From positions 4,222-68,221 of the forward strand of contig JAJSAE010000075.1 in NCBI GenBank assembly GCA_024281315.1: 64,000 nt of DNA. The letters are read 5' to 3'. Positions within the stretch are counted from its first letter, which is position 1. Every line of letters begins with the position of its first letter. The stretch comes from an archaeon. GTDB lineage: Archaea > Thermoplasmatota > Thermoplasmata > JAJSAE01. Shown here one piece after another: positions 1-64,000 of the stretch. Below the pieces are notes generated by a model that worked only from the letters and a program-made list of their open reading frames with translations, did no database searches and was not told where the DNA came from. A program made the position numbers and the translations under genes.

Positions 1-760
1 CGCTATTCTGCAGGACAGCATGGAGTACGGGGGAATAAAGATGCTCATGGGTAAGAGGCTGGAGGCCATAAACGGCCCGGAAAAAGTGAAGTCCGTCGCG
101 GTTGACGGCGAGCAGATACCTGCGGATATGGTTATAATGTCCGTAGGAGTGCGGCCCAGCATAAAATTCCTTGAAAACTCCGGCATAGAGATCGGCCGCG
201 GAATAATCACCGATGAGAGGATGCGTACCTCCGCTCCGGATGTTTATGCCGTCGGGGACTGTGTGGAGAGCTTTTCGCTCATTGACGGAAGCAGGGGGAA
301 CTGCTGGCTCGCCACTGCGGCCCATCATCAGGGCTCAGTCGCCGGAATAAATGCGGCAGGAGGCGATGCGAAATACCCCGGTTATCTCTGCACATTCGTT
401 TCAAGAATAGGAAGGCTTGAGGTGGCGGCCACTGGCTACACCGCGGACAGGGCGAAATCCCTCGGCTACGAGGTTGTTTCCGGGAAGGCAAAGGGGCTTG
501 ACAGGCCTCACTGGTATCCCGGAGCAGAGGAGGTCAGCGTGAAGGTAATCGCCGATAAAAAGGATGGCAGAATCCTTGGCGCACAGGTTGCAGGCGCAAA
601 CGCCGGCCAGCGCGTCAATACATTCTCGGCCCTCATAACCGCAGGTGCCACTGTGGAGCGTGCGGAGATGCTGGAACTCTCCTATTCTCCCCCAGTATCC
701 GATGTATATGACCCTGTTGTCACCGCTCTGGAAGTGTGTGCCAGAAAGTTGCGGAGATGA
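1..760 (+). CDS. FAD-dependent pyridine nucleotide-disulfide oxidoreductase (NADH oxidase/CoA-disulfide reductase-like), C-terminal part; the 5' end lies outside the window
   Basis: The ORF track frame is open from the window edge. The C-terminal dimerisation-domain-like sequence (AVGDCVE..., HWYPGAEEVSVKV, ELSYSPPVSD) is typical of the Pyr_redox_dim region. TGA stop at 758-760. Confidence 0.55.
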   Translation, partial: AILQDSMEYGGIKMLMGKRLEAINGPEKVKSVAVDGEQIPADMVIMSVGVRPSIKFLENSGIEIGRGIITDERMRTSAPDVYAVGDCVESFSLIDGSRGNCWLATAAHHQGSVAGINAAGGDAKYPGYLCTFVSRIGRLEVAATGYTADRAKSLGYEVVSGKAKGLDRPHWYPGAEEVSVKVIADKKDGRILGAQVAGANAGQRVNTFSALITAGATVERAEMLELSYSPPVSDVYDPVVTALEVCARKLRR

Positions 761-838
761 ATTATTTAAAGGACATATCCCGCCGTCATAACGGTTTAAT
801 ACCGGTGTGCTATATCCCTCCTTCCCGGGGGATGTAAC

Positions 839-2947
839 ATGGTAAGACCTATTCCGGACAACGAACTGAGACGCATGTGGGAGGAATTTCTCACTGACTA
901 CGAGTATCTGCCCAGACTGGAGGCTGCCGCCGATGCGTATCCTGATAAACGGAGCTTTGAAATAGATGCCTCGGAACTTCAGGAATACAGCATGGATTTT
1001 CTCGAATATCTTGTGGAAAACCCGGACACGGTCATAACAGCGGGCCAGCAGATTCTTCGGGATTACTATCCGCCAGATACGATCCCGGAAGGCGAAGATC
1101 TCAATATGAGAGTTGTCGGGATTCCCAAGAAGGAGTATGTGGCAATCAGAGACCTCAGAAGCAAGGACATCGGTCATTTTATATCTGTGGAGGGACTTGT
1201 TAATAAGGTCACGGAGGTTCGGCCAAAACTCCTCGAAGGGACATTCAAGTGTCACAGTTGCGGGGCTTATATCCGGCAGAGACAGGAAGGAACTGAACTC
1301 AGAAAGCCTGCCAAGTGCTACGAGAATCAGGGCGGCTGCGGAAAACAGACCTATTTCACGCTCATACCCAATTTGGCTGTATTTCAGGACTATCAGCGCA
1401 TCGAGATTCAGGAGATACCGGAGGGGCTCAGAGGAGGCGATCAGCCTGCAAGACTTCCGGCAAATCTGGTGGACGACCTCACGGGCAAAATATCGGCCGG
1501 CGACAGGTTGGTACTCCACGGCATACTGCGCAGCTCTCCTCGAAAGAGCGGCGGGCAGCTTACAACGACATTTGACCTTCTCCTTGAAGTTAATTCATTC
1601 GAACTGGAAAGACACGACATAGATGAGTTTGAGCCCACACCGGAGGATATAGAGAGAATCCACAAGGAAGCGAAGGACCCCGACTTATATAAGAATCTGA
1701 CCCAATCAATATCGCCCACTATAAAGGGATATGACGAGATAAAATGGGCAATTGTTCTGCAGATGTTCAGCGGCGTTACCAAGGTCATGGACGACGGCAC
1801 TAGAGTAAGGGGAGATATACATGTCCTGCTTTTCGGAGACCCCGGCACCGCAAAGTCGCAGATGCTGAGATATGCCGCCTCCCTTGCTCCGCGGGGCATG
1901 TATGCCTCCGGGCGTTCCGCCAGCGCCGCCGGTCTTACCGCAGCTGCCGTTAAGGACGAATTCGGAGAGGGGAGGTGGACACTGGAGGCAGGAGCGCTTG
2001 TTCTTGCCGATATGGGTCTTGCGGCCATAGATGAGCTGGATAAGATGGATAAGAACGACAGAAGCAGCATGCACGAGGCTATGGAGCAGCAGTCAATAAC
2101 CGTGAACAAAGCCGGCATAAATGCTACGCTCCAGTCCAGATGTTCGATTCTTGCCGCAGCAAACCCGAAATTCGGAAGATTCATACGAAAAAAAGAGCTT
2201 CTGGAACAGTTGGATATCCCTGCCCCTCTTCTTTCCAGATTCGATCTCATATTTACGATAAAGGACAACCCGGATGTGGATAGGGATCGCTCGATTGCGT
2301 CTCATATTCTCATCGGGCATCAGCGGGGGGAGGCCCGTCTTCTGGAGGAGATGAACATGGCGGACGGGGATGTGCAGAGAATTCTCTCCACTTCCGAGGA
2401 ATTCAAGCCCCATTTCGAGGCGGATTTTCTGAAAAAATACATAGCATATGCGAAGAAGGTAATCCCCCTATTTACCGAAGAAGCGAGAAAGAAACTGGAA
2501 GACTTCTATGTCAATCAAAGAAACCCGGCTAGTGCTCCGAGCGAGGAGGAAGATTCTCTGAAAGCGGTTTTCACGGCGAGACAGATGGAAGGGCTTATAA
2601 GACTGGCGGAAGCAGCAGCAAGGGCCAGACTGTCTCACAGGGTGGAGGGTATCGATGCCGATGCTGCTATTAATCTATATACCGACTATCTGAAAGCTCT
2701 CGGGGATCTGGCGTTCGAGGCCACCACCGCCGTTCCGAGGTCTCAGGTATCTCGCCGGCTCGTGATAGAGGGGGCAATACCCGGCGACGATGAGGAAGCG
2801 ATATCCATGCAGGATATATACGACAGGGCTCACAGTGAAAATGAGGAGGTCAGCATGGACGAGGTCAGAAAGATTCTGGAAAATATGTCCCAGAACGGAA
2901 TTGTTTATGAACCGAAAAGAGGAAGATATAAGAGGGCGGCGTGGTAA
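839..2947 (+). CDS. mcm: MCM replicative helicase
   Basis: 702 aa. Zn-finger CHSCG...CYENQGGCGK, Walker A GDPGTAKS, Walker B IDELDKM, arginine-finger region SRFDLIF. No intein. ATG start, TAA stop. Confidence 0.93.
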   Translation: MVRPIPDNELRRMWEEFLTDYEYLPRLEAAADAYPDKRSFEIDASELQEYSMDFLEYLVENPDTVITAGQQILRDYYPPDTIPEGEDLNMRVVGIPKKEYVAIRDLRSKDIGHFISVEGLVNKVTEVRPKLLEGTFKCHSCGAYIRQRQEGTELRKPAKCYENQGGCGKQTYFTLIPNLAVFQDYQRIEIQEIPEGLRGGDQPARLPANLVDDLTGKISAGDRLVLHGILRSSPRKSGGQLTTTFDLLLEVNSFELERHDIDEFEPTPEDIERIHKEAKDPDLYKNLTQSISPTIKGYDEIKWAIVLQMFSGVTKVMDDGTRVRGDIHVLLFGDPGTAKSQMLRYAASLAPRGMYASGRSASAAGLTAAAVKDEFGEGRWTLEAGALVLADMGLAAIDELDKMDKNDRSSMHEAMEQQSITVNKAGINATLQSRCSILAAANPKFGRFIRKKELLEQLDIPAPLLSRFDLIFTIKDNPDVDRDRSIASHILIGHQRGEARLLEEMNMADGDVQRILSTSEEFKPHFEADFLKKYIAYAKKVIPLFTEEARKKLEDFYVNQRNPASAPSEEEDSLKAVFTARQMEGLIRLAEAAARARLSHRVEGIDADAAINLYTDYLKALGDLAFEATTAVPRSQVSRRLVIEGAIPGDDEEAISMQDIYDRAHSENEEVSMDEVRKILENMSQNGIVYEPKRGRYKRAAW

Positions 2948-3258
2948 TGGACGATGAAAAAAGGATTCGCATGAAAACATATCCGTCAAGCGACGGGCTT
3001 TTTGTTGCGGCGTGCGACAGTTCGCTGGTAGGGAGCCATCTCAGGGATGGCGAGCTTAGGCTGGAGCTTACCGAGGATTTTCTCGGATTGGAAGATGTTA
3101 CGGAGGCCGTGTTCCTCTCTTATCTCATGGATGCGGTGATTGGGAATCTTTCTGGGGAGATTGTTGTACGCATTGCCATAAGGGCTGGCATGGTAGATCG
3201 GGAGAATGTTCTGTATATAGACGGAGTACCTCATGCCCAGTTCGTCAGGATGCTATGA
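2947..3258 (+). CDS. small conserved archaeal protein, DUF424-like
   Basis: About 100 aa. Pattern VAACDSSLVG...GE.RLEL...GVPHAQ recalls DUF424. The ATG overlaps the MCM stop (TAATG) and its own stop overlaps the Nmd3 start (ATGA). The ORF track offers an earlier GTG at 2941. Confidence 0.4.
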   Translation: MDDEKRIRMKTYPSSDGLFVAACDSSLVGSHLRDGELRLELTEDFLGLEDVTEAVFLSYLMDAVIGNLSGEIVVRIAIRAGMVDRENVLYIDGVPHAQFVRML

Positions 3259-4349
3259 GTTCTACCGAAAGTATTAAGTTCCCCCTCTCCAGATGGCCGT
3301 TCATGTACTGCGTGAAGTGCGGCCTCGAAGCGGATGAACTGTATGAACACCTGTGTCCCGCATGCTTTGTCAGCAGCCGCGCTTTCGTCAAGTTCCCCTC
3401 GGATGTCATCATATACTCGTGCAGGTCCTGCGAAAGGTTCGAAATTCTGGGAGACTGGCAGGACTCCGACCTTAATGAGACTCTGGAAGCCGCGGTGATG
3501 CAGAATATTTTCATAGAAAAAGGGGTTGAACTTCTCGATTATGACCTTGATGTTAGGCAGGAGAGTGATATTCATTACTCGGTAACCGCCCACCTTTGCC
3601 TGAAAATTGCAGGTTTGGAGCTGAAAAAAGAGGGGAAAATGCGCGTCAGACACAGAGATACCACATGCCCCACATGCCAGAAAATTCACGGCAACTACTA
3701 CGAGGCCATAATACAAATTCGTCCGGCGGCGGGGAAAAAATTTAGAAAGGGGGAGATGGAGACCATAAGCGAAGACATCAGGAAAAGGGTGGACGCGGCA
3801 TTTTCCAGCAATCCCGGAGTTTTCATAACAAAGGAAGAGGACATTCACGGAGGCCGCGACTTTTATTTGGGAAACCGCTCCTACGCCCATCGCATTGCCA
3901 GAGGACTTGTTAAAAACTACGGTGCCACATACACGGAGTCGTCCAGTCTCTGGGGAATGAAGGACGGCAAGGAGATATACAGAATGACATACCTCGTGCG
4001 GCTCCCCCCATATCGCGCAGGGGATTTTATAGAAAAGGATGGAAAACTCTATCTTCTTGCCTCTTTTGGCTCCGACCGGCTGCAGTGCATTGAGCTCGAA
4101 ACCTGGGGTGAATTCCCATTCGGTAGAAATGAGCGTCTTAAAGTGCTCGGCGGAAAAGAAATGATTCAGATGGCGGTTGTCGTATCCGAAAGCAGCAGCG
4201 AGGTGCAGTTGATGGACCCCCAGACCTACAGAACGATAGATTTGAAAAAGCCGGATGGCTTCACTGCTTCCGAGAATGTTTTGATCATCCGCCACGAAGA
4301 AAGACTCTATCTCGTGCCCCACAGTGCCCTGAAGAAGGGAGAGTTATGA
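3255..4349 (+). CDS. Nmd3-family ribosome biogenesis/export factor homologue
   Basis: 364 aa. N-terminal Cys clusters (CVKCG...CPAC..., CRSCERFE, CPTCQ) match the Nmd3 N-terminal Zn-binding domain, and the size fits archaeal Nmd3. Confidence 0.6.
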   Translation: MSSTESIKFPLSRWPFMYCVKCGLEADELYEHLCPACFVSSRAFVKFPSDVIIYSCRSCERFEILGDWQDSDLNETLEAAVMQNIFIEKGVELLDYDLDVRQESDIHYSVTAHLCLKIAGLELKKEGKMRVRHRDTTCPTCQKIHGNYYEAIIQIRPAAGKKFRKGEMETISEDIRKRVDAAFSSNPGVFITKEEDIHGGRDFYLGNRSYAHRIARGLVKNYGATYTESSSLWGMKDGKEIYRMTYLVRLPPYRAGDFIEKDGKLYLLASFGSDRLQCIELETWGEFPFGRNERLKVLGGKEMIQMAVVVSESSSEVQLMDPQTYRTIDLKKPDGFTASENVLIIRHEERLYLVPHSALKKGEL

Positions 4350-4381
4350 AACCTTTTTAATAATCGCATCTATGCAGGCCC

Positions 4382-5290
4382 ATGTCCGGCTTCGATATTA
4401 TAGCCGTAATCTCTCTCGGTCTTATCGCCGTTGGCCGCCTCTCCAATGCCAGAAAGGGGCATTTCCTCACGGGATTGGGCTGGGCTGTGTTCGGATTCTA
4501 TTGGGCACTTGAATTCCCATACTATCTTTCGATCGCAGATTTTATCAATGCAGTCCTTTCCATAGGGGCCCCGCCGGTCTTTCTTTTCCTGGCTTATCAC
4601 GAATTTTTGTCCTACGAATGGGGCGAGGACTACCGGCCGCTGTCATTCCTTGCCTCTGTTACCGCAGGAACCGGCCTTCCATATTTTTTCATAAAGTATG
4701 TTCCGTTCATTTCAAAAAACCTCATTGATGCCGTGGCATACCAGTCGGTCTGGATTACCAACCTTTTTGGCCTGAACCTCTCCGTTTCCGGCGGAGGATG
4801 GATAAACGGCGAGTATCTGGCCCATATAGACGGAGTTCCTGTAAGCATCATACTTGCGTGTACGGGAATACAGGCCATTCTTGTTGCCTTCTCTCTTATC
4901 TACTTCAGCAGAGGCGATTCCGCAGTCAAGAGGAATCTTCTGCTTCTGGTAATTCCGGTCATCTATGTGGCAAACCTCTTTCGGAATGTCATAGTCTTTC
5001 TTATTGTTGATGCTAACGGCATCTCCCAGTTTGAGTTTGCCCACGGTATCGTGGGAAAGGGACTGAGTACGCTGGTTCTTCTTATCCTCACTCTATACAC
5101 TTTCAAAAAAATCCCGCAGATGTACGACGACATCAACGGCCTGTTCGACCTGCCGTGGAGAAGGGGGCCGGGGCACGATTATGTGGCGCACTTCGATGCC
5201 ATGCTGGGTGTGAAGAGAGAGATGGATGCGGTGGGGGCAGATGGAGGAGAAGCAGACGGGCACAAAAATTCCTCTGGAGACGAGGAGTAA
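4382..5290 (+). CDS. archaeosortase/exosortase-family polytopic membrane protein
   Basis: 302 aa and multi-TM. Candidate catalytic Cys in ILACTGIQ (about residue 160) and Arg-Asn in ANLFRNV (about residue 201) are spaced about 41 aa apart, as in exosortase/archaeosortase active sites. Both downstream surface proteins have a C-terminal TM plus basic tail. Confidence 0.45.
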   Translation: MSGFDIIAVISLGLIAVGRLSNARKGHFLTGLGWAVFGFYWALEFPYYLSIADFINAVLSIGAPPVFLFLAYHEFLSYEWGEDYRPLSFLASVTAGTGLPYFFIKYVPFISKNLIDAVAYQSVWITNLFGLNLSVSGGGWINGEYLAHIDGVPVSIILACTGIQAILVAFSLIYFSRGDSAVKRNLLLLVIPVIYVANLFRNVIVFLIVDANGISQFEFAHGIVGKGLSTLVLLILTLYTFKKIPQMYDDINGLFDLPWRRGPGHDYVAHFDAMLGVKREMDAVGADGGEADGHKNSSGDEE

Positions 5291-5322
5291 CTTTTTTACC
5301 CTTTAACACATACGCTCCCTCA

Positions 5323-5988
5323 ATGAACCAGAGCAGAGTTATACTGGCCCTTGATGTTACGGACTGCGGTAGAGCGATGGAAATAGTCTCTCAGGCCTCT
5401 CCGTACACAGCCTTTGTCAAGATAAACTGGCCTATCGTGCTTGCGTGCGGGCCGGAGATAATAACCGAGATTTCAAAGATGGCCCCTGTCATATGTGACT
5501 TCAAGGTTGCGGACATACCCAACACCGACCGGCTGATAATAGAGCAGGCAGCGAAGAGGGGGGCCGCAGGCATCATTGTCCACGGATTTACCGGCTCTGA
5601 TTCCATGGAAGCCTGTGTTAAAACAGGGCATAGTGCGGGGACAAAGGTATTTGTGGTATCGGAGATGAGCCACCCGGGCGGCCGGCAGTTCACCGCGGGC
5701 CATGCGGAGGAGATTGTGAGAATGGCTGCGAAATACGGCGCGGATGGCCTCATCGCTCCTGCAACGCGCCCCGAAAGACTTGCGGAGATTAGAAGACTTG
5801 CAGGCGACATGCTCATCCTCTCGCCGGGGGTTGGTGCGCAGGGCGGCAGGGCGGCGGACAGTATAAGGGCCGGTGCCGACTATATAACCGTTGGTAGAGG
5901 CATATACACGGCTGAAAAGCCTGCAGAAGCCGCTAAAAACTATTTTGAGGATTCATTGGCCGCATACCGGGCTAAGAAAAATCTATAA
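5323..5988 (+). CDS. pyrF: orotidine 5'-phosphate decarboxylase
   Basis: Start MNQSRVILALDV (catalytic Asp-x-Lys region), then VKINWP and ICDFKVADIPNT motifs. The ORF-track ORF from 5155 is N-terminally over-extended and overlaps the upstream gene. Confidence 0.8.
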   Translation: MNQSRVILALDVTDCGRAMEIVSQASPYTAFVKINWPIVLACGPEIITEISKMAPVICDFKVADIPNTDRLIIEQAAKRGAAGIIVHGFTGSDSMEACVKTGHSAGTKVFVVSEMSHPGGRQFTAGHAEEIVRMAAKYGADGLIAPATRPERLAEIRRLAGDMLILSPGVGAQGGRAADSIRAGADYITVGRGIYTAEKPAEAAKNYFEDSLAAYRAKKNL

Positions 5989-6020
5989 ATACTTGAGGCA
6001 TATCGCTTCAAGACCGAAGG

Positions 6021-9000
6021 GTGATAATTATGGCAAAGATGCCCAAGATAAGAGCAGATAAAGAATCAAAAACGGTGGAAAAAGGACACAGGCCCCCGTT
6101 CGCCGGCCCGGTCTCTCAATGGCTGGCCGATAACTGGGGAACCCTGCTCCTGATGTTGACAATAGTCGGAATCGCCTTCTTCCTGAGGACATATTTCGGC
6201 TTCGGTCCCGCAACCCAGAACGGCTTTCTCGTATCTGGCGGGTCTGATTCCTACTATCACAAGAGAATCATAGACTATGCTCTCTCCACCGGGCATCAAC
6301 TCTTTCAGGACCCTCTTATCAATTATCCGTTGAGCACGAGGAACCCGAGGCCTCCTCTCTTTGTCTGGAGTAGTGTCATACTGGGCTATATATTCTCCCC
6401 TCTTGTAGGGAGTGTTGATGTTGCCACATGGTATGCATTCCTCTTTAACACGGCTTTCTGGGGCTCTCTGACCGTTATACCCGTCTATTTCATTACAAAG
6501 GAGTCTTTTGGCAAAAAGGCCGGGTTCATCGCCGCATTCCTGCTGGCTATAATGCCAGGCCATATTGAAAGAAGCGTATTCAGTAATGCTGACCACGACG
6601 CCATGGTGCAGTTCTTTGTGGTTCTATCGTTCTTCTTCCTTTTAAAGGCTCTCAAGACCATAAACGGTTCCAGATGGGTAAAGGACTGGAAGAAAAAGGA
6701 TAATGTAATTGACGGCTTGAAGTCCTACTTCGCTGCCAACCGCACCTCTCTTCTTTATTCCATGATGGCTGCCCTCTCCCTCTCCGCAATTGCGATGATA
6801 TGGAAGGGTTTCTCCTATGTTGTGGTTATCATCCTTGTCTACTATCTGGTGGACCTCATCATAAGCCGGTTTAAGAACAGGGATACGCTGGGAAGCACCA
6901 TGGTACTCGCAGTTTCTCTGAGCATGTTCTTCCTGCTGATATTCCCCATATACCTTAATGCCCACATTGTAAAGACATGGTATGATGTTCCGCTTCTCAT
7001 GTTCCTCGGCCTTCTGTTCATAGGGGTGATATTCACGGTGACGCGCGATTACCCTTGGACACTGGTATTCGGAATTTTCCTTATTGTGATGTCTCTCGGA
7101 TATCTCATATTTATGGTTCTACTCCCCTCCATAGGTGAGGCGATTCTTAGCGGGCAGGGCTATCTGGTTCAGAGCAAGCTGTATACCACGATTTCCGAGG
7201 CTCAGGCTCCAGGATTCAGCCACTTGGCAATGTCATTCGGCATGGTCAGTTTCTATCTGGCATTTATCGGTATTGCATGGGCTGCAATAAAGATTCCCAA
7301 GAAGGCCAGTGCGGACTTTATTTTCGTTGTTGTATGGGTGGCTGTGGCAATCTACATGGCCACTTCCGCCGGTCGTTTCGTATTCAATGCGTCTCCCGCC
7401 TTTGCTATAGCCTCCGGCTGGATACTTGCGATGGTTATAGAAGCGCTACACCTGCCCGAGATAAAGAGAAACAGTCGGGGATTTGACTGGAAACACCCGT
7501 GGCCTACCATAAAAAAGGCCATAAAGGTCCGTCATGTTATGGGAGTTATTTTCGTAGCTTTCATGATAATCCTCCCTAATGTCTGGTTTGCAGTGGATGC
7601 AGGCATTCCGTATGAAGTGAAAAGGACATACGATAACCAGATAAATGCCACCCTTCCGTCGTTTATCGCTTCGCCTAACCGCCCTGCCAACAGCATGTGG
7701 TACCTCGGAGCATTCGGTTATTCTCTCCCTCTGAATTCCAACTATTGGCCGGCAGCATGGCGGTGGTTTTCGTCTCAGGATGCCAATATATATCCCGAAG
7801 CAGACCGACCAGCATTCGTAAGCTGGTGGGACTACGGTTTCGAGGCGGCTCAGGAAGGACATCACCCCACGGTGGCGGATAACTTCCAGAACGGATATCA
7901 ATGGGCGGGAAATGTTATAACCGCACAGAACGAAAGCGAGACCATTGCGCTGTTCGAGGGAAGGATAATTGAAACCGCTGTTTTATATGGTGAGAAGCCA
8001 GAGGGCCGTACGGTCATGCCTAACATGAATCCGATTACACTGGAGCAGATAAGCGCATTGATGGATAAGTACGGTATTGACACCCAGAGAGTGATTGATA
8101 TAATAAACAATCCGCAGAATTATGTGGATGTCGTGCTTGAGAACCCAGATGTATACGGCTATTATAACTACGATCTGTCTCCAATTAATGCCAAGTATGC
8201 CATGCTTAAGGTGGAGCTCTCCAAAATTGGGGAGCAGAAAGAGGTGTGGATGTACAACGAGCTTCGCGAACTCACTGGCGACAGCATACAATACTTCGCC
8301 ATAGATTCCAGATTATTTCCATTTGATGCCAGATCCACCGGCATTTTCTATGCGCCCGTAAAACTCTCCGACAGAAGAATTGATAACGGGACAAGAAATC
8401 CCATTGATTTCTATGACATAAAGGCGGTGGATGAGTACGGCAAGGAACATGCACTCAACGAACAGCTGGATCCCAAACTCAAGATAACCTCGTACCAGAT
8501 ACATTACAAAGACATGTTCTACAACTCCATGCTCTATCGTTCCTACATCGGATACAGTGCACAAGATCTGGGGCAGGCGGATGACACCAGCATCCCCGGT
8601 CTTTCCGGCTCTCTTCAGCAACAGCGCCCCATGCAGGCCTGGAATATGAGCCATTTCAAACTGGTATATGTTACTGCGTACTACAATCCATATCCTTCGG
8701 ATCAGGTGAGGGACCATCCTGAGGCATGGACTGCTGTTTCTTACAATGATGCGGCCAAATATCAGCAGGAAATAAAGGCAGGCAACATGACAGGTGTGGT
8801 GGACATGACTCCTGGCTCCGGGTTGAAACAGGGGGTTGTCTTTGTAAAGTACTATGACGGAGCATTGATTAACGGCACAGTTAAGATGGATACCGGCACC
8901 CCCGTCCCCGGTGTACGCGTAACGGTACTGGATGAGTACGGGATTCCTCACGCCTCCACCATCTCCGATGATGCGGGGCGCTATTCTCTTGTCTCTGTTG

Positions 9001-12000
9001 CCGGGAACATAACCGTTGTTGCCTCCGTTGGCGACCCGAACCCTCTTACCAAGATTGGTGCGGATTTATATGCCACCAGAATTCATGTCTCCGAGGATCA
9101 GGCCATGAGGGTTCGTGAGGACCTGAACAACGACGGAGTGTTTGACTACAATATCAATCAGAATCTCGTGATAACCTCCGGAGGACTCAGTGGAACAGTA
9201 TTCTGGGACATGGACGGAGATAACTCGAGGAGCGCCCCCGATCAGACCATTGGCAGCGGACAATTGCTTCTTTCATACAGCAATGGAACCTTTGAAAAGA
9301 CCGTAAACATATCCGCAGACGGCCTGTTTGCCGCGGCCCACCTTATTCCGGGCAATTATCAGGCCAGCCTTCTGATGGATGGCATAACGATTCCTTCTTC
9401 GACAAAAATAGTGGTAAAAGAGGGAGAGACCGCCACGGTGAGTGTTGCCGTGCCAACGGGACATGTTGATGTTCTGGCAAGAAATACACAGGCTCAAAAC
9501 ATGAGCGTTTCCGTCTCTCTGAGGAATGTCACCACGGGAGATATAGTGGGACACATCACCACGGACATCAACGGCTCCGGCGTGATAGAGCCTCTGCTTC
9601 CGGGAAAATACGAACTCTCATCCTCAGATACCGAATATACATTTACACCTAGACTTGTTTCGGTGAGCAGTGGCCGGCATTCCGAGGTGAATGTAACTAT
9701 TTATGAAGGGGTTAATATTGCCGGTGTGGTGACTCTCAACTCGAGAGCGGTGGATGATGTAACTCTATTCTTTAACTGCAGGAACATGACCTACTCGGAC
9801 TCCGTAACCGTAAAGAACGGCATCTATTCGCTGTATTTGCCGCAGGGATATATCTTTGATATCTATTCTTTCTATGTTTCCGGCGACAGCCATTATGTCT
9901 ATGCGGGGAGTGTTTCCACCACCACTTCAATATCTATGGATATGGCACTTAAACCGGCATATCATATTTCCGGTGTGGCCCATCCGCCAACCAGCAGTAC
10001 GCAGGGCCTCAGGGGCGGAACAATCCATTTCTTCTCGGAGAACAGCGACATAAGGGCGGTAACCTATGTTGGCGGTGCCTACGATGTATGGCTCCCCGCA
10101 GGCTCGTATGATGTGTATCTCGGAGGGCCGCAGATATCTTTCACCGATAGAATTACTGTTTCCGGAGATATGGAATATAATCTCGACACGCACTACGGTT
10201 TCGAACTTTACGGATGGGTATGGCTTGATGCGGATAATAACGGAGAACTCGGCGGAAGTGAGATTCTGGATGGCGTCCCGCTCAGCATTATAAATTCGAG
10301 AGGGATTGCGGCACATGCAATCTCGAACAGAAGCAGTTATTCTGTTTACCTTGATCCTGGCGATTACACAATAAGAATTGATGACCCTCTCTATCAGAAC
10401 CTCTCGATCCCGTTTAAAATGCCTGCTATAAACATAACGAGAGACATAAAGGTGACTCTCAGAAATCTGACGGTATCGGGTCATGTTACAAGCGACGAGG
10501 GCCTCCCTCTCAGCGGCATAGATATATCATTACTGGCTCTGGATCAACACTCATCTTACCATGTCACTACAGACTCGGAAGGATATTACACCGTGGATGT
10601 AAGGCCTAACGATTACCGCCTACTGATTGATCAGAATGTTACTACCTGGATAAAGTATCTCTATGAAAATACTCTATCCGTGCCGGCCGGTTCTCACAAT
10701 CTGACAGAGGATATTACACTGAGTCAGCTGGTTTATGTGGGGGGAAATATCTCAAATCGCCCCTCCGAGAACTCAAGCACCGTTCTGCGGTTCATAGGTA
10801 AGGATAGCAGGAACATTACGGTGGAAGGGGGCGTATATGCCACATATCTGCACCCGGGCGATTACTCGGTGGAGGCGGTTTCCACCTTCAACGGCGTAAC
10901 ATACATGAATCTCTCGGTTATGACAGTCACTCTGTTCTCGTCCTCCCTCCATAATATCTCTCTTAAAACCACACATAAGCTGGAGGGCAGCATAGAATAT
11001 GGTGGACAGGTATTGAACAGAGATATAACACTGCATTTCACGACAAATAATGGCGCGTGGACGACTACCGTGACTCCGAACGGCCATTATTCCATTGCGC
11101 TTCCTGCCGGAAATTACAGTATATCCGGCGAACAGAGAGCGGTGGACATTGTGAACGGTGTGAAAAGATATGTGGTCTACAGTACCAGTGATTCGGTGAA
11201 CCTGACCTCGGATATGCTGCACACCATAAGCCTTTCCAGAGAGCTGGATAATTATACCTCCTTCGGTGTGATATCTGGCCTCAATGGCCTCGGTGTCCGG
11301 GCGAAATTGAGCTTTGTCGCTCTTAACGAAACAGCCATGGATCTCGAAGCGGAAAGCGGTTTCGACGGCTCTTATTCCGTCTCTCTTGCCCCAGGCCAAT
11401 ACTCTCTCTATGTGCTGAGGACGGAGGACAATTCTGCGGACGTAACGGTCTTCACGCAGACAACGCACGCAAATAACATGAACATCTCTTTGAAAAAAGG
11501 GCTTCAACTCAGAGGGTCCGTTTTAAGCGATACGGCCTCCCCGCTTCCCAATGCAGACATATCCGTTTCCGATTCCTCAGGGGTACTGGTGCGCGGTGCG
11601 GCCGATTCCGAGGCGAGCTATTTCATATACCTGCCGGCTGGCATCTACAATCTTTCCGCTCAGGGCTCCGTGGTTGAACATGGAAAGCAGATAAACTTTG
11701 CAGGAGAGAAGTATGTGGAACTTTTCGAGCCGCTCAGACAGGACATTGCCCTGAACAGAGATGTTGTGTACAGCTCCTCCATAAAATGGGACAGCAGGCA
11801 GGCTAGAACGGTTAAGGGCGGCGAAACGGTTAGCTATACATTTGTCGTGGAAAACACCGGCAATGTAAAGGATACATACGAGATATCCGCAAGCGTTCCG
11901 CAGGGCTGGTCTTATGAGGTAACAAAAAAGAATGTGACGCTTGATTTCGGCGAGATGAACAGCACAACAGTGGGCATTACCATTACGACCAGCAATAATT

Positions 12001-12602
12001 CTCTGGTGGAGCACAGCCCTGTTACGGTATATGCCATATCCAAGGTGAAGCCAAATACGCGCCCGGCCCAGATTCTGGACCTGAATATCGAACCGGAATA
12101 CGCCGTGGCCATTCTCGAGCAGGGCAGTGGGAACATAAGTGCCTCCTCGCTGAATTACAGGGTTCGTGTGGTGAATAACGGCAATATGAAGGACACATTT
12201 ACCCTAACCATATCAAATAAGAACGATTTAAGATCTCAGGGTTGGGATGCCGTTCTCATAGATCCTGTAACCCGTGCCGAAACCTCCGAAGCCATCGTTG
12301 ATGTGGATGCCCTCCAGGGTGCGGATATTACGATAATACTGAAGCCCATACAGACCTATCCGGCAGTTACCGCACCGGTCATACTCTATGCGGAGTCGGT
12401 GAACCACAATGTATCTTCGACCCATTCCCTCTCTCTTACTCTACCCGATCTGGCACCCTCCAGGAATTCCTTCAGTATAAGCGGGGAGGCGGTCAGTATG
12501 GTGGCCCCAGATTATTTGACCACTACTATGACACAAGTGGCCCTGCTTATAGTTCTAGCGGTGGCTGCCGTTTACCTTGCCAGAAAGAAGGGGGTGTTCT
12601 GA
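6021..12602 (+). CDS. aglB: AglB/STT3 archaeal oligosaccharyltransferase with a giant C-terminal beta-sandwich repeat extension and C-terminal TM anchor
   Basis: 2193-aa uninterrupted ORF. The N-terminal ~600 aa are multi-TM with the WWDYG motif (FVSWWDYGFE, about nt 7816). Downstream are tandem CarboxypepD_reg-like and CARDB/NEW3-like modules. The terminal hydrophobic helix (VALLIVLAVAAVYLARKKGVF) is followed by a TGA stop. Confidence 0.85.
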   Translation: MIIMAKMPKIRADKESKTVEKGHRPPFAGPVSQWLADNWGTLLLMLTIVGIAFFLRTYFGFGPATQNGFLVSGGSDSYYHKRIIDYALSTGHQLFQDPLINYPLSTRNPRPPLFVWSSVILGYIFSPLVGSVDVATWYAFLFNTAFWGSLTVIPVYFITKESFGKKAGFIAAFLLAIMPGHIERSVFSNADHDAMVQFFVVLSFFFLLKALKTINGSRWVKDWKKKDNVIDGLKSYFAANRTSLLYSMMAALSLSAIAMIWKGFSYVVVIILVYYLVDLIISRFKNRDTLGSTMVLAVSLSMFFLLIFPIYLNAHIVKTWYDVPLLMFLGLLFIGVIFTVTRDYPWTLVFGIFLIVMSLGYLIFMVLLPSIGEAILSGQGYLVQSKLYTTISEAQAPGFSHLAMSFGMVSFYLAFIGIAWAAIKIPKKASADFIFVVVWVAVAIYMATSAGRFVFNASPAFAIASGWILAMVIEALHLPEIKRNSRGFDWKHPWPTIKKAIKVRHVMGVIFVAFMIILPNVWFAVDAGIPYEVKRTYDNQINATLPSFIASPNRPANSMWYLGAFGYSLPLNSNYWPAAWRWFSSQDANIYPEADRPAFVSWWDYGFEAAQEGHHPTVADNFQNGYQWAGNVITAQNESETIALFEGRIIETAVLYGEKPEGRTVMPNMNPITLEQISALMDKYGIDTQRVIDIINNPQNYVDVVLENPDVYGYYNYDLSPINAKYAMLKVELSKIGEQKEVWMYNELRELTGDSIQYFAIDSRLFPFDARSTGIFYAPVKLSDRRIDNGTRNPIDFYDIKAVDEYGKEHALNEQLDPKLKITSYQIHYKDMFYNSMLYRSYIGYSAQDLGQADDTSIPGLSGSLQQQRPMQAWNMSHFKLVYVTAYYNPYPSDQVRDHPEAWTAVSYNDAAKYQQEIKAGNMTGVVDMTPGSGLKQGVVFVKYYDGALINGTVKMDTGTPVPGVRVTVLDEYGIPHASTISDDAGRYSLVSVAGNITVVASVGDPNPLTKIGADLYATRIHVSEDQAMRVREDLNNDGVFDYNINQNLVITSGGLSGTVFWDMDGDNSRSAPDQTIGSGQLLLSYSNGTFEKTVNISADGLFAAAHLIPGNYQASLLMDGITIPSSTKIVVKEGETATVSVAVPTGHVDVLARNTQAQNMSVSVSLRNVTTGDIVGHITTDINGSGVIEPLLPGKYELSSSDTEYTFTPRLVSVSSGRHSEVNVTIYEGVNIAGVVTLNSRAVDDVTLFFNCRNMTYSDSVTVKNGIYSLYLPQGYIFDIYSFYVSGDSHYVYAGSVSTTTSISMDMALKPAYHISGVAHPPTSSTQGLRGGTIHFFSENSDIRAVTYVGGAYDVWLPAGSYDVYLGGPQISFTDRITVSGDMEYNLDTHYGFELYGWVWLDADNNGELGGSEILDGVPLSIINSRGIAAHAISNRSSYSVYLDPGDYTIRIDDPLYQNLSIPFKMPAINITRDIKVTLRNLTVSGHVTSDEGLPLSGIDISLLALDQHSSYHVTTDSEGYYTVDVRPNDYRLLIDQNVTTWIKYLYENTLSVPAGSHNLTEDITLSQLVYVGGNISNRPSENSSTVLRFIGKDSRNITVEGGVYATYLHPGDYSVEAVSTFNGVTYMNLSVMTVTLFSSSLHNISLKTTHKLEGSIEYGGQVLNRDITLHFTTNNGAWTTTVTPNGHYSIALPAGNYSISGEQRAVDIVNGVKRYVVYSTSDSVNLTSDMLHTISLSRELDNYTSFGVISGLNGLGVRAKLSFVALNETAMDLEAESGFDGSYSVSLAPGQYSLYVLRTEDNSADVTVFTQTTHANNMNISLKKGLQLRGSVLSDTASPLPNADISVSDSSGVLVRGAADSEASYFIYLPAGIYNLSAQGSVVEHGKQINFAGEKYVELFEPLRQDIALNRDVVYSSSIKWDSRQARTVKGGETVSYTFVVENTGNVKDTYEISASVPQGWSYEVTKKNVTLDFGEMNSTTVGITITTSNNSLVEHSPVTVYAISKVKPNTRPAQILDLNIEPEYAVAILEQGSGNISASSLNYRVRVVNNGNMKDTFTLTISNKNDLRSQGWDAVLIDPVTRAETSEAIVDVDALQGADITIILKPIQTYPAVTAPVILYAESVNHNVSSTHSLSLTLPDLAPSRNSFSISGEAVSMVAPDYLTTTMTQVALLIVLAVAAVYLARKKGVF
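8890..12470 (+). repeat. protein-level tandem beta-sandwich repeats (CarboxypepD_reg-like and two CARDB/NEW3-like modules) within AglB, rich in N-x-S/T sequons
   Basis: Recurrent signatures such as GxV.D..G.PL.GA.V, VTTDSEGYYTVDVRPNDYRL, VVENTGNVKDTYEISASVPQGWSYEV and VVNNGNMKDTFTLTISN. I counted about 30 N-x-S/T sequons in the last ~1100 aa. Confidence 0.55.
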
Positions 12603-13375
12603 TGAAGGTTTCTGCGGCTCTGATTGTTATAATGGCCCTGCTGATGGTGTCTATCGTTCCCACCGGCCATGTTTCCGCAGTCGGTGATGTATTCATACGA
12701 CTTGATGGGCCCACCGCCCTTGCTACGGGAAGTTCTCAGATGTACACGCTTACCATCTCCGGCGGCCCGGCCGAACAGGGAGGAAACTTCTCCTACAGCA
12801 TAAGTCTGAGCGGCCTTAATACCACGGGAGCATCCGTATCGCCTATGACGGGAAACAGCACATCCGGTACATTTTCGCTCAATATAACCGCCCCAGACAT
12901 ACCGCAGACTCTGAAAGTAATGATTAACGCCACCTCCAGCAATTCGGCCAAGTCCGTTACGGTTGAAAAGACCTTTTCCATACGGGTACTGCGCCCCATC
13001 GTTATTTCTCAGGGCATACTCAACTCAGGGGATGTGGAGGCCAAAAATGTTCTTGTGAAGTTCTATGTGGACGACATCTTCATCGGCAGCAAAGTGGTTG
13101 ATGTTCCCGCAAAATCCAATGTTACCGTAAACTATGACTGGATTGTGGTGAACGAGAAGCCGGGCGAACATCAGGTCAAAGTGGTTATGGATGCGCAAAA
13201 TGAACTGGTGGAGCTGTCAGAAGGTAACAATGTGGCTTACCATACCATTTACATAACGGGCGGCAACACAATGGGCACTGTTTTATGGGCGACAATCGGG
13301 GGTCTGTTAGTTCTGCTGTTTCTGCTGTACAGCATGAAAGGCAAGAAAAAGAAGTATGCCAGAAAATACAGGTAG
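12602..13375 (+). CDS. secreted CARDB-domain surface (glyco)protein with C-terminal TM anchor
   Basis: Signal peptide MKVSAALIVIMALLMVSIVPTGHVSA. CARDB hallmark (VLVKFYVDDIFIG...VNYDWIV...ELSEGNNVAY). Six N-x-S/T sequons. C-terminal TM plus KGKKKKYARKYR tail. The start overlaps the aglB stop (TGATG). TAG stop. Confidence 0.7.
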   Translation: MKVSAALIVIMALLMVSIVPTGHVSAVGDVFIRLDGPTALATGSSQMYTLTISGGPAEQGGNFSYSISLSGLNTTGASVSPMTGNSTSGTFSLNITAPDIPQTLKVMINATSSNSAKSVTVEKTFSIRVLRPIVISQGILNSGDVEAKNVLVKFYVDDIFIGSKVVDVPAKSNVTVNYDWIVVNEKPGEHQVKVVMDAQNELVELSEGNNVAYHTIYITGGNTMGTVLWATIGGLLVLLFLLYSMKGKKKKYARKYR

Positions 13376-13444
13376 GCAGATGTTTCAAAACTCTTTCCCT
13401 TCTTTTCTCTTATTAACGCTTCCCTGCAAATTCTTATAATCCTT
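13376..13444. terminator. convergent intergenic region with an oligo-T/pyrimidine-rich tract
   Basis: It lies between convergent genes. The T-rich run tttcccttcttttctcttatt is typical of archaeal oligo-T terminators. Confidence 0.25.
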
Positions 13445-14020
13445 TTAACCCTTTATAAGTTCTCTGGAGATCATATCGAAATATCTGGTTGCCCCCTCCT
13501 GAAGAAGCCTTTTTTTGAACGGAGGCAGAATCATATAACCGTGATTTTTGGAGAGGTCCAGCGGTTTTCTTTTGAACTCGTCTTCGTACATAAAGCCGTT
13601 TTTCTCGAAGAATCTCTCTGCGGAGTGGTTGAGAGGTTTGGCGATTATATAACCGGGCACCTGAAGACTTCCCAGCAGCAGAAGGCGAAAACCGATCTTT
13701 TTTTCTCTAAGCCCCTTTATGGTTTCAATGGAGCGCAGGACATATACGGGAGCCCCGTCCTTGGCATTCTCGTACCATTCTTCTATGAAAACCCATGAAA
13801 CAATGGTTCGCTCGTCTGCTGCAATTATAAGAATAGGCCTTGGAAACCGTCTCAGCCACGCCTTAAAGGCCTTGCGATAGTCGGTGATGCCTACTCCGCG
13901 GAAGAATTCGAATCCGTCGTCATCATTGTTCTCTCTGCACGGAATCTTGAAACGGTCCACCTCAGAGGCCTGCTCTATTTTTATGAAGTTATACTTCCCA
14001 CGGCTTGCCAGAACTTTCAC
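13445..14020 (-). CDS. GNAT-family N-acetyltransferase (putative)
   Basis: 191 aa. Motif A-like IKGLREKKIGFRLLLLG and motif B-like NHSAERFFEKNGF. Confidence 0.45.
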   Translation of the reverse strand: MKVLASRGKYNFIKIEQASEVDRFKIPCRENNDDDGFEFFRGVGITDYRKAFKAWLRRFPRPILIIAADERTIVSWVFIEEWYENAKDGAPVYVLRSIETIKGLREKKIGFRLLLLGSLQVPGYIIAKPLNHSAERFFEKNGFMYEDEFKRKPLDLSKNHGYMILPPFKKRLLQEGATRYFDMISRELIKG

Positions 14021-14062
14021 ACGAATCTCCTCTGAATAATAGGAAAAGGGTTTTTTTCCGGT

Positions 14063-14683
14063 TCAGTAGAGAATCCATATGCAGGCATTGTTCCTTAGAA
14101 CCATGTTCAGGTCGGTATTGGTGACACCTGCCTTTTCGAGGAGTATTGGTTTCCACTCGTCAGGGGCTATCTTTTTGGAACCGTCAGGGGCAACCGCAGC
14201 CAGTTGTGCGTACTTAAGCCTCTTCTTCGCCACTGTTATCCTTTCCGCCGCCGCTGCTCTGAAGGTCTGACATATAATACACTGGGTATCATTGACTCCG
14301 GGCTTTACGGTTGAGTTGTAGTAATCGGCAACCTCTTTGTGCACCCTCGCAAAATCTCCTATTCTCTTGGTGTACTCCTTCCAGCCGCGCTCGAACGGAC
14401 ATTTGTGTGTTACCATACAGTGGTTCGTTTTGGCCCGAACACTTTCGAATGTAGATATTATCGACTCCCCTTTTTCGAGAGATTCAACAAAATCCTCCCA
14501 TGTCTTATATTCCTCTTCAGGCATGCTCTTGGCCAATGAGGTGGCGAGGCTGATGAGATAGTTGTTCATTCCAGCAGCACCCTGCTTATCCGCAATGTCC
14601 TCAAGGAAGAGATAGGCAGCAACATCCACCAGTGGGTTCTCTTTTATTTCATATTCCTTATGTATCTCCCTTTCTTCTATCAT
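14063..14683 (-). CDS. hypothetical Cys-motif protein, paralogue A (possible V4R-like)
   Basis: 206 aa. Shares with the adjacent gene the motifs YNSTVK..(x).DTQCIICQTF and LRNNACIWIL versus YNNSVKDTAICNFCVIHQKF and LRNYACVFAIL. Its start overlaps the neighbour's stop (ATGA). Confidence 0.5.
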   Translation of the reverse strand: MIEEREIHKEYEIKENPLVDVAAYLFLEDIADKQGAAGMNNYLISLATSLAKSMPEEEYKTWEDFVESLEKGESIISTFESVRAKTNHCMVTHKCPFERGWKEYTKRIGDFARVHKEVADYYNSTVKPGVNDTQCIICQTFRAAAAERITVAKKRLKYAQLAAVAPDGSKKIAPDEWKPILLEKAGVTNTDLNMVLRNNACIWILY

Positions 14684-15312
14684 TCTTCCACCTCCTCTTC
14701 GCCCTTAAGCCTTGCACCTTTCATAAGAATGGCAAAGACGCAGGCATAGTTTCTCAGCAGGCTTCTGACATATTCCGGATTTATTCCTATTCTCTTCAGG
14801 CTATCCCTTGCAATCTTCGTCTCACCCTTAAATCCTCTGTCTGCCAGCTGCACGCATTCGAGGGGTTGGTCGGCTACGGTTATGTTCTTGGCTACCTCTT
14901 CTCTGAACTTCTGGTGGATTACGCAGAAGTTGCAGATTGCAGTATCCTTGACGCTGTTATTGTACTCCTCGGCCACAGCGGCATCGGCCTGCGGAACATC
15001 TCCCACACTGTATCTGACCCTTTGCATGGTAGGTTCAAAGACACAGGTTTTCAGAGCATATATGTAGCCCACCACATCTCCGTCGACATCCGTTACTGCC
15101 AGATCGGTCAGTGGGGTTACATCGCCCTCAATTGAGTATGCCGTCCTTCCTTCTCTCAGGGCCACATTGAACGAGGGCCAGCCCATATAGGCTTCCTTCC
15201 CCATCCTCATGGCCAGACTTTCTCCAACTCTTTCCCAGTACTGTATAGTACCTTCCACTCCTGCTTTTTCGCTCATATCCTGTATAAGCGAGACCAGAGC
15301 CACATCAAGCAT
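14680..15312 (-). CDS. hypothetical Cys-motif protein, paralogue B (possible V4R-like)
   Basis: 210 aa. Tandem duplicate of 14063-14683 with the same conserved Cys-containing motifs. Confidence 0.5.
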   Translation of the reverse strand: MLDVALVSLIQDMSEKAGVEGTIQYWERVGESLAMRMGKEAYMGWPSFNVALREGRTAYSIEGDVTPLTDLAVTDVDGDVVGYIYALKTCVFEPTMQRVRYSVGDVPQADAAVAEEYNNSVKDTAICNFCVIHQKFREEVAKNITVADQPLECVQLADRGFKGETKIARDSLKRIGINPEYVRSLLRNYACVFAILMKGARLKGEEEVEE

Positions 15313-15334
15313 TTATTCACCTCCTTTTTCCATG

Positions 15335-17335
15335 TTAATCACCTTTATCTTCTTTCTTCTCTTTTTTATTCTTCTTAATTCTTTTATATAGGGTTCGTCT
15401 GCCGCTCTGAACGGCGGTTGCCTCTCCCCTGTCTATAAGCATCTTTATCCCCATAAGGATATCAGTATATTTGATTCCCTTTGCCCCCCCTCTTATTCTG
15501 GCCATTGTGAGGCCGTTTTCTTCGGGCAGGATTTCTAAAATCTTTGTCAGTATCTCCTCATCGACATCTCCAATATCTTCCTCCGCTCTTTTTGCCGGCT
15601 CTTTTTTCAGCTCTTTGTCGCTATCTTTTCTGTTCTTTTTAGCTTTGACAGCCGCCTTTTCTTTATTCTTTGTTTCATCGGTTCCAGTGATTTTTTCGGG
15701 CTCCGGCGCGGGTGGCTTCTTTCTTTCCCCCTTCTTTGCTTTCGATTTCTTGGATTTTTTGCTCTTTTTCCCCCCGCCTTTTTCAGTCTTTTCAAGAACT
15801 GCCTTTTCTTGTCCCGTGCCCTTTTCTTCCGGGACCGCTCCCTTTTCGGAAACGGAAGGACTCTTTTCTACGCCCGGAACTTCTTTCGCTCTTTCCGTTA
15901 TTTCTCCTTCAGTTTTCCGCATTTCGGGAATCTCGGCCCTCTCTCCGGCAGGGCGGTAATATTTGATGGTCTTTCCTTTTTTCTTTTCGAATATGATTTT
16001 CTCATCTGCCAGCGCTTTAATCTTTTCTTTAAGCGTATCTTTATCCATAACTCCTGAGAGTTTTTTCGCCATGGCCGCGGCGCTCATCGCTTTCTCTTCT
16101 GTTTCCGGCACCGCATAATATATGAATTCGCTCTCTTCATCCAGTTCGCCCAGCCTTTTTCTGGAGGTAATGGTTTCCGTTACGCTCTCCGCTTTTTCTT
16201 CGAGACCTAGATGTTTTACGAGCATGTCTATTTTTGCCCCGTACAGCCCACCTTTCATCTCGCTCATCGCTTTCATGTTGTCAATTTCCTCACGGAGGCG
16301 CTCCTGTCCCTCTCCTATCTCTCTGAGCATTGATGCAAGCTCGTTCTTCTCTGTAGCCCCTATTTTGTCCTCGGTCAGCTTTTCCAGCTCTTTTTTGATG
16401 TCTGATATGGCAGAGTCATAGCGTAGATACATCTTCTTTTCAATGTCTCTGGCGGTCCGATCCATCTGCATTCCCTTTGCATTCAATTGCGCGGAGAGAG
16501 CGGCCACCAGCTGGTTTGTCTGGTTCACTCTCTTCTCCATCTGATCCACCTTCTCCAGAAGGAATGATGTTTTGTCCACCGTGTACTCCTGACTCTTAAT
16601 TTTTATCATGGCTCTGAAGTTTTTGGCCTTGTGATAAGGTATGTATTCCGTGAGTTTGTCCAGAAGAACATCGTATGTGGTCTGTATCTGTTTGGACGAA
16701 ATAAGCCCTTCGGACAGGCTTTTTGCGAGATTATTTGTGCGGATTCTCCGGTTGTTATCGAAACGGAAGAGTTCGCTACCACTGGTCATGAGCCTTACTT
16801 CTTCCAGAGTCTCAGTTATGACTCTCTCGAAATCCCCGGGTCCGAGGCTTTTCCAGAGTTCGCCGACAAGGTCGTCAAGTGTGGACTGATAGACGATTTC
16901 CAGGATATTCGGAGGAATTTTGGAGACATCGAGACTCTCACCGTATCCGACCTCGCTCATTATATCATCTATTTTGTTGTCTATCTTTTCGATGCTGCGT
17001 TCCACATTTTTTCTGTTTTTCTTTTCTTCCGCCTTCTCTGCTTCCATCTCGGTCTTCAGCCGCAGAAGGTGCTCTTCCCTGTTCTTAGTCTCTTCTTTGA
17101 TACTTTCTAACTCTTTTTTCACATCATTGAGATTTTTGAAGTACTCCTCGAACTGACTGTATATCGTATCAAGGCGCTCCAGCACCTCATCCTTCAGCTG
17201 CTTTATGGCATCCAATCCGTCTTCTTTCTGCTGGCTACTCTGGGAATACTCTTCGTTCTGGGGCCTTCCTTCCGTCTCTCCTACCGCATCTTTCATACAA
17301 AACTCCTCAGTTTCCGATCGAGTTCCGGAATCCAT
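15335..17335 (-). CDS. long coiled-coil protein with Lys-rich low-complexity linker and C-terminal winged-helix-like domain
   Basis: 666 aa with very high E/K content and heptad-like segments. KKSKKSKKSKAKKGERKK region, then a C-terminal LTMARIRGGAKGIKYTDILMGIKMLIDRGEA module. Its 5' end overlaps the roadblock gene's 3' end. Confidence 0.6.
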   Translation of the reverse strand: MDSGTRSETEEFCMKDAVGETEGRPQNEEYSQSSQQKEDGLDAIKQLKDEVLERLDTIYSQFEEYFKNLNDVKKELESIKEETKNREEHLLRLKTEMEAEKAEEKKNRKNVERSIEKIDNKIDDIMSEVGYGESLDVSKIPPNILEIVYQSTLDDLVGELWKSLGPGDFERVITETLEEVRLMTSGSELFRFDNNRRIRTNNLAKSLSEGLISSKQIQTTYDVLLDKLTEYIPYHKAKNFRAMIKIKSQEYTVDKTSFLLEKVDQMEKRVNQTNQLVAALSAQLNAKGMQMDRTARDIEKKMYLRYDSAISDIKKELEKLTEDKIGATEKNELASMLREIGEGQERLREEIDNMKAMSEMKGGLYGAKIDMLVKHLGLEEKAESVTETITSRKRLGELDEESEFIYYAVPETEEKAMSAAAMAKKLSGVMDKDTLKEKIKALADEKIIFEKKKGKTIKYYRPAGERAEIPEMRKTEGEITERAKEVPGVEKSPSVSEKGAVPEEKGTGQEKAVLEKTEKGGGKKSKKSKKSKAKKGERKKPPAPEPEKITGTDETKNKEKAAVKAKKNRKDSDKELKKEPAKRAEEDIGDVDEEILTKILEILPEENGLTMARIRGGAKGIKYTDILMGIKMLIDRGEATAVQSGRRTLYKRIKKNKKEKKEDKGD

Positions 17336-18087
17336 GTGTTAATACATTCGTCGGCGAGTATATCCCCTCTCAGCTTCCTAATATGATTTTCTATAACCTT
17401 TTCCATGAACATGGCCCACAGCCTGTCGGTCATGTACGCGGCGCTGGTCCCCATCTCGTTGAACGAAAGTGTGATAATTTCATCTACCTGCCCCACGCCC
17501 ACGGTTTCGGCCACTTTCTTCTTTATGAACTCCAGAATCTCCATGTTCTTCTTGTATTTTCGCGTATGTTTGAATTGTTCTACAAAGAGCTGGCGGCTCA
17601 GTCTTCTGAGTTCGTTGGCAACATCATCGGGTAGAGCTGCAAGGGTAGTGCTATCCATTCTTCTCAGTTCGAAAACATGTTTAAGTACCGCACTGCCGGT
17701 CAGAAGTCTTTTCACGGTTTCGTCCATATCGGTGGGGTCAACATCCTGTGCAAATAGAGAAGCCAGAAAGGCATTGTCCCCGATTCCGGTTATTATCAGC
17801 ACCCCTTCCTTATACTTCTCAATTGCAAGGGTCAGATTCTCGTTCTTCAGCTGTCCGCAGATATATGGTTTCTTCGCCTTCATCAGATTTAGCATAAAGA
17901 ACTGGGGCGGCGTCAGCTGCGGCGGTATGAGGGAGGCGAAAACTCTGCCATCAACGCCGATGAACATCAGTATGTCGATGTTGTTCTCTTCCCGCATATG
18001 CTTCAATTCCATGTTCAGCATGTGCTTTAGAAGAGTGACATCCTCTGCCTCGAGGGTCTTGTCCATCTTCTTAAGGGTTTTCTCCAT
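17293..18087 (-). CDS. Roadblock/LC7 (MglB-like) domain protein with C-terminal extension
   Basis: 264 aa. IDILMFIGVDGRVFASLIP...GVLIITGIGDNAFLASLF matches the Roadblock/LC7 pattern. Confidence 0.55.
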   Translation of the reverse strand: MEKTLKKMDKTLEAEDVTLLKHMLNMELKHMREENNIDILMFIGVDGRVFASLIPPQLTPPQFFMLNLMKAKKPYICGQLKNENLTLAIEKYKEGVLIITGIGDNAFLASLFAQDVDPTDMDETVKRLLTGSAVLKHVFELRRMDSTTLAALPDDVANELRRLSRQLFVEQFKHTRKYKKNMEILEFIKKKVAETVGVGQVDEIITLSFNEMGTSAAYMTDRLWAMFMEKVIENHIRKLRGDILADECINTWIPELDRKLRSFV

Positions 18088-18095
18088 TCTCTCAC

Positions 18096-18971
18096 CTACT
18101 TCAGGCCGTACGAGTCGAAGATTATTTGGAGTGCTTCCTCCGGCGAGTAGTCGTAGTTCCAGTTCTCTTTCATGGCCGTAATTCTCTCTATTACATACTC
18201 GGGAGCCTTGATGAATTTTGCCGTCTTTATGGCTTCGTCGAATATCTTGTCGTAGTCCTTCCCTTCTTCCTCCGTTTTTTCCACTGGATATGCCCTTACC
18301 ACAATACCGACTCCTCTGGAGAATATATAGGGATATACTCCTTCGCCATGCTGGGTTCCTCTCATCTTTATTATATTGAGAGTCCTGTTAAAAGCACCCC
18401 CAATGGGATAGTATTCCAGATGGAATACACCATCAGCCAGATATATCGGCAGAAGCACATCTTCTCCGATGGTCTCCCCAGGCTTGCTGTGTTCCTCAAC
18501 CGTAGCCATGACAACACCGAGTTCCTTCAGGGTGTAGAACAGTTTTCCGATGAGTTCTCTCTGTTCCAGTTTATTTTCGGTGGCCCATATGACCGGTGTC
18601 ATGGGGTCTATGACCACTCTCGTCTTTATGTCGTAATCGCTCCTTGCCTTCACCAACTGGGGCAGCTGCTCTTCTATCATCTTCTTGAAGTTTTTCCCCT
18701 TCAGGTGAATGAAGAACAGATTCTTTTCGTAGTGCTTTTCCATGTCCCAGCCCATCATCTTTGCCTCTTTCATTATCTGCTCGGGCGACTCTTCCATGGT
18801 TACATAGAGACCCTGTTCTCCGTTGTCAATACCGTGCATTAAGAACTGCATGGCAAAGGTGGTTTTTCCAGTCCCGCTGGACCCTACCACTACGATTGCA
18901 CTTTTATCTATCAGGCCCCCCTCTATCAACTGATCCAGGCCATATATTCCCGTTTTTATTCGCTCAACCAT
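18096..18971 (-). CDS. KaiC-like/RecA-superfamily ATPase (single domain)
   Basis: 291 aa. Walker A VVGSSGTGKTT, Walker B-like RVVIDPMT, overall KaiC/RadB-like layout. TAG stop immediately followed by an in-frame TGA. Confidence 0.75.
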   Translation of the reverse strand: MVERIKTGIYGLDQLIEGGLIDKSAIVVVGSSGTGKTTFAMQFLMHGIDNGEQGLYVTMEESPEQIMKEAKMMGWDMEKHYEKNLFFIHLKGKNFKKMIEEQLPQLVKARSDYDIKTRVVIDPMTPVIWATENKLEQRELIGKLFYTLKELGVVMATVEEHSKPGETIGEDVLLPIYLADGVFHLEYYPIGGAFNRTLNIIKMRGTQHGEGVYPYIFSRGVGIVVRAYPVEKTEEEGKDYDKIFDEAIKTAKFIKAPEYVIERITAMKENWNYDYSPEEALQIIFDSYGLK

Positions 18972-18994
18972 TCTCCTACCTCCTTTTATTAGTA

Positions 18995-19885
18995 TTATTC
19001 CTCATCTTCTTTATTAATCTGCTTGCTTAGAAGTTCCGCAAAACTCCTGCTCTTTTTTGCTTCTTCTGAAAGGTTCACAACCTTTTCCTCATCAACCTCA
19101 TACATGGGTTCCTTGAAAGTAGCACTCTCAAAGGCCACCGCAAAGGATTCCGAAGCGGCGATCGCGGATGTGATCTTTTGCATATCCTCCCACGGCGCTG
19201 GAAAGTCTTCTTCTGCAGAGACCTGATTCTTCATATACATGTAATATGTCTCGCCAACCTCGGTGACCCTGTGTTCTTTGTCTATAATCTTGTAATTTTT
19301 AAGGACGGAGAGGCGGTACTCCATCTCCTCCATGCCCATCTCCAGCTCTCTCGATATCTCCCCGACTCCTTTCCCGTGCCGGAGTTCTCTTATTATCTCT
19401 CTGTCTATGGTGTCCAGAGCGATTTTATATACCGCAAGAGGCTGTATGGCCACGATGAATGTGCATCTATCTGCTCCCTCATTCATGCAGATTGTCTCTT
19501 TCGCTTCCGACGGCAGTCCGAGATCCTTTGTAAAGAACTCTTCCAGCGCGTCGCTAGTTATATAGCATGTCTTTTTTCCTTTAAGCCGGTATGCTTTCGC
19601 CACGGGATTCTCAGGCACGGAGAATACATATCTGAAATTCTCTACTCTTGTTATCTCCATCCTGCCGAGACCGATGTTCTCGAAGAGGTCGGTCATGAAT
19701 TGATAGAGCGGCGTGTTCGATATTTCCGTGGCATTGGCGCACTTCAGCATCTTTCTCACTTCCGATGGCGGTACGCGAGAACTCTCCAGTGCCGCCCTAA
19801 TTGCCGAGTCTATCTTTGTAAGCTTTCCGAGAACGGCAAGCCCTTCGGCAAAGGATTCGAAGTTGCCAAGTTCCCCTTCCTTCAT
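18995..19885 (-). CDS. V4R-domain protein with HTH region
   Basis: 296 aa. KGKKTCYITSDALEEF...ETICMNEGADRCTFIV fits the V4R C...G...C.F signature. Central DREIIRELRHGKGVGEISRELEM is HTH-like. Confidence 0.55.
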   Translation of the reverse strand: MKEGELGNFESFAEGLAVLGKLTKIDSAIRAALESSRVPPSEVRKMLKCANATEISNTPLYQFMTDLFENIGLGRMEITRVENFRYVFSVPENPVAKAYRLKGKKTCYITSDALEEFFTKDLGLPSEAKETICMNEGADRCTFIVAIQPLAVYKIALDTIDREIIRELRHGKGVGEISRELEMGMEEMEYRLSVLKNYKIIDKEHRVTEVGETYYMYMKNQVSAEEDFPAPWEDMQKITSAIAASESFAVAFESATFKEPMYEVDEEKVVNLSEEAKKSRSFAELLSKQINKEDEE

Positions 19886-20448
19886 TAGATATCCCCCCTG
19901 AGTTTTATGATGAATTTTCTGTCCTCCTCACCAAGAATCGAAATGCCTCTTTCGGTGATGTTTTCCCCGGAAATGTATCCCTCGCCTTCCGCTTTTTCTA
20001 TAAGATGATATATTCTCCTTTCGTCTGTTTTCATGAGGGAGGAGATGAGAAGCGGCGAGTGTAATCCTACCCCCCATAGTTTTACCAGATTTATCAGTTC
20101 GTCATCCTCTCCCGTTGTCACCAGTTGTGGCAGAAGAAAATGTCTTAATGCCATGAGTGTTTCCGCTCTTTCTCCCGACACTTCGATGTCCAATGCGGGT
20201 ATATTGATGCGCAGCCTCGGAGGGTCGTCCTCGGTAATGGTCATATCTATTATTTTTTCTATGGGAATTTCATACCATACATTTCCGTCAGATATCATGA
20301 TCCCAGACATGGCCAGATATATCTTCCCCTCTTTCCACACGAGACCTATGTTTATCCCGGAGTCTCTGGGACTTATTGCGAACTTGACTTCTTCGAGTTG
20401 GTATGCCTTCATGAATGGCCTCCTTTCTCCTCTTATAGTCGGATGCAA
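19885..20448 (-). CDS. hypothetical protein (first gene of the operon; possible wHTH at C-terminus)
   Basis: 187-aa ORF. Its stop overlaps the downstream start, and the AT-rich putative promoter lies directly upstream. Confidence 0.4.
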   Translation of the reverse strand: MHPTIRGERRPFMKAYQLEEVKFAISPRDSGINIGLVWKEGKIYLAMSGIMISDGNVWYEIPIEKIIDMTITEDDPPRLRINIPALDIEVSGERAETLMALRHFLLPQLVTTGEDDELINLVKLWGVGLHSPLLISSLMKTDERRIYHLIEKAEGEGYISGENITERGISILGEEDRKFIIKLRGDI

Positions 20449-20620
20449 ATAGGCCCCATAGTTTATATATCTTTCGCTCTTTCTCTAAAAATATTGATTA
20501 TGGTTAGATAAATAAAAAATAAGAGCCAGACATAATAAGACAGAATTATGGTGTAAAATGTAAAATAAAAAATGAGATGTGAATCGTTAATACGAGTGTC
20601 ACGAAAAAAAATCCTCTTTT
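20449..20620 (-). promoter_or_regulatory. AT-rich intergenic spacer with TATA-like elements (putative promoter of the 20448-15335 operon and terminator of the upstream cassette)
   Basis: 172 nt that are strikingly AT-rich against a ~52% GC background. Contains tttatatat, aaataaaaaataag and oligo-A/T runs. Confidence 0.3.
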
Positions 20621-21064
20621 TCAGTCGTCGAATCGTATCAAAATTTCAGAGGTTCTGGCGATGGAAATCTTCTTTCTGCCGCTTGTGCGAAAGCATATCA
20701 ATCCTGTTTTTTCAAGAGCCAGAAGGTCGTCATAGACATTCTTGTAGTTTCGTTTCAGTGCTATGGTTAGAGCCATGACCGATTCCCCCCCGGTCCTGTG
20801 TATATGTTCCAGAAGTTCGAGCCTTCTCGTTGTAAGTTGATCCATCATCTCGGCATTTTTCCAGATATGGGCCTCCGTCAGGGCGGCGTCTTTCTTTTCG
20901 ATGCCTTTCCATATCATGTAATCATCCACCATCTCGGGCGATGTGCACTTTCTCATGGCGACCTTCTGCTGAAGAGATGTGAGGCTTCCGTATCTTTTTT
21001 TTAGCTGAGCCACCAGTTCTTCTTTTTCTTCACGGCTGTAAGTAATCTTGGACTCTATTCTCAT
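20621..21064 (-). CDS. winged-HTH transcriptional regulator (small)
   Basis: 147 aa. C-terminal RLELLEHIHRTGGESVMALTIALKRNYKNVYDDLLALEKTGLI is wHTH-like. Confidence 0.4.
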   Translation of the reverse strand: MRIESKITYSREEKEELVAQLKKRYGSLTSLQQKVAMRKCTSPEMVDDYMIWKGIEKKDAALTEAHIWKNAEMMDQLTTRRLELLEHIHRTGGESVMALTIALKRNYKNVYDDLLALEKTGLICFRTSGRKKISIARTSEILIRFDD

Positions 21065-21072
21065 GTAACCAC

Positions 21073-21372
21073 CTACAAATCCTCCAGCTCCATGGCCACA
21101 AGGTTTCTTCTGAAAATGGCCACAATCTTGCTCACCTCTTCCAGGCTCTTTTCCTGCACGCTTTTCTGCTCTATTAAAGCACCGTTGGAGTCGTATTTGT
21201 CCACATGCGGCTGCCCTTCGAAATTATCCCATCTCACCTGATTTTCCCATCCGTTTTTTCCGAGAGTTCTGTATGTATAACTATAGTATCTCCTTCGTTT
21301 TCCTTCTGTTATTTCAATTGCATCAATAACCTCATCTCTGTGCATCCATACACGCGTTCTCTGTATCTCCAT
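21073..21372 (-). CDS. hypothetical small protein (99 aa) paired with the wHTH regulator
   Basis: The ORF lies 8 nt upstream of the regulator gene on the same strand. I recognise no motif. Confidence 0.3.
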   Translation of the reverse strand: MEIQRTRVWMHRDEVIDAIEITEGKRRRYYSYTYRTLGKNGWENQVRWDNFEGQPHVDKYDSNGALIEQKSVQEKSLEEVSKIVAIFRRNLVAMELEDL

Positions 21373-21413
21373 GAGAGGGTGATTGCACAGGCAGTAGATA
21401 AATCTTGCTTTTT

Positions 21414-22484
21414 TCAGAACGAATAGTAGTCTCCGAGAATGCCCTTACGTTCTTTTATTTTTTTCCGGACAATGCTGTATGTCTTTTCCGTTCCGAGAAC
21501 TCTCACGCTCAGCCGGTCAAGGCCGGACGAATACGGCAGAACCCATCCCCCCATACCGGCAAGGAGGCTGTGTGTAAGTTTTCCGTTACTGTTGCTGCTG
21601 TATCCTCCCTCCATTATGATGCTGAACTTCCCTGCCGCCCTACGCCTCAGAAAGTCACCGAAAAAGTAGAATCCTTCCTCCGAGACCTGAAGACCCGCGT
21701 AGTTGTCGCTGTAGTGTGAATCGAAGCCGTTTATTCCGAGTACGAAATCGGGCGAAAATTCCTTCATGACCGGCTCCACAATCTCCTGAAATACGAGTTT
21801 ATACTCCCGGTCTCCACTCCCTTTTGGCATCTCCACATTGATGTTATACCCCCGCCCGTCCCCGCTGCCAATCTGATACGCGAATCCTTCGTGCGGATAG
21901 AACTCGTGCGGGTCCCGGTGTATCGATAGGGTAAGTACTGTGGGGTTGTCGTAGAATATGCTGCTGGTCCCGTTTCCGGCGTGTGCGTCCCAATCGATAA
22001 ACATTATTCTCTTCTTTCTCATTCTCTGGAGATGCCTTGCCGTCACGGCTCCGTTGTTGAAGATACAGTAGCCGCTGTATCTGTCCCGGGTTGCGTGGTG
22101 GCCGGGCGGCCTGACAAATGCGAAGGTGCTCTCGTACTCTCCTTTAACCACCATCTCCGCTGCAATTATAGCACCCTGTGCCGCTGTCCTTGCCACCGAA
22201 TAAGTTGACGGAGAGAAGTAGGTACTGTCCCCCAGAAATCCTCCTCCTTTACTGCAGTAGTCCCTTACAAAATCCACATAAAGCCGGTCGTGAACCGCAT
22301 TTATCTCTTCTATTCCGGCCTCTCCGAAGTCCTCTCTGAGGTCTACGCGGTCTCTGGAAAAAAGGTCCGTTCTCGCTTTCAGGAACCGCAGGGCTTTTTC
22401 GATTCTCTCCGGATTTTCAGGGCTGAAACTGGCTGCTTTGTGCGATATGTTGTTGGGGTTGTGGAGCAGTGCGATTCGGGCCAT
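21414..22484 (-). CDS. histone deacetylase-family enzyme (acetoin utilisation AcuC/acetylpolyamine amidohydrolase-like)
   Basis: 356 aa. RPPGHHA and IDWDAHAGNGT (metal-binding D.H...D) signatures of the arginase/deacetylase fold. Confidence 0.8.
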   Translation of the reverse strand: MARIALLHNPNNISHKAASFSPENPERIEKALRFLKARTDLFSRDRVDLREDFGEAGIEEINAVHDRLYVDFVRDYCSKGGGFLGDSTYFSPSTYSVARTAAQGAIIAAEMVVKGEYESTFAFVRPPGHHATRDRYSGYCIFNNGAVTARHLQRMRKKRIMFIDWDAHAGNGTSSIFYDNPTVLTLSIHRDPHEFYPHEGFAYQIGSGDGRGYNINVEMPKGSGDREYKLVFQEIVEPVMKEFSPDFVLGINGFDSHYSDNYAGLQVSEEGFYFFGDFLRRRAAGKFSIIMEGGYSSNSNGKLTHSLLAGMGGWVLPYSSGLDRLSVRVLGTEKTYSIVRKKIKERKGILGDYYSF

Positions 22485-22501
22485 GTTTCCGGGAGCACAT
22501 C

Positions 22502-23815
22502 CTAGAGGATTGATAAAAAGGTTTTGACCTCCCAGTCCGTTACCTGAGCCCGGTATTCATTCCACTCCTTATGCTTTACATGTAGAAAATGGTCTGTTAT
22601 GTGGTCCCCCAGCACATTGCGCATGAACTCGCTCTTTTCCAGATAAGACAGAGCGTGTCCGAGATTACCGGGAAGCGTTTCGATGCCGTTGTCCTTTCTT
22701 TTGAAGATGTTTCCCTCTACGGATGCCGGTGGCTCAATCTCTCTTTTTATTCCGTCGAGACCGGATGCCAGAAGCACGGCGAACTGAAGATACGGGTTTC
22801 CGGCCGGGTCGGGATTTCTCACCTCAAGCCTTGTGCTCTGCCCTCTGCCGGCAGGCACTCTTATCAGCGCACTCCTGTTGAGATGGGCCCAACTGATGTA
22901 AACCGGTGCTTCGTATCCGGGAATAAGCCTCTTGTACGAGTTTACCCATGATGCAAGGATTGCACAGTTCTCCTGTGCGTGTTCCAGCAGACCCCCTATG
23001 TAGTATCTGGCAGTCTGGCTCAGGCCGCCCAGGGCGTTCTCATCGTAGAAAGCATTCCTGCCGTTAAAGTCCTCCAGTGACTGATGGACATGCATTCCGT
23101 TTCCGTTCACGCCGTATATTGGCTTAGGCATGAAGGATGCAAACAGGCGGTGCTTCATGGCTACGGTCTTTATGGCGAACTCAAGAATCATAACTCTATC
23201 GGCGGAGGTCATGGCATCTGCATATCTCAGGTCTATTTCATGCTGGCCCGGCGCGACCTCGTGATGCGTTGTCTCCACATTGAATCCCATCCCGTCCAGT
23301 ATGAGGGCGCTCTCCTTTCTTACCTGCTCCGCTCTGTCCTCAGCGGTGAGGTCAAAGTACCCTCCGTAGTCATCGGGTCTGGCGGTTATCTCTCCCTTCT
23401 CGTTCAGGCGGAACAGAAAGAACTCGAATTCCGGCCCCGTGTTGAATCGGAACCCCATCTTTTCCGCATCTTTCATGGCTCTCTCCAGAACATATCTGGG
23501 GTCCCCGTCAAATCTATTTCCCGTCGAATCGTGGATATTGCAGATGAGGCCAGCGGTTTTCGTCCTTTCGCCGCTCCACGGAAAGATGTGAAACGCATTC
23601 AGGTCGGGATAGGCCCGCATGTCGGATTCGTCTATGGTTGCATAGCCCGCAATGGAGGAACCGTCGAATAATACGCCGTCGTCGATTGCCTTTTCCAGCT
23701 GTTTGGCAGGGATGGAGACACTCTTGACCCTCCCGAGAATGTCCATGAACTGCATTTCTATGAACTTTATCCCCTCTCTCTCCACCTCTTCCAGTATATC
23801 GTCTTTTTCTGTCAT
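22502..23815 (-). CDS. glnA: glutamine synthetase type I
   Basis: 437 aa. FDGSSI, FMPKPIYGVNGNGMHVHQS and NPYL motifs. Confidence 0.9.
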   Translation of the reverse strand: MTEKDDILEEVEREGIKFIEMQFMDILGRVKSVSIPAKQLEKAIDDGVLFDGSSIAGYATIDESDMRAYPDLNAFHIFPWSGERTKTAGLICNIHDSTGNRFDGDPRYVLERAMKDAEKMGFRFNTGPEFEFFLFRLNEKGEITARPDDYGGYFDLTAEDRAEQVRKESALILDGMGFNVETTHHEVAPGQHEIDLRYADAMTSADRVMILEFAIKTVAMKHRLFASFMPKPIYGVNGNGMHVHQSLEDFNGRNAFYDENALGGLSQTARYYIGGLLEHAQENCAILASWVNSYKRLIPGYEAPVYISWAHLNRSALIRVPAGRGQSTRLEVRNPDPAGNPYLQFAVLLASGLDGIKREIEPPASVEGNIFKRKDNGIETLPGNLGHALSYLEKSEFMRNVLGDHITDHFLHVKHKEWNEYRAQVTDWEVKTFLSIL

Positions 23816-23816
23816 T

Positions 23817-25292
23817 TTATGCCTCCAGAAAGTTTTTCTCCCTTACTTTCCCCGTACCGAGATGATAGACGGCCACCCTTGCGGGCTGCGGATGGAAGTT
23901 GTGCATCTTCTGGTATTCCGTTTGAGACTGCCATGTGGATGAATTTATGATGGTTATGCCGTTGAACTCCGCAACTCCGTACGAGTGAACATGGCCGGTC
24001 ACCAGTACATCGGGAACCGGGTCTATTAGCATGTAGTCCGTGCTCTCGGGTGCAAGAGGTGTTTTTTGGCCATAACTCGGTGCAAGAAGCCTTCTTTTCA
24101 GCATCTCCTCCATGGCCAGTAAAGGTGTCTCGTAGCTGAGTCCCCTCACGGAACTGAGTATGTCATCCATGCTCCTGCCGTGATACGAGAGAAAGAGTCT
24201 CCCTTCCAGATTCACATAAACAGGATTGCCGGTGAATACGACATCCTCCGAAAAGAGTTTTCTTATCTTCTCCGGCAGCATGGGTTGAGGCTCGGCCGGC
24301 CTCACCGCATCGTGATTGCCGGGCTGCATGATGATTCTGATATCTGATGGAATCTCCCCTATAAGTTCTGCAAGATGTGCGTACTGCTCGTATATGTCGG
24401 TAATTTCCAGTTCCTTCTCCTGATTTGGGTATATGCCTATTCCGTCCACAAGGTCTCCCGCAATCAGCAGGTACTTCACATTCTCCGCATCCTTACTGCC
24501 CAGCCACTTTACGAATCTCTTCCACGCATCCGGCAGGAATGTATTGCTCCCCACATGTATATCCGAGATTATCGCTACCTCGTTCTCGCTTTCTATTTCC
24601 ATAAGGGCCGGTTTCTTAACCGCCTCCGGCCGCGTAAAGGAGTCGGCATAGAACATATCTCCTTTCATGCTGGTGCTGCCGCTGAAGGCTATGACCTCGT
24701 CCAGAAGAAAATTCTCGGAGATCATGTCCGAATCCTTTTTTATGAGCACGGGAATGTGGTCGCTCATGTCCTCCACATCCACTATGATGTGGCCGTTCTT
24801 TGTGGTCTTTGTCTCCCTTACCATTCCGATGATACTGACGCTGCTGGTCCTTCTCTTTGCCGCCTCTATCGAGACCGACGAGGAAACGCTTTTTTTCAGA
24901 ATCGCGGAAAGCCTTTCGTACCTGTCCCGTATGTATTTCATAAAATCATCAATTTCTCCAGAGCATAGGGAATTTCCGCTTATGTCCCCTTTTATCAGAG
25001 GCGGGGCCGGCAGTTCTCCTATGTTCCTGGCTTCCTCTATCTCGCCCTTATTGTTTTTCAAGGAGGTGGCTATATTCACCTCTCCCTGCGGCGAAATGGC
25101 CTTTCTGAGGTCCTCTATGTCCACAATGCTCTCCGCTCCGGGGATTCGTTCCACGAATTCGTCGAGTTTATCTCCGGTAAGTAGGGCTTCGTCCATCACT
25201 TCCAGATACCTCTCGGCGGCAGGCGTCAAAAGGTAACCCCGGCTGGCGACATAGTAAACTATCCATCCCTTCATACCGGGGCCTATTGTCAA
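23817..25292 (-). CDS. polB: DNA polymerase II (PolD) small subunit DP1
   Basis: 491 aa. Calcineurin-like phosphoesterase motifs AIISDIHVGS, LIAGDLVDG, PGNHD and LVTGHVHS. Its stop is 1 nt from the glnA start. Confidence 0.85.
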   Translation of the reverse strand: MTIGPGMKGWIVYYVASRGYLLTPAAERYLEVMDEALLTGDKLDEFVERIPGAESIVDIEDLRKAISPQGEVNIATSLKNNKGEIEEARNIGELPAPPLIKGDISGNSLCSGEIDDFMKYIRDRYERLSAILKKSVSSSVSIEAAKRRTSSVSIIGMVRETKTTKNGHIIVDVEDMSDHIPVLIKKDSDMISENFLLDEVIAFSGSTSMKGDMFYADSFTRPEAVKKPALMEIESENEVAIISDIHVGSNTFLPDAWKRFVKWLGSKDAENVKYLLIAGDLVDGIGIYPNQEKELEITDIYEQYAHLAELIGEIPSDIRIIMQPGNHDAVRPAEPQPMLPEKIRKLFSEDVVFTGNPVYVNLEGRLFLSYHGRSMDDILSSVRGLSYETPLLAMEEMLKRRLLAPSYGQKTPLAPESTDYMLIDPVPDVLVTGHVHSYGVAEFNGITIINSSTWQSQTEYQKMHNFHPQPARVAVYHLGTGKVREKNFLEA

Positions 25293-25347
25293 TCCTCTAT
25301 TTAATCGTGTTTATCGTTGGATAATTGAGATAAATATAAACTAAATA

Positions 25348-26052
25348 TCAGAACAAATGAGGAAGTGCAAAAAACATGGCAACGGAGGTTGCAATCAGCA
25401 GAATATAAATTGGAATGTTCCACCTCCAGATCTTCGAGCCGTCCAGAGGAGGTATGGGCAGGAGGTTGAAACCGGCCAGAAGGAAGTTTATGCTGGCCAC
25501 GCTGTATGCAGCCATCAGAATCGGGGTGTAGTTTACCAGCATAATTACAGGTATGAGGGAGAAGCCTATGGCAAGATTTACAACGGGCCCGGCCATGGAT
25601 ATCTTTGCGTTCTGCTCCTGATTAATCCTGCCGGAAATCATCACCGCACCCGGTGCCGCAAATACGAATCCCATGAGCGAGAAAAGGAGGGCCATTAATA
25701 TCCCTCTCGGAAAGGCCCGGAATTCCGCCCAGCAGCCGTATTTCTGGGCCACGAACTTGTGCCCCATTTCATGAAAAACAAATCCGCTGAATACGGCAAG
25801 AAAGGAGACAAGCAGGGAATAAAGGAAGATCGGTATGCTGTGATTGTACATCACTCTCGAATAGACAATTGCGAAGGCAAGGGTGAGGCCGCCCACTGCA
25901 ATGGCCAGGTCGCGAATCTCCTGCGGACTGAAGGACAACCTTCGGCGAGGAGGCGTATAGGCATAGGCGACTTCGTACGGGCCGTAATTCATGATTGATG
26001 CAATAATGGATGAGTATATAAGCCTTCCATCACATGTGAAAAATCGAGGCAA
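25348..26052 (-). CDS. site-2 protease-like M50 membrane metalloprotease
   Basis: 234 aa and polytopic. HExxH motif as FHEMGHKFVAQKYG. Confidence 0.7.
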   Translation of the reverse strand: MPRFFTCDGRLIYSSIIASIMNYGPYEVAYAYTPPRRRLSFSPQEIRDLAIAVGGLTLAFAIVYSRVMYNHSIPIFLYSLLVSFLAVFSGFVFHEMGHKFVAQKYGCWAEFRAFPRGILMALLFSLMGFVFAAPGAVMISGRINQEQNAKISMAGPVVNLAIGFSLIPVIMLVNYTPILMAAYSVASINFLLAGFNLLPIPPLDGSKIWRWNIPIYILLIATSVAMFFALPHLF

Positions 26053-26094
26053 ATTATTTATAAATCCTTCCCTTAGTCATGGTGAGGCATTATA

Positions 26095-26424
26095 TTGAAA
26101 AGACAAGAGAACAATAACCCCGGGGACGAGTATGTCCGTGTCAAACTTCCCAACAGGCGTAAGGGAGAGATGTTTGCCATAGCAGACCAGTTGCTCGGTG
26201 CCGGAAAGATACGAATTGTATGCGAGGACGGAAAATCAAGGCTCGGCCGCATTCCGGGAAAGATAAAAAAGAGGATGTGGATACGGGAGAAGGACCTGCT
26301 CATTGTGATTCCATGGGATTTTCAGGACGAAAAGGCCAACATTCTTTACAGATACACCAATACTCAGGCCAGTTATCTGAGCAGAAGCAATAAGATTCCC
26401 CCGGGCATAGATATCTACAAATAG
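26095..26424 (+). CDS. eif1a: translation initiation factor aIF-1A
   Basis: 109 aa. YVRVKLPNRRKGEMFAIAD...RLGRIPGKIKKRMWIREKDLLIV is the classic IF-1A OB-fold sequence. Apparent TTG start. A TATA-like tttataaat lies about 30 nt upstream. Confidence 0.85.
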   Translation: MKRQENNNPGDEYVRVKLPNRRKGEMFAIADQLLGAGKIRIVCEDGKSRLGRIPGKIKKRMWIREKDLLIVIPWDFQDEKANILYRYTNTQASYLSRSNKIPPGIDIYK

Positions 26425-26432
26425 GTGCATGA

Positions 26433-27224
26433 ATGGAGGAAGAAAAATATCGTTTTCTGGAGCATCGACTCGAGGGTCTTAATATACGGGAGAAGGATAG
26501 CTCCGCCCGAAAAACCATGGATGAGGTCTTTGACGAGAAGACTCTTCTTACCCTGTACAAACTGATGACCAGAGGTGTTATAGAAAAACTCGAGTTTCCC
26601 ATATCCACCGGTAAGGAAGGAAATGTTTTTCTGGGACTGGATAGAGATGGAGGGCAGCTTGCCGTCAAAATATACCGTACTTCCAATGCCACATACAGAA
26701 GTCTCGCCAGATACATTGAGGATGACCCCAGATTTCGAAAGGTGAAGAGGAACAGAAGGGCCTTAATCAAGGAATGGGCGAGAAAGGAGTTTCAGAACCT
26801 GCACAGATACAGGAATACCTCCCTTCCCGTGCCGGAACCGGTAGCTGTGCTGGACAATGTTCTCGTTATGACCTATGTTTCTCTTGACGAAAGTCCTGCG
26901 CCCCAGTTGAGAAGTATCGGGCTGAAGGCAGATATTTTGCAGGCTGTATTCGACACGGTGGCCGATTTCATAGTCAGGGGATACCATGAGGCGAAACTGG
27001 TTCACGGAGATCTCAGCGAGTTTAACATACTTTATTCCGATTCCGGCCCGGTCGTCATCGATGTGGGGCAGGCGGTCATTTCGAGTTATGCCATGGCTCC
27101 CATATATCTGAAAAGGGATATCGAAAACATAAGAAAGTACTTCCTGCGTAACGGTGCGGATATTTCAAATCCTGCTCTTGACGAACTTGTTTCTCAGTTG
27201 AAAACAGAGCATCTTCTACTGTAA
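26433..27224 (+). CDS. rio1: RIO-type serine/threonine protein kinase (Rio1-like)
   Basis: 263 aa. STGKEGNVF, LVHGDLSEFN and IDVGQAV motifs. The aIF1A-Rio pairing is common in archaea. Confidence 0.85.
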   Translation: MEEEKYRFLEHRLEGLNIREKDSSARKTMDEVFDEKTLLTLYKLMTRGVIEKLEFPISTGKEGNVFLGLDRDGGQLAVKIYRTSNATYRSLARYIEDDPRFRKVKRNRRALIKEWARKEFQNLHRYRNTSLPVPEPVAVLDNVLVMTYVSLDESPAPQLRSIGLKADILQAVFDTVADFIVRGYHEAKLVHGDLSEFNILYSDSGPVVIDVGQAVISSYAMAPIYLKRDIENIRKYFLRNGADISNPALDELVSQLKTEHLLL

Positions 27225-27269
27225 ACCTCAGAAAAACAATAATAAATAAAGGAAAGGGATTTCAGGGTC

Positions 27270-28619
27270 TTAAACGACCCTCTTTTTCACAACTTTCTTG
27301 ACGGCTATCGGAGGCTTGACCACCTTCTTTTCCTTCTCTTTCTCCTTCTCGCCGCCTTTCAGTTCGAAACCGCAGGCGTAGCATATCTCCGCATCCTTGC
27401 TGATCATTGTTCCGCAGTTGGGGCACGGCATCTCGTCGGATTCCTCTTCGCCGCCCGCTTCTTCTTCGGAAGCGCCGCCTTTCAGTTCGAAACCGCAGGC
27501 ATAGCATATCTCCGCATCCTTGCTGATCATTGTTCCGCAGTTGGGGCACGGCATCTCGTCTGATTCCTCCTCGGATGTCTCCGGCTCGGGGGATGTCTCT
27601 TCAGCGGCCTCCTCCTTTGCCTCTTCCTCTCCACCCTTGAGGTTGTATCCGCAGGCGTAGCATATCTCCGCATCCTTACTCACGATTGTTCCGCAGTTTG
27701 GACAGGGCATCTCGTCTGATTCCTCTTCGGATGTCTCCGGTTCGGGGGGTGCCTCTTCAGCGGCCCCCTCCGGGGCCTCTTTTTCGGCTTCCTCTTCAGC
27801 TTTCTCTTCTTCGGGTGCCGCCTCGGGTTCCGGTTCGGGGACACTGACCTCTTTAACCTCAACCTCTGGGATATCGATGGAAGGGGCCTCTACGGGCTCC
27901 ATATCAGGAAGTTCCACGGCCTGAACCTCTCCCTTCAGCGACTCCTCATGGGCAAGAACCTGCTTCTCCTTCTCAAGGAGTTCCTTCTCGTCGGTCACTA
28001 GTTTTTCTCTGGCCGCCGTAAGTTTCTCCTCCTCTTCGAGGATGACCCTTTCGTGGGAAACAAGTTCCTCCTGCTTTGTTTTCAGGGAATTGAGCAGTTC
28101 CGCAAGCTCCTCGTTCATGCGGGATATTGCCTCCATTCTTTCGAGGATACCCTTTCTTTTCTCGGAGATCTCTTTCTCCATAAAGACCACGGATTCCATT
28201 CTGGTGCCGATCTCCTCTTCTCTCTGAATAATCGCCTTCTCTCTTCCCATGAGCGCCTTTTCTCTCTCCACCACGGAGTTTTCCTTGGCGGCTACTGCTT
28301 CTTTCATGGAATTGATGCCTTTTAACTTTGAGTTTAACTCTTCCACCTTGGAGTCGATTTCGGCCTTTTTCTCTTCTAGAATCTTCTTTGCCTCGTCAAT
28401 CTCCTCCATCTTGCTGCGGTACTCGCTCTCGAGAGTTTCGGCCCTCTTCTCCTTTTCCGCAACAGATTGCTCTCTCGACTCCAGTTCGGCCTTCCTCTCG
28501 CGGAGTTCCGCCTCTGCACGAGCAATCTCTTCCTTCTTTTCCTTGACCTCTCGCTCCTGTTCTTTAAGGGATTCCAGCTGCTTTTGCATCTGGTCCCAGA
28601 ATGATTCGCCTTCTGCCAT
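27270..28619 (-). CDS. coiled-coil protein with three tandem C-terminal Zn-ribbon modules and KK-rich tail
   Basis: 449 aa. The N-terminal ~280 aa are E/K/L-rich coiled coil. Three repeats of DEMPCPNCGT(I/M)(V/I)SKDAEICYACG(Y/F)(N/E)LKGG, then KEKEKEKKVVKPPIAVKKVVKKRVV. Confidence 0.6.
   Translation of the reverse strand: MAEGESFWDQMQKQLESLKEQEREVKEKKEEIARAEAELRERKAELESREQSVAEKEKRAETLESEYRSKMEEIDEAKKILEEKKAEIDSKVEELNSKLKGINSMKEAVAAKENSVVEREKALMGREKAIIQREEEIGTRMESVVFMEKEISEKRKGILERMEAISRMNEELAELLNSLKTKQEELVSHERVILEEEEKLTAAREKLVTDEKELLEKEKQVLAHEESLKGEVQAVELPDMEPVEAPSIDIPEVEVKEVSVPEPEPEAAPEEEKAEEEAEKEAPEGAAEEAPPEPETSEEESDEMPCPNCGTIVSKDAEICYACGYNLKGGEEEAKEEAAEETSPEPETSEEESDEMPCPNCGTMISKDAEICYACGFELKGGASEEEAGGEEESDEMPCPNCGTMISKDAEICYACGFELKGGEKEKEKEKKVVKPPIAVKKVVKKRVV
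27349..27790. repeat. three tandem ~120-145-nt direct repeats encoding the Zn-ribbon modules
   Basis: Copies 1 and 2 (about 27349-27470 and 27472-27600) are nearly identical over more than 100 nt (gccgcctttcagttcgaaaccgcaggc(g/a)tagcatatctccgcatccttgctgatcattgttccgcagttggggcacggcatctcgtc...). Copy 3 is more diverged but shares its 3' segment (catctcgtctgattcct...ggatgtctccgg.tcggggg) with copy 2. Confidence 0.8.
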
Positions 28620-28741
28620 TTTTCAATCCCCCTTAAGGTATCTCTTCTTTATTCTATCTCGTATTCTGTCTTATTCGCCGTTCGGTGCCTGTTTCCTATA
28701 CAGTGTAATGTCATGATATTATTAAACACTTTTGTTCGCCT

Positions 28742-29440
28742 CTACTCGAATATCGGGCCGAGGACCCTTATGCCCCCCTTGCCCACCTCTATTGCGTGCT
28801 TCTCCATGCTGTGCTGGGATGCCCTCATCTTCTCCACCTGAAGATATCTGGTGAGTTTTCCCCTGCTCCTGTCAAGCCCCAGAAGAATTATGCCGTCCAC
28901 AAGGAAGCCCTCGTTTCCGAGGAGTTGGGACGGTTCTCCGGGAATTCTCTCCATTATCACAAAGGAATAAAGGTTGTTTTCTCTCAGCATCTTGAAGAAG
29001 TAGAACATCTTCTTTCTCATGTCCTCTTCATGCTCCATTAGAGAGTAAATGGCGCCGAGAGAATCGAGTGCGAATATGGAGAACTGGTCCTTCTTTTTCT
29101 TCTTGAAGTGAACAATCATCTTCTCTATGAACTGAAGATAATCCGTGCCCTCGTCGTCAACCACGGCATCAATGTCTCTCAGGTCGGTAAAGTCCGATAT
29201 CTGCATGTTTCGGGTGAGTTTTACCCCGAGGCTCTTCATGTTCGTGAGGTGGCTGTCCACTGTTTCTTCGAGGGTGGTATACAGGCCGAACTCTCCGGTC
29301 GCATCCAGATACCTGGACATGAGCGTATACACGAAACTGGTCTTCATGGAGCCGGGGGGGCCTGTAATCAGGATAACCTTCGGTTTGCCGATATCCGTTT
29401 TGAATATCTTGTCGAGTCCTTCTATGGAATTCTTGAACAT
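28742..29440 (-). CDS. KaiC-like/RecA-superfamily ATPase (short, single domain)
   Basis: 232 aa. Walker A ILITGPPGSMKTSF, Walker B-like SIFALDSLG. KaiC-like profile. Confidence 0.7.
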   Translation of the reverse strand: MFKNSIEGLDKIFKTDIGKPKVILITGPPGSMKTSFVYTLMSRYLDATGEFGLYTTLEETVDSHLTNMKSLGVKLTRNMQISDFTDLRDIDAVVDDEGTDYLQFIEKMIVHFKKKKKDQFSIFALDSLGAIYSLMEHEEDMRKKMFYFFKMLRENNLYSFVIMERIPGEPSQLLGNEGFLVDGIILLGLDRSRGKLTRYLQVEKMRASQHSMEKHAIEVGKGGIRVLGPIFE

Positions 29441-29487
29441 TTTAGTCCTCCTCTGTCAGAATTTCGTTCCCTTAATGGCACAGAGGT

Positions 29488-32002
29488 TTATAAACCTTGC
29501 CCGCCAGCCGCCTCCGGTTCGTTCTCTGTCTTGACCTCATCTTCATCCGCTTTTTCGGCCAGTCTGGCCACAGCGCTTACCTTGTCGCCGCTTCTGAGCC
29601 TCATTATCCTTACGCCCTGCGTTGCTCTGCCCATGACCCGCAGGTCCGCAACCGACATTCTTATTATCATTCCTTCTTTGCTGGTGACTATAAGTTCGTC
29701 GCTGGGGGTGACCTCCAGAACAGCTTTGACCGGTCCGTTCCTCTCGTTCACCTTTATCGTGATAACGCCCTGAGAGCCGCGGTGCGTCCTCCTGTAATCC
29801 CTCACCCACGATAGTTTTCCATAGCCGTTTTCAGTAATTGTGAGAAGTATGGACGAATCATTACCGGTGGATGTGCTGACCACCTCGTCGTCTTTGCGCA
29901 GTCGTATTCCTATGACTCCGTGAGAATTCCTGCCCATTGGCCTCATTTCGCTCTCGTGGAATCTCGCGGCCTTTCCGTACTTTGTGGCTATAAGAACATC
30001 CCGGTCTCCGTCGGTAATTCTGGTGTCTATGAGTTCGTCGTCATCCCAGAGCGCAATAGCGATAATGCCCGTGGTTCTCGGTCTTGAATACGCCTCTAAT
30101 GGAGTCTTCTTCACTCTCCCTTTCTTCGTGGTGAAGAGCAGGAACCTGTCTCCGGTGAATTCTCTGACATGGATTGTGTTGACTATGGCCTCCCCCTTCT
30201 CCAACCTCGGCAGAAGATTCACTATGGGACGACCTTTGGCGTGCCTCCCAGCTTCCGGAATTCTGTAGGCTTTTAGCCAGTACACCCTTCCGCGGTTGCT
30301 GAAGAACATGATGTAACTGTGCGATGAGGTAACGAACATATCCACCACATCGTCCTCCTCCTTGGTTGTCATTCCCTTGAGCCCGACTCCGCCCCTTCTC
30401 TGCTGGTGGTAGGTGTCCACTGGCATCCTTTTTATATAGCCGGTTCGGGTGATGGTGATTACCACATCCTCCTCCGGTATCAGGTCTTCAATATCCATAT
30501 CTATCTCCTGATCAACAATATCCGTCTTCCTTCCGTCGCCGAACTTTTCTTTGAGGGCAATCAGGTCCTCCTTTATCATGGCCAGAATCCTCTCTTCCGT
30601 TGCGAGTATGTCCTTATAATCCTCTATCTTTTTCTGAACCTCGTCGTACTCCGCCTTGACAGCCTCCCTCTCCATGCCAGTGAGCTTCTGCAAGCGCATG
30701 TCGAGGATTGCCTTGGCCTGAACCTCTTTCAGGAGGAAGCGGGAGATAAGCGCAAGTTTTGCTTCGTCCACCGTCTTCGCCTTTCTTATGAGCCTTATGA
30801 CCTCGTCCAGATTGTCAAGTGCAATGAGGATACCGTCAAGTATGACAGCCCTGTCCTCCGCTTTTCTGAGAAGATACTGCGTCCTTCTGGTGATAACATC
30901 CTTCCTGTGCTCTATGTAGTGATGAATGAGAGATTTGAGGGGGAGTGTCTTCGGCTCGTTATTCACAAGGGCAAGATTGTTTATTCCGAATGTGGTCTCC
31001 AGCTGGGTGTGGGCGAATAGCTGATTCAGAACAATCTCCTCCATGACATCCTTCCTCAGTTCGATAACAATCCTCATGCCGGAGCGGTCCGATTCGTCCC
31101 GCAGGTCGGTTATTCCGTCTATCACCCTATCCCTCACCAATTTCGCAATGGCCTCCATGAGATTGGACTTGTTCACCATGTACGGTATTTCATTAACGAT
31201 AATTCTCCGCTTCCCGTTCTTCAACTCCTCTATATTCGTCTTTGCCCGAACCTTTATCGTGCCCCTGCCAGTGCTGTATGCGCGAAGTATGCCGCTTCTT
31301 CCATATATTGTTCCCACGGTGGGGAAATCCGGTCCGTTTATCACGGACATAAGGTCCAGAAGAGGAATTTCCGGGTCGTCAATCTGCATGATTATGGCAT
31401 CCACGACCTCGCTGAGGTTGTGCGGGGCCATGTTTGTGGCCATTCCAACCGCTATACCCGACGAGCCGTTCACAAGAAGATTGGGGAGGACAGCGGGGAG
31501 AACCGTAGGCTCCTTCAAACTGCCGTCGAAGTTGTCCACAAAATCCACGGTATCTTTGTCTATATCCTCCAGCATGGTGGCCGCAATCTTACCCAGCCTG
31601 CACTCGGTATATCTCATGGCCGCAGCCCTGTCACCGTCCACCGAGCCAAAGTTTCCCTGCCCGTCAACAAGCGTGTACCTGAGAGAAAACGGCTGAGCCA
31701 TCCTCACAAGGGAGTCATAGACCGCACTGTCACCGTGGGGGTGGTACTTACCGAGAACCTCTCCCACAACCCTTGCTGACTTCTTGTACGGCCTGCTGTG
31801 TATGAGGCCCATGTCGTTCATGGCGTAAAGGATTCTCCTGTGAACAGGTTTCAGGCCGTCCCTCACATCGGGCAGAGCGCGGCCAACAATGACGCTCATG
31901 GCGTAGTCTATGTAGGCCTTCTTCATCTCGTGCTCCACCGGCTCGTTAAGTATCGTCTCGCCGGAGGGGGCGGTCTGGTCCGTGTTATCATCGTCTGGCA
32001 TA

Positions 32003-32028
<26 letters not shown>
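29488..32028 (-). CDS. gyrA: DNA gyrase subunit A
   Basis: 846 aa. [44 protein letters not shown] and the AAMRYTE catalytic Tyr region, plus C-terminal beta-pinwheel repeats. The true start may be an internal Met (MIDM/MPDD), which would reduce the overlap with the RM gene. Confidence 0.95.
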
Positions 32029-37580
<5,552 letters not shown>

Positions 37581-38237
37581 ATGGCCAAGAGACGAACTAA
37601 CAGAAGCAAAAAGAAGGAAGAAGAACCGGCAGGTATGTCGCCGCAGGTTATAAACGCACTCATTGCCACTATTATTGTGGTTATAATTCTGGTTACCGCC
37701 CTGAACTTTCATCTGTTCGACGGTTCTCCTTCCGGTGGTGATAGTTCTACCAATCCGGCAGCAAATCCGGCCGTCAATTACGGTATAAAAGTGGGGGATT
37801 ACGCCCCTGATTTTACGGTAACCGAGGTCGGAGGGATGACATTCAAACTCTCCAATTATCGCGGGAATGTGGTAATTCTTGATTTAATGGCCACATGGTG
37901 CACCCCCTGCGGTCAGGAGATGCAGTACCTCAACGATATCTACTACTCATACACCGGTGTCACCATAATCTCGGTGGACATAGAAAGCAGCGATACGAAT
38001 GATGTTCTGGCACAGTACAAGGCGAACCATCAGGCGAACTGGGCCTTCGCTCTGGACAAAAGAGATGCGGTTACCGCAGGAGGAACAGGCGACAACAGCC
38101 TCGGAATAACATATCAGGCCTACAGCATCCCCTCTCTTTACATAATCGACCAGAACGGAAAGATTGCCTACCAGAACACAGGGGTCACGGACTCCCAGAC
38201 GCTCGGCTCCATAATTCAGCAGTTACAGTCCTCGTGA
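37581..38237 (+). CDS. membrane-anchored thioredoxin-like thiol:disulfide oxidoreductase (TlpA/ResA-like)
   Basis: 218 aa. N-terminal TM anchor, DFTVTEV...YRGNVVILDLMATWCTPCGQE with the WCxPC active site. Confidence 0.75.
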   Translation: MAKRRTNRSKKKEEEPAGMSPQVINALIATIIVVIILVTALNFHLFDGSPSGGDSSTNPAANPAVNYGIKVGDYAPDFTVTEVGGMTFKLSNYRGNVVILDLMATWCTPCGQEMQYLNDIYYSYTGVTIISVDIESSDTNDVLAQYKANHQANWAFALDKRDAVTAGGTGDNSLGITYQAYSIPSLYIIDQNGKIAYQNTGVTDSQTLGSIIQQLQSS

Positions 38238-38246
38238 GGTGAGATA

Positions 38247-38930
38247 ATGGACTTGAGCATGGTTACATTTGCATTCATGGCCGGCCTTTTTGCGTTTCTG
38301 GCCCCCTGCAGCTTTCCCATGCTTCCCTCATATGTGGCCTACTTTCTCGGTTTTGATGAGGAAAAAGAGGAGAATGAGGAGAAGGGGGTCATCCGAAGCG
38401 GGCTCACCGGCCTCTATTTCGGCTCTCTTACCACACTCGGTTTTCTTGTTTTCTTTGCTCTTATAGGATTCCTGCTCCTCCCGGTCTCCCCGCTCATACG
38501 GACGAATCTGGCCGTGGTTTCCGGTCTTGTGGCCTCCGCCCTCGTAATTCTCGGCCTGCTGATGCTCGCCGGAAAGGACCCCTACATGACGCTTCCCGTA
38601 AAGGCTCCGGAGAAGAGAGGGGCGATTAACTTCTTCCTGTTCGGTATCCTGTATGCAGCGGCATCGCTCGGCTGTTCGCTTCCCATGTTCATATCGGTCG
38701 TTCTTGCGGCCTTCAATCTCGGCGGTGCTGGGGGGAGCTTGTTCATTCTGACAGTCTATGCCGCAGGAATGGGGTCGCTGATGATTCCAATTGCTGTTGC
38801 CACATCCGTATCTAAAGATGTGCTGATAGAGAAATTGAGGGCGAATGTCGGGCTTATAAAGAAGATTGGAGCGGTCATCCTCATACTAATGGGAATATAC
38901 ATCTTTCTTCTCGATGTCCTTCACCTGTGA
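38247..38930 (+). CDS. ccdA: CcdA/DsbD-family transmembrane thiol-disulfide electron transporter
   Basis: 227 aa and polytopic. FLAPCSFPMLPSYV and a second Cys in AAASLGCSLPMF. Confidence 0.7.
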   Translation: MDLSMVTFAFMAGLFAFLAPCSFPMLPSYVAYFLGFDEEKEENEEKGVIRSGLTGLYFGSLTTLGFLVFFALIGFLLLPVSPLIRTNLAVVSGLVASALVILGLLMLAGKDPYMTLPVKAPEKRGAINFFLFGILYAAASLGCSLPMFISVVLAAFNLGGAGGSLFILTVYAAGMGSLMIPIAVATSVSKDVLIEKLRANVGLIKKIGAVILILMGIYIFLLDVLHL

Positions 38931-39111
38931 AATGCGTGTTGAGTATGTTATTTTTTGCCGGTTTAAGTACATAGCCTTCTTTCTTTAAACTTTGATGAAA
39001 TAAATTTGTCTCTTACAGAAGGGCGGCGTGAGGAGGAAGTTTTATTAACCGGCCCCTCATTACCGTCTCGGAGGCGAATCATATTTCACTCATTAATCAC
39101 GATCAAGAGGG

Positions 39112-39822
39112 ATGAAAATGCTCAGAGAATGCTCGGAACATGGATATTTCAGAGGAGAGGTCTGTCCTATCTGCGGACAGGAAGGTCGCTTCCTCATGAA
39201 CGACCACGAGATGGAAAGCCTTGGAAAAACACTGGCAGGTGCCCTTAGACACTTTCCCAGCCGGTTCAATCTGGATATGGACAGACACGGATGGGTCAGT
39301 CTTACGGACTTTGTCAGGAATCTCACCAGAAAACAGAGACGCTTTAAGTGGGTGAGGGCCTATCACATCACCGCACTGATAGAGACAGATCCGAAGGGAC
39401 GATATCAGGAATTGAACGGAAGGATACGGGCGACATACGGCCATTCCATAGACCTTGACCTTGACCTCCCCACGGATGATATTCCGGAAAAACTCTACTT
39501 TCCCACGGATGAGGGGGAGATTGACGATATACTGGAGGGGGGCATCACCCGTCAGGACCGGAAAATGGTGCATCTCAGCGGAACATATGAGGCTGCAGTG
39601 GCTGCAGGAAGGGTTAGGACACGGGATCCGATAATACTGGAAGTGGATGCAGAAGGGGCCGTAGAAAGCGGCATAATCATAATGCGTGCGGGAAAGTTTG
39701 TCTATATCACCGATGCCATTCCCCCCGAATTTCTTGCAATTATAAAGAAGAACGCGGAAGAAGGGGTTGAAGAGGCGGGAAAGGAAGAAATGCCGGAGCA
39801 TGAGCCAGAGATTGAGGATTAG
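39112..39822 (+). CDS. kptA: RNA 2'-phosphotransferase (Tpt1/KptA family) with N-terminal Zn-ribbon
   Basis: 236 aa. CSEHGYFRGEVCPICG ribbon, LAGALRHFPSRF...DRHGWVSL, RATYGHSI, KMVHLSG, IILEVDA. Confidence 0.75.
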   Translation: MKMLRECSEHGYFRGEVCPICGQEGRFLMNDHEMESLGKTLAGALRHFPSRFNLDMDRHGWVSLTDFVRNLTRKQRRFKWVRAYHITALIETDPKGRYQELNGRIRATYGHSIDLDLDLPTDDIPEKLYFPTDEGEIDDILEGGITRQDRKMVHLSGTYEAAVAAGRVRTRDPIILEVDAEGAVESGIIIMRAGKFVYITDAIPPEFLAIIKKNAEEGVEEAGKEEMPEHEPEIED

Positions 39823-39827
39823 GGAAG

Positions 39828-40922
39828 ATGCCTGAAGTCGGAGAGGCCGCTGAAATCCTGAAGGATCTTGTAACTATTTCCAGTGATAGCGATAAGGCAC
39901 ATGAGGACATGGGCCGGATAATTTCCTATGTTTACGAGTTCCTGAAAAGACTCGGATGCAGCCTGACAACAGCCGGTGGGAAAAGCAGACCTGCACTGCT
40001 GGCCAGATGCGGAGACGGAGCAGAGAAGAGAATCCTGTTCTCCGGTCATCTTGACACAGTTCCTGTTGGTATGGGCTGGACAAAAGAGCAGAGCGAAATA
40101 GAAGAAGGCGTAATGTACGGCCGGGGCACCTCGGATATGAAAGGTGGGTGTGCGGCCATACTCATTGCGGCGAAGCGGCTGTGTTCCGATGGAATTCCCT
40201 TTAGCATTATTTTCACAACCGACGAGGAGACCACTATGAAAGGTGCGAAGGCTCTAGCAGAAGCGGTTCGGGAGAGCAGGGCGGTTCTTATTGCCGAACC
40301 GACGAATTTTGATGTTGTATTCCGAGAAAAAGGTGTTTATCAGTTCTCCATTACCACGAAAGGAAAATCAGCACATGCAAGCCTGCCGTGGCTCGGAAAC
40401 AATTCCATAATAAAGATGGGAACCGCCCTTACCGCCCTTAAACAGGAGCCAGTCGGTGAAAATGATGTTGCGGACAGGCTTACCATTAATCCGGATGTCA
40501 TATCCGGTGGTACGAAGGTCAATGTGATTCCGGACGAGACCTATCTGGAAGTGGATACAAGATTTCCACCATCCATGAGAAAAAGCGATGTGGAACGGGA
40601 AATAAGGAGAAGGCTGGAAAACGCAGGATTGACCGGGTCTGATTATGAGATAAAAGAGATGCACCATCTCCCGCCTGTGGAGGTTAATCCCGGAAAAGAG
40701 GAAATAAAGACCATGCTAGCCCTGTCTGGAGGAAGGCTCATCAGTGTCCCGTATGCAACGGAGATGGTGATGTTCCGTCCTTATAACGAGAAAGTCATGG
40801 TATGCGGGCCCGGTGAGCCGAAAGAGGCACATGTGATCGATGAGAAGATAAGGATTGCAGATGTGGAACGGGCGGCGGAGATGTATTATGAGTATGCCCG
40901 GGCGCTCACCTTAAACCAATAA
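39828..40922 (+). CDS. M20-family metallopeptidase/deacylase (ArgE/DapE-like)
   Basis: 364 aa. SGHLDTVPV and GRGTSDMKGG metal-ligand motifs. Confidence 0.75.
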   Translation: MPEVGEAAEILKDLVTISSDSDKAHEDMGRIISYVYEFLKRLGCSLTTAGGKSRPALLARCGDGAEKRILFSGHLDTVPVGMGWTKEQSEIEEGVMYGRGTSDMKGGCAAILIAAKRLCSDGIPFSIIFTTDEETTMKGAKALAEAVRESRAVLIAEPTNFDVVFREKGVYQFSITTKGKSAHASLPWLGNNSIIKMGTALTALKQEPVGENDVADRLTINPDVISGGTKVNVIPDETYLEVDTRFPPSMRKSDVEREIRRRLENAGLTGSDYEIKEMHHLPPVEVNPGKEEIKTMLALSGGRLISVPYATEMVMFRPYNEKVMVCGPGEPKEAHVIDEKIRIADVERAAEMYYEYARALTLNQ

Positions 40923-40957
40923 TCCAGAAGGTCAGGAAAATATGGAATAAAAGGGGT

Positions 40958-42250
40958 TTACGGGTATATTCTGTTCCTCAGCCTCGGAAATCCGATGGCA
41001 TCCTTTATGTGGTCAAGGCCGAGTATCCACCGAACCACTCTTTCCACACCCATTCCGAAGCCAGAGTGCGGAACAGAACCGTATTTTCTCAGATCCATGT
41101 ACCACTCGTAATTGGCAGGGTCCTCCCCGTCTCTGATGAGTTTTTCCTTCAGTACTTCAATACTGGTCTCCCTCTCGCTCCCTCCGATTATCTCGCCGTA
41201 GCCGTTGGTGGCCAGCAGGTCGAAGCATAGGGATTTTCCCAGGTCCTCCGGGTCCGTGGGCTTGTAAAAGGCCATTATCTCTTCCGGGTAGTGCGTCACG
41301 AATACCGGTTTGTCGAACATCTTCGAGAGCTTTTCCTCCTCCAGCGTCCTCAGATCCTTGCCGTACGGAACATCCATGCCCGTATCCTTCAGCATCTTCA
41401 GAGCATCGTCGTACTTCACCCTCGGGAAGGGAGGTGTGATTTTCAGAAGGTCTTCGGGGCTTGCGCCGAATATTTCTAATTCCGGTGCGTTCTTTTCGGC
41501 CACTGTTTTACAGATGAATGAAATCAGTCCCTCCGCTTCTTTCAAAACATCGTCTAGATGTGCCCATGCAACCTCCATCTCCGCATGCCAGTACTCCGTG
41601 AGATGCCTTGATGTCTTGGACGGTTCGGCCCTGAAACTCGGGGCGATATCGTATATCTTTTCAAGTGAGAATATGGCCGCCTCTGCATACAACTGCCAGC
41701 TCTGAGTAAGGTAGGCTTTCCTGTCAAAGTACTTCACCTCGAACTGGGTGGAGCCGCCCTCGCAGTTGGAGCCGGTGAGTGTGGGGGCCTGAAACTCGTA
41801 ATAACCTCTTGACCGGAAGAACTCGTCCACCGCACCGAATACAGTGGAGCGTACTTTCAACATGGCAGTCATCTCTCTGGAACGGATCCACAGGTGCCTG
41901 TAATCCATCAGTAGTTCCTCGCTTTGGTTCTCCGTTATGGGGAACGGCTCCGCAAAAGATACCACATGGAAACCGCTGGCCCGTATCTCGATTCCACCGG
42001 GTGCTCGCTTGTCCTCTGCTATTTCCCCCTCTATTTCGACGGATGATTCGATAAGAGCCTTTCTTGCATCATTGAACTGGTTCTCCGGCAGATTGCCCTT
42101 CTTGACAGTAACCTGAACGGTTCCGCTGGAGTCACGCAGCACGATAAACGCAATGCCTCCGCTGCTCCTTGTCCTGTATATCCATCCTCGCACTCGCACG
42201 ATTTCGCCAATCCGGTCTTCCTTGAAGAGCTCTTCGATAGCCGTGAACAT
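40958..42250 (-). CDS. asnS: asparaginyl-tRNA synthetase (class IIb); AspRS not fully excluded
   Basis: 430 aa. N-terminal OB fold (VRVRGWIYRTRSSGGIAFIVLRD), motif 2 PSFRAEPSKTSRHLTEYWHAEMEVAW (AsnRS-like TRHLAEFW pattern), motif 3 GFGMGVERVVRWI. Confidence 0.7.
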   Translation of the reverse strand: MFTAIEELFKEDRIGEIVRVRGWIYRTRSSGGIAFIVLRDSSGTVQVTVKKGNLPENQFNDARKALIESSVEIEGEIAEDKRAPGGIEIRASGFHVVSFAEPFPITENQSEELLMDYRHLWIRSREMTAMLKVRSTVFGAVDEFFRSRGYYEFQAPTLTGSNCEGGSTQFEVKYFDRKAYLTQSWQLYAEAAIFSLEKIYDIAPSFRAEPSKTSRHLTEYWHAEMEVAWAHLDDVLKEAEGLISFICKTVAEKNAPELEIFGASPEDLLKITPPFPRVKYDDALKMLKDTGMDVPYGKDLRTLEEEKLSKMFDKPVFVTHYPEEIMAFYKPTDPEDLGKSLCFDLLATNGYGEIIGGSERETSIEVLKEKLIRDGEDPANYEWYMDLRKYGSVPHSGFGMGVERVVRWILGLDHIKDAIGFPRLRNRIYP

Positions 42251-42311
42251 GATGCGGAGAATATAGCAGGTGTAAATAACCTTTATGTATTGAAAGGTCT
42301 ATACGCTGACG

Positions 42312-43106
42312 ATGGCAGACGAGCAGAAGGTTCGCGAAACGCGTTCATGGCTGAAGGGATACGACAAGGGAATGAGAGATGCATGGGAGGCCATGCGAAA
42401 ACTCACCCGTCGCGGCCTTACCCCGGCAGAGCTTAAAATCATGCTGGACAGTGAGGTTCAGAACATCCCCCGTGCCGTGGATGAGCGGAAAAAGGCCTTC
42501 GAAAAGGCTCTGGGTGTCTCCCTTGACGAGGAGAAAAAGAGCGCATTTCGGGAGATTCCCGAGATGGAGGCCGGCCAGAGTTATCTCGTTAGAGAGGATA
42601 GGCCAAGCATCAGTTTCGAACTGTTCAAGCAGCTTATTAAGGAAGGAAACCCGCCACTCTGCATTGTAAGGACCCCTCCAAAGACGACGCGCGAGAGATA
42701 CACTATCCCCGAGGACATCAGAATTCTCTGGCTCACCAAGTCTGAGAACCCGCATAGAAAGAGCAGTTCTGGAATACTCACAGCAACCCTTGGAATCGGC
42801 GCAATGGATGCGGACAGCGGGGGGGAGGACAATACCTATCTTTCCCCTACCAACCTATCGACCATATTGTCCATTATCGTGGATTTTCTGGAGGGGGCTG
42901 GGGACGGAAAGAATCCCGTTCTCCTGCTTGAGGGCGTCGAGTACCTGATAACCCAGAACGAGTTCAAGAGTGTTCTTCGTTTCCTGCAGAACATAAACGA
43001 AAAGATTGCCATGCGGGATGCCTACTTCATCGTGCCCATAACAGAGGGGGCGCTCGAGCAGAAGCAGTTTAAATTGATAGAGAAGGAGATGAGCGTGGTC
43101 ATCTAG
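42312..43106 (+). CDS. DUF835-like protein (possible KaiC-derived, ATPase-motif-less domain)
   Basis: 264 aa. C-terminal [59 protein letters not shown] resembles DUF835. There is no Walker A. Confidence 0.4.
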
Positions 43107-43513
43107 GCCATTGCCCTGACCATTTTAACCGCCGCTTCCACTGCAGCCTTTGCTCTCTCTATTCTCCCTTCTGCCTGCAATCTCGTCATTCCCGGCCCTG
43201 TTATTCCAAGACTTACCGGCTTGTTGTAGTCCAGCGCAAGGTCGGTTATCTTCCTGCTGGCCTGTTGTATAACAATCTCGTCATGGTCCGTTTCCCCCTC
43301 AATAACCGCACCAAGGGTTACAACCGCATCTATCTCCTCTTTTTCCACCAGTTTCTTCACGCCCAGCGGCATATCAAACACGCCGGGCACCTTTAACACC
43401 TCGGTCACATCCGCACCGAGGAACTCCGCATGCGCTTTTGCTCTCTCCAGCATCATCATGGTGATGTCGTAGTTGAACTCACTCACCACGATTCCCAGTC
43501 TTATTTTATCCAT
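43103..43513 (-). CDS. ribH: 6,7-dimethyl-8-ribityllumazine synthase
   Basis: 136 aa. [10 protein letters not shown]...[11 protein letters not shown]...[20 protein letters not shown]. Confidence 0.85.
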
Positions 43514-43550
43514 TTTTCATACCTCCTTTTTCTTCAATCATCAATCATTA

Positions 43551-47088
<3,538 letters not shown>

Positions 47089-47092
<4 letters not shown>

Positions 47093-47562
47093 TTCTCTAC
47101 CTCCATCTCTTCCATTTTTTGCTGGAATGTGTAGGCCTCTATCACCTTGGCGATTATCTTCCTCGTGCCGTCAAGGTCGTGGTCAAACCTTCCGACCCGG
47201 ATTATTTCCGCATCTATGCCCTTTTCCTTCAGGTCCTTTTTTAGTTTCTCCTCATCGTGCTTCTGGTCGTATCCGAGAGCGATAACATCCGGTCGTATCC
47301 GCTCCACGATTTCGTACGGGTCCGTATCGCTTCCGATGTAGGCCTCGTCCACCGGCTTGAGTGCGGAAATCATCTCCAGCCTCATGTCCTGCGGCGTTAT
47401 CGGGGTGTGGTTCTTCCGCTTCATCACGGTACGATCCGTGGCAACAACGACAACCAGCCAGTCCCCAAGTGCCTTCGCCTCCTGGAGGTAGTGCAGGTGT
47501 CCGGGGTGCAGTATGTCAAAGACCCCCGTGGCCATCACAACTCTCCCTTTTTTCTCATCCAT
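47089..47562 (-). CDS. ribL: FAD synthetase, archaeal type (FMN adenylyltransferase RibL)
   Basis: 157 aa. VMATGVFDILHPGHLHYL nucleotidyltransferase motif, archaeal RibL-like. Its stop overlaps the STAND gene start. Confidence 0.75.
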
Positions 47563-47579
47563 GCACTCACCATAGCCTT

Positions 47580-48299
47580 TCAGGATTTAAGGTATTCTCT
47601 CCATGCCTCAATTATCTCCTGCCCTGTCAGATAGATAAAGCCGTTCTTTTTGCCGTATCTCTCCGCTTCCGTTCTCGAAAGGGCGTTACCGTCATCCCCC
47701 ATCATCTCGCATATGGTTGCCGAAGGCGTAAGACTAGCCATTATCACAAGAGCGGTGGATAACTCGGTGTGACCGAACCTGCTCTCCAGTATTCTCTCCG
47801 ATGTGTTGAGAAGGTGCAAATGGCCCGGGGTCCTGAAATTCTTGCCGAACTCCCTCATGCTCTCTTCTTTTTCATGGCCGCCGGTAAAGTCGCACAGTTT
47901 CGCAAACTCGCTGGCGGTCAGCGCCCTGTCGTTATCTGTTATGCCTGTGTATGTCCTTCTGTAGTTGATTGTGATGGAAAACGCGGATTTGGTATCGTAG
48001 GGGATATCGGTGGGTGAGAGAAGGGAAAGGAGAGGGTAGGTTTTCGAGGCTTCGGTATTTACATCCACCATGAACGGGAGGCCCAGCTTCTCCCTCACCT
48101 CAAAGGGCACGGTGGTGCAGATGAGGCCGCCGCCGTCCCTGCGCATACGCCTTATCCGGTCCGGGGTGATGAACTGCGAGGCATAGACAAAGTCCGTTTC
48201 CTCCTCTCTTCCGTCTGCATCATATACGAGTACCGGTTCTCCCCTGCGAAGGGATTCAAGGGCCTTCTCAACTCTGGGGTTCATGAGTGAGGATGGCAC
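47580..48299 (-). CDS. ribB: 3,4-dihydroxy-2-butanone 4-phosphate synthase
   Basis: 239 aa. ALESLRRGEPVLVYDADGREEETDFVYASQFITPDRIRRMRRDGGGLICT. Confidence 0.85.
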   Translation of the reverse strand: MPSSLMNPRVEKALESLRRGEPVLVYDADGREEETDFVYASQFITPDRIRRMRRDGGGLICTTVPFEVREKLGLPFMVDVNTEASKTYPLLSLLSPTDIPYDTKSAFSITINYRRTYTGITDNDRALTASEFAKLCDFTGGHEKEESMREFGKNFRTPGHLHLLNTSERILESRFGHTELSTALVIMASLTPSATICEMMGDDGNALSRTEAERYGKKNGFIYLTGQEIIEAWREYLKS

Positions 48300-48338
48300 A
48301 GGGTATTAATAGATTTTCGGTAATTACTGATTTTTCGG

Positions 48339-48803
48339 TTAATCCGCTTTCTTCTCCATCCTGTGTGCGTGTTCGTTAAGTCCGTAGTAGTGCTCAAGTT
48401 TTCCGGCAACCACATATCCCAGAGACTCGTATAGCGAGATGGCCGCCCTGTTCTTTACGGCCACCTCCAGCGAGAACGAAGAGGCACCGGCTTCCCTCAT
48501 AATTGTTTCGGCCTCTTCCATAAGCCTTCGTGCAAGACCCTGATTCCTGTACTTTTCAAGGACAGAAACGGAGGCCACGCGGCCAACCTTTCCCTTCTCC
48601 GTATTCTGCACCACGAACATGATGGCCCCCATCGCCGTGCTGGCATGGCCCGGCGGCTCAGTGAAGGATAGAAGGGTGTAGGCCCCGTCGGCGAGGATGA
48701 AATCAACGAGGAACGGAATTGGGAATCTGCGATACTCGAAGCACTCCTTCTCCAGACGGTCCATAGCGGGGAGGTCGTCAAGTCCTGCGAAGCGGAGAAT
48801 CAT
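48339..48803 (-). CDS. GNAT N-acetyltransferase (RimI-like)
   Basis: 154 aa. VSVLEKYRNQGLARRLMEEAE (motif A Q/RxxGxA) and SLYESLGY (motif B). Confidence 0.7.
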   Translation of the reverse strand: MILRFAGLDDLPAMDRLEKECFEYRRFPIPFLVDFILADGAYTLLSFTEPPGHASTAMGAIMFVVQNTEKGKVGRVASVSVLEKYRNQGLARRLMEEAETIMREAGASSFSLEVAVKNRAAISLYESLGYVVAGKLEHYYGLNEHAHRMEKKAD

Positions 48804-48909
48804 AGATGGAGAATGGAGAGGGGGTATTTGTGGATTTCCGCTATCAACCCTGATAATTACCGCAGTTTTCTTAAATACTCTCTTCCTGAGTCTTCAGGCA
48901 GGTGACACA

Positions 48910-49293
48910 ATGCTTACGACAGACTATGTTAAAGAACAGGTGCGGAGAAAGGCGGAAGAACTCATGATGACCGACAGAGTCGGGAACATCGAACCTTTCA
49001 GTGAGAATCTTATGCGAATGATTATCTGTGCGAGGCCTCACGGCCATTCGCATGAAAGATACATTCTGGCCATTGAAGAAGGAGTTCTGACGGCAAAGGG
49101 AAATGACAACGGGAAGCAGAGAGCCCTGATACTCTCTCTTCGCGGCTCAAGGCGGGCCCTTAACACCTTTGTCCCCACCTTTGAGAGAATGCTGGAGCAT
49201 AAGGATTCGGCTGCGGCGGATGCTGTCAGGAACGCCCTGTTCTTTGGGAGAAGCATGGTCTACGGCGGCAAGAGCTGGACATCCCGACTTTGA
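48910..49293 (+). CDS. hypothetical protein (127 aa)
   Basis: Internal ATG MLTTDYVKEQ... of the ORF-track ORF 48697-49293. The upstream part overlaps the convergent GNAT gene and is unlikely to be coding. Confidence 0.35.
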   Translation: MLTTDYVKEQVRRKAEELMMTDRVGNIEPFSENLMRMIICARPHGHSHERYILAIEEGVLTAKGNDNGKQRALILSLRGSRRALNTFVPTFERMLEHKDSAAADAVRNALFFGRSMVYGGKSWTSRL

Positions 49294-49345
49294 GTGAGGA
49301 ATGCCAAGGTTTTTAAGGAATAATCCCTTCTAAGGCCCGTATAAA

Positions 49346-50044
49346 ATGACCGTAGAAGAGGAATTCATAGACTTTATCGTCGGTGCCCTGATGAAGGGGC
49401 AAAGTGTTGACAGCATCGTTTCCGGCCTTGTTGCCGGCGGCATGGCAGAGGAGGATGCAACGGCGACGGTTACCAACATTAACGAGCAGCTGCGCTCCAG
49501 CGAGTTTCACGAGATAATGGCGGCAATCGAGAGGGAACTGGAAGGAGGAAAAAGTGTGGAAGATGTGGTGGCCGACATAGTAGCGTCAGGAATCCCCGAA
49601 GAAAAGGCAAGGCCGGTGGTCCTGATGCTGGCCATGCAAATTATCATGAAAAGAGGGGATGCGGAGGCATTTATTGGCTCTCTCATAAATGCCTTGATTA
49701 TTATTGGGAAACGGAAGGAGCTGGAAGAGAATCTGAAGAGGTTCGGAATCCCCGATGATATCTCCGAGTCCACTCTTAAGGGGATAGAGGCCCTTGCCTC
49801 TCCCGTCGAAAAAGAGGACAGGGGCGAGAATACTGCTCTTAGAGTTATGGAGGACTTCGTAAGGATTCGGGAAGCGCTGGAAAACGGCAGAAAGGAAGAG
49901 ATGCTGGACATCCTTGTCTCCGAGGGATTCGAGAGAGAAACAATGGAAAACTTTATGAGTGCCGCCGATTACTTCATCATGCTTGAAAAGAATGCGAGGG
50001 ATACAGATGTCAAAGAGAAAAACGAACAGGGAAGAACAGATTGA
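49346..50044 (+). CDS. hypothetical acidic protein with internal duplicated segment
   Basis: 232 aa. Repeats G(Q/K)SV(D/E)(S/D)(I/V)V(S/A)..VA(G/S)G(M/I)(A/P)EE. Confidence 0.35.
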   Translation: MTVEEEFIDFIVGALMKGQSVDSIVSGLVAGGMAEEDATATVTNINEQLRSSEFHEIMAAIERELEGGKSVEDVVADIVASGIPEEKARPVVLMLAMQIIMKRGDAEAFIGSLINALIIIGKRKELEENLKRFGIPDDISESTLKGIEALASPVEKEDRGENTALRVMEDFVRIREALENGRKEEMLDILVSEGFERETMENFMSAADYFIMLEKNARDTDVKEKNEQGRTD

Positions 50045-50687
50045 TTCTGACGGAATAAGCCTCATAAACATTATAATACCAGTTCTGGTAGTAGTAGTAA
50101 TGGTGGTGGCTGGGCTGGCGTTGAAACCTGTTCTATTCCCCTCGAACGGAGATGATAATGTGCCTACTGGAAACAATCCTGCCGCGGGAACGGCAGCTGG
50201 AAACCCCACGGTCACCATGGTGACCAGCAAAGGGACAATAGTAATGGAAGTCTACAAGGACAAAGTGCCGACAACGGCGGATAACTTTCTGAAACTGGCA
50301 AAGAGTGGGTTCTATGACGGTATGATATTCCACAGAGTGATAGATAACTTCGTCATTCAAACCGGAGGATATGACCCCGGAATGGTCGCGAAGCAGTCCC
50401 CCTACGGAACGATACCTCTTGAAATAGACCAGAATTTGACGCATGTGGACGGTGCGGTAGGGATGGCAAGAACAAAGGACCCGAACAGCGCCACCAGCCA
50501 GTTTTACATCTGTGACGGAGCACAGCACTCCCTCGACGGCCAGTATGCGGTATTCGCTCAGGTAACATCGGGCATGGATGTTGTCAGAGCCATAGCAGCC
50601 AGCCCCACTCATACGGATCCAAATACCGGAATGACTGATGTGCCGGTTGACGACATAACCGTAATAAGCATGACCGTGAACGAGTAG
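50007..50687 (+). CDS. membrane-anchored cyclophilin-type peptidyl-prolyl cis-trans isomerase
   Basis: N-terminal TM anchor (ISLINIIIPVLVVVVMVVAGLAL), then VTMVTSKGTIVMEVYKDKVPTTADNF...FHRVIDNFVIQTGGYD...SQFYICDG cyclophilin motifs. Start chosen at MSKRK. Confidence 0.8.
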   Translation: MSKRKTNREEQIDSDGISLINIIIPVLVVVVMVVAGLALKPVLFPSNGDDNVPTGNNPAAGTAAGNPTVTMVTSKGTIVMEVYKDKVPTTADNFLKLAKSGFYDGMIFHRVIDNFVIQTGGYDPGMVAKQSPYGTIPLEIDQNLTHVDGAVGMARTKDPNSATSQFYICDGAQHSLDGQYAVFAQVTSGMDVVRAIAASPTHTDPNTGMTDVPVDDITVISMTVNE

Positions 50688-50793
50688 AAAAACATAAAAC
50701 CCTCCTTTCCCAATTATACCTCTGTTGTCGGGAGGGGCAGCTAGATGGGCGGCAGCTTTATATCCCTCTTTATGATGACAGTGCGGTGAAATC

Positions 50794-51135
50794 ATGTATC
50801 TCTCAGACATAGAGTCGACAAAGAAGGAAAAAGTGGAGATGGAAGGGGCAGAAGGCGTCTGGATACAGTGGCTTATTGCCAACAAGAACGGAGCAGAGAA
50901 CTATGCCATGCGTCTGTTCACCCTTGAAAAAGGCGGAAAAATACCGAGACATCAGCATCCATGGGAGCACGAGATTCTCTTTTTAGAAGGGGAGGGAATC
51001 GTGGGGGCCGGCGAGGATGAGAAAAAGGTAGAGGCGGGAAACTTCGCCTACATTGAGCCGGATATTCCACACTGGTATCGAAATACCGGTGATGGCGAAT
51101 GGAAGTTTCTGTGCATAATACCGATTAAGGAATAG
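50794..51135 (+). CDS. cupin-domain protein
   Basis: 113 aa. PRHQHPWEHEILFLEGEG...AYIEPDIPHWYRN is the two-motif cupin signature. Confidence 0.65.
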   Translation: MYLSDIESTKKEKVEMEGAEGVWIQWLIANKNGAENYAMRLFTLEKGGKIPRHQHPWEHEILFLEGEGIVGAGEDEKKVEAGNFAYIEPDIPHWYRNTGDGEWKFLCIIPIKE

Positions 51136-51151
51136 GATGAGGCAGGCAGGT

Positions 51152-51316
51152 CTAACAGCCCCCGCCTCCTCTCTCTTCCACTATATATCTGCCGGGGCTG
51201 TATGCAAACTCTTTTCTGCATTTTTCCGAGCAGAAGTAGTACATTCTTCCGTGGTATTCATAGTAATGTTCACTATCTGGCCTGACTTTCTTTCCACATA
51301 CGGGGTCATACGGCAT
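51152..51316 (-). CDS. YHS/TRASH-domain metal-binding small protein
   Basis: 54 aa from MPYDPVCGKKV...YYFCSEKCRKEF. Its start lies 1 nt downstream of the iscU stop. Confidence 0.6.
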   Translation of the reverse strand: MPYDPVCGKKVRPDSEHYYEYHGRMYYFCSEKCRKEFAYSPGRYIVEERGGGGC

Positions 51317-51317
51317 A

Positions 51318-51929
51318 TTATTCCTCCTTAATTTCAACATTAACATCCATCTTCTCGAAGACCTCTTCCACATTGGAGAGGATTTCCTCTCTGTGCTCCT
51401 CGCTGCTGATGTGCAATAGAAGGTTTAAGTTTCTGCCGGAAATCTCTATCTTTTTCACCGTACCCGAGTTTATCAGATCTTTGTCGGTGCTTGGGTCAAG
51501 AATCCCTCTGAGCAGTGTTTTTACGAAATCCTCTGTCAAATCCTTCTTGCCATTCATATAATCCCACTTGTTAAGTGCTATCTTTAGGGCCTGTACCGCC
51601 AGAACCGCACAGTGATACTTTATCTTCGGGAGACCGCCGAGTGCGGTTATCTCGTCCCGGAATGTCAATTCACGGGCGTATTCCAGCGTTTTCCCTCTGA
51701 TCATCTCGGTTATCATGGAACTCGTGGCGATGTTGGCCACGCAGCCGTAGGATTCGAATGTAACCCTCTCGATTGTTTCGTTCTCTCTGTCTATTTTCAG
51801 ATACAGTTTCAGCATGTCTCCACAGGCCACGCTCCCGGCAATTGCGGTAATGTCGGCATCCTCCATGACCCCTGCGTTCTTGGGCTGCATAAACAGTTCC
51901 TTAACCTTTAAAGAGTATCCCGTCTTCAT
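51318..51929 (-). CDS. iscU: IscU/NifU-type Fe-S cluster scaffold with C-terminal extra domain
   Basis: 203 aa. GSVACGDMLKL...ESYGCVANIATSS...YHCAVLAVQALK, the three-Cys scaffold pattern. Confidence 0.8.
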   Translation of the reverse strand: MKTGYSLKVKELFMQPKNAGVMEDADITAIAGSVACGDMLKLYLKIDRENETIERVTFESYGCVANIATSSMITEMIRGKTLEYARELTFRDEITALGGLPKIKYHCAVLAVQALKIALNKWDYMNGKKDLTEDFVKTLLRGILDPSTDKDLINSGTVKKIEISGRNLNLLLHISSEEHREEILSNVEEVFEKMDVNVEIKEE

Positions 51930-51930
51930 T

Positions 51931-53100
51931 CTATTTCCTCCTGTTTCTGTAAAGAGGGCTGATTTGCCTCAGTTTTTCTATTACGAATCTCATTGTCTCC
52001 GCTGCCCGGTCCATTTCCTCCGCGGTGTTGTATATAGACAGCCCGAACCGTGTGGACGAATTGGCCTGCTCCGCACCCTTGCCAATGGCCGATATTACAT
52101 AGCTGTACTTCAACGCGGGGTTGAAGCAGGCTGATCCGGTTCTAACGATAAGGCCCTTCTCACTCGCCAGCATGAGGACCGCTTCCCCTTCCACGCCTCT
52201 GAATGATATGTTCACATTATCCACTACGCGATATTTATGGGGGCCGTTGAGCTCGGAGTCCGGTATTTCCAGCAGGGCGTTCGTGAGGCGGTCCCTCATT
52301 AGTCTGACTCTCTCCACATCCTCTTTCCTTGCTTCCTTTACCGCTTCTGCCAGACCTGCGATTGCGGGCATGTTGGGATTTCCGCCCCTCTTGCCGAATT
52401 CTCTCAAATCTCCGTGAAGGAGCGGTTCAAGTTTCATGCCTTCTCTTACGAAAAGGGCTCCGCTTCCGAGCGGTGCGTGAATCAGATGGCCGGATATGGT
52501 CAGCAAGTCCACATTGAGCCTGCTAACATCTATCTTTTCCCTCAGGAAGGAATGACTGGCGTCCGTGTGAAATATGACTCCTTCGTCATCTGCAATATCT
52601 CCGACGGCCTTAATGTCCTGAACGGTTCCAATCTCCTGATTTGCGTGTTGAACCGACAGAAATGATGCGCCTTTGATGTTCTCCTTCAGTTCTTCAATGT
52701 TGATAAACCCCTCGGAATCCACACCGATACGCACGGCCTCATGCCCCCTGCTCTCAAGATATTTGAACGAGGCTAGAATACACTTCCTCTCAATGGCGGA
52801 TGTTACTATTTTCTGTTTGCCAGAGTGCTTTTCCATATATCCTACAGTGCCCTTAACCGCAAAATTATTTCCCTCGGTAACTCCCGATGTGAAGATTATT
52901 TCCTCGGGTTTTGCACCGATTTTTCCGGCGATTGTCTCTCTGGCTTTCCATATGGCATCTCCCGCTTCTTCCTCGAAAAGATGGCCGAACTCTCCGCCGG
53001 GGACGCCGTAACTAATCAGATAACGCTCTTTCATGGCCTCGAACACCCGGTCCGAGACCCTTGTCACATTCCCGTTATCGAGATAGATTACTTCCGCCAT
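51931..53100 (-). CDS. iscS: IscS/NifS-family cysteine desulfurase homologue lacking the PLP-binding lysine
   Basis: 389 aa. TSGVTEGNNFA, HTDASHS and RTGSACFNPALKYSY (catalytic Cys loop) are present. Where the conserved SGHK sits, the sequence reads ISGHLIHAPLGSGALF (Lys to Leu). Confidence 0.8.
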   Translation of the reverse strand: MAEVIYLDNGNVTRVSDRVFEAMKERYLISYGVPGGEFGHLFEEEAGDAIWKARETIAGKIGAKPEEIIFTSGVTEGNNFAVKGTVGYMEKHSGKQKIVTSAIERKCILASFKYLESRGHEAVRIGVDSEGFINIEELKENIKGASFLSVQHANQEIGTVQDIKAVGDIADDEGVIFHTDASHSFLREKIDVSRLNVDLLTISGHLIHAPLGSGALFVREGMKLEPLLHGDLREFGKRGGNPNMPAIAGLAEAVKEARKEDVERVRLMRDRLTNALLEIPDSELNGPHKYRVVDNVNISFRGVEGEAVLMLASEKGLIVRTGSACFNPALKYSYVISAIGKGAEQANSSTRFGLSIYNTAEEMDRAAETMRFVIEKLRQISPLYRNRRK

Positions 53101-53207
53101 GATTATTCTACCGACAGGTATTATTTAATACTTTTTGGACAGGTCTGCCCTCCTGCCTCGGAGAACAGCGGCCAAACCCGTTAAATATCTCCTGTCTATC
53201 CGCATGC

Positions 53208-55100
53208 ATGGGTTCCGTATACCTCGGCAAAATACACCTTCGGTGGTGTCATTCGTGCAATCTACCTATACTGGAGGAGAAGGAGTGCCCGGTATGCGGT
53301 GCGCCCACGATGCCGGTGGAAATCACGCCGCCGGGGGATGCAAGGCCCGCCTTTTCCGGGGATATAGAACTCATAAGGCGGATTGTGAACTCTCAGTTTG
53401 GAGAGGGAACAGGGAGGTCCCTCCTCCCGGATGATGCCCTTGTGATTATGAACCGCGCACCGGACCTTGACCGGATGGACGAGGTGATTGCGGACGGAGA
53501 GGTGCTGGGAAGCCTGAGGTACGATATTGTTCGGGGCTTTGAGTTCCTGCCCCGGGCAGCGGGAGCACTCAGACTCTCCAAAACGGCTTCAAAAGGCATT
53601 GTCAATATGGACGAAGGGGCATATGGGCCGGTGATAAAAGGGGCCAGCGCCCTTGCCGTCGGGGTGCTTTCGGCAGATCCAGAGATAAAGAGCGGCCAGC
53701 AGGTCCTCTTGAAATGCTGCGGGAGGATATTTGCAGGCGGAAGAGCGAAGATGGACGCTTCCGAAATGCTGGAAGGCGGTGCGAGGGGGAGTGCGGTAAA
53801 GGTCAGATGGACTATTCCGGAGGATATGCGGCGAGAGGTGCGGAAGCAGCCCGGATGGGGTGATGTCGTCACGGCCAACAAAGTGGTTATCGACAGAAGG
53901 GTGAAAGAGGCGATTTCTTTCGTAAAGGAGCAGACAGAGAAGTGCAGGGGAACTGTGGCTGTTTCCTACAGTGGGGGAAAGGACAGTCTGGCCACGCTAT
54001 CCCTTGTGTTGGAAGCCGGCATAAAGCCGGAGATGTTCTTCATAAATACCGGAATAGAACTGCCGGAAACCGTGGAGAATGCGGAACTTGTCTCGCGTCA
54101 CTTTTCGCTCCTCTTGAAGATCGCCGATGCGGGGAACGCCTTCTGGCGCGCACTGGAGTACTTCGGTCCACCCGGAAAGGACCACCGCTGGTGCTGCAAG
54201 ACATGCAAACTCGGCCCCACGGTTCAGGCCATAAAAAGCGACTTTGACGGTGAGCTCCTCTCGTTCATCGGCCAGAGAGGGTACGAATCCAAGCAGAGAA
54301 AGAACAAAGGGGAGACATGGGAGAACCCCTGGACCCCCGGACAGCACGGCGCATCCCCGATACAGCACTGGACAGCGCTCCATGTCTGGCTTTACATATT
54401 CGACAGAAAACTCCCTTACAACATCTGGTACGAGAGGGGAATGGAAAGGGTGGGGTGCTTCTTATGCCCCACGATGGACCTCGGAGAAGCGGAGATTTTG
54501 AGAGAGGAATACCCGGAATACAGGAAATGGGAGGATTACCTTAAGGATTACTTTGAGAAGAGGGGGCTTGGCGATGAATGGGTAAGATACGGACTGTGGC
54601 GGTGGAAACGCCCGCCCGAATCAATACTGAAACGGCTTGAGGAGGAGGGGATATCCATCTCCCTGCCCGCCGGGAAAAGAAAGGGGAATGTACGGAAACT
54701 CGCACCGACAAGGGATAAAAGCGGGACGCTTCTGGCCTTCGGCGGCCCCTTTGATATGGAAACCGTGGCCCCGTTCCTGAACATACTCTCTCCCACTTCC
54801 AGGGGGGGCGATGGCTCCGTTCTGCTGGAAAAGAGTGCGGCCTGCCTCACCCTGCATCCGGACGGGAGCATAACAGTGAAAGACCCGGAGAAGCCGTACA
54901 AAAAGGACCTGCGCCTGCTGGAAGAGTTGATATACCGCGCCTCGGAGTGTGTGGGATGCGGAATCTGTCCCGGAAGGTGTCCCACCGGGGCCCTTGACAT
55001 GGCAGGCGGCAGAATAACGATAGATGTTGAGAAGTGCGCACACTGCTCCCTCTGTCTGGAAGGGCCGTGCCCGGTGGTGGACTTCGGGCATCGTCTGTAA
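53208..55100 (+). CDS. PAPS-reductase/PP-loop superfamily protein with N-terminal Zn-ribbon region and C-terminal 2x[4Fe-4S] ferredoxin-type domain
   Basis: 630 aa. CHSCN...CPVCG ribbon, PP-loop VAVSYSGGKDSLATL, CxxC pair HRWCCKTCKLGP, C-terminal CVGCGICPGRCP...CAHCSLCLEGPCP. Confidence 0.55.
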   Translation: MGSVYLGKIHLRWCHSCNLPILEEKECPVCGAPTMPVEITPPGDARPAFSGDIELIRRIVNSQFGEGTGRSLLPDDALVIMNRAPDLDRMDEVIADGEVLGSLRYDIVRGFEFLPRAAGALRLSKTASKGIVNMDEGAYGPVIKGASALAVGVLSADPEIKSGQQVLLKCCGRIFAGGRAKMDASEMLEGGARGSAVKVRWTIPEDMRREVRKQPGWGDVVTANKVVIDRRVKEAISFVKEQTEKCRGTVAVSYSGGKDSLATLSLVLEAGIKPEMFFINTGIELPETVENAELVSRHFSLLLKIADAGNAFWRALEYFGPPGKDHRWCCKTCKLGPTVQAIKSDFDGELLSFIGQRGYESKQRKNKGETWENPWTPGQHGASPIQHWTALHVWLYIFDRKLPYNIWYERGMERVGCFLCPTMDLGEAEILREEYPEYRKWEDYLKDYFEKRGLGDEWVRYGLWRWKRPPESILKRLEEEGISISLPAGKRKGNVRKLAPTRDKSGTLLAFGGPFDMETVAPFLNILSPTSRGGDGSVLLEKSAACLTLHPDGSITVKDPEKPYKKDLRLLEELIYRASECVGCGICPGRCPTGALDMAGGRITIDVEKCAHCSLCLEGPCPVVDFGHRL

Positions 55101-55159
55101 CGGAACATAGTGATATTGAGGCAGGCAAATTCATAAATAACACACCGCAATCCCTCATC

Positions 55160-55963
55160 ATGCACGGAAAGAGCGGCCTTGTCTTTATTGGTCTCGGAAT
55201 AAACGACGAAATGGACATTACGGTAAAGGGGCTGGATGCGGCCAGAGAGTGCGGCTGCCTCTTTTCCGAGTTCTACACTGCGGCCCTCATGGGAAGCACC
55301 CCGGAAAGGCTGGAGGAAATGATCGGCAGACCGGTGATTTCTCTCACCCGGGAGGATGTGGAAAGCGGAGACCTGATACTGGAAAAGGCGAAGAATGAGA
55401 GGGTCGGCCTTCTTACTGCGGGAGACCCCATGGCAGCCACCACCCATGCAGACCTAAGGTTAAGGGCGGAAAATGAGGGGATTCCCACGGAGGTCATAAA
55501 CGGCATATCCATCCTTGTGGCTGCGCCGTCTGCCCTCGGCCTTCAGCACTATAAATTCGGAAGAACCACCACCATACCGTTCGTTGAGCAGGGATACTTT
55601 CCCACCAGTCCCTATGAGGCGTTAATAAAAAACTTCGAGGCGGGGCTTCACACCCTTGTCCTTCTGGACATTCACTCCGATGAGGGGCGGTATCTAACGG
55701 CAGACGAGGCCATGAAGACACTTCTTCTTATGGAGAAGAAGGCGGGCGGGAACTTCTTTGAGGAACATCCCCTTATATGCGGCCTCGGTCGTATCGGCTC
55801 GGATGCGGCCGTAATAAGGTGCGGAGACATTCATTCTCTTAAAGAGAAGGACTTCGGCCCTCCGCTACACTGCATCGTCATTCCCGGGCCGCTTCATTAC
55901 ATGGAAAAAGAGGCGCTGAAAATCCTCGGGAATACACCCGAAAAACTGCTGGATGATTATTAG
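55160..55963 (+). CDS. dph5: diphthine synthase
   Basis: Start MHGKSGLVFIGLG. LLTAGDPMAATTHADL and the tetrapyrrole-methylase fold pattern typical of Dph5. The ORF-track ORF is N-terminally extended. Confidence 0.8.
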   Translation: MHGKSGLVFIGLGINDEMDITVKGLDAARECGCLFSEFYTAALMGSTPERLEEMIGRPVISLTREDVESGDLILEKAKNERVGLLTAGDPMAATTHADLRLRAENEGIPTEVINGISILVAAPSALGLQHYKFGRTTTIPFVEQGYFPTSPYEALIKNFEAGLHTLVLLDIHSDEGRYLTADEAMKTLLLMEKKAGGNFFEEHPLICGLGRIGSDAAVIRCGDIHSLKEKDFGPPLHCIVIPGPLHYMEKEALKILGNTPEKLLDDY

Positions 55964-55997
55964 ACCATATGCGTATCGGATATATCGGTGTATATCC

Positions 55998-56891
55998 TCA
56001 CTTCATCAGAATCAGCGATAGCTTGGCCTTTCCGTTCTCCAGTTTATTGTCTCGGATGCTTCCCACAAGTAATCTCTTAATCGGTGTTTTTTCCTCGATT
56101 TCTCTGGCAATGTCTTTCAGGTCCATTATGTCGGGTCTGGCCGAGTGAAGTATTGCTATTCCCGTGTCCGGTCGCATCTTCAGGGCATCGCGTATCCAAG
56201 GCCCCCTCAGTGCCTCCGCAACCGCTCTCCTCTCCTTCTCCCGTCCCGAGCCGGCTCCCATTCCGAAGAACCCGGCCTTCCTCCTCACCTCGCCGAAGAA
56301 TATGTCAAGGTCCTCTCTTGTCATTATGGCGGATAGGTCGTCTATGGGAAGCCAGATTATGGAGTTCATCAGGCTGAATGACTTCATTATAGGCATGTCC
56401 CTTGCAATCTCGGATAGGTGGTCGTTTCTGTAGATAAGTGTGAGACTGGCACCGCTCATTATGGCATCGAGAGTCTTTCGGGCGCTCTTCACCCTCTCGC
56501 CCGACTCCACGGAGAACGGAATGCTTACCGAGAAAATGGAGGGGATAACCTGTCTTCTGGTGAGTTCGAGAACATAGGGAGATATGACCGATGTTGTGCG
56601 CCCACCGAGGCCGGCAAAACCCACAAAGACATCCCCGTAGAGTTCTGGTATCAACTGCCGTTCCATCTCTGCCAGCCCACTGCTCTTAATCCCCAGAGAC
56701 GAGTACTCCATTGCCGGAAACAGACTTCTATCCACATGAAAACGCCTTGAAAATCCCTGAAAGTCTCCTGCACCCGCACTAAGGGCCAGAGCATTCTCTT
56801 TCCCTCTCACCATATTGCATCCGGCACTGCCGATCCCTCCGAAGACATAGGAGATTTTCTCCTCTCCGGTTCCGAGTTGAATGACATCCAC
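55998..56891 (-). CDS. divergent short FtsZ/tubulin-superfamily protein (FtsZ-like)
   Basis: 297 aa. G1-like VFGGIGSAGCNMV, T4-region DVFVGFAGLGGRTTSV (canonical GGGTGTG degenerate), FtsZ-like IFSVSIPFSVESGERVKSARKTLD...LIYRND, T7-like PIDDLSAIM. No C-terminal tail. Confidence 0.55.
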   Translation of the reverse strand: MDVIQLGTGEEKISYVFGGIGSAGCNMVRGKENALALSAGAGDFQGFSRRFHVDRSLFPAMEYSSLGIKSSGLAEMERQLIPELYGDVFVGFAGLGGRTTSVISPYVLELTRRQVIPSIFSVSIPFSVESGERVKSARKTLDAIMSGASLTLIYRNDHLSEIARDMPIMKSFSLMNSIIWLPIDDLSAIMTREDLDIFFGEVRRKAGFFGMGAGSGREKERRAVAEALRGPWIRDALKMRPDTGIAILHSARPDIMDLKDIAREIEEKTPIKRLLVGSIRDNKLENGKAKLSLILMK

Positions 56892-56921
56892 GGGACTATA
56901 TGGACGGCGGGCCTTAAAAAC

Positions 56922-57869
56922 TTACTGGTTGCCTATGTTGTTCAGGTCTATATCAAGGGCGGCGCACATCTCCTTGTATCTGTTGCGTATGGTAACCTCG
57001 GTGATGCCGGTAGCTTCGGAGACCTCCTTCTGAGTCTTGGGATTGCTGGTGAGTATGCATGAAATATATATTGCGGCGGCAGCAAGGCCAGTCGGACCTT
57101 TTCCGGAGGTGACACCCAGTTTCCCTGCATCCTCCAGAATCTCCATCCCCTTTATCTGTACGGACGGGGGGACGCCGAGTTTGTTGCAGAATCTTGACAG
57201 ATACTCATCCGGCGTGGACGGCTTGAGATTCAGGCTCACCCCTCTGGCCAGGTGTCGGTATGCTCTGCCCAGTTTCTTCTTGTTTATGTCTGCGGCTTCT
57301 GAGACTTCCGCAATTGTTCTGGGTACTCCACACTGCCTGCACGATGCGTAAACCGATGCGGCAACCAGATGCTCTATGCTTCTCCCCCTTGCCAGGTTCT
57401 TCTCCAGCGCTTTTCTGTATATCATGGCCGCAGTCTCCCGGATATTCCTTGGGAGACCGAGTTTCGATGAAATCCTGCTCAGTTCCTGAAGAGCAACGGA
57501 AAGGTTTCTCTCCTCCGCATCGCCTATGTTCATCCTCTTGTGCCACTTCCTTACGCGATAGACGGTAGCCCTGTTCCTGTTGGGAATTCTCTTACCGTAG
57601 GCATCCCTGTTGGCCCATGAAATCTCGGTAGAAAGTCCTTTGTCATGTATGAGTACGGTAGTGGGCGCGCCGGTTCTGGCCCTCCTTTCGCTCTGGTCGC
57701 TGTCGAAGGCCCTCCATTCAGGCCCCTGATCAATGTATGTATCGTCAAGAACAAGACCGCACTCCTCGCAGACAAGTTCTCCCCTGTCGTAGTACATCTT
57801 CAGGTTCCTGCTCCCGCATTCCGGGCATTTCAGGTCCTCTTTTTCCTGAGAAATCCTTTTTCGGGTCAC
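56922..57869 (-). CDS. tfb: transcription initiation factor TFB (TFIIB)
   Basis: 315 aa. N-terminal Zn-ribbon CPECGSRNL...CEECG and two cyclin-like repeats. Confidence 0.92.
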   Translation of the reverse strand: MTRKRISQEKEDLKCPECGSRNLKMYYDRGELVCEECGLVLDDTYIDQGPEWRAFDSDQSERRARTGAPTTVLIHDKGLSTEISWANRDAYGKRIPNRNRATVYRVRKWHKRMNIGDAEERNLSVALQELSRISSKLGLPRNIRETAAMIYRKALEKNLARGRSIEHLVAASVYASCRQCGVPRTIAEVSEAADINKKKLGRAYRHLARGVSLNLKPSTPDEYLSRFCNKLGVPPSVQIKGMEILEDAGKLGVTSGKGPTGLAAAAIYISCILTSNPKTQKEVSEATGITEVTIRNRYKEMCAALDIDLNNIGNQ

Positions 57870-57923
57870 AAACCCTACTCACAACACATGTTCTATTTAA
57901 AAGTATGCATCACCTGAGAGCGC
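57870..57923 (-). promoter_or_regulatory. putative tfb promoter (TATA-like tttaaaag)
   Basis: The minus-strand sense sequence cttttaaatagaac lies about 25-35 nt upstream of the tfb start. It sits in the 54-nt gap after the polC stop. Confidence 0.3.
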
Positions 57924-60900
57924 TTACAGGAAACTTTCAAGCGTGATGTTCTTCTCCTTATCGCTGTGGAAGAGGGAATCGGCCGCTTCTTCTATGAGAT
58001 TAATCCTCTCCTTTGTGTAGTCCGGAAGTTCATAGTCGTTTGCCAGTCTTCTTGCGACCGCCAGATACTTTATCACATTCTTCTTCGGGACCGTGAGGAT
58101 GAGGTTGTTGCCGCACTCGCACCTTCCAGTGATAGGCATCCGACGATAACTCTTGCCGCACTTGGTGCATCTGAACTTCTGGTTGGAGAAAGCCTTCAGG
58201 TTTCCGATCATGTCCGGCATGAAGTGGGTGTTTATTACCCGCTGGGCTACATCCGCCGTATTGACCGCTCTTATCCTTCTGGCCAGTTCCAGCTGTGCTA
58301 TGAGTTTGTCCGCCATGCTCCCAAGAGACTTATACGCGGATATTTTGACCCCTTCCGATATGTTTTTTGTGTCGTGAGTGAAGCCGAAGCCCTCGTACTG
58401 GGCCTCTGTCCCTACTCTGTCGCTCACCCTCTCAACGGCCTCCACTTCCTTCGGTCGCGCATACTCCAGTGTTGCTCTGTAGAAATCAAGGCTGTAGGAG
58501 AAATTAGTGTCTATGTTGTGTGCCTCCTTGTCAATCTCCGCAGGGTCTATTCTGGTTGTCAGGACAAGAGGGGCATCCATGAGCCCGCCCGAACGGTTGG
58601 GTAGAAACGCCCTTGAAAAATTCAGAAGCGCATCCATAAGAAGCAGGATTGCATCCTCGTCGCCGTCACAGTTTCTTCTCTTGGCCGCATGGAAAAAGGG
58701 GTGACCGTAGCCCACATAGGCTTCGGTGAATCCGATTATTCTGGCCAGTACGCCGCCGGAGGTGTGGGGCGCAATTCCTATGACCAACTGACCTATGAGT
58801 TCCTCCTTGCTTTTTATGTTGTAGTACGCTTCCTTTTTGTAATAGCGCACAAGAAGGTCGTCTATGAAATCAGCTGCTTTCATCAGATAGTCCGTGGAGT
58901 CGCGGGGAATCAGAATATCCTGAAGCCGGAGCTCACATATTTGCTCCTCGTCCTCCAGAGCCATGCCGTAGACATCATGCGTGTATCCGAGTTCTCTGGC
59001 CTTCTCCACCGTTATCCCTATCTCATTCGGACGGAAGTGGGTGAGGGTCATATCGGTCATGTCATACCTCATGGTGCCGTCTTTGTACGGGAATACGCCG
59101 TACATCGCCCTCAGTATCCCTTTCTCAATGGGTTCCGGTACCTTCGAGTCGGGAATCAGTCCTTTCACCGCCTTTATGTCCGGCACCTTTTCTTCATTCA
59201 GGCCGAGGTTCTCAAGAGCCTTTTTGTACAGGGGGCCGAGAAGGACCTGCTGCTTTCTCGGAGCCAGCCGCTCATCTGTTTTCGTTCTCACGCCGCAATC
59301 CGGGCACACGGCAAGGAATGTTATTTTTCCGCATTCGGGGCACCTCCTCTGGCAGAGGTCCACCAGTATCCCATCCTCTCGCGCCGTCGGGGTTCGACTG
59401 CCGAGACTGTCCTCTATTGTGGCGTTTTTTCTGGTGTTTATTGCCTTTTTGAGGAGCCTCTGATTTCCTCCCGCCTCGCCGATGGGGAATAATACATGTG
59501 GTGGTGGATTCATCTTTCTCAGGGCCGCTTTTTCGGGTCTTGCCATTCTGGAACCGATTCTGGTGGGGCCTCTAGCCATTATCTTTATTCCTGCCAGTTC
59601 GTTGATCATATCCAGTGCCTTCAGATTCTCCCAGTTTTCTGGCAGTCCTCTTCTTTCCGCCAGCCCCCCATTCGCTTCCTGCAATCCCAGGCAGTAAATC
59701 AGTGCCGGCGAATGTCTTTCGCTTACCACGATAAACTTCTCGTCATCCTCCCTGCTTACTCTGTGAAAGACCCCCAGAAGTTCCAGAGTTCTCTTGATTC
59801 CTACCTCTTTCTCTCCTTCGCTCAATGGCGGTAGCGGGAGTGCGAGTCTTCCTTCCTTAACCTCTCCCTGCGATAGGATGTAATTCCTCAATTTATGAAC
59901 GGTCTCGGGTGTAAGGTCGTGCCAGAATAGATTGTAATCCGGATGCAGAGGAACGCCCAGCCTCTCGGACATCTCAACGGCCCTTGAAAAATCTGGGTGC
60001 TCCCAATCTTCGGGTATTTTTTTTCCGACCTTAGCGGCGGCGTCTTCAAGCTCCAGCCTGTGCCACTCTGGCGCATAGGAACCCGGGACAAATACATGGT
60101 TGTTCTCTGCGAATTCCCCGGATGGAATAAGTATCTCACCCAAGTCCAGTATCTCCCTAACGGATTCCTTGGCGGCTGCGGCCTCCTTCAGGGTGTTTAC
60201 CTGCTTTACGGTGCCGTTTTTCAGCAGGACAATCGGTCCTTCGATGCTGTCGCACGGCCCGACCGCCCCTGCCTTCCCCGGTCTTTCGAGCTTTACCTGC
60301 GTTCCTATGGCAATGAAGCCGTCCAGCATCTCCATACTGGCCGGGTTTATACCCACTGCCGCGAGTCCGGTATTTCTCCCTCTGCCGTATCTCAGACGGA
60401 AACCCCCTGCCTCGGACGGATGCGAAAGAACAGGCCTGCCCGCAAGAATGTCGCGTATGTACTTTGAACTGGGCTTGATATCAACCACATTCCCGTCTCC
60501 TCCGCTGGTTTTTCTGGTGAAATAATCAAGGAACTCCCAGCCCTTAATCTTAAGGGCATCCACATGCTTTTGAATCTTTGCGGCCTTCTGGCACATTCCC
60601 TCTGCTATGACAAGACACATGCCCCCCCGAACTCTGTTTTCTTTCACCCTTGGAAGGTCTCTGTGGCCGGAAATCTCGTACTTTTCCGTGCCTTCACCGT
60701 TAATGCAGACAGGGCAGTTCTCTACAATAGTCTTTATCTCCTCCGCCGAAGGTGCGTACTGCAGGTGGCTCTTCTGATTGTAAAGAGGGATTTCTTCCTG
60801 ATACCGCTCCACCTCGGCTTTCGTGGGTTTGTATTCACCTATTTTCAGCTCCCTGCGGACCACATCCGCAATTAGAACGCTCATGGCCTGTCCGGTTCCT

Positions 60901-61364
60901 CCGGCCGATCTTATGGGGCCAGAAAAGTAGATATCCGCATAGCTGGTGCCGTCGGAGTTCTCTCCTATATTCACCTTGCTTATCCCCTCCAGAGGGGCCA
61001 CGAGTATTCCCTCCGTAAGAACCGCAAGCCCCGCCCTTACCGCTCGATCCAGAGCGTCGGCCTTTGACCACCCCTCTTCCTGAGCAACCTTCTCCGCAAT
61101 CTTCAGGGAAACAATCTCCCTTTTTTCGTACTTTGCAGTGAGGTCTCTTATGTCCTGAGCGATGCCATCCAGCTTCCACTTCGCAAGGAGTTTCTCAACC
61201 CTTGAAGCGAGATCCTCGGCCCGCGGAATCTCAACATGGTCCTCCGGGTCTCCGCCTGACTTTCTGGCCCTCTCCGCAATGGTGTAGCAGCGCTCCGCTT
61301 CCCGTTCCAGTCCCTCGAAATAGGCCTTCATCTCCTCGCTCATTACTGCTGACATGTTTACCAC
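57924..61364 (-). CDS. polC: DNA polymerase II (PolD) large subunit DP2
   Basis: 1146 aa. Catalytic acidic motif AAKRRNCDGDEDA, Zn-finger CPECGK...CPDCG, overall DP2 size. No intein. Confidence 0.9.
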   Translation of the reverse strand: MVNMSAVMSEEMKAYFEGLEREAERCYTIAERARKSGGDPEDHVEIPRAEDLASRVEKLLAKWKLDGIAQDIRDLTAKYEKREIVSLKIAEKVAQEEGWSKADALDRAVRAGLAVLTEGILVAPLEGISKVNIGENSDGTSYADIYFSGPIRSAGGTGQAMSVLIADVVRRELKIGEYKPTKAEVERYQEEIPLYNQKSHLQYAPSAEEIKTIVENCPVCINGEGTEKYEISGHRDLPRVKENRVRGGMCLVIAEGMCQKAAKIQKHVDALKIKGWEFLDYFTRKTSGGDGNVVDIKPSSKYIRDILAGRPVLSHPSEAGGFRLRYGRGRNTGLAAVGINPASMEMLDGFIAIGTQVKLERPGKAGAVGPCDSIEGPIVLLKNGTVKQVNTLKEAAAAKESVREILDLGEILIPSGEFAENNHVFVPGSYAPEWHRLELEDAAAKVGKKIPEDWEHPDFSRAVEMSERLGVPLHPDYNLFWHDLTPETVHKLRNYILSQGEVKEGRLALPLPPLSEGEKEVGIKRTLELLGVFHRVSREDDEKFIVVSERHSPALIYCLGLQEANGGLAERRGLPENWENLKALDMINELAGIKIMARGPTRIGSRMARPEKAALRKMNPPPHVLFPIGEAGGNQRLLKKAINTRKNATIEDSLGSRTPTAREDGILVDLCQRRCPECGKITFLAVCPDCGVRTKTDERLAPRKQQVLLGPLYKKALENLGLNEEKVPDIKAVKGLIPDSKVPEPIEKGILRAMYGVFPYKDGTMRYDMTDMTLTHFRPNEIGITVEKARELGYTHDVYGMALEDEEQICELRLQDILIPRDSTDYLMKAADFIDDLLVRYYKKEAYYNIKSKEELIGQLVIGIAPHTSGGVLARIIGFTEAYVGYGHPFFHAAKRRNCDGDEDAILLLMDALLNFSRAFLPNRSGGLMDAPLVLTTRIDPAEIDKEAHNIDTNFSYSLDFYRATLEYARPKEVEAVERVSDRVGTEAQYEGFGFTHDTKNISEGVKISAYKSLGSMADKLIAQLELARRIRAVNTADVAQRVINTHFMPDMIGNLKAFSNQKFRCTKCGKSYRRMPITGRCECGNNLILTVPKKNVIKYLAVARRLANDYELPDYTKERINLIEEAADSLFHSDKEKNITLESFL

Positions 61365-61536
61365 TGGCGCATCCCATCAATGTGCCCTCGAAAGCATAGT
61401 CCTATGTTATCTAAATACCTTGTGTTTGATGGATAGAGTGCGATATATATTAAGCCTTTTGCAGAGAAAAAGCCCCGCTCACTGCCACCATTTCTCACGG
61501 AAAAATCTTTTTTTACCCCTCCTCATTACACCCGTC
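61365..61536. promoter_or_regulatory. divergent promoter region (polC/tfb versus acyl-CoA synthetase)
   Basis: 172 nt between divergent starts. Contains gatatatattaagcc and aaatacctt TATA-like elements. Confidence 0.25.
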
Positions 61537-62910
61537 ATGGACTTCTTCTTTGCCCCTGAAAGCATAGCGGTAATCGGCGCATCGCCAAAGAGCGGAAAGA
61601 TAGGGAATGTAATCCTGAGAAGTCTGCTTGAGTCCTCCTATTCTGGCCGTATATACCCGGTGAACCCGAAGGAGAGCGAGATAATGGGACTCCCCTGTCA
61701 TGCCAGCGTCACGGAGGTAAAGGCCGAGATGGCGGTTATCTCCCTTCCAGCCAGCATAGTTCCGGGCGTGGTTCGGGAGTGCGGCGAGTCCGGTGTGAAG
61801 GGGATAGTAATCATATCCGGCGGGTTCAAGGAGATGGGGGCCGATGGAAAGAGGATGGAGGAGGAGATTGTTTCCACCGCAAGGGAGTACGACATGAGAA
61901 TCATAGGTCCGAACTGCATAGGTGTCTATTCTCCCAAGAACGGCATCGACCTCCTTTTCCAGCCGGAGTACGCGATGGTGAGGCCGGGCAGAGGTAATAT
62001 AGCGGTTCTCAGTCAGTCCGGCACATATGCGGCCACACTTCTGGAATGGATACGGATGGAGGGGTTCGGGGTCAGCAAGATGGTCAGTTTCGGCAACAAG
62101 GCGGATGTGGACGAGGTGGACCTGATTGAGTATCTGGCCGACGACCCGGAAACCGATGTGATTGCCCTCTACCTCGAATCCACCAGAAGAGAATTCCTGC
62201 CTGTTCTCAGAAGGGTAGCCAGAAAGAAGCCTGTGGTCATTTTAAAGGGCGGGCAGGGGAGCATGGGGTCTAAGGCGGCCATGAGCCACACCGGCGCACT
62301 TGCAGGAAAGTATGAGGTGTTCAGAGGGGTTATAAAACAGCACGGCGGCACCGTTGCGGAAGACATAGAGGAGATGCTGGACATCATTAAAATTCTCTCC
62401 TTGAGAGTCCCTCCTCCCGGAAACAGGGTTCTGATGATTACAAACGGAGCCGGCCCTGCGGTGAGCGCGCTGGACTTCATGGAGAAAGGAGGGAAAATAG
62501 TCCCCGTGACCGTTGTGGAAGAAACAAGAAAAGCTCTGGCCGAGAGCCTCCCCCCATACTGCATATTCAAGAATCCCATAGACCTCACTGGAAGCGCATC
62601 GGGGGATATGTATGTAAAGGCCATGCGAAATGCCGCGGATGCCGGGGATTTCATATTCATGCTCTTTGTATTTCAGGACGGAATACTGGCCGACACATAC
62701 GGCGCACTTCTTGACAGAATACCGGACCTCATGAAAGAGACGGGAAAGGCCGTGATCGGCATATCATCCGGCGGGCCGTTCACCGAGGAGAGGATGAAGG
62801 AGTTTCAGGCTGCGGGAGTGCCCATGCTGAGGACACCGAAGAGAGCGGTAAAGGCCATGGAAAAGGTGATTGAGTACGGGAGATTTCTGAGACGGTATCA
62901 GTCGGACTGA
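61537..62910 (+). CDS. acdA: acetyl/acyl-CoA synthetase (ADP-forming), alpha-subunit-type CoA-binding protein
   Basis: Start MDFFFAPESIAVIGASPKSGKIGN (CoA-binding Rossmann), succinyl-CoA-synthetase-like flavodoxin domain, MSHTGALAG phosphohistidine region. The ORF-track ORF is N-terminally extended into the promoter. Confidence 0.75.
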   Translation: MDFFFAPESIAVIGASPKSGKIGNVILRSLLESSYSGRIYPVNPKESEIMGLPCHASVTEVKAEMAVISLPASIVPGVVRECGESGVKGIVIISGGFKEMGADGKRMEEEIVSTAREYDMRIIGPNCIGVYSPKNGIDLLFQPEYAMVRPGRGNIAVLSQSGTYAATLLEWIRMEGFGVSKMVSFGNKADVDEVDLIEYLADDPETDVIALYLESTRREFLPVLRRVARKKPVVILKGGQGSMGSKAAMSHTGALAGKYEVFRGVIKQHGGTVAEDIEEMLDIIKILSLRVPPPGNRVLMITNGAGPAVSALDFMEKGGKIVPVTVVEETRKALAESLPPYCIFKNPIDLTGSASGDMYVKAMRNAADAGDFIFMLFVFQDGILADTYGALLDRIPDLMKETGKAVIGISSGGPFTEERMKEFQAAGVPMLRTPKRAVKAMEKVIEYGRFLRRYQSD

Positions 62911-63359
62911 ATGTCTGCGAAACGCCTCACCCTGACGCCGCTCTCCGCAAAGAGTTCCTTGGCCACAGCATCCACATAGTCGTCCATGTAAACAACCTCT
63001 GAAATACCAGAGTTGATTATCATCTTGGCGCAGATGGAGCACGGATGGTTCGTGCAATAAAGCATCCCTCCAACCACGCTCACACCGAACACAGCGGCCT
63101 GAATGATTGCGTTCTGCTCCGCATGAATCCCTCTGCACAGCTCGGCCCTCTGGCCCGACGGAACATTCATCTTCTCACGGATACAGCCGGAGGCATCGCA
63201 GTGCTCTGAGCCTCTGGGCGGCCCGTTATAGCCCGTGCTGATAACCCTCGTGTCCCTGACAATAATGGCCCCCACCGACCTTCTGGTGCATGTGGAGCGC
63301 TTTGAGGCGAGAAACGCCAGTTCCATGAATTGTTCGTCCCTTGTGGGTCTGTCCTTCAT
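62898..63359 (-). CDS. dCMP/cytidine deaminase-family Zn enzyme
   Basis: 153 aa. HAEQNAI and TNHPCSICAKMI (H-A-E...PC..C zinc-ligand motifs). Confidence 0.8.
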   Translation of the reverse strand: MKDRPTRDEQFMELAFLASKRSTCTRRSVGAIIVRDTRVISTGYNGPPRGSEHCDASGCIREKMNVPSGQRAELCRGIHAEQNAIIQAAVFGVSVVGGMLYCTNHPCSICAKMIINSGISEVVYMDDYVDAVAKELFAESGVRVRRFADIQSD

Positions 63360-63390
63360 CGCACCCGCATCGAACAGTGGCTTATAACTC

Positions 63391-63864
63391 TTATCTTCCC
63401 TCTATGCCGAGAAGGAACTCCTTGATTTCGGGACCGCCGCCGGAAAAGCCTCCCATGCCTGAAGAGGAGATAACCCTGTGGCACGGGACTATGAGAGGCA
63501 GGGGATTCCTTCCCAATGCATTTCCCACCGCTCTTGAGGATTGCGGTCTTCCGATAGCCGCAGCAATCCGGCCGTATGTTACTGTTTCGCCGTATGGAAT
63601 CCTTTTTGTGGCATCCCATACATCTCTCTGGAACCGTGTGGTATCCAGAACTGCGGCAGGAGATATCTTAACATTGAACTCCCTCAGTGTGCCGGCAAAA
63701 TAGGCCTCAATCTGCTCGGCAACGGCCCTCAGAAGCGGGTCTGTACAGGCCGCTTCCCCGCCATCTGTGAATAGGTGGATTGAGAGAAGACCGGCACTGT
63801 CCGAAGTAAGAGTAATGTAGAGCAGACCAGAGGGAAGCGGGTGTGAGATGGTGCAGGATGGCAT
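63391..63864 (-). CDS. ogt: O6-methylguanine-DNA methyltransferase
   Basis: 157 aa. TYGRIAAAIGRPQSSRAVGNALGRNPLPLIVPCHRVI with the PCHRV active site. Confidence 0.85.
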   Translation of the reverse strand: MPSCTISHPLPSGLLYITLTSDSAGLLSIHLFTDGGEAACTDPLLRAVAEQIEAYFAGTLREFNVKISPAAVLDTTRFQRDVWDATKRIPYGETVTYGRIAAAIGRPQSSRAVGNALGRNPLPLIVPCHRVISSSGMGGFSGGGPEIKEFLLGIEGR

Positions 63865-64000
63865 GAGGGGGCGATGAAAGGAGCGATAAAAAAGGTTTTG
63901 GAGGCGGGGCTAATAGCGAGCATATGTACGGTACATAGTACAAAAACTTAAATAGTTGTATCATATACTGTACACATGAACCCCTACGACCGCATAGTTA

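Follow-up and report, generated by a model that had tools for sequence, protein, structure and literature searches.

A giant archaeal AglB fused to a beta-sandwich stalk with its own C-terminal membrane anchor in a large Thermoplasmatota clade

Results

Gene organization of the locus

The window, that is, the whole 64,000-nucleotide stretch of DNA analysed here, holds an uninterrupted open reading frame (ORF) at 6021..12602 on the + strand, with the 2193 codons, counted from a GTG, that the initial annotation had reported. The CarboxypepD_reg-like peptide quoted there, VTTDSEGYYTVDVRPNDYRL, was found in the ORF translation. ATG 6030 is likely the true start rather than GTG 6021 of the mechanical ORF, because GGTGA lies 7 nt upstream and this start agrees with that of a public protein, P0001 (2190 aa). 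The whole protein contains one Cys. The genes considered are as follows.

4382..5290, + strand: archaeosortase A (ArtA) gene, two genes upstream of aglB; TIGR04125, 127.8 bits against a cut-off of 75
5314..5988, + strand: pyrF, conserved upstream neighbour; NCBIfam PRK13813, 274 bits
6030..12602, + strand: giant aglB, 2190 aa from ATG 6030, stop codon 12600-12602; product 100% identical to P0001
12602..13375, + strand: partner gene, 257 aa, with a signal peptide, a choice-of-anchor-V-like domain, CARDB, a TM helix and a polybasic tail

The pyrF gene adjoins aglB in most related loci, an adjacency that we report as synteny only, claiming no functional link. The initial annotation had missed two neighbours of aglB, archaeosortase A and the coupled CARDB partner.

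The catalytic core

AglB is the archaeal oligosaccharyltransferase (OST), which moves a lipid-linked glycan onto the Asn of N-x-S/T, and the STT3/PglB family to which it is related has the GT-C fold and forms GT66 in CAZy. The core was divided as follows.

6030..7604, + strand: residues 1-525, N-terminal cytoplasmic tail and 13-helix GT-C transmembrane domain (Pfam STT3, hydropathy, AlphaFold2 [AF2] helices)
6237-6257, 6588-6599 and 7188-7199, + strand: catalytic motifs GGSDSYY, ADHD and TISE of the GT-C domain
7605..8816, + strand: residues 526-929, extracellular globular domain of AglB with WWDYG (nt 7824-7838) and sequon N872 (Foldseek)

The polytopic STT3 core with WWDYG proposed earlier was recovered by HMM searches, with Pfam STT3 matching residues 75-464 (E 1e-22) and NCBIfam archaeo_STT3 matching residues 43-643. 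Hydropathy and the AF2 model placed 13 TM helices in residues 1-525 and one more at the C-terminus. GGSDSYY, ADHD and TISE have aligned counterparts in A. fulgidus AglB. Moreover, GGSDSYY, ADHD, TIxE and WWDYG were all invariant in 60 aligned sequences, and WWDYG was present in 120/120 best homologues. In the giant AglB, we did not locate the DK/MI motif that belongs to the Ser/Thr pocket. At the sequence level, the protein is identified as a complete AglB/STT3 enzyme whose catalytic motifs are all invariant, and a catalytically competent core would be the best explanation.

The stalk and the C-terminal anchor

The core is followed by 11 transthyretin/CarboxypepD_reg-like and 2 CARDB-like domains, 13 in total, and then by a linker, a TM helix and a basic tail.

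8817..9173, + strand: domain D0, residues 930-1048, CarboxypepD_reg/transthyretin-like sandwich with a D-x-N-x-D-G loop
9174..11753, + strand: domains a-j, residues 1049-1908, ten transthyretin-like/SdrD_B-like sandwiches (AF2, HMM self-hits, per-domain Pfam)
11754..12449, + strand: domains k and l, residues 1909-2140, membrane-proximal CARDB/NEW3/DUF11-like sandwiches with NTGN motifs (AF2; sub-threshold NEW3/DUF7507)
12450..12599, + strand: linker (residues 2141-2161), TM helix (2162-2186) and basic tail ending RKKGVF (AF2, hydropathy)

The tandem CarboxypepD_reg-like modules described earlier agree with Pfam CarboxypepD_reg, which matched four stretches of the whole protein (E 1e-37), and with the predicted structure of the stalk, an all-beta chain (pLDDT 86) in which 12 sandwiches were modelled besides D0, then the linker and the helix. 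The pTM of this model was 0.41, and an arch, a rod and a compact bundle are all compatible with it. D0 was matched by Pfam CarboxypepD_reg on its own (E 3.5e-10), and the AF2 model of residues 1-1100 had a pTM of 0.77. The two further modules, annotated as CARDB/NEW3-like, are beta-sandwiches in AF2, but their Pfam assignment stayed below threshold in the window protein (NEW3, score 22.8 against a cut-off of 24.4), although the homologue P0171 scored above the CARDB cut-off at the position equivalent to k/l. In addition, NCBIfam choice_anch_T matched the k/l region weakly, and the last stalk domain had no Pfam match.

The hydrophobic helix and RKKG tail noted initially were found in AF2 as a helix at P0001 residues 2162-2186 (hydropathy 2.17) followed by RKKGVF; the linker before it had low pLDDT, and the C-terminal peptide is ...AAVYLARKKGVF. 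A C-terminal TM helix with a basic tail was present in 119/120 close homologues, and among distant homologues of at least 2000 aa the helix was found in 83/84 and the tail in 78/84. The sequence of the helix is poorly conserved save for its hydrophobicity and the basic tail. These results show an all-beta domain chain with a conserved C-terminal anchor, and the earlier description of an AglB with a beta-sandwich stalk, here >1200 aa long, and its own anchor is borne out. The suggested tethering at both ends also matches the predicted topology, in which the N-terminus is inside, 13 TM helices follow, the stalk is outside, and the last TM helix leads to a basic tail inside.

Conservation of the fusion

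The best 120 homologues were all 2117-2196 aa long and colinear with the query at 95-100% coverage, and a MAFFT alignment of 119 of them was likewise colinear (2376 columns). Among more distant 50%-identity representatives, 84/146 were 2000-2775 aa. In a species-representative genome collection, a scan yielded 426 stretches whose match was confirmed; where the fetched sequence held the gene from end to end, the ORF was nearly always ~2080-2270 aa long. The giant form occurs in free-living (sediment, peat, bioreactor) and gut lineages, and the cultured Methanomassiliicoccus luminyensis, an isolate, encodes it (WP_081579967.1, one of the 120 best homologues). By these sequence comparisons, the whole architecture is colinear across a large Thermoplasmatota clade; it recurs there in hundreds of genomes as the standard form of AglB.

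The initial annotation had allowed that a frameshift might have fused two genes, one for an AglB of ordinary size and one for a surface protein. Nothing favours such an assembly artefact except the existence of some database entries of 950-1700 aa, and one of these, P0212 (954 aa), itself looks broken: its cluster also contains a 2201-aa member and two pieces, of 663 and 597 aa, that lie on the same contig. At least some short entries are, by their sequences, broken genes. Furthermore, the same unbroken colinear ORF recurs in hundreds of independent assemblies as well as the isolate genome, and the junction (residues 901-1000) is conserved to the same degree as the core. A frameshift fusion was rejected at the family level on these grounds, and the likelihood of an artefact is negligible. 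The protein is far longer than any solved AglB/STT3 found (the best PDB relative, A. fulgidus AglB, has 875 aa). Its architecture, which had been suggested to be unusual, is the norm of a large clade rather than a one-off. None of the papers found describes a giant double-anchored AglB, and this widespread protein has apparently not been described.

The stalk evolves unevenly. The conservation of D0 is close to that of the enzyme core (identity to homologues 0.47 at residues 951-1000). Against the closest genome (L001), dN was 0.12 for D0, 0.31-0.32 for domains a-j and 0.12 for k-l, and the 119-sequence alignment repeated the trend of a mid-stalk faster than its two ends. No DNA tandem repeats were found in the stalk-coding region, and the length after WWDYG was 1526-1600 aa in 120/120 close homologues. 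The stalk is therefore best read, from these sequences, as a stable, ancient scaffold and not a variable repeat. This bears on whether the stalk could be an adhesin or environment-sensing appendage, a surface module carried by AglB that binds a host, a partner cell or a substrate. CarboxypepD_reg, SdrD_B and CARDB-type domains are frequent in adhesins, BaTIE, UafA and SdrD were among the PDB profile matches, and the quick evolution of the mid-stalk would suit such a role. However, domain number and order are constant over deep divergence, recent repeats are absent, both ends carry membrane anchors, the giant form occurs in both free-living and gut lineages, and neither a thioester nor a lectin-type domain was detected by Pfam (whole protein and per domain) in a protein with a single Cys. 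We consider an adhesin unlikely.

Sequons and glycosylation

Residues 1094-2193 of the ORF contain 28 sequons and residues 931-2193 contain 31, against 13.4 and 14.75 expected from composition-preserving shuffles (z ~4.7-4.8; 0/2000 shuffles attained the observed count). The reported figure of about 30 stalk sequons and their excess are thus real, but the excess is ~2-fold rather than several-fold. Two sequons are positionally conserved, N872 in the globular domain (109/119 homologues) and N1741 in the fast-evolving, sequon-rich mid-stalk formed by domains a-j (118/119). As for the proposal that the enzyme bears its own heavily N-glycosylated stalk, self-glycosylation of the stalk is plausible given this excess and the two conserved positions. 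The ectodomain of the partner protein has 3.0 sequons per 100 aa.

The CARDB partner

The ATG of the partner gene overlaps the aglB stop codon (TGATG). Its product matched Pfam CARDB (E 1.9e-10) and, weakly, NCBIfam choice_anch_V. The gene was found 3' of aglB in 59/80 related loci, and in ~48 of these 59 its start codon and the aglB stop share 1 or 4 nt. Gene order and overlap show a conserved bitopic CARDB partner that is translationally coupled to aglB.

Eukaryotic OST has type I accessory subunits with lumenal domains. The stalk with its TM helix, together with the CARDB partner, could likewise be built-in accessory OST subunits, by analogy with these or with NOMO as part of the BOS/multipass-translocon complex. 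They would be needed for efficient glycosylation rather than envelope structure, whether by capturing or shielding nascent chains during translocation, by selecting substrates, or by linking the enzyme to the Sec translocon. The obligate fusion, the coupled partner of the same topology (ectodomain, TM helix, basic tail), a D0 and junction as conserved as the catalytic core, the domain-level homology to translocon-associated NOMO, and a graded series that includes unanchored AglBs of 1100-1290 aa with 2-3 CarboxypepD_reg domains all argue for this role. It is nevertheless doubtful, as the poorly conserved C-terminal TM sequence suits a generic anchor over specific helix packing, 10/13 domains evolve fast without a conserved surface motif, and 13 domains far exceed what is needed for reaching the active site.

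Archaeosortase A and the C-terminal helix

In the fetched flanks of related loci (up to 10 kb where the contig allowed), ArtA was found near aglB only in the window and in its closest relative (tblastn, E <= 1e-5); the adjacency is lineage-specific and is noted as context. The best NCBIfam model for the core was TIGR04154, oligosaccharyl transferase, archaeosortase A system-associated (E 6e-63, residues 43-643), and the locus resembles that system in the nearby archaeosortase A gene. The C-terminal helix might be a sorting signal cut by archaeosortase A, leaving the stalk lipid-anchored or released; a linker, hydrophobic helix and basic tail resemble the ending of C-terminal sorting signals, and the terminal domains weakly match "choice-of-anchor" models. 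However, the PGF motif is absent before the helix in the window protein and in the family consensus, the PGF-CTERM profile had no match at E <= 0.1 in the giant AglB, ArtA adjacency was seen only in the window and its closest relative, and AglB scored 213 bits against the 450-bit cut-off of TIGR04154, the ArtA-associated STT3 subfamily, with 578/831 model positions matched. Cleavage by archaeosortase A is highly improbable.

Discussion

A proposed double-anchored arch

The best explanation, to which we give a probability of about 0.5, is that the giant AglB is an active OST bearing a glycosylated, double-anchored surface arch in lineages that lack an S-layer and a cell wall. A standard enzyme of 13 TM helices and a globular domain would be permanently joined to 13 beta-sandwich domains, a NOMO-like chain that would re-enter the membrane via a second TM helix and end in a basic tail in the cytoplasm. 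The ~1,630 extracellular residues may form an arch or hairpin held at its two ends by the cytoplasmic membrane; the 13 domains, with a contour length of roughly 45-55 nm, would allow an arch up to ~20-25 nm high. D0 may dock on the catalytic domain, domains k and l may lie at the membrane beside the partner protein, and the exposed mid-stalk may receive its N-glycans from the enzyme itself or from adjacent copies of it. The dN gradient, low in D0, high in a-j and low in k-l, is compatible with this arrangement. The arch would not be a catalytic element; it would act as a glycoprotein scaffold, or as part of a surface coat, that has a fixed height and surrounds the site of glycoprotein synthesis.

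The cultured relatives Methanomethylophilus alvi and ISO4-H5 are reported without an S-layer or cell wall (PMC10673518, PMC5011839), which argues against the S-layer-integrated OST envisaged in the initial annotation. Thermoplasmatales are reported to have on their exterior a protein layer that is unordered, ~20 nm thick and of unknown composition (PMC12448462), and this layer may be a possible envelope context for the arch. Counting against the arch, OST is normally not abundant and may add little mass to a surface coat.

A further possibility is an inter-membrane tether or ruler, with the core in the cytoplasmic membrane and the C-terminal helix in an outer membrane, setting the width of a pseudo-periplasm. 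Two membranes have been reported for M. luminyensis (PMC4243693, PMC6098224), stalk length is constant, and NOMO offers a precedent as a ruler. However, those ultrastructural data were called poor, M. alvi and ISO4-H5 are single-membraned, and the giant gene is present in RumEn M1, a rumen Methanomassiliicoccales MAG (locus L009). Moreover, the polybasic tail after the helix obeys the positive-inside rule for the cytoplasmic membrane, and no archaeal pathway is known by which an alpha-helical anchor would be inserted in an outer membrane. A tether is very improbable.

Comparison with known proteins

A. fulgidus AglB-L (PDB 3WAJ/3WAK/5GMY/7E9S) was ranked first by both phmmer and Foldseek, being the best sequence match (E 4e-15) and, as 7e9s/3wak, the best fold match (E 9e-27, TMt 0.67). 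The giant AglB shares with it and with STT3/PglB the 13-TM domain, the EL1 acidic motif, D-x-D/H, the EL5 TIxE, WWDYG and the extracellular globular domain. In contrast to A. fulgidus AglB, which stops after the globular domain, it runs ~1260 residues further and has 13 beta-sandwich domains, a second TM helix and a conserved coupled bitopic partner. Mid-size archaeal AglBs (1100-1290 aa; e.g. P0220, MBW3582444.1), whose cores are 35-38% identical over residues 30-655, carry 2-3 CarboxypepD_reg-like domains after the core but lack the C-terminal TM helix and the CARDB-like terminal domains and are ~1000 residues shorter.

The stalk resembles NOMO1/2/3 (Nodal modulator), a BOS-complex subunit of the ER multipass translocon (PDB 9C7V) whose partners are NCLN and TMEM147. 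Human NOMO2 was the best PDB match of the giant AglB family profile (E 1.7e-25), and the Pfam NOMO_5th and NOMO1-like models match the stalk and its homologues. The likeness is at the domain level and not colinear, a single stretch of 2-3 domains in the profile being matched by several regions of NOMO; Foldseek on the stalk model gave generic multi-Ig matches only, and NOMO2 (9c7v) was not among its 50 best. In both proteins many transthyretin/Ig-like sandwiches follow one another in a long chain that leads to a single C-terminal TM helix and a short tail in the cytoplasm, whereas NOMO stands alone as a type I protein that has a signal peptide and no STT3 fusion. NOMO forms a 27-nm rod of Ig-like folds that is anchored by a TM helix and sets the ER intermembrane distance (PMC8327139).

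Gene start and integrity of the giant aglB

The giant AglB consists of an oligosaccharyltransferase (OST) core, a stalk and a C-terminal transmembrane (TM) anchor. As the initial annotation had described, its ORF (window 6021..12602, + strand) reads through without a stop over 2193 codons counted from GTG. GTG 6021, the first codon of this mechanical ORF, falls within a GGTGA element located 7 nt upstream of ATG 6030, and a TATAAATA box lies at ~40 nt (region 5984-6030, +). Because GTG 6021 falls within this Shine-Dalgarno-like GGTGA, the true start is likely ATG 6030, giving a product of 2190 aa; a public protein of the same length (P0001) is 100% identical. Residues are numbered from ATG 6030, and mechanical ORF numbers are higher by 3.

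A frameshift fusing two genes had also been raised as a possibility. A search of 5.8 billion clustered proteins yielded 120 best homologues of 2117-2196 aa with query coverage of 95-100%, and their identity to the giant AglB was 34-38%, apart from five nearer ones at 76-100%. All 120 contain WWDYG and 119 of them a C-terminal TM helix with a basic tail, the exception being annotated as partial. A MAFFT alignment of 119 of these sequences was colinear over 2376 columns, and the enzyme/stalk junction (residues 901-1000) was as conserved as the catalytic core (identity to query 0.47-0.49). The giant form is also present in the cultured Methanomassiliicoccus luminyensis (P0085, WP_081579967.1, 2173 aa). 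Moreover, scanning the GTDB species, each represented by a single genome, gave 426 stretches confirmed as encoding a relative; every one of the best 80 is a Thermoplasmata or Methanomassiliicoccales record, and where both gene ends lay in the fetched sequence the ORF was about 2080-2270 aa in nearly all loci. At least some short AglB database entries are fragments: the cluster of a 954-aa entry (P0212) also holds a 2201-aa member, and its contig carries 663- and 597-aa pieces. Given more than 100 full-length colinear homologues, hundreds of stretches, the conserved junction, the isolate genome and the fragmentary short entry, a frameshift or assembly fusion was rejected, and the chance that the giant ORF is an artefact is negligible.

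The length comparison was extended using an exhaustive HMMER search with the AglB core as query, which returned 302 representatives of 50%-identity clusters at E <= 1e-30. Among the 146 representatives retrieved, 84 measure 2000-2775 aa, and 83 of these 84 have a terminal TM helix; core identity is as low as 31%. Four giant members (P0127, P0171, P0182 and P0204) reach 2400-2775 aa with WWDYG at ~700-820, which implies a putative N-terminal extension or core insertion together with extra stalk domains. In a separate class (P0220, P0233 and P0260; 1100-1290 aa), the globular domain is followed by two to three CarboxypepD_reg domains, and the C-terminal TM helix is absent; this class may represent an intermediate or a parallel form of the stalk.

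The core has the fold and catalytic motifs of AglB

The STT3 core with WWDYG that had been proposed for the N-terminal part was confirmed by Pfam STT3 (residues 75-464, E 1e-22) and by its fold. Hydropathy confined the polytopic core to residues 1-525, with one other hydrophobic segment at the extreme C-terminus. Hydropathy and the AlphaFold2 (AF2) helices H36-H525 together gave 13 TM helices, with the N-terminus in and the C-terminus out. The AF2 model of residues 1-1100 (pLDDT 83.9, pTM 0.77) shows these 13 helices followed by a mixed alpha/beta globular domain, and its best PDB fold matches by Foldseek were A. fulgidus AglB (7e9s/3wak, E 9e-27, TMt 0.67), followed by STT3A/B and PglB. A. 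fulgidus AglB is also the closest solved structure by sequence. Thus, the giant AglB is a member of the AglB/STT3 family (GT-C fold). The NCBIfam model archaeo_STT3 (TIGR04154) matched residues 43-643 over model positions 2-578/831 with 213.4 bits vs. a cut-off of 450, which places the protein outside this subfamily of STT3 associated with archaeosortase A (ArtA).

Catalytic motifs of the giant AglB (invariance in an alignment of 60 sequences)
Residues 70-76, GGSDSYY: EL1 acidic motif, invariant; aligns to GGNDPWYY of 3WAJ
Residues 187-190, ADHD: second D-x-D/H motif, invariant; aligns to NDHH of 3WAJ
Residues 387-390, TISE: external loop 5, with T387, I388 and E390 invariant; aligns to TIAE of 3WAJ
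Residues 599-603 (nt 7824-7838), WWDYG: globular domain, invariant
Residues 617-621, DNFQN, then E635: after WWDYG, invariant; from sequence, no D-x-x-K or M-x-x-I was assigned as the DK or MI motif of the Ser/Thr-binding pocket

A sequon-rich stalk ends in a predicted membrane anchor

The AF2 model of residues 1000-2190 is all-beta (pLDDT 86.1, pTM 0.41). Domain borders were set from both AF2 models, a domain HMM and per-domain Pfam scans.

Segments of the giant AglB, with dN against the closest genome (locus L001)
TM core: dN 0.067
Globular domain: dN 0.047
Residues 930-1048, D0: first stalk domain; dN 0.12
Residues 1049-1908, domains a-j: ten further stalk domains, transthyretin/CarboxypepD_reg/SdrD_B-like sandwiches as D0 is; dN 0.31-0.32
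Residues 1909-2140, domains k and l: two CARDB/NEW3-like sandwiches; dN 0.12
Residues 2141-2161, linker: low confidence in the AF2 model; dN 0.14 together with the helix
Residues 2162-2186, C-terminal helix: from the AF2 model, with a basic tail after it; dN 0.14 together with the linker

Pfam CarboxypepD_reg matched four stretches (E 1e-37), bearing out the tandem modules of the initial annotation, and SdrD_B, NOMO_5th and weak NEW3/DUF11-type matches were also obtained. The two CARDB/NEW3-like modules both fold as beta-sandwiches in the AF2 model, and the equivalent domain of P0171 passes the CARDB cut-off (26.5 vs. 22.7); here, domain k scored below the gathering values (NEW3 22.8 vs. 24.4, DUF7507 21.8 vs. 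27), and the per-domain Pfam scan of domain l gave no match. The stalk is acidic (pI 4.8), and C1250 is the only cysteine in the 2190 residues. Loops of the form D-x-[DN]-x-[DN]-G occur twice, at residue 1031 (conserved in 65/119 sequences) and residue 1400 (41/119), and resemble calcium-binding loops in sequence.

The sequon excess of the stalk is significant, at about twofold rather than the several-fold first claimed: 31 N-x-S/T sequons occur in ORF residues 931-2193 vs. 14.75 by shuffles (z 4.8), and 28 vs. 13.4 expected in ORF residues 1094-2193. Two sequons are positionally conserved, N872 in the globular domain (109/119) and N1741 at the start of domain i (118/119), and five others are kept in more than half of the 119 sequences.

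The proposed C-terminal anchor was corroborated by the hydropathy segment, the AF2 helix and the TM helix of the homologues. Based on the inside N-terminus, the 13 TM helices and the positive-inside rule, the stalk is predicted to be extracellular and the basic tail to return to the cytoplasm, so that the protein would be anchored at both ends.

No DNA tandem repeats were found in the stalk-coding sequence, indicating that the stalk domains are old and diverged. Each of the 120 close homologues continues for 1526-1600 aa past WWDYG, and more distant members for up to 2079. Recent repeat expansion, as in variable adhesin repeats, was rejected in view of the lack of DNA tandem repeats, the weak inter-domain HMM scores and the constant length, and an adhesin role for the stalk is improbable.

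Since dS between the window and L001 was saturated (1.35 to >3, undefined in one segment), dN/dS was dropped and dN alone was used. The 119-sequence alignment followed the same trend as the dN gradient. The two membrane-proximal ends of the stalk thus appear constrained while its middle varies freely, the pattern expected of an arch with an exposed apex.

A coupled partner gene and the wider neighbourhood

Genes near giant aglB
4382-5290, +: archaeosortase A (ArtA), two genes upstream of aglB; TIGR04125 127.8 bits vs. cut-off 75
12602-13375, +: partner gene, 257 aa; signal peptide, choice-of-anchor-V-like domain (weak match), CARDB domain (E 1.9e-10), TM helix, polybasic tail

The partner ATG and the aglB stop codon overlap (TGATG). 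Of 80 related loci, 59 yielded a partner of like layout directly downstream of giant aglB, and in ~48 of these 59 a start codon shares 1 or 4 nt with the aglB stop. From this arrangement, aglB and the partner appear to be a conserved, translationally coupled two-gene module, which suggests a complex of the two proteins. The partner ectodomain has 3.0 sequons per 100 aa, and BLASTP detected no similarity between the partner and the terminal domains of the stalk. The usual upstream neighbour in the related loci is pyrF. One MAG (MFD01299.bin.2.50) carries two giant aglB loci: L036 encodes 2164 aa and has neither the pyrF neighbour nor the CARDB partner, whereas L030 has both and its aglB ORF is interrupted at 1717 aa.

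The nearby ArtA gene raises the reading that the terminal helix is a sorting signal processed by ArtA. The AglB C-terminus reads ...APDYLTTTMTQVALLIVLAVAAVYLARKKGVF; the PGF motif before the terminal helix is absent from both the giant AglB and the family consensus, TIGR04126 gave no match, and no PGF-CTERM-type ORF end was found within the window. Furthermore, L001, the closest relative, was the only related locus to share the ArtA-aglB adjacency with the window. With the motif absent and the adjacency not conserved, the giant AglB was rejected as a PGF-CTERM substrate of ArtA, and processing of the helix as a sorting signal is very unlikely.

Other features of the window were as follows.
14063-15312, -: a pair of neighbouring paralogues (206 and 210 aa; 30% mutual identity, E 2e-23), with no Pfam or NCBIfam family
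15335-19885, -: a K/E-rich ORF of 666 aa and another of 264 aa, neither with a Pfam match, beside the genes for a KaiC-like ATPase (18096-18971) and for a protein with a V4R domain (18995-19885)
29488-37412, -: gyrB (35499-37412) and gyrA (29488-32028), between which lies a 1175-aa Eco57I/MmeI-type restriction-modification fusion (32003-35530) whose ends overlap both

The paralogues, just downstream of the aglB-partner module, are 62-97% identical to copies in L001, L047, L050, L066, L072 and L077; AglB core identity is 89% in L001 and only 42-47% in the other five. By this comparison they are unusually conserved proteins.

Occurrence and naming in databases

To our knowledge, archaeal N-glycosylation universally requires only one enzyme, AglB. 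What is known of its structure and biochemistry comes solely from enzymes of ~600-1050 aa with a soluble domain at the C-terminus. AglB is a known family that also includes shorter, anchorless CarboxypepD_reg fusions (1100-1290 aa). In sequence databases the giant form, with its predicted double anchor and its coupled partner, is widespread, often under names that omit the OST function: 'carboxypeptidase regulatory-like domain-containing protein' (P0085 included) or 'glycosyltransferase family 39 protein' (RefSeq, GenBank). Many giant AglBs being so named, name-based surveys could miss OST in these genomes. Full-text literature searches, which covered subscription papers thinly so that an earlier mention is possible, found no description of the architecture. 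The archaeal class concerned takes in human-gut and rumen methanogens.

Envelope context and proposed role

Among cultured relatives, Methanomethylophilus alvi Mx-05 is reported to have a single membrane and neither cell wall nor S-layer (PMC10673518), and ISO4-H5 likewise has neither S-layer nor cell wall (PMC5011839). Thermoplasmatales are without an S-layer and are covered by an unordered layer, ~20 nm thick, of as yet unidentified proteins (PMC12448462). No S-layer protein family was among the Pfam or NCBIfam matches of the giant AglB. Two membranes were reported for M. luminyensis (PMC4243693, PMC6098224) from data described as poor; that the stalk is an inter-membrane tether is quite improbable. 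Thirteen sandwiches of ~3.5-4.5 nm correspond to an estimated contour of ~45-55 nm, and hence to a double-anchored arch up to ~20-25 nm high.

An AglB anchored twice, by prediction, of more than double the usual size across a clade and accompanied by a partner gene, points to a second, structural or organisational job. The analysis established what the protein is, its domain layout and its conservation, together with the partner gene, the sequon pattern and the gradient of constraint along the stalk. Our main reading, held at a probability of about 0.5, is that the giant AglB is an active OST carrying in cis a NOMO-like arch (after the human Nodal modulator) anchored in the membrane at both ends. 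Glycosylated by its own enzyme and paired with the small bitopic CARDB protein, the arch would act at the surface of lineages missing an S-layer as a scaffold or coat element of fixed height. The protein is thus a candidate constituent of the exterior protein layer in S-layer-less Thermoplasmatota.

A more specific proposal is doubtful: the giant AglB and its coupled partner could form a self-contained OST holo-complex whose self-glycosylated NOMO-like arch, possibly a height-setting ruler, is a structural element of the unordered ~20-nm exterior layer that wall-less Thermoplasmatota have in place of an S-layer. If so, the coat-glycosylating enzyme would itself be part of the coat, and there would be a prokaryotic precedent for STT3 physically paired with a NOMO-type rod.

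Comparison with known multi-domain proteins

Foldseek of the stalk model against the PDB gave generic multi-Ig matches only (alpha-2-macroglobulins, BaTIE) at TM-scores <= 0.12, and a bMG3 Pfam match was below its cut-off. An alpha-2-macroglobulin/thioester reading was rejected on these TM-scores, the single cysteine and the absence of a thioester domain or CxEQ.

In a single-sequence search of the PDB with the stalk, human NOMO2 ranked first, weakly (E 0.006), and the family profile against the whole PDB placed NOMO2 (9c7v_B) first at E 1.7e-25, above A. fulgidus AglB. One stretch of two to three domains (profile positions 1052-1270) matches several NOMO regions and is not colinear with them; therefore, orthology to NOMO was rejected despite the strong profile score. 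Sequence thus supports domain-family homology and a common architecture, with NOMO as an analogue only.

Within the ER multipass translocon, NOMO forms part of the BOS complex (PDB 9c7v); STT3 and a NOMO-type rod both occur around the eukaryotic ER translocon. The stalk might, in turn, be a set of built-in accessory subunits for substrate handling or translocon coupling, an alternative to the surface-arch reading that we consider unlikely. Under the surface-arch reading, NOMO, which is a flexible rod of 27 nm and by its length determines how far apart the ER membranes lie (PMC8327139), suggests by analogy that the stalk may act as a 'molecular ruler'.

Compared with A. fulgidus AglB, the giant AglB shares the 13-TM fold and the catalytic motifs and differs in size (2190 vs. 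875 aa). With NOMO, its stalk shares an array of many TTR/Ig-like domains that leads into one C-terminal TM helix with a short tail. NOMO, which carries a signal peptide and has NCLN and TMEM147 as partners, is a type I protein in its own right, whereas in the giant AglB the array is fused to the enzyme.

Follow-up and report, generated by a model that had tools for sequence, protein, structure and literature searches.

KaiC-like ATPases have been proposed as archaeal signalling hubs (Makarova, Galperin and Koonin, 2017, as summarized in PMC5847659), and Roadblock domains have been implicated in the regulation of NTPases (Koonin and Aravind, 2000, as summarized in PMC3149612). Conservons consist of the HK-like CvnA, the MglB-type CvnB, the DUF742 protein CvnC and the Ras-like CvnD (PMC13343842), TRAPP- and Ragulator-type platforms as well as Asgard Roadblock/TRAPPC3 proteins have been described (PMC2253512, PMC10933270), and MsvR is a methanogen redox regulator with a V4R and a DNA-binding domain (PMC3729527). 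Here we compare with these systems an operon from a 64,000-nt stretch of thermoplasmatal DNA (the window), for which an initial annotation had suggested five genes in a combination that is not a described system. No description of the gene set, nor of its strict eight-gene order beside KaiC hubs, was found in the searchable literature, in agreement with that suggestion.

The five minus-strand ORFs were recovered at the same coordinates and are part of a genuine operon, because of their overlaps and short gaps of 8-42 nt, their ribosome binding sites (RBS), a single promoter and, behind the stop of the preceding gene up1, a T8 run. However, the unit does not end at 15335 as had been assumed: g6, g7 and g8 continue past this position and are conserved alongside g1-g5, giving eight tightly packed, translationally coupled genes (20412-13445), or eleven with the frequent neighbours (Table 1). 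The genes g6 and g7, which together with KaiC are the most conserved, had been overlooked, as had the acetyltransferase and the deacetylase. The g1/g2 junction is a TAATG overlap at 19885, ATGA overlaps join g4 to g5 and g6 to g7, the gaps are 23 nt (g2/g3), 8 nt (g3/g4), 22 nt (g5/g6) and 42 nt (g7/g8), and an RBS precedes each gene, of the GGAGG type for g6-g8; the gene directly 3' of g8 is convergent. Two starts had to be corrected. For g1, the RBS aggagg and the orthologue starts (MKA...) place it at ATG 20412 instead of TTG 20448, and for g5, whose ORF as first called overlapped g4 at 17293-17335, Met14 (ATG 17296) is coupled to the g4 stop and agrees with an identical database protein and with the orthologues, which shortens the protein from 666 to 653 aa.

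Table 1. Genes and cis elements of the operon and its upstream neighbours (window positions).
Feature	Position	Strand	Description	Remark
g8	13445..14020	-	GNAT-family acetyltransferase, last operon gene	Acetyltransf_1 in 25/26 orthologues
g7	14063..14683	-	206 aa, g6 paralogue (~30% identity)	ATGA-coupled to g6; cross-hits E~1e-15
g6	14680..15312	-	210 aa, predicted V4R/Bet3/H-NOX/BcsD fold	most conserved gene of the cluster
g5	15335..17296	-	653 aa, putative scaffold	start ATG 17296
g4	17293..18087	-	Roadblock/LC7-like N-terminal half, conserved C-terminal half (~140 aa) of no known kind	
g3	18096..18971	-	single-domain KaiC-like RecA-superfamily ATPase, ~65-aa C-terminal extension	PF06745 2e-50
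g2	18995..19885	-	V4R + wHTH + three 'SFAE' motifs	PF02830 34.7 bits
g1	19885..20412	-	175 aa	start set by orthologues and RBS
BRE/TATA-like element	20462..20477	-	gcgaaag-atatataaa	read directly in the sequence
Proximal box	20497..20517	-	copy of TTTAC-N6-A(T/C)ACCATAA	~34 nt upstream of TATA
Distal box	20545..20565	-	TTTAC-N6-A(T/C)ACCATAA, candidate operator/UAS	two boxes per promoter in 36/36 loci
up1	20621..21064	-	HVO_A0114-type wHTH	PF25212 8e-16; 28 loci
up2	21073..21372	-	DUF7718-like, 99 aa, paired with up1	PF24839 E=5e-4; 26 loci
up3	21414..22484	-	Hist_deacetyl-family (HDAC/AcuC-type) deacetylase	PF00850; 23 loci, same strand

Comparison with 46 related species-level loci from metagenome-assembled genomes of uncultured Thermoplasmatota showed that all related genomes sampled have the gene set together, so that the condition set at the outset for refuting the proposal, genes that do not occur together elsewhere, did not hold. 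Chance falls far short of explaining the arrangement: order and strand of g1-g8 were identical in all 46 loci without any rearrangement. The complete set was present in 36 of them; in the remaining ten the contig cuts the gene set off at one or both ends, and two of these also had a gene undetected inside the available sequence (g7 in L029, g1 in L047). Cluster borders were sharp throughout. Mean identity across the clade was 83% for g6, 74% for g3, 69% for g7 and 32% for g5, with the regulators g1 and g2 at 37-46%, far below g6, g3 and g7. Whether these genes form a signalling complex that is specific to the clade, conserved by vertical descent and built around g3 we regard as about evenly balanced. 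For signalling proteins, identities such as those of g6 and KaiC are unusually high, and they would fit a structural machine as well.

The 172-nt spacer upstream of g1 is as AT-rich and promoter-like as initially noted (27% GC vs 47% in the operon) and contains the BRE/TATA-like element. Equivalent elements of the form cGAAA...TATATAAA/TTTTTAA/TATTTAAA lie upstream of the g1 start in the other loci, in most about 35-65 nt before it. A pair of boxes of ~20 bp each, 46-49 nt apart, was found upstream of BRE/TATA in all 36 promoters analysed, compared to a mean of 2.0/36 with the core motif in shuffled sequences. In the window, ACCATAAT occurs only three times, and two of these are the upstream boxes of the operon. 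A single promoter would drive the whole operon and may be controlled via the two boxes, with one of the cluster's own wHTH proteins as the probable binder.

The ATPase g3 (291 aa) has one KaiC domain, and PF06745 matched it with 171.6 bits (cutoff 26.6), as expected from the initial description of a single-domain KaiC-like ATPase with GSSGTGKTT as Walker A. The motifs GxSGTGKTTF (Walker A), EES (catalytic Glu pair), IDP (Walker B) and KxRxTxH (Arg/His sensor) were invariant in 37 orthologues, so that g3 is catalytically intact as judged from its motifs. It stayed under the cutoff of every NCBIfam KaiC_arch/thermo_KaiC model matching it. Identity with circadian KaiC was rejected, as the clock equivalog models, with cutoffs of 408 and 546.25 bits, scored 137.7 and 96.7 bits, respectively. 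No KaiA or KaiB family or fold was found among the cluster proteins by Pfam and NCBIfam scans.

Structure prediction assigned g6 to the V4R/Bet3(TRAPPC3)/H-NOX/BcsD fold group (two-layer alpha/beta), in which its paralogue g7 is placed as well, and the best structural matches of g6 were the octamer- and filament-forming BcsD/CeSD. By sequence, neither matched any Pfam or NCBIfam family, V4R and Bet3 included, and hhalign against the g2 family led to a probability of 0.4%. g6 carries the Cys motif CxF...FCVIHQxFR...C...C. An exhaustive profile search recovered only 118 representatives, and none of ten distant relatives scanned matched the Pfam V4R family. In other archaea, Asgard among them, such distant g6-like domains have Robl_LC7, V4R and KaiC genes beside them in independent neighbourhoods: they adjoin Robl_LC7 genes in four loci (L048-L051) and V4R genes in two (L055/56), and one neighbourhood (L053) reads KaiC - KaiC/Arf - Robl_LC7 - x - x - V4R - g6-like. 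They are also fused to KaiC (P0433) and to an Arf-type GTPase (P0458). In two Asgard proteins the g6-like domain is C-terminal, and one Asgard fusion (L052) adjoins a TrmB+Arf/Ras protein.

For g2, the proposed V4R-HTH protein was confirmed by PF02830 (E=1.9e-8; cutoff 31 bits) and by a Csa3/CARF-type wHTH match at residues 155-215 (6e-7); C107, C133 and C141 were invariant in 28 orthologues. g1, conserved in 39 loci, has a beta-rich N-terminal domain, the helix AERLLALRHLLLPYI and a wHTH-like C-terminal domain, and the orthologue in L001 gave a weak wHTH-PRTase_assc match. The assignment of g4 to Roadblock/LC7 is tentative. Pfam did not detect Robl_LC7 (PF03259) in the window protein and did so in just 2 of 29 orthologues (best E=0.009), but several further signals, each below significance in its single test, are concordant: the g4 profile matched the Robl_LC7 structure 7f8m (E=0.16), its HMM, run against a small database, matched with E=2e-4 a protein that Pfam annotates as Robl_LC7 and that is encoded next to a distant g6-like gene, and JGI labels three orthologues as Roadblock/LC7/MglB. 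These weak but concordant signals suggest that g4 may be Roadblock-like.

The large protein g5 is laid out as coiled coil, helical core, coiled coil, wHTH, Lys-rich tract and wHTH, and wHTH domains were supported in its orthologues, as had been proposed for the C-terminus. wHTH domains can also serve protein-protein contacts instead of DNA binding. The core is an invariant helical stretch of ~150 aa (GESLDVSKIPPNILEIVY...TSGSELFRFD...KNFRAMIKIKSQEY), which was confidently predicted to form a helical domain and for which structure comparison found no relative. Neither Pfam and NCBIfam scans nor structure comparison of the core revealed a known family, and g5 is coupled to g4, so that the ORF did not turn out as a known protein with its own promoter. 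An SMC-like protein was rejected, as no ABC-type ATPase head and hinge were found. The reported Lys/Glu-rich segment is present (KKSKKSKKSKAKK; ~135 aa with 27% K+R and 22% E+D), but only some 8 of the 37 lineages have a comparably K/R-rich tract. Because it is lineage-specific, this 'nucleoid-like' tract cannot be central to the mechanism.

The last gene, g8, belongs to the GNAT family, as 25 of 26 orthologues matched PF00583 (best 7e-7) and 15 matched PF13508; the window protein itself scored 18.7 bits, just below the cutoff of 20.7, and comparison with Naa50 (PDB) gave 0.023. A trio of deacetylase (up3 vs PF00850: 281 bits, E=1e-83), DUF7718 and wHTH genes lies upstream of the operon in 23-28 loci and is missing beside it in about a quarter. 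Conservation ends at up3; the glutamine synthetase upstream is shared with only one locus.

The analysis shows which genes are present, in what order and how coupled, how far they are conserved, their folds and fusions, and the cis elements; the physical complex, the direction of signalling, DNA as output, the acetylation target and the physiological role are inferred, as is the initial suggestion that KaiC acts on the coiled-coil scaffold. Judged from sequence, the most likely product of the operon is a so far undescribed molecular switch driven by ATP, because the KaiC motifs are invariant, wHTH domains occur in g2, g5 orthologues and up1, GNAT and deacetylase were identified, g6-like fusions and distant neighbourhoods exist and two boxes are conserved. 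In this reading, g4 and the g6/g7 pair would form a regulatory platform that controls which nucleotide or oligomeric state g3 adopts. The pair is probably a heterodimer and would carry a site for a ligand or of the Cys/Zn type, and the platform would be analogous to Roadblock/longin and Bet3-fold platforms on small GTPases (MglB, Ragulator, TRAPP). Sensing and DNA binding may be provided by g2, a canonical V4R-wHTH protein, together with g1, g5 may be the scaffold or output arm with its one or two wHTH domains, and g8 and the deacetylase, beside the operon in most lineages, may enable reversible acetylation. For this whole reading of KaiC switch, Roadblock and V4R-fold platform, wHTH readout and acetylation modulation, we see the case for and against as roughly equal.

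An unlikely alternative is a structural or mechanical machine, in which the KaiC ATPase powers the building or remodelling of a scaffold made of g5 and the BcsD-like g6/g7, which would resemble a cytoskeleton or organise the chromosome. The far higher conservation of g6, g3 and g7 than of g1 and g2, the octamers and filaments of BcsD/CeSD, the long, wHTH-bearing coiled coil of g5 and the single operon copy in the one complete-chromosome context examined would fit such a machine. However, cytoskeletal, SMC-head, kleisin or membrane-anchoring domains were not found by Pfam, NCBIfam and structure comparison, the accessory genes have typical signalling or regulatory folds (V4R, Roadblock, wHTH, GNAT), and the distant g6-like domains occur in a regulatory context of GTPases and Roadblock proteins.

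A KaiABC-like post-translational timer, with g3 cycling through phosphorylation or ATPase states, g4, g6 and g7 acting like KaiB/KaiA and a wHTH output, appears improbable. Autophosphorylation sites were not identifiable in g3, which has one KaiC domain instead of the two of clock KaiC and lies far below the clock models, and KaiA and KaiB are absent from the cluster, despite intact KaiC motifs, among them the catalytic Glu pair, a core of KaiC and two small partners that is very highly conserved, as in KaiABC, and conserved candidate operator boxes that leave the operon ready for autoregulation. Least credible, and very improbable, is a mobile defence or toxin-antitoxin island of KaiC-like NTPase, wHTH and a DUF7718/TumE-like pair. 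The faint TumE-toxin match of DUF7718 (E=0.032) and the Csa3/CARF-like wHTH modules point in this direction, but PADLOC gave only generic wHTH or P-loop similarity, integrase, repeats and tRNA were not found, the flanks are housekeeping genes (PolD, GlnA), and 46 species-level genomes show an unvarying order and unvarying borders with strong purifying conservation.

Compared to known systems, the proposed switch resembles MglA/MglB and conservons in that one operon joins an NTPase with a candidate Roadblock-type regulator, a sensor-type protein and further proteins whose function is unknown, but its NTPase is a KaiC ATPase and not a Ras-like GTPase, and it also has acetylation enzymes and a coiled-coil scaffold besides three proteins of the V4R fold. 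It is no conservon, as HK-like CvnA and DUF742 are lacking and only the Roadblock-like component is common. With TRAPP and Ragulator it would share Bet3/V4R-fold subunits, often paralogous dimers with Cys/Zn, that regulate an NTPase together with Roadblock/longin-type proteins, and a g6-like domain is fused to an Arf-type GTPase. However, g6 and g7 are not Bet3 or V4R members at the sequence level, a membrane or trafficking link is not evident, and a TRAPP complex was rejected, as small GTPase and longin families were absent in Pfam and NCBIfam scans and the resemblance is architectural only. The Asgard Roadblock/TRAPPC3 components are reported as non-operonic, in contrast to the strictly operonic genes here. 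Like MsvR, whose model matched the V4R region with 1.7e-7, g2 carries both a wHTH and a V4R domain that has conserved cysteines, but in reversed order (V4R then wHTH), with 31 vs 220 bits far under the equivalog cutoff, with extra SFAE motifs and in a KaiC operon. g5 recalls SMC-like or coiled-coil chromatin proteins in its long coiled coil with DNA-binding-type wHTH, Lys-rich in some lineages. As in cyanobacterial KaiABC, a KaiC-family ATPase has small, highly conserved partners, which are however of other folds. Finally, as in the archaeal KaiC hubs, genes for sensor-type domains and wHTH output domains accompany that of a single-domain KaiC, here g3, but its partners in this operon are a Roadblock-like protein, the g5 core, g6 and g7 as a new family, a GNAT enzyme and a deacetylase.

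The initial annotation had described a five-ORF operon (15335-20448) coding for KaiC, Roadblock, V4R-HTH and large coiled-coil proteins. These ORFs are present on the minus strand as described, and direct reading of the junctions (see the table) extended the unit and moved two of its starts. A GGAGG-like ribosome-binding site precedes each start from g1 to g8, and together with the junctions this makes g6, g7 and g8 part of the same unit, which ends at 13445 and is followed by a convergent gene. For g1, an aggagg ribosome-binding site and the MKA... N-termini of the orthologues led to ATG 20412 in place of 20448, and for g5 the start was shortened from 666 aa to Met14 (ATG 17296), giving 653 aa, in agreement with the identical database protein P0001 and the orthologues. 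No RNA families were detected by Rfam across 13000-23000 and no tRNAs in the window. On the plus strand lies an ORF of 2193 aa with an N-terminal STT3 oligosaccharyltransferase domain and numerous CarboxypepD_reg/TTR-like repeats; a CARDB-domain protein follows it. Glutamine synthetase, whose gene ends 17 nt ahead of that for the deacetylase and has a PolD small-subunit-like gene upstream, was rejected as an operon member, as this adjacency is common to one locus only, L002, the closest relative. A 232-aa ORF matching 13 loci turned out to be merely a shorter single-domain KaiC paralogue (PF06745, 6e-33), about 6 kb upstream of the cluster, cross-matching g3.

Features of the operon, its surroundings and related loci; junctions were read directly, and identities are mean pairwise values
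Feature	Position	Strand	Junction to next gene	Identity
g1, wHTH protein		minus	TAATG overlap	0.37
g2, V4R and wHTH	18995-19885	minus	23-nt gap	0.46
g3, KaiC ATPase		minus	8-nt gap	0.74
g4, Roadblock-like		minus	ATGA overlap	0.51
g5, coiled-coil/wHTH scaffold		minus	22-nt gap	0.32
g6		minus	ATGA overlap	0.83
g7, paralogue of g6		minus	42-nt gap	0.69
g8, GNAT		minus		0.49
up1, HVO_A0114-type wHTH	20621-21064			0.37
up2, DUF7718	21073-21372			0.47
up3, deacetylase				0.52
Box copies (equivalents in L002-L045)	20565-20545 and 20517-20497	minus		
BRE/TATA-like element	20477-20462			
STT3-domain ORF	6021-12602	plus		
CARDB-domain protein	12602-13375			
Glutamine synthetase region	22502-25292	minus		
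KaiC paralogue	28742-29440	minus		
~510-aa ORF	L003:11200-12735	minus		
~510-aa ORF	L006:7067-8599	minus		
~510-aa ORF	L010:11181-12722	minus		
~510-aa ORF	L015:11416-12957	minus		
Interval without g7	L029:3803-5077			
Asgard fusion P0469	L052:1443-2975			
Seven-gene relative	L053:1126-5576			

A scan with the g5 core against one genome per species (GTDB) led to 46 loci, all from uncultured Thermoplasmata/Thermoplasmatota MAGs, and orthologues were called by searching every ORF of these loci with the window proteins in phmmer. The operon was found in every related genome sampled, a large uncultured group spanning sediment, soda-lake and groundwater Thermoplasmatota, and order from g1 to g8 as well as strand were identical everywhere. 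The complete set is present in 36 loci; the remaining ten are cut by the contig at one or both ends, and two of these also miss a gene inside the available sequence (g7 in L029; g1, which was undetected, in L047). L029 is the sole locus without g7 between g6 and g8, where a 72-nt gap remains, and this may be a true deletion or an assembly artefact. Conservation ends sharply at the deacetylase on one side and at g8 on the other, and the upstream neighbours were present in 23 (deacetylase up3; Hist_deacetyl, 1e-83), 26 (DUF7718 protein up2) and 28 loci (HVO_A0114-type wHTH up1). The faintly TumE-toxin-like up2 and up1 adjoin the operon as a pair in 26-28 loci, a stability unusual for toxin-antitoxin-looking genes. 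In one subclade, which lacks the upstream deacetylase trio, a convergent ORF of about 510 aa with a weak KaiC-like match (E~1e-5 to 1e-6) lies right after g8. Family-level searches gave 132 matches for g5, 226 for g6 and 185 for g4, all unnamed or 'hypothetical'.

The product of g2 consists of a V4R domain (PF02830, over cutoff), which also matches the MsvR model (1.7e-7), and a wHTH at residues 155-215 similar to Csa3/CARF-type modules (6e-7), with three Cys invariant in the orthologue alignment. A short SFAE motif occurs three times in all g2 orthologues, as FxSFAE towards the N-terminus (residues ~10-15), IAASxSFAEA (~243-251) and KSKSFAELLSK towards the C-terminus (~278-288), and could serve for docking or as phospho-acceptor. 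KaiC was assigned to g3 by PF06745 (2e-50), with invariant Walker A, EES glutamates, Walker B and KxRxTxH, and a score under the cutoff of every NCBIfam KaiC equivalog model matching it. GNAT was matched by 25 of 26 g8 orthologues. Pfam gave no match for the g4 protein of the window; four weak lines, namely comparison of its profile with Robl_LC7 of PDB 7f8m (E=0.16, residues 39-119), Pfam Robl_LC7 in 2/29 orthologues, the JGI label Roadblock/LC7/MglB on three orthologues and a match of the g4 HMM to a Pfam-annotated Robl_LC7 protein (E=2e-4), are concordant and weakly suggest, at the level of sequence, a Roadblock domain in the N-terminal half. The C-terminal half of about 140 aa is conserved and carries no family assignment. 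Profile-profile comparison of g4 with the g5 core showed no homology. Profiles of g6/g7 had no significant match among PDB sequences and no homology with g2 in profile-profile comparison, and neither protein belongs by sequence to V4R or Bet3. The g5 core and g6/g7 are two new protein families or domains. About 11 of 37 g5 orthologues (including L004, L005, L014, L022, L023, L026, L027, L031, L037 and L044) bear an N-terminal zinc-finger motif, CxxCG-x8-LKxH-x3-C, which is missing from g5 of the window; the Lys-rich tract of g5 occurs in a minority of lineages only.

An exhaustive g6/g7 profile search of 1.84 billion representatives led to only 118 proteins. Among the distant ones were fusions of the g6-like domain to KaiC (P0433), to an Arf-type GTPase via a linker (P0458) and to a DUF7347 domain (P0442), and two Asgard proteins (P0439, P0469; Hodarchaeales/Thorarchaeota) in which it is C-terminal to a region of ~300 aa without family assignment. 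The latter proteins measure 492-510 aa, and by eye the ~300-aa region appears degenerate-GTPase-like. A Roadblock look of the middle segments of the GTPase and Asgard fusions, also by eye, was set aside, as Pfam and hhalign gave no assignment. In L052 the Asgard fusion gene adjoins that of a protein combining TrmB-wHTH with Arf/Ras/Roc, in L048-L051 Robl_LC7 is encoded directly upstream of a stand-alone g6-like gene (in L050 with an adjacent GNAT and an Arf/RagA-like GTPase ~4 kb off), and in L055/56 the g6-like gene is paired with V4R. L053 (JGI metagenome 3300037673) encodes KaiC, a KaiC/Arf-Ras GTPase fusion, Robl_LC7, 139-aa and 111-aa ORFs, V4R and a g6-like protein; these seven genes form a compact relative of the system in a different lineage. 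Therefore, from the fusions and the distant contexts, the association of an NTPase (KaiC or small GTPase) with Roadblock, V4R and a g6-like domain recurs independently; of all its forms, that of the Thermoplasmatota operon is the most elaborate and the most strictly conserved.

The spacer upstream of g1 has 27-31% GC (47% in the operon), a T8 run after the stop of the preceding gene and a BRE/TATA-like element, gcgaaag-atatataaa. A bipartite box of ~20 bp, TTTAC-N6-A(T/C)ACCATAA, which the initial annotation does not mention, occurs twice in direct orientation upstream of g1 in 36/36 loci, these being the loci with enough flank; the two copies are 46-49 nt apart, the proximal one just upstream of the conserved BRE/TATA. 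After shuffling, the core motif turned up in 2.0 of 36 loci on average. Of the three occurrences of ACCATAAT in the 64-kb window, two are at the g1 promoter. Judged from its sequence, the box pair is a candidate operator conserved clade-wide, via which the operon may be autoregulated. As the boxes are kept in loci without adjacent up1, the binding factor is more likely g1 or g2, or encoded elsewhere. The loose box pattern was too degenerate as a regulon marker beyond this promoter, and a scan for bacterial-type promoters and terminators gave uninformative counts below shuffle expectation.

The best-supported reading, to which we give about an even chance, is a KaiC ATPase switch under a Roadblock and V4R/Bet3-fold platform, with sensing, scaffold and acetylation arms. 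What the analysis documents directly is gene content and order, coupling, conservation, predicted folds, fusions and cis elements. We infer complex formation and a direction of signalling in which g3 would be regulated by a platform of g4 and g6/g7, g2 and g1 would provide sensing and DNA binding, with DNA as the presumed output, and g5 would act as scaffold or output arm; g8 would acetylate and up3 deacetylate targets which, like the physiology, are presumptive. Candidate targets among the cluster proteins are the Lys tract of g5 and the invariant N-terminus (ML...) of g6, the second suggested by a weak similarity to the N-terminal acetyltransferase Naa50 and by the substrate preference of that enzyme. 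Conservation as extreme as that of g6 and KaiC, together with the BcsD-like fold predicted for g6, would also suit a structural or chromosome-organising machine, which we regard as unlikely; the SMC head of SMC proteins is absent from the operon. A timer like the KaiABC clock is very improbable, with neither KaiA nor KaiB in g1-g8, and a defence or toxin-antitoxin island hardly credible, PADLOC having detected no defence system.

Beyond the KaiC switch reading, it is conceivable, if doubtful, that the operon represents an unrecognised class of archaeal NTPase-regulatory machine, in which a TRAPP/Ragulator-like platform (g6/g7 heterodimer and g4) would be wired to KaiC instead of a small GTPase and linked to the new coiled-coil/wHTH scaffold and reversible acetylation, the g6-like domain being an ancient NTPase-partner module common to Asgard GTPase-linked proteins. 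V4R/Bet3 and Roadblock folds later gave rise to the TRAPP and Ragulator platforms of eukaryotes, and, if true, this reading would offer a prokaryotic, operon-encoded model for nucleotide-switch control by such platforms. Two of the cluster proteins show a degree of conservation close to that of the core machinery of the cell, yet all members are annotated as 'hypothetical'. The two-box promoter is a directly testable DNA target, and a single operon with KaiC, Roadblock and V4R/Bet3-fold proteins opens a tractable route to the long-standing question of the prokaryotic role of V4R and Roadblock with NTPases. The searchable literature yielded no account of the cluster, which may nonetheless have been catalogued before. 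In its mode of working it resembles TRAPP/Ragulator platforms and Roadblock-NTPase modules (MglAB; conservons, PMC13343842) without being a member of either, as the operon lacks the small GTPase of MglAB and TRAPP and the HK-like CvnA and DUF742 of conservons. It fits the proposal, cited in PMC5847659, that KaiC-like ATPases serve as hubs of signalling in archaea.

Follow-up and report, generated by a model that had tools for sequence, protein, structure and literature searches.

Probable recent DNA exchange between predicted zinc-ribbon modules within a Thermoplasmata gene paired with a KaiC-like ATPase gene

The near-identical tandem repeats in the window, i.e., the whole 64-kb stretch of archaeal DNA analyzed here, are in-frame modules of a single gene, each of which encodes a predicted zinc ribbon. 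The explanation that best accounts for the data overall, and one that we regard as probable, is that the middle and last modules recently exchanged DNA, that an event in a different register had occurred at an earlier time, and that the ribbons have remained intact under selection. The gene is read from the minus strand, and its three units are referred to below in protein order as N, M, and C; they correspond to copies 3, 2, and 1, respectively, of a preliminary description of the locus. The coordinates of all the features are collected in Table 1.

RESULTS

Two overlapping registers in one intragenic repeat

Tandem Repeats Finder detected two arrays in the window, which overlap, and a separate repeat search returned a single repeat family of three copies at spacings of 123 and 156 nt. 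The self dot-plot that had been proposed as a check of the interval, carried out in an equivalent form with k = 12, gave off-diagonals at 123, 156, and 279. Copy 1 (27350-27449) and copy 2 (27473-27572) were identical at 97 of 100 positions in an ungapped comparison, in agreement with the initial observation of near-identical tandem copies on a scale of more than 100 nt, here with a period of 123. The three mismatches, at positions 27378, 27438, and 27447, are all synonymous. Identity drops abruptly just beyond this tract, to 11/20 and 8/20 in the 20-nt segments that lie fully outside it. The longest exact direct repeat of the window measures 59 nt (27379-27437 = 27502-27560), compared to 14 to 15 nt in shuffles, and across the whole 64 kb all exact direct repeats of at least 20 nt fall inside the array.

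The older register aligns 27493-27620 with 27649-27776 at about 87% identity and a period of 156. The 3′ ~60 nt of copy 3 (27714-27776) match copy 2 (27558-27620) at 53 of 60 positions, whereas against copy 1 the same segment gives 15/20 and then 9/20 and is thus not shared, exactly as the preliminary description had it. The same description considered the 5′ half of copy 3 to be diverged, which holds for the first ~20 nt and is otherwise something of an overstatement: strong divergence is confined to those positions, and the Zn-ribbon core is about 85% identical to copies 1 and 2.

Both periods are divisible by 3, and the array does not interrupt the reading frame. A noncoding repeat array, whether CRISPR-like or regulatory, was ruled out, as the repeats are in frame, encode Pfam domains, and have no Rfam match (an Rfam scan of the window matched no RNA family, and a tRNA scan of the window found none). 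The region also contains an Arg-rich ORF that had initially been taken for an antisense by-product of the repeat. It is in fact read, like the gene, from the minus strand; the attribution to a by-product was right. In L001, the nearest relative of the window's lineage, this frame is open for only 39 codons, and the ORF is not conserved. Stop-free runs in frame +2 have a median length of 78 codons over 125 orthologues, and because long open runs are common in this GAR-rich, Glu-codon-rich region, we regard the ORF as a by-product and not a gene.

TABLE 1 Features of the repeat-bearing gene and its surroundings (positions in the window)
Feature	Position	Strand	Details
Gene for the coiled-coil/triple Zn-ribbon protein holding the repeat	27270..28619	-	ORF; 449 aa + stop
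Long helix, probable coiled-coil rod	27927..28601	-	aa 7-231; AF2 single-sequence model, pLDDT >90
Acidic, Pro-rich disordered linker	27726..27926	-	aa 232-298; pLDDT <50
Zn ribbon N (first in protein; copy 3)	27651..27704	-	CPNCGTIVSKDAEICYAC; aa 306-323
Zn ribbon M (middle; copy 2)	27495..27548	-	CPNCGTMISKDAEICYAC; aa 358-375
Zn ribbon C (last; copy 1)	27372..27425	-	CPNCGTMISKDAEICYAC; aa 399-416
Basic C-terminal tail	27273..27347	-	aa 425-449; KEKEKEKKVVKPPIAVKKVVKKRVV; K442 and K445 invariant
Array, period 123	27350-27573		Tandem Repeats Finder; 1.8 copies, 97% matches, score 427
Array, period 156	27493-27781		Tandem Repeats Finder; 1.9 copies, 87%, score 466
Young homogenized tract, last-unit side	27350..27449	-	aa 391-424; EEESDEM + ribbon + FELKGG
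Young homogenized tract, middle-unit side	27473..27572	-	aa 350-383; probable donor
Older register (period 156), middle-unit side	27493..27620	-	Ribbon core + upstream linker PEPETSEEESDEM
Older register, first-unit side	27649..27776	-	~87% identical to 27493-27620
Arg-rich ORF, by-product, not a gene	27262..27549	-	95 codons; frame +2
Single-domain KaiC-like ATPase, upstream partner	28742..29440	-	232 aa; PF06745
gyrA	29488..32028	-	Pfam; 47 nt upstream of the KaiC-like gene; partly conserved context

A coiled-coil protein with three predicted zinc ribbons

The repeat interval makes up the 3′ third of the gene, in frame. The start codon is supported by a GGGGGA Shine-Dalgarno-like motif located 7 nt ahead of the ATG and by the conservation of the N-terminus, MAEGESFWDQMQKQ, in L001. 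A sigma-70 promoter scan found nothing, this model not being applicable to archaea.

Residues 7 to 231 (~225 residues) probably form a coiled-coil rod, to judge from the AF2 single-sequence model, and a profile of 35 orthologues matched only coiled-coil chains in the PDB (e.g., Spc110, ELKS, gp26, and CT398). No sequence relative of the whole 449-aa protein was found in the PDB. The linker that follows contains 40% D+E and 12 Pro in the stretch scored, aa 236 to 298; orthologues differ greatly in its length and in its internal repeats, many copies of EEAPAEE being present in L007 and L027, for instance.

Beyond the linker are three putative C4 zinc ribbons, the sequence of which reads CPNCGT(M/I)(I/V)SKDAEICYACG; acidic linkers lie between them, and zinc binding is predicted for the ribbons. 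The pattern CPNC-x10-CYAC occurs three times in the protein, and the AF2 single-sequence model has two short strands per ribbon (pLDDT 75 to 84), i.e., three beta-hairpin knuckles. The original proposal that the repeats lie within a gene and code for duplicated Zn-ribbon units is supported by three Pfam matches above their cut-offs: Zn_ribbon_3 (PF13248; 74.0 bits versus 27) and Zn_Ribbon_1 (PF13240; 59.5 bits versus 25), each in three stretches, and DZR (PF12773; 66.6 bits versus 27.3), in two. Zn_ribbon_3 and DZR were matched by all 35 orthologues scanned, and no further Pfam or NCBIfam family explains the remainder of the protein. The ribbon cysteines and residues T404, A410, Y414, A415, and G417 are invariant across orthologues, and this very strong conservation of ribbon surface residues would be compatible with a specific ligand.

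The protein ends in a basic tail, KKVVKPPIAVKKVVKKRVV, which is conserved family-wide, the form VKKVxKKRVV or KKPQIFVKKIVKKK being kept in essentially all orthologues. Two readings of the tail were discarded: that of an amphipathic membrane-targeting helix, because the helical hydrophobic moment is low (0.14 to 0.34), and that of a PIP box in KKPQIFVKKIV, because the Gln is absent from the window's clade.

Silent sites point to recent exchange between the middle and last units

Within a core of 25 codons, the identity of M and C amounts to 99% overall and to 96% (24/25) at third codon positions, while the third-position identity of either unit is about 60 to 64% with N and 40 to 60% with the units of the nearest relative. 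When the comparison is extended to 34 codons, M and C share 95 of 102 nt and 30 of 34 third positions; N and either of the other two units share 19 to 20 of 34, and the six window-to-L001 unit comparisons give 14 to 21 of 34, with peptides that are almost alike. Among 144 units from 68 genes, M and C are mutual nearest neighbors. The identity of the young tract reaches into the acidic linker and then ends abruptly. Selection on the peptide cannot produce such a silent-site pattern, which argues that M and C exchanged DNA once the window's lineage had separated from that of L001. The mosaic had been ascribed from the outset to recent unequal crossing-over or gene conversion; the third-position identity of M and C supports this view, and the events involved would be of different age and register.

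The sequence ahead of the last ribbon tells the two lineages apart: the prefix of the last unit reads GGDEEIPCP in L001 versus EESDEMPCP in the window, and the linker differs too. The EI form of this prefix is found in 77 of 113 orthologues and the EM form in only 11 of 113, a signature that is a tendency and no rule. The 5′ part of the window's M-C linker (ASEEEAGG), for its part, resembles the G/E/D-rich linker of L001, suggesting that the third unit of the window is orthologous to that of L001.

Recombination between units appears to be recurrent in the family. In 6 of 114 multiunit genes (those of the window, L001, L004, L007, L094, and L105), a pair of units is at least 95% identical over at least 60 nt, and the number of genes with such a pair rises to 19 of 114 at an identity of at least 90%. 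In a distant clade (about L038 to L080), the two units are 63 to 79% identical and represent stable orthologous positions, since each most closely resembles the unit at its own position in another genome.

Ribbon number varies across the family

Among 117 distinct orthologues, including the window's, 104 have two ribbons per protein, 10 have three, and 3 have a single one. In a neighbor-joining tree of the KaiC-like protein encoded next to this gene (see below), the three-ribbon genes form at least five groups separated by two-ribbon genes. The orthologue counts and the tree groups indicate that two ribbons are the usual state and that the third was gained (or lost) repeatedly. The preliminary description had thought it probable that repeat number differs between strains; the variation observed here, from 1 to 3, is that across the family. 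The window's lineage and L001, which is identical to L081, have three ribbons each. L001 belongs to another species, its KaiC-like protein being 97% identical in amino acid sequence and its Zn-ribbon gene about 76 to 82% identical in nucleotide sequence to those of the window, and the spacing of its last two units is 44 aa versus 41 aa in the window. No sequence from the same species as the window was found, either by an exact protein look-up in public assemblies or among the genome and metagenome loci.

Alternative origins of the near-identical units

These data bear directly on the other ways in which the array could have come about. In one of them, a fresh tandem duplication, through replication slippage or unequal crossing-over, would have added a third unit to two in the window's lineage, independently of the three-unit state of L001 and with no conversion between existing units. 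The 123-nt head-to-tail period and the sharp boundaries would fit such a process, as would the EM-type prefix present in both M and C; moreover, the three-unit state arose on several occasions within the family, and a duplication of M together with the loss of the ancestral last unit would lead to an identical end state. We nonetheless consider a fresh duplication unlikely, given that three units with almost equal spacing are already found in L001 and that the likeness of the ASEEEAGG linker to that of L001 suggests an orthologous third unit, so that sister lineages would each have to have gained a unit independently. Far less credit still can be given to the idea that M and C are old duplicates that have stayed alike solely because selection acts on the protein (or on codon usage), with no recent exchange of DNA. 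The ribbon is indeed strongly constrained family-wide, as its invariant residues attest, but third positions that are 96% identical between M and C fall to about 60% in N, which encodes almost the same peptide, and to 40 to 60% in the orthologous units, and the identity extends into an unconstrained acidic linker before it halts. We regard this explanation as hardly credible.

An assembly artifact, in which the third near-identical unit would stem from a false expansion of the repeat or from strain variants joined into a chimera, is also very improbable. Short-read metagenome assemblers can misresolve repeats, and among the related sequences the L084 contig ends within the second of two identical units while L033 (the same as L121) is frameshifted in the acidic linker. 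Against this, the copies carry three fixed, diagnostic differences, the flanks are unique on both sides, no exact run exceeds 59 nt, the frame is intact, and an independently assembled relative also has three units. In the related assemblies, contig ends show no clear concentration in the repeat part: contigs stop within 600 nt past the KaiC-like gene in 12 cases, farther along the rod in 2, and in the linker/Zn part in 11, and an enrichment of breaks in the repeat was rejected once the contigs that end earlier in the gene had been counted. The assembly hazard to which the preliminary description drew attention is modest. Its interpretation of the locus, taken as a whole, is partly supported; it is largely right, with one factual slip, the strand of the Arg-rich ORF.

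A conserved pair with a KaiC-like ATPase gene

The gene for a KaiC-like ATPase lies 122 nt upstream of the Zn-ribbon gene, on the same strand. PF06745 matches the protein over its full length (residues 4 to 227; 114.5 bits versus a cut-off of 26.6), and its relatives in the PDB are KaiC, PH0186, PH0284, and SSO2452. It scores 62, 51, 54, and 21 bits against the NCBIfam models thermo_KaiC_1, KaiC_arch_3, KaiC_arch_4, and ArlH, respectively, and reaches none of the corresponding equivalog cut-offs (307, 249, 248, and 215). Its Walker A motif is GPPGSMKT and not the canonical GxxGxGK[ST]; Met stands for the second Gly in 115 of 117 orthologues, and the Walker B Asp and the EE pair do not vary among them.

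With the KaiC-like protein as a probe, 80 genome and 80 metagenome loci were fetched, the former all from Thermoplasmata, Methanomassiliicoccales, and related MAGs. A Zn-ribbon orthologue is found directly downstream of the KaiC-like gene in the great majority of the 160 loci, and more than 100 assemblies of Thermoplasmata/Methanomassiliicoccales share the KaiC-like/coiled-coil-Zn-ribbon pair. The KaiC-like gene occurs without its Zn-ribbon neighbor in L009, L011, L032, L035, L037, L113, and L115; P0001, a distant homologue, is without a KaiC-like neighbor. In 39 of the 80 genome loci, the gene order is gyrA, KaiC-like; the window and L001 are among them, as is a distant clade. Neighbors other than gyrA are not generally conserved around the KaiC-like gene. 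PADLOC assigned neither the KaiC-like nor the Zn-ribbon gene to a defense system, and no coiled-coil/Zn-ribbon partner of a KaiC-like ATPase was found in the literature searched; as far as could be ascertained, neither this gene pair nor the conserved GPPGSMKT P-loop has been described. When the 449-aa protein itself served as the probe, a metagenome scan confirmed no locus, its peptide patterns including the low-complexity EKEKEKEK, and a word-index homologue search gave only four matches, with low-complexity words saturating the candidates.

DISCUSSION

A history in two events would account for the structure of the array. The common ancestor that L001 shares with the window would already have had three units. 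N and M would be linked by an older exchange or duplication, the register of which comprises the linker PEPETSEEESDEM plus the ribbon, with a period of 156. Later, once the window's lineage had diverged from its nearest sequenced relative, a tract of ~100 nt spanning EEESDEM, the ribbon, and FELKGG would have been copied by nonreciprocal homologous recombination. We favor a gene conversion of C by M, with unequal crossing-over as the alternative; the direction, from M to C, is suggested by comparison with one outgroup species. The mosaic would then be the product of two events with different ages and breakpoints, every ribbon having been kept intact by purifying selection.

Intragenic tandem repeats evolve concertedly through gene conversion and unequal crossing-over in bacterial surface proteins and in eukaryotic zinc-finger arrays. 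The array described here is like these in that its paralogous units are closer to each other than to orthologous units at silent sites, its tracts are sharp, and its number of units varies between lineages. It differs in being very short (1 to 3 units) and in belonging to a cytoplasmic archaeal protein, and no evidence of diversifying selection or phase variation was found in the window's array. Tandem ribbons with low-complexity linkers, of the type CPxCG...CxxCG, also characterize the poly-zinc-ribbon proteins of the Pfam families DZR, Zn_ribbon_3, and Zn_Ribbon_1; among the best 152 matches of an exhaustive search, most had at least three such ribbons and one had 19. Compared to these proteins, that of the window adds the ~225-residue rod and the conserved basic tail, and its family is set apart by the signature CGTMISxDAxMCYACG and by the KaiC-like genomic partner. 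Since tandem ribbon arrays are common and concerted evolution is textbook knowledge, the repeat is of a known kind, an instance of ordinary intragenic repeat evolution.

As to the architecture of the whole protein, HP0958/CT398 (FlgZ-like; PDB 4ilo) likewise has a C4 zinc ribbon placed after a coiled-coil rod, and positions 45 to 203 of the family profile weakly match the CT398 coiled coil of 4ilo (E = 1.4e-4). The HP0958/CT398 ribbon domain was not matched, and the corresponding Pfam family was not found in the window protein or in the orthologues scanned. Unlike HP0958/CT398, the family has 1 to 3 ribbons placed after a long disordered linker, and its partners and taxa are other ones. Assignment to the small zinc-finger proteins HVO_0416/HVO_2753 was rejected, with scores of 40.9 and 16.6 bits versus a cut-off of 80 each and a length of 449 aa with a coiled coil. 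The neighboring ATPase, in turn, shares PF06745 with the archaeal single-domain KaiC-like ATPases (PH0186, PH0284, and SSO2452, with ArlH as a functional example) and differs from them in falling below every NCBIfam equivalog cut-off and in its deviant Walker A motif.

From the conserved adjacency to the KaiC-like gene and the architecture of rod, linker, beads, and tail, we infer that the protein may be an adaptor or scaffold that works with the adjacent ATPase and has the form of an acidic, elongated "rod plus beads on a string." The ribbons would serve as multivalent binding modules, the number of which (1 to 3) would be altered by recombination of the kind described here. A bolder proposal, which we put forward tentatively and think rather unlikely as it stands, is that the KaiC-like protein with its GPPGSMKT motif and the Zn-ribbon protein form an undescribed two-component machine of Thermoplasmata, perhaps associated with the chromosome, as the recurrent gyrB/gyrA-KaiC-like-coiled-coil-Zn-ribbon gene order might suggest. 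The valency of binding in such a machine would be set by the Zn-ribbon "hands" and tuned via intragenic recombination.

The array is a clear small example of concerted evolution within a gene, in which DNA was probably exchanged between modules after speciation, and the family to which it belongs shows repeated gains and losses of modules. It also marks a spot where errors of metagenome assembly or gene calling may arise, such as the spurious overlapping ORF seen here and the frameshift in the linker of a relative. The more useful by-product of the analysis is the pairing of a KaiC-like ATPase that has a conserved, unusual P-loop with an elongated Zn-ribbon protein. If it is true that archaeal KaiC-like ATPases are signaling or assembly hubs, this pair would be a defined experimental candidate.

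Conserved and variable parts of the coiled-coil/Zn-ribbon protein

Outside the ribbons, no linear motif of the coiled-coil/Zn-ribbon protein is as strongly conserved as a basic one at its C terminus, which takes the form VKKVxKKRVV or, in the distant clade, KKPQIFVKKIVKKK; no amphipathic helix was predicted within it. The acidic linker differs in length across the family, the shortest having about 20 residues and the longest more than 100; in some orthologues it consists of a long tandem array of about 10 to 12 EEAPAEE units.

In one orthologue, from L033, the gene is split, the coiled-coil part lying in one frame (6421-7131) and two ribbons plus the tail in another (7076-7459). The split is a frameshift within the acidic low-complexity linker, reflecting either a real pseudogene or a sequencing or assembly error. 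Several related contigs (L084, L005, L010, L093, and L099) terminate within the acidic linker or a ribbon unit, that of L084 ending inside the second of two identical ribbon units. Overall, contig ends showed no clear enrichment in the linker/ribbon part.

A distant homologue, P0001, combines a coiled coil with one ribbon of the family signature and, further on, a second, different ribbon; judged by eye, the intervening segment looks like a SAP-type helix-turn-helix. A small ORF with a Toprim domain lies immediately upstream of P0001, and P0001 has no KaiC-like gene as a neighbor.

Features of the coiled-coil/Zn-ribbon family and the gyrase region
Feature	Location	Strand	Remarks
C-terminal basic motif	window 27273-27347	-	
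Deviant Walker A, GPPGSMKT	window 28742-29440, residues 27-34	-	KaiC-like ATPase sequence
gyrA	window 29488-32028		
Type IIG restriction-modification enzyme, Eco57I/MmeI-like	window 32003-35530	-	1175 aa; Eco57I, N6_Mtase, TaqI_C, HSDR_N domains
gyrB	window 35499-37412		
EEAPAEE-array orthologues	L007:1520-2884, L027:6833-8158, L028:2825-4132		
Split orthologue	L033:6421-7459 (same as L121)		Proteinoplasmatales SG8-5
P0001, distant homologue	L161:1445-3058		

Gene order and the KaiC-like ATPase

The order gyrA, KaiC-like gene, coiled-coil/Zn-ribbon gene is not kept in the intermediate clade (L002-L039). The window has it, as do its nearest relative, L001, and a distant clade of Thermoplasmata (loci L040-L080); altogether, 39/80 genome loci show it. 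The usual gyrB-gyrA pair is broken in the window by the gene for the type IIG enzyme, which lies between the two.

In the P-loop of the KaiC-like ATPase, the second Gly of the canonical motif is replaced by Met, a residue kept in 115 of the 117 orthologues compared. The same comparison shows no variation at the Walker B Asp (D126) or at the E58/E59 pair.

Follow-up and report, generated by a model that had tools for sequence, protein, structure and literature searches.

The gene at positions 51931..53100 (minus strand) of the window, by which we mean the whole 64-kb stretch of DNA that was analysed, probably codes for a type I cysteine desulfurase paralogue that is catalytically inactive. Judged from comparative alignments and by analogy to Archaeoglobus fulgidus IscS, the protein would form the "S" part of a minimal archaeal IscS–IscU pair of the MIS type and serve IscU as a non-enzymatic partner, a reading to which we give a probability of roughly 60%.

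The gene is recognized as IscS/MisS-like by its open reading frame, its Pfam Aminotran_5 domain, its match to Escherichia coli IscS, and its AF2 model. Its product of 389 amino acids contains both peptides quoted in the preliminary description, VDLLTISGHLIHAPLGSGALF and VRTGSACFNPALKYSYV. The homology to cysteine desulfurases asserted there is borne out, as a Pfam search places a full-length Aminotran_5 domain (PF00266) at residues 5–365 (E = 1.2e-56), and the top match among solved structures is E. coli IscS (E = 1e-74, 39% identity); A. fulgidus IscS matches with E = 8e-69. The AF2 model has a pLDDT of 90.1 and superimposes on human NFS1 (5WKP and 8RME) and E. coli IscS (1P3W), the canonical structures used for comparison, and on A. 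fulgidus IscS (4HVK, 4EB5, and 4EB7; D199K mutant, 4R5F) with TM scores of 0.92–0.94. The protein has the architecture of the type I cysteine desulfurases (class-V aminotransferases of fold type I, ∼390–400 residues). It scores below every NCBIfam equivalog cut-off for desulfurases, including the NifS and IscS profiles (TIGR03402 (NifS), 344.8 bits against a cut-off of 530.75; TIGR02006 (IscS), 306.2 against 643.2; NF010611, 314 against 548). Its closest named homologues, at 61–63% identity, come from MAGs labelled "Thermoplasmata archaeon."

The PLP-anchoring lysine is missing from this protein. In an ungapped stretch of the alignment, "SFSGHK" of E. coli IscS lies opposite "TISGHL"; hence the Schiff-base Lys206 is replaced by Leu206. 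The change from SGHK to SGHL reported in the preliminary description is therefore confirmed, and so is its observation that the codon, CTG (52483..52485, minus strand), lies two substitutions from AAG, which it had taken as an argument against error. Position 206 is lysine in all 75 lysine-bearing relatives that made up the control set, valine or leucine in nearly all 41 members of the protein's own clade, and a residue other than lysine in 111 of the 120 database clusters nearest to the protein. Of the 150 nearest 50%-identity representatives, 18 are lysine-less IscS proteins. Nor does another lysine near the PLP site take over, the alternative that the preliminary description had allowed for: across the 41-member clade, lysines are conserved only at the E. 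coli-equivalent positions 84, 105, 164, and 225, none of which is a known PLP-contact position. The next family-conserved lysine, Lys211 of the "GPKG" motif, is itself leucine here.

On the evidence of the alignments, the active-site loss is wider than the preliminary description saw, because His104, Gln183, and Lys211 of E. coli IscS are gone as well. Arg105 (52786..52788, minus strand; "aieRkcil" aligned with "kteHkavl") occupies the site of His104, the PLP-stacking, acid–base histidine, and this site is arginine in 41/41 clade members versus histidine in 75/75 lysine-bearing relatives. His183 (52552..52554, minus strand), placed by alignment at the site of Gln183, shows the same pattern, with histidine throughout the clade (41/41) and glutamine throughout the control set (75/75). 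Leu211 (52468..52470, minus strand), aligned with the lysine of GPKG, is leucine in 98% of the clade and lysine in 75/75 lysine-bearing relatives. Thr243 is replaced by Asn241, and two more clade-specific changes, Ser323 to Arg and His350 to Asn, lie beside the Cys loop. The altered residues are 98–100% conserved among the 41 clade sequences, in which identity falls as low as 53%.

The catalytic-loop cysteine, Asp180, Ser203, His205, and Arg354 are all kept. The flexible catalytic-type loop, TGSACFNPALKYS (52102..52140, minus strand), carries Cys325, the equivalent of E. coli Cys328, which is proposed to serve IscU as a fourth ligand or as a sulfur carrier. It is equal in length to that of E. 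coli IscS, its cysteine (TGSAC here) is invariant in 120/120 relatives, and pLDDT falls below 50 at residues 324–328 of the AF2 model, as expected of a mobile loop. The earlier statement that the protein keeps the Cys loop and other motifs thus stands for the loop and only in part for the rest, His104, Gln183, Lys211, and Thr243 being replaced. Within the clade, Thr75, Asp180, Ser203, His205, the substrate-carboxylate Arg351, Cys325, and the new Arg105 and His183 are invariant; in all, eleven positions in the pocket or active site are 100% invariant versus 20% of all alignment columns. Such strict conservation of Asp180, Ser203, His205, Arg354, Arg105, and His183 shows that the pocket still has some function, which may go beyond a structural one.

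The gene is tightly linked to its neighbours, and the 1-nucleotide gaps noted in the preliminary description are found at both junctions. The TAG stop codon of the IscS-like gene is followed by a single A and then by the ATG of the gene for the scaffold protein IscU/MisU (203 amino acids; 51318..51929, minus strand), identified by Pfam and by alignment to IscU structures and preceded by a GGAGG Shine–Dalgarno sequence. The TAA of the IscU gene is followed by a single T and the ATG of a third gene (51152..51316, minus strand), which encodes a metal-binding mini-protein of 54 amino acids of the YHS/TRASH type (Pfam YHS, E = 4e-15). Its true start, backed by an AAGGAGG Shine–Dalgarno sequence, is at 51316 rather than at 51373 as in the mechanical list of open reading frames. 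Residues 5–124 of IscU form a NifU_N domain in which Cys36, Asp38, Cys63, His106, and Cys107 are present, the ligands having been placed by alignment to the Methanothrix, Aquifex, and A. fulgidus IscU structures. Residues 136–196 form a C-terminal FeS_assembly_P domain (DUF59/SufT-like; E = 2.9e-6, above the Pfam cut-off). This domain appears to lack the cysteine that is usually conserved in DUF59 proteins.

Unlike the two internal genes, each of which has a GGAGG sequence, iscS has no Shine–Dalgarno sequence before it. An A/T-rich, TATA-like element, AAAAAGTATTAAATAATA (53119..53136, minus strand), is centred ∼28 nucleotides upstream of its ATG and may be the archaeal promoter of a leaderless iscS–iscU–yhs transcript. 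A scan for promoters and terminators of the bacterial type, which is not applicable to archaea, gave nothing above chance, and an Rfam scan of the window gave no match. The pair is flanked by genes for a cupin, a PPIase, a PUA-PAPS-reductase-like protein, and diphthine synthase. There is no hscBA, fdx, iscA, or iscR next to it, and hscA, hscB, fdx, iscA, and sufBC are absent from the Pfam-scanned open reading frames of the whole window; this lack of ISC/SUF accessory genes fits a minimal two-gene system. We also considered whether the window might hold an active and an inactive IscS as a pair, but a tblastn search for a second Aminotran_5 gene found none there.

Strong purifying selection acts on the IscS–IscU gene pair, and the two genes have stayed together in relatives. 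Relative to L082, a syntenic relative at 83% identity, dN/dS is 0.077 for the IscS-like gene and 0.048 for the IscU gene. In the genome sample, IscU directly adjoins 15 of the 16 lysine-less genes among the matches listed, and it does so in five further clade members. Its fusion to DUF59 recurs beside lysine-less IscS in L001, L082, L083, L084, and L086. The YHS gene fares differently: even in L082 it is merely a truncated remnant of 25 codons, and it was not found in the other lysine-less IscS contexts compared. We have therefore rejected the mini-protein as a conserved third component, so that of the tight linkage to iscU and the YHS gene emphasized in the preliminary description, only the iscU half recurs in relatives.

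Among the matches listed in a profile search of genome contigs, relatives are at most 47% identical to the protein in the window. Also among these matches, the lysine-less IscS proteins of Methanosarcina barkeri and other Methanosarcinales (L008–L010) form a separate "SAHT" group, 42–43% identical to our protein, with threonine at 206, aspartate at 104, and lysine or arginine kept at 211; the IscU genes beside them have no DUF59 domain. In a neighbouring clade the lysine alone is changed, and His104, Gln183, and Thr243 are kept. Fitch parsimony requires at least six changes between lysine and non-lysine among 202 sequences on a quick neighbour-joining (NJ) tree that carries no support values. 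Relatives are also found in MAGs labelled Nitrososphaerales. It is possible, although we hold this view only tentatively, that the lysine-less state is no peculiarity of A. fulgidus and that lysine-less MisS proteins represent a large and old archaeal lineage in which a distinct, cysteine-independent Fe–S machine is fed by sulfide or by a carrier, with a pocket that has taken on a new ligand or role and is not a relic. A lineage drawn in this way would take in MAGs labelled Thermoplasmata, Nitrososphaerales/Thaumarchaeota, and Korarchaeota, and its proposed hallmarks are a "PGGEFGH" N-terminal motif, leucine or valine at 206, and a SufT-like domain joined to IscU. Within it, the clade of the window would be one whose pocket has been rebuilt further, with invariant Arg105, His183, and Leu211.

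How might an IscS without its lysine contribute to cluster assembly? The precedent named in the preliminary description is a sound one. In A. fulgidus IscS, which shows no desulfurase activity, the lysine is replaced by aspartate and PMP is bound non-covalently; the protein has been proposed to act only as a scaffold partner, contributing a single Cys ligand to the IscU-bound [2Fe-2S] cluster, with sulfide as the proposed sulfur source (PMC8918507; PMC7585200). In the window, the IscS-like gene is translationally coupled to an IscU equipped with three Cys ligands, an Asp, and a His; by analogy, the two products would form an (IscS–IscU)2 complex. The IscS-like protein would make no persulfide from cysteine but would hold IscU and lend Cys325 to the nascent [2Fe-2S] cluster as its fourth ligand, with sulfur coming from free sulfide or some other donor. 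A form of vitamin B6 would probably be held non-covalently as a structural ligand by Thr75, Asp180, Ser203, His205, and Arg351, and the DUF59/SufT-like extension of IscU may assist in passing the cluster on. The earlier suggestion of a scaffold partner, or of non-covalent PLP, thus gains support from this analogy and from conservation: His104 has been lost along with the lysine, the full set of IscU ligands and the loop cysteine are kept, and the pair is conserved under selection. Some considerations weigh on the other side, among them the pocket conservation described above. A. fulgidus IscS is only 35% identical to our protein and falls outside its clade, not as its sister, in the quick NJ distance tree without support values, so that the analogy would span independent or very old losses of the lysine. 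Further, abundant free sulfide is not obviously available to the organisms behind the Nitrososphaerales-labelled MAGs in which relatives occur.

Several other explanations have to be weighed against a non-enzymatic partner of IscU. First, the protein could serve in a sulfur relay without making any persulfide of its own: a true desulfurase, TusA, or a carrier of the rhodanese type encoded elsewhere in the genome would pass a persulfide to Cys325, which would deliver it to IscU. The invariant loop cysteine and the unchanged loop length would suit such a role, at a related lysine-less locus, L085, a TusA gene lies with those for IscU and two lysine-less IscS proteins, and lysine-bearing canonical IscS proteins occur in other Thermoplasmata MAGs among the matches listed (L019, L034, and L063). 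However, no gene for a sulfur carrier or a desulfurase was found within the window, persulfide transfer from one IscS to another has no known precedent, and the proposal for A. fulgidus involves a ligand role with sulfide as the source (PMC8918507). On balance, we consider a relay unlikely.

Second, the protein could still be an enzyme that binds PLP non-covalently, forms the external aldimine with cysteine directly, and relies on Arg105, His183, and His205 for acid–base chemistry. The invariance of all of these pocket residues in the clade, together with that of Thr75, Asp180, Ser203, Arg351, and Cys325, is what one would expect in this case, and A. fulgidus IscS binds PMP or PLP even though its lysine is missing (PMC8918507). 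Nevertheless, the usual proton-transfer residues, Lys206 and His104, are both missing, no conserved lysine substitutes at a PLP-contact position, and the scores lie below all NCBIfam desulfurase equivalog cut-offs. Moreover, A. fulgidus IscS is inactive, and restoring its lysine in the D199K mutant did not restore PLP chemistry (PMC8918507). Retained catalysis seems to us quite improbable.

Third, the pocket formed by Arg105, His183, Leu206, and Leu211 could have been re-purposed to bind a ligand other than B6, such as sulfide or polysulfide, a metal, or a regulatory amino acid, making the protein a sensor or donor for IscU and more than a provider of a ligand. In their invariance (98–100% in the 41 sequences), the altered residues match what is usual for catalytic residues, and the clade-specific arginine and asparagine at Ser323 and His350 flank the Cys loop. 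This line of argument is purely inferential, though, and the neighbouring clade, in which only the lysine has changed, is more simply read as having retained B6 binding; we would give a new ligand only a small chance. Finally, a sequencing or assembly error or a decaying pseudogene, which has nothing in its favour beyond the absence of the lysine itself, is refuted because the control relatives uniformly have lysine, the lysine-less state is shared by the clade and by 111/120 clusters from many independent assemblies, no alternative lysine exists, the open reading frame is full-length, the change takes two nucleotide substitutions, dN/dS is 0.08, and the predicted fold is confident, leaving this explanation with a negligible probability.

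The catalytically inactive partner that we favour bears on how archaea obtain sulfur for Fe–S clusters without a working cysteine desulfurase. The phenomenon of lysine-less IscS is already published, for A. fulgidus IscS and for M. acetivorans IscS1, and the locus in the window adds one more case; it does not change current understanding. What it offers is a case from a different lineage that is well conserved and maintained by selection, in which the active site is altered more thoroughly and the scaffold is joined to a SufT-like domain. Because lysine-less IscS proteins are common in the samples (111/120 clusters and 18/150 representatives) and almost always paired with IscU, this clade would be a reasonable second model for sulfide-dependent cluster assembly.

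Set beside known systems, the protein resembles canonical IscS, NifS, and NFS1 in fold, in length, in Cys-loop length, in its C-terminal "SPL[WY]" tail, and in having an IscU partner, but differs in the replacement of Lys206, His104, Gln183, Lys211, and Thr243 and in falling short of the NCBIfam thresholds. The last 70 residues of the adjacent IscU match FeS_assembly_P and recall the SufT/DUF59 proteins, except that the domain is fused here to the scaffold itself. MIS (MisS–MisU; Garcia et al. 2022), listed as the least studied Fe–S assembly system (PMC13066941), is likewise, as summarized in reviews (PMC13066941, PMC12442378), an archaeal two-gene module of IscS-like and IscU-like proteins without chaperones, ferredoxin, or an A-type carrier. 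In those reviews, MisS is described as a cysteine desulfurase, whereas the IscS-like protein of the window, to go by its residues, would be unable to use the canonical mechanism. IscS1 (MisS1) of M. acetivorans is another archaeal lysine-less IscS encoded next to IscU; it lacks other PLP-binding residues as well (Deere et al. 2020, PMC7585200) and probably belongs to the SAHT group. It has been suggested to act like A. fulgidus IscS, although it was insoluble and has no biochemical characterization, and IscS2 of the same organism is an active cysteine desulfurase (PMC7585200). The role of the A. fulgidus paralogue has been described as unresolved (PMC8918507). With A. fulgidus IscS itself our protein shares the type I desulfurase fold (TM 0.92), the absence of the Schiff-base lysine, the mobile loop cysteine, and the lack of ISC accessory genes. 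Both are encoded with IscU, the A. fulgidus protein having been crystallized with a cluster-bearing IscU and the pair in the window being known from its genes. The two differ in their IscU partners, which in A. fulgidus has 153 amino acids and here has the additional DUF59 domain, and in the region of residue 206, which reads "SSND" in A. fulgidus, with Asp, and "SGHL" in our protein, with Leu. They also differ in the rest of the pocket, where the protein of the window keeps His205, which is Asn in A. fulgidus, and has lost His104 and Lys211, both of which A. fulgidus IscS has kept.

The IscS/MisS-like gene (the query) is a 389-codon ORF in a mechanical ORF list (51931-53100, minus strand) and contains both peptides quoted in the preliminary description. 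Pfam Aminotran_5 covers it end to end (E 1.2e-56), and it matches the solved cysteine desulfurases E. coli IscS (1e-74), human NFS1 (1e-69) and A. fulgidus IscS (8e-69). An AlphaFold2 model built from 32 sequences is confident (pLDDT 90.1, pTM 0.89) and drops below pLDDT 50 only in the Cys loop, residues 324-328; its TM values on superposition with NFS1 and with the E. coli and A. fulgidus IscS structures are 0.92-0.94. Thus, the query keeps the type I desulfurase fold intact and lacks the lysine. The alignment with E. coli IscS places LMSFSGHKIYGPKG over LLTISGHLIHAPLG; because it is ungapped here, Leu206 (CTG, 52483-52485, minus strand) stands opposite the Schiff-base Lys206, as the preliminary description had it for an IscS/NifS homologue lacking the PLP lysine.

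When the 120 nearest database clusters are aligned with E. coli IscS, the lysine is absent from 111 (73 Leu, 35 Val, 3 other residues) and kept in only 9, all Bathyarchaeota-like. In the query clade (41 clusters, identity down to 53%, the named members being Thermoplasmata MAGs), position 206 is Val or Leu in 39 of 41 members. His104 is replaced by Arg in 41/41, Gln183 by His in 41/41, Lys211 of the "GPKG" motif by Leu in 40/41, and Thr243 by His, Asn or Tyr in nearly all; His104, Gln183 and Lys211 are 100% invariant among 75 lysine-bearing relatives. Proton transfers in the IscS/SufS mechanism are generally ascribed to the Lys and the His, and the query clade therefore lacks both residues. 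A nearby lysine serving PLP instead was also sought, and none is clade-conserved at the known PLP-contact positions in the 41 members, so the loss stands. The Cys loop is retained as first described, with Cys325 invariant; the accompanying claim that other motifs are kept holds only partly, given the changes at 104, 183 and 211. Gly73, Glu76, Asn154, Glu156, Asp180, Ser203, His205, Cys325 and Arg351 are 100% invariant in the clade, as are the replacement residues Arg105 and His183, where only 20% of columns are invariant overall. Against the fully syntenic, 83% identical IscS of the related locus L082, dN/dS is 0.077. Judging by these substitution patterns, both the protein and its altered pocket are functional and constrained. 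It also misses the NCBIfam equivalog thresholds for NifS (345 versus 531 bits) and IscS (306 versus 643 bits). It thus lacks three defining marks of the enzyme, the Lys, the His and equivalog-level scores, and has the fold and loop cysteine of the family.

On a quick neighbor-joining tree (distance-based, without support values), the 111 lysine-less nearest matches group together without interruption. The Methanosarcina-type "SAHT" group and A. fulgidus IscS fall outside this block, and the minimum number of Lys/non-Lys changes by parsimony is six. When 1.84 billion proteins are represented by 50%-identity clusters, the 150 nearest representatives include 18 that lack the lysine and between them carry nine different replacement residues; thus, its loss in IscS-like proteins is recurrent. 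The whole query lineage amounts to one or two such clusters. A metagenomic locus (L085, 819-4006) encodes in tandem IscU, TusA and a pair of different lysine-less IscS paralogues. One belongs to the "SAHT" type; the other, of "SSNL" type, has its best match among solved structures in A. fulgidus IscS. The pair echoes the two lysine-less IscS genes that A. fulgidus presumably has.

The iscS stop (TAG) is followed after 1 base by the ATG of a 203-aa IscU (51318-51929, minus strand), whose TAA is followed after 1 base by the ATG, the true start at 51316, of an intact, translationally coupled 54-aa YHS/TRASH gene (51152-51316, minus strand). A GGAGG Shine-Dalgarno precedes both internal starts; none precedes iscS, which has an A/T-rich TATA-like element ~28 nt upstream, suggesting that it is the leaderless first gene of the operon. 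The tight linkage with 1-nt gaps noted earlier therefore holds in the window for both neighbors, and for YHS it does not extend elsewhere. In L082, YHS is a truncated 25-codon remnant (about 6785-6862; MPYDPVCGKKVWADSEHFTGPQTFSS, then a stop), making it a dispensable or recently lost accessory, and four other loci with lysine-less IscS (L001, L083, L084 and L086) have none; YHS is outside the conserved iscS-iscU unit.

That unit, a lysine-less IscS followed by an IscU-DUF59 fusion, recurs in five other loci: L001 (fusion at 11161-11790; IscS 62% identical to the query), L082 (6172-6783; 83%), L083 (7203-7814; 54%), L084 (a Nitrososphaerales MAG) and L086 (a Korarchaeota MAG; 5133-5780). The query's IscU has a full cluster site (Cys36, Asp38, Cys63, His106 and Cys107), aligning to the Methanothrix, Aquifex and A. 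fulgidus IscU structures, and a dN/dS of 0.048 against L082. Its C-terminal FeS_assembly_P (DUF59/SufT-like) domain, residues 136-196, lacks, as judged by eye, the conserved cysteine that DUF59 proteins usually carry. Among the matches listed from species-representative genomes, IscU lies within 1.5 kb of 15/16 lysine-less versus 48/65 lysine-bearing IscS genes, and none of these IscU neighbors, again among the matches listed, carries DUF59, the tally beside other IscS types being 0 of 62.

Within the window, tblastn finds no second Aminotran_5 gene, and the Pfam-scanned ORFs include no ISC or SUF accessory genes; archaeal housekeeping genes (MCM, PolD, TFB, gyrase, GlnA) are among the rest. 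Divergent from iscS, 107 bp away and syntenic in L082, a 630-aa gene (53208-55100, plus strand) has TGT_C2, PUA, PAPS-reductase-like PP-loop and 2x[4Fe-4S] ferredoxin domains and matches NCBIfam PRK13795, labelled "hypothetical protein", at 616 bits. Its product resembles an RNA-directed sulfur or ATP-pyrophosphatase enzyme that depends on Fe-S clusters, and may be one of the clients of IscSU. Upstream of the operon lies a riboflavin-pathway cluster (43103-44057 and 47580-48299, minus strand; DHBP synthase plus two members of the DMRL-synthase family), with genes for large AAA_16/TPR (STAND-like) proteins in between (44015-47092). A 1175-aa Eco57I/MmeI-like type IIG restriction-modification fusion (32003-35530, minus strand; HSDR_N, N6_Mtase/Eco57I, TaqI_C) sits between gyrB (35499-37412) and gyrA (29488-32028), overlapping both slightly. 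A 2193-aa protein (6021-12602, plus strand) joins an N-terminal STT3/AglB-type oligosaccharyltransferase domain to a long tail of CarboxypepD_reg/transthyretin-like repeats. A run of ORFs of 191-666 aa without Pfam match (14063-20448 and 28742-29440, minus strand) has at its flanks KaiC-like ATPase genes (18096-18971, 28742-29440) and a gene for a V4R-domain protein (18995-19885); from 14 to 22 kb, both GC and AT skew are strongly negative.

The loss of catalytic residues, with the loop cysteine and IscU coupling kept under strong constraint, argues for a non-catalytic MisS, a reading to which we give a probability of about 60%. Such a protein would lack desulfurase activity, dock IscU in a complex and give Cys325 as a ligand to the cluster on IscU, with sulfur supplied as sulfide or from another donor. 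A B6 vitamer would probably be retained as a structural ligand of the pocket, and its presence would account for the invariance of Asp180, Ser203, His205 and Thr75. A persulfide-relay role is unlikely. Residual catalysis with non-covalent PLP is less probable still, and a re-purposed pocket is equally doubtful. An artefact or pseudogene is refuted by the 111 of 120 lysine-less clusters and the dN/dS.

The non-catalytic MisS reading has precedent, and lysine-less inactive IscS is already described in the literature. Archaeal two-gene IscS-IscU modules are now named MIS, with components MisS and MisU (PMC13066941, PMC12442378). In A. fulgidus IscS, as described in two other papers (PMC8918507; PMC7585200), Asp replaces the lysine, PMP is bound non-covalently and desulfurase activity is absent; the only role proposed for this protein is that of a scaffold partner, with its loop cysteine supplying the fourth ligand to the [2Fe-2S] cluster on IscU and with sulfide suggested as the sulfur source. 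The hedged suggestion of a scaffold partner or non-covalent PLP in the preliminary description agrees with that account. A second IscS without the lysine has been noted in M. acetivorans, IscS1 (PMC7585200). On sequence and context, the query is what would be called an "inactive IscS paralogue". Its loss of catalytic residues, kept loop cysteine and IscU partner parallel A. fulgidus IscS, although the two are only 35% identical, and it goes slightly beyond the published cases in its invariant Arg105, His183 and Leu211 replacements, its IscU-DUF59 fusion and the size and spread of its lineage.
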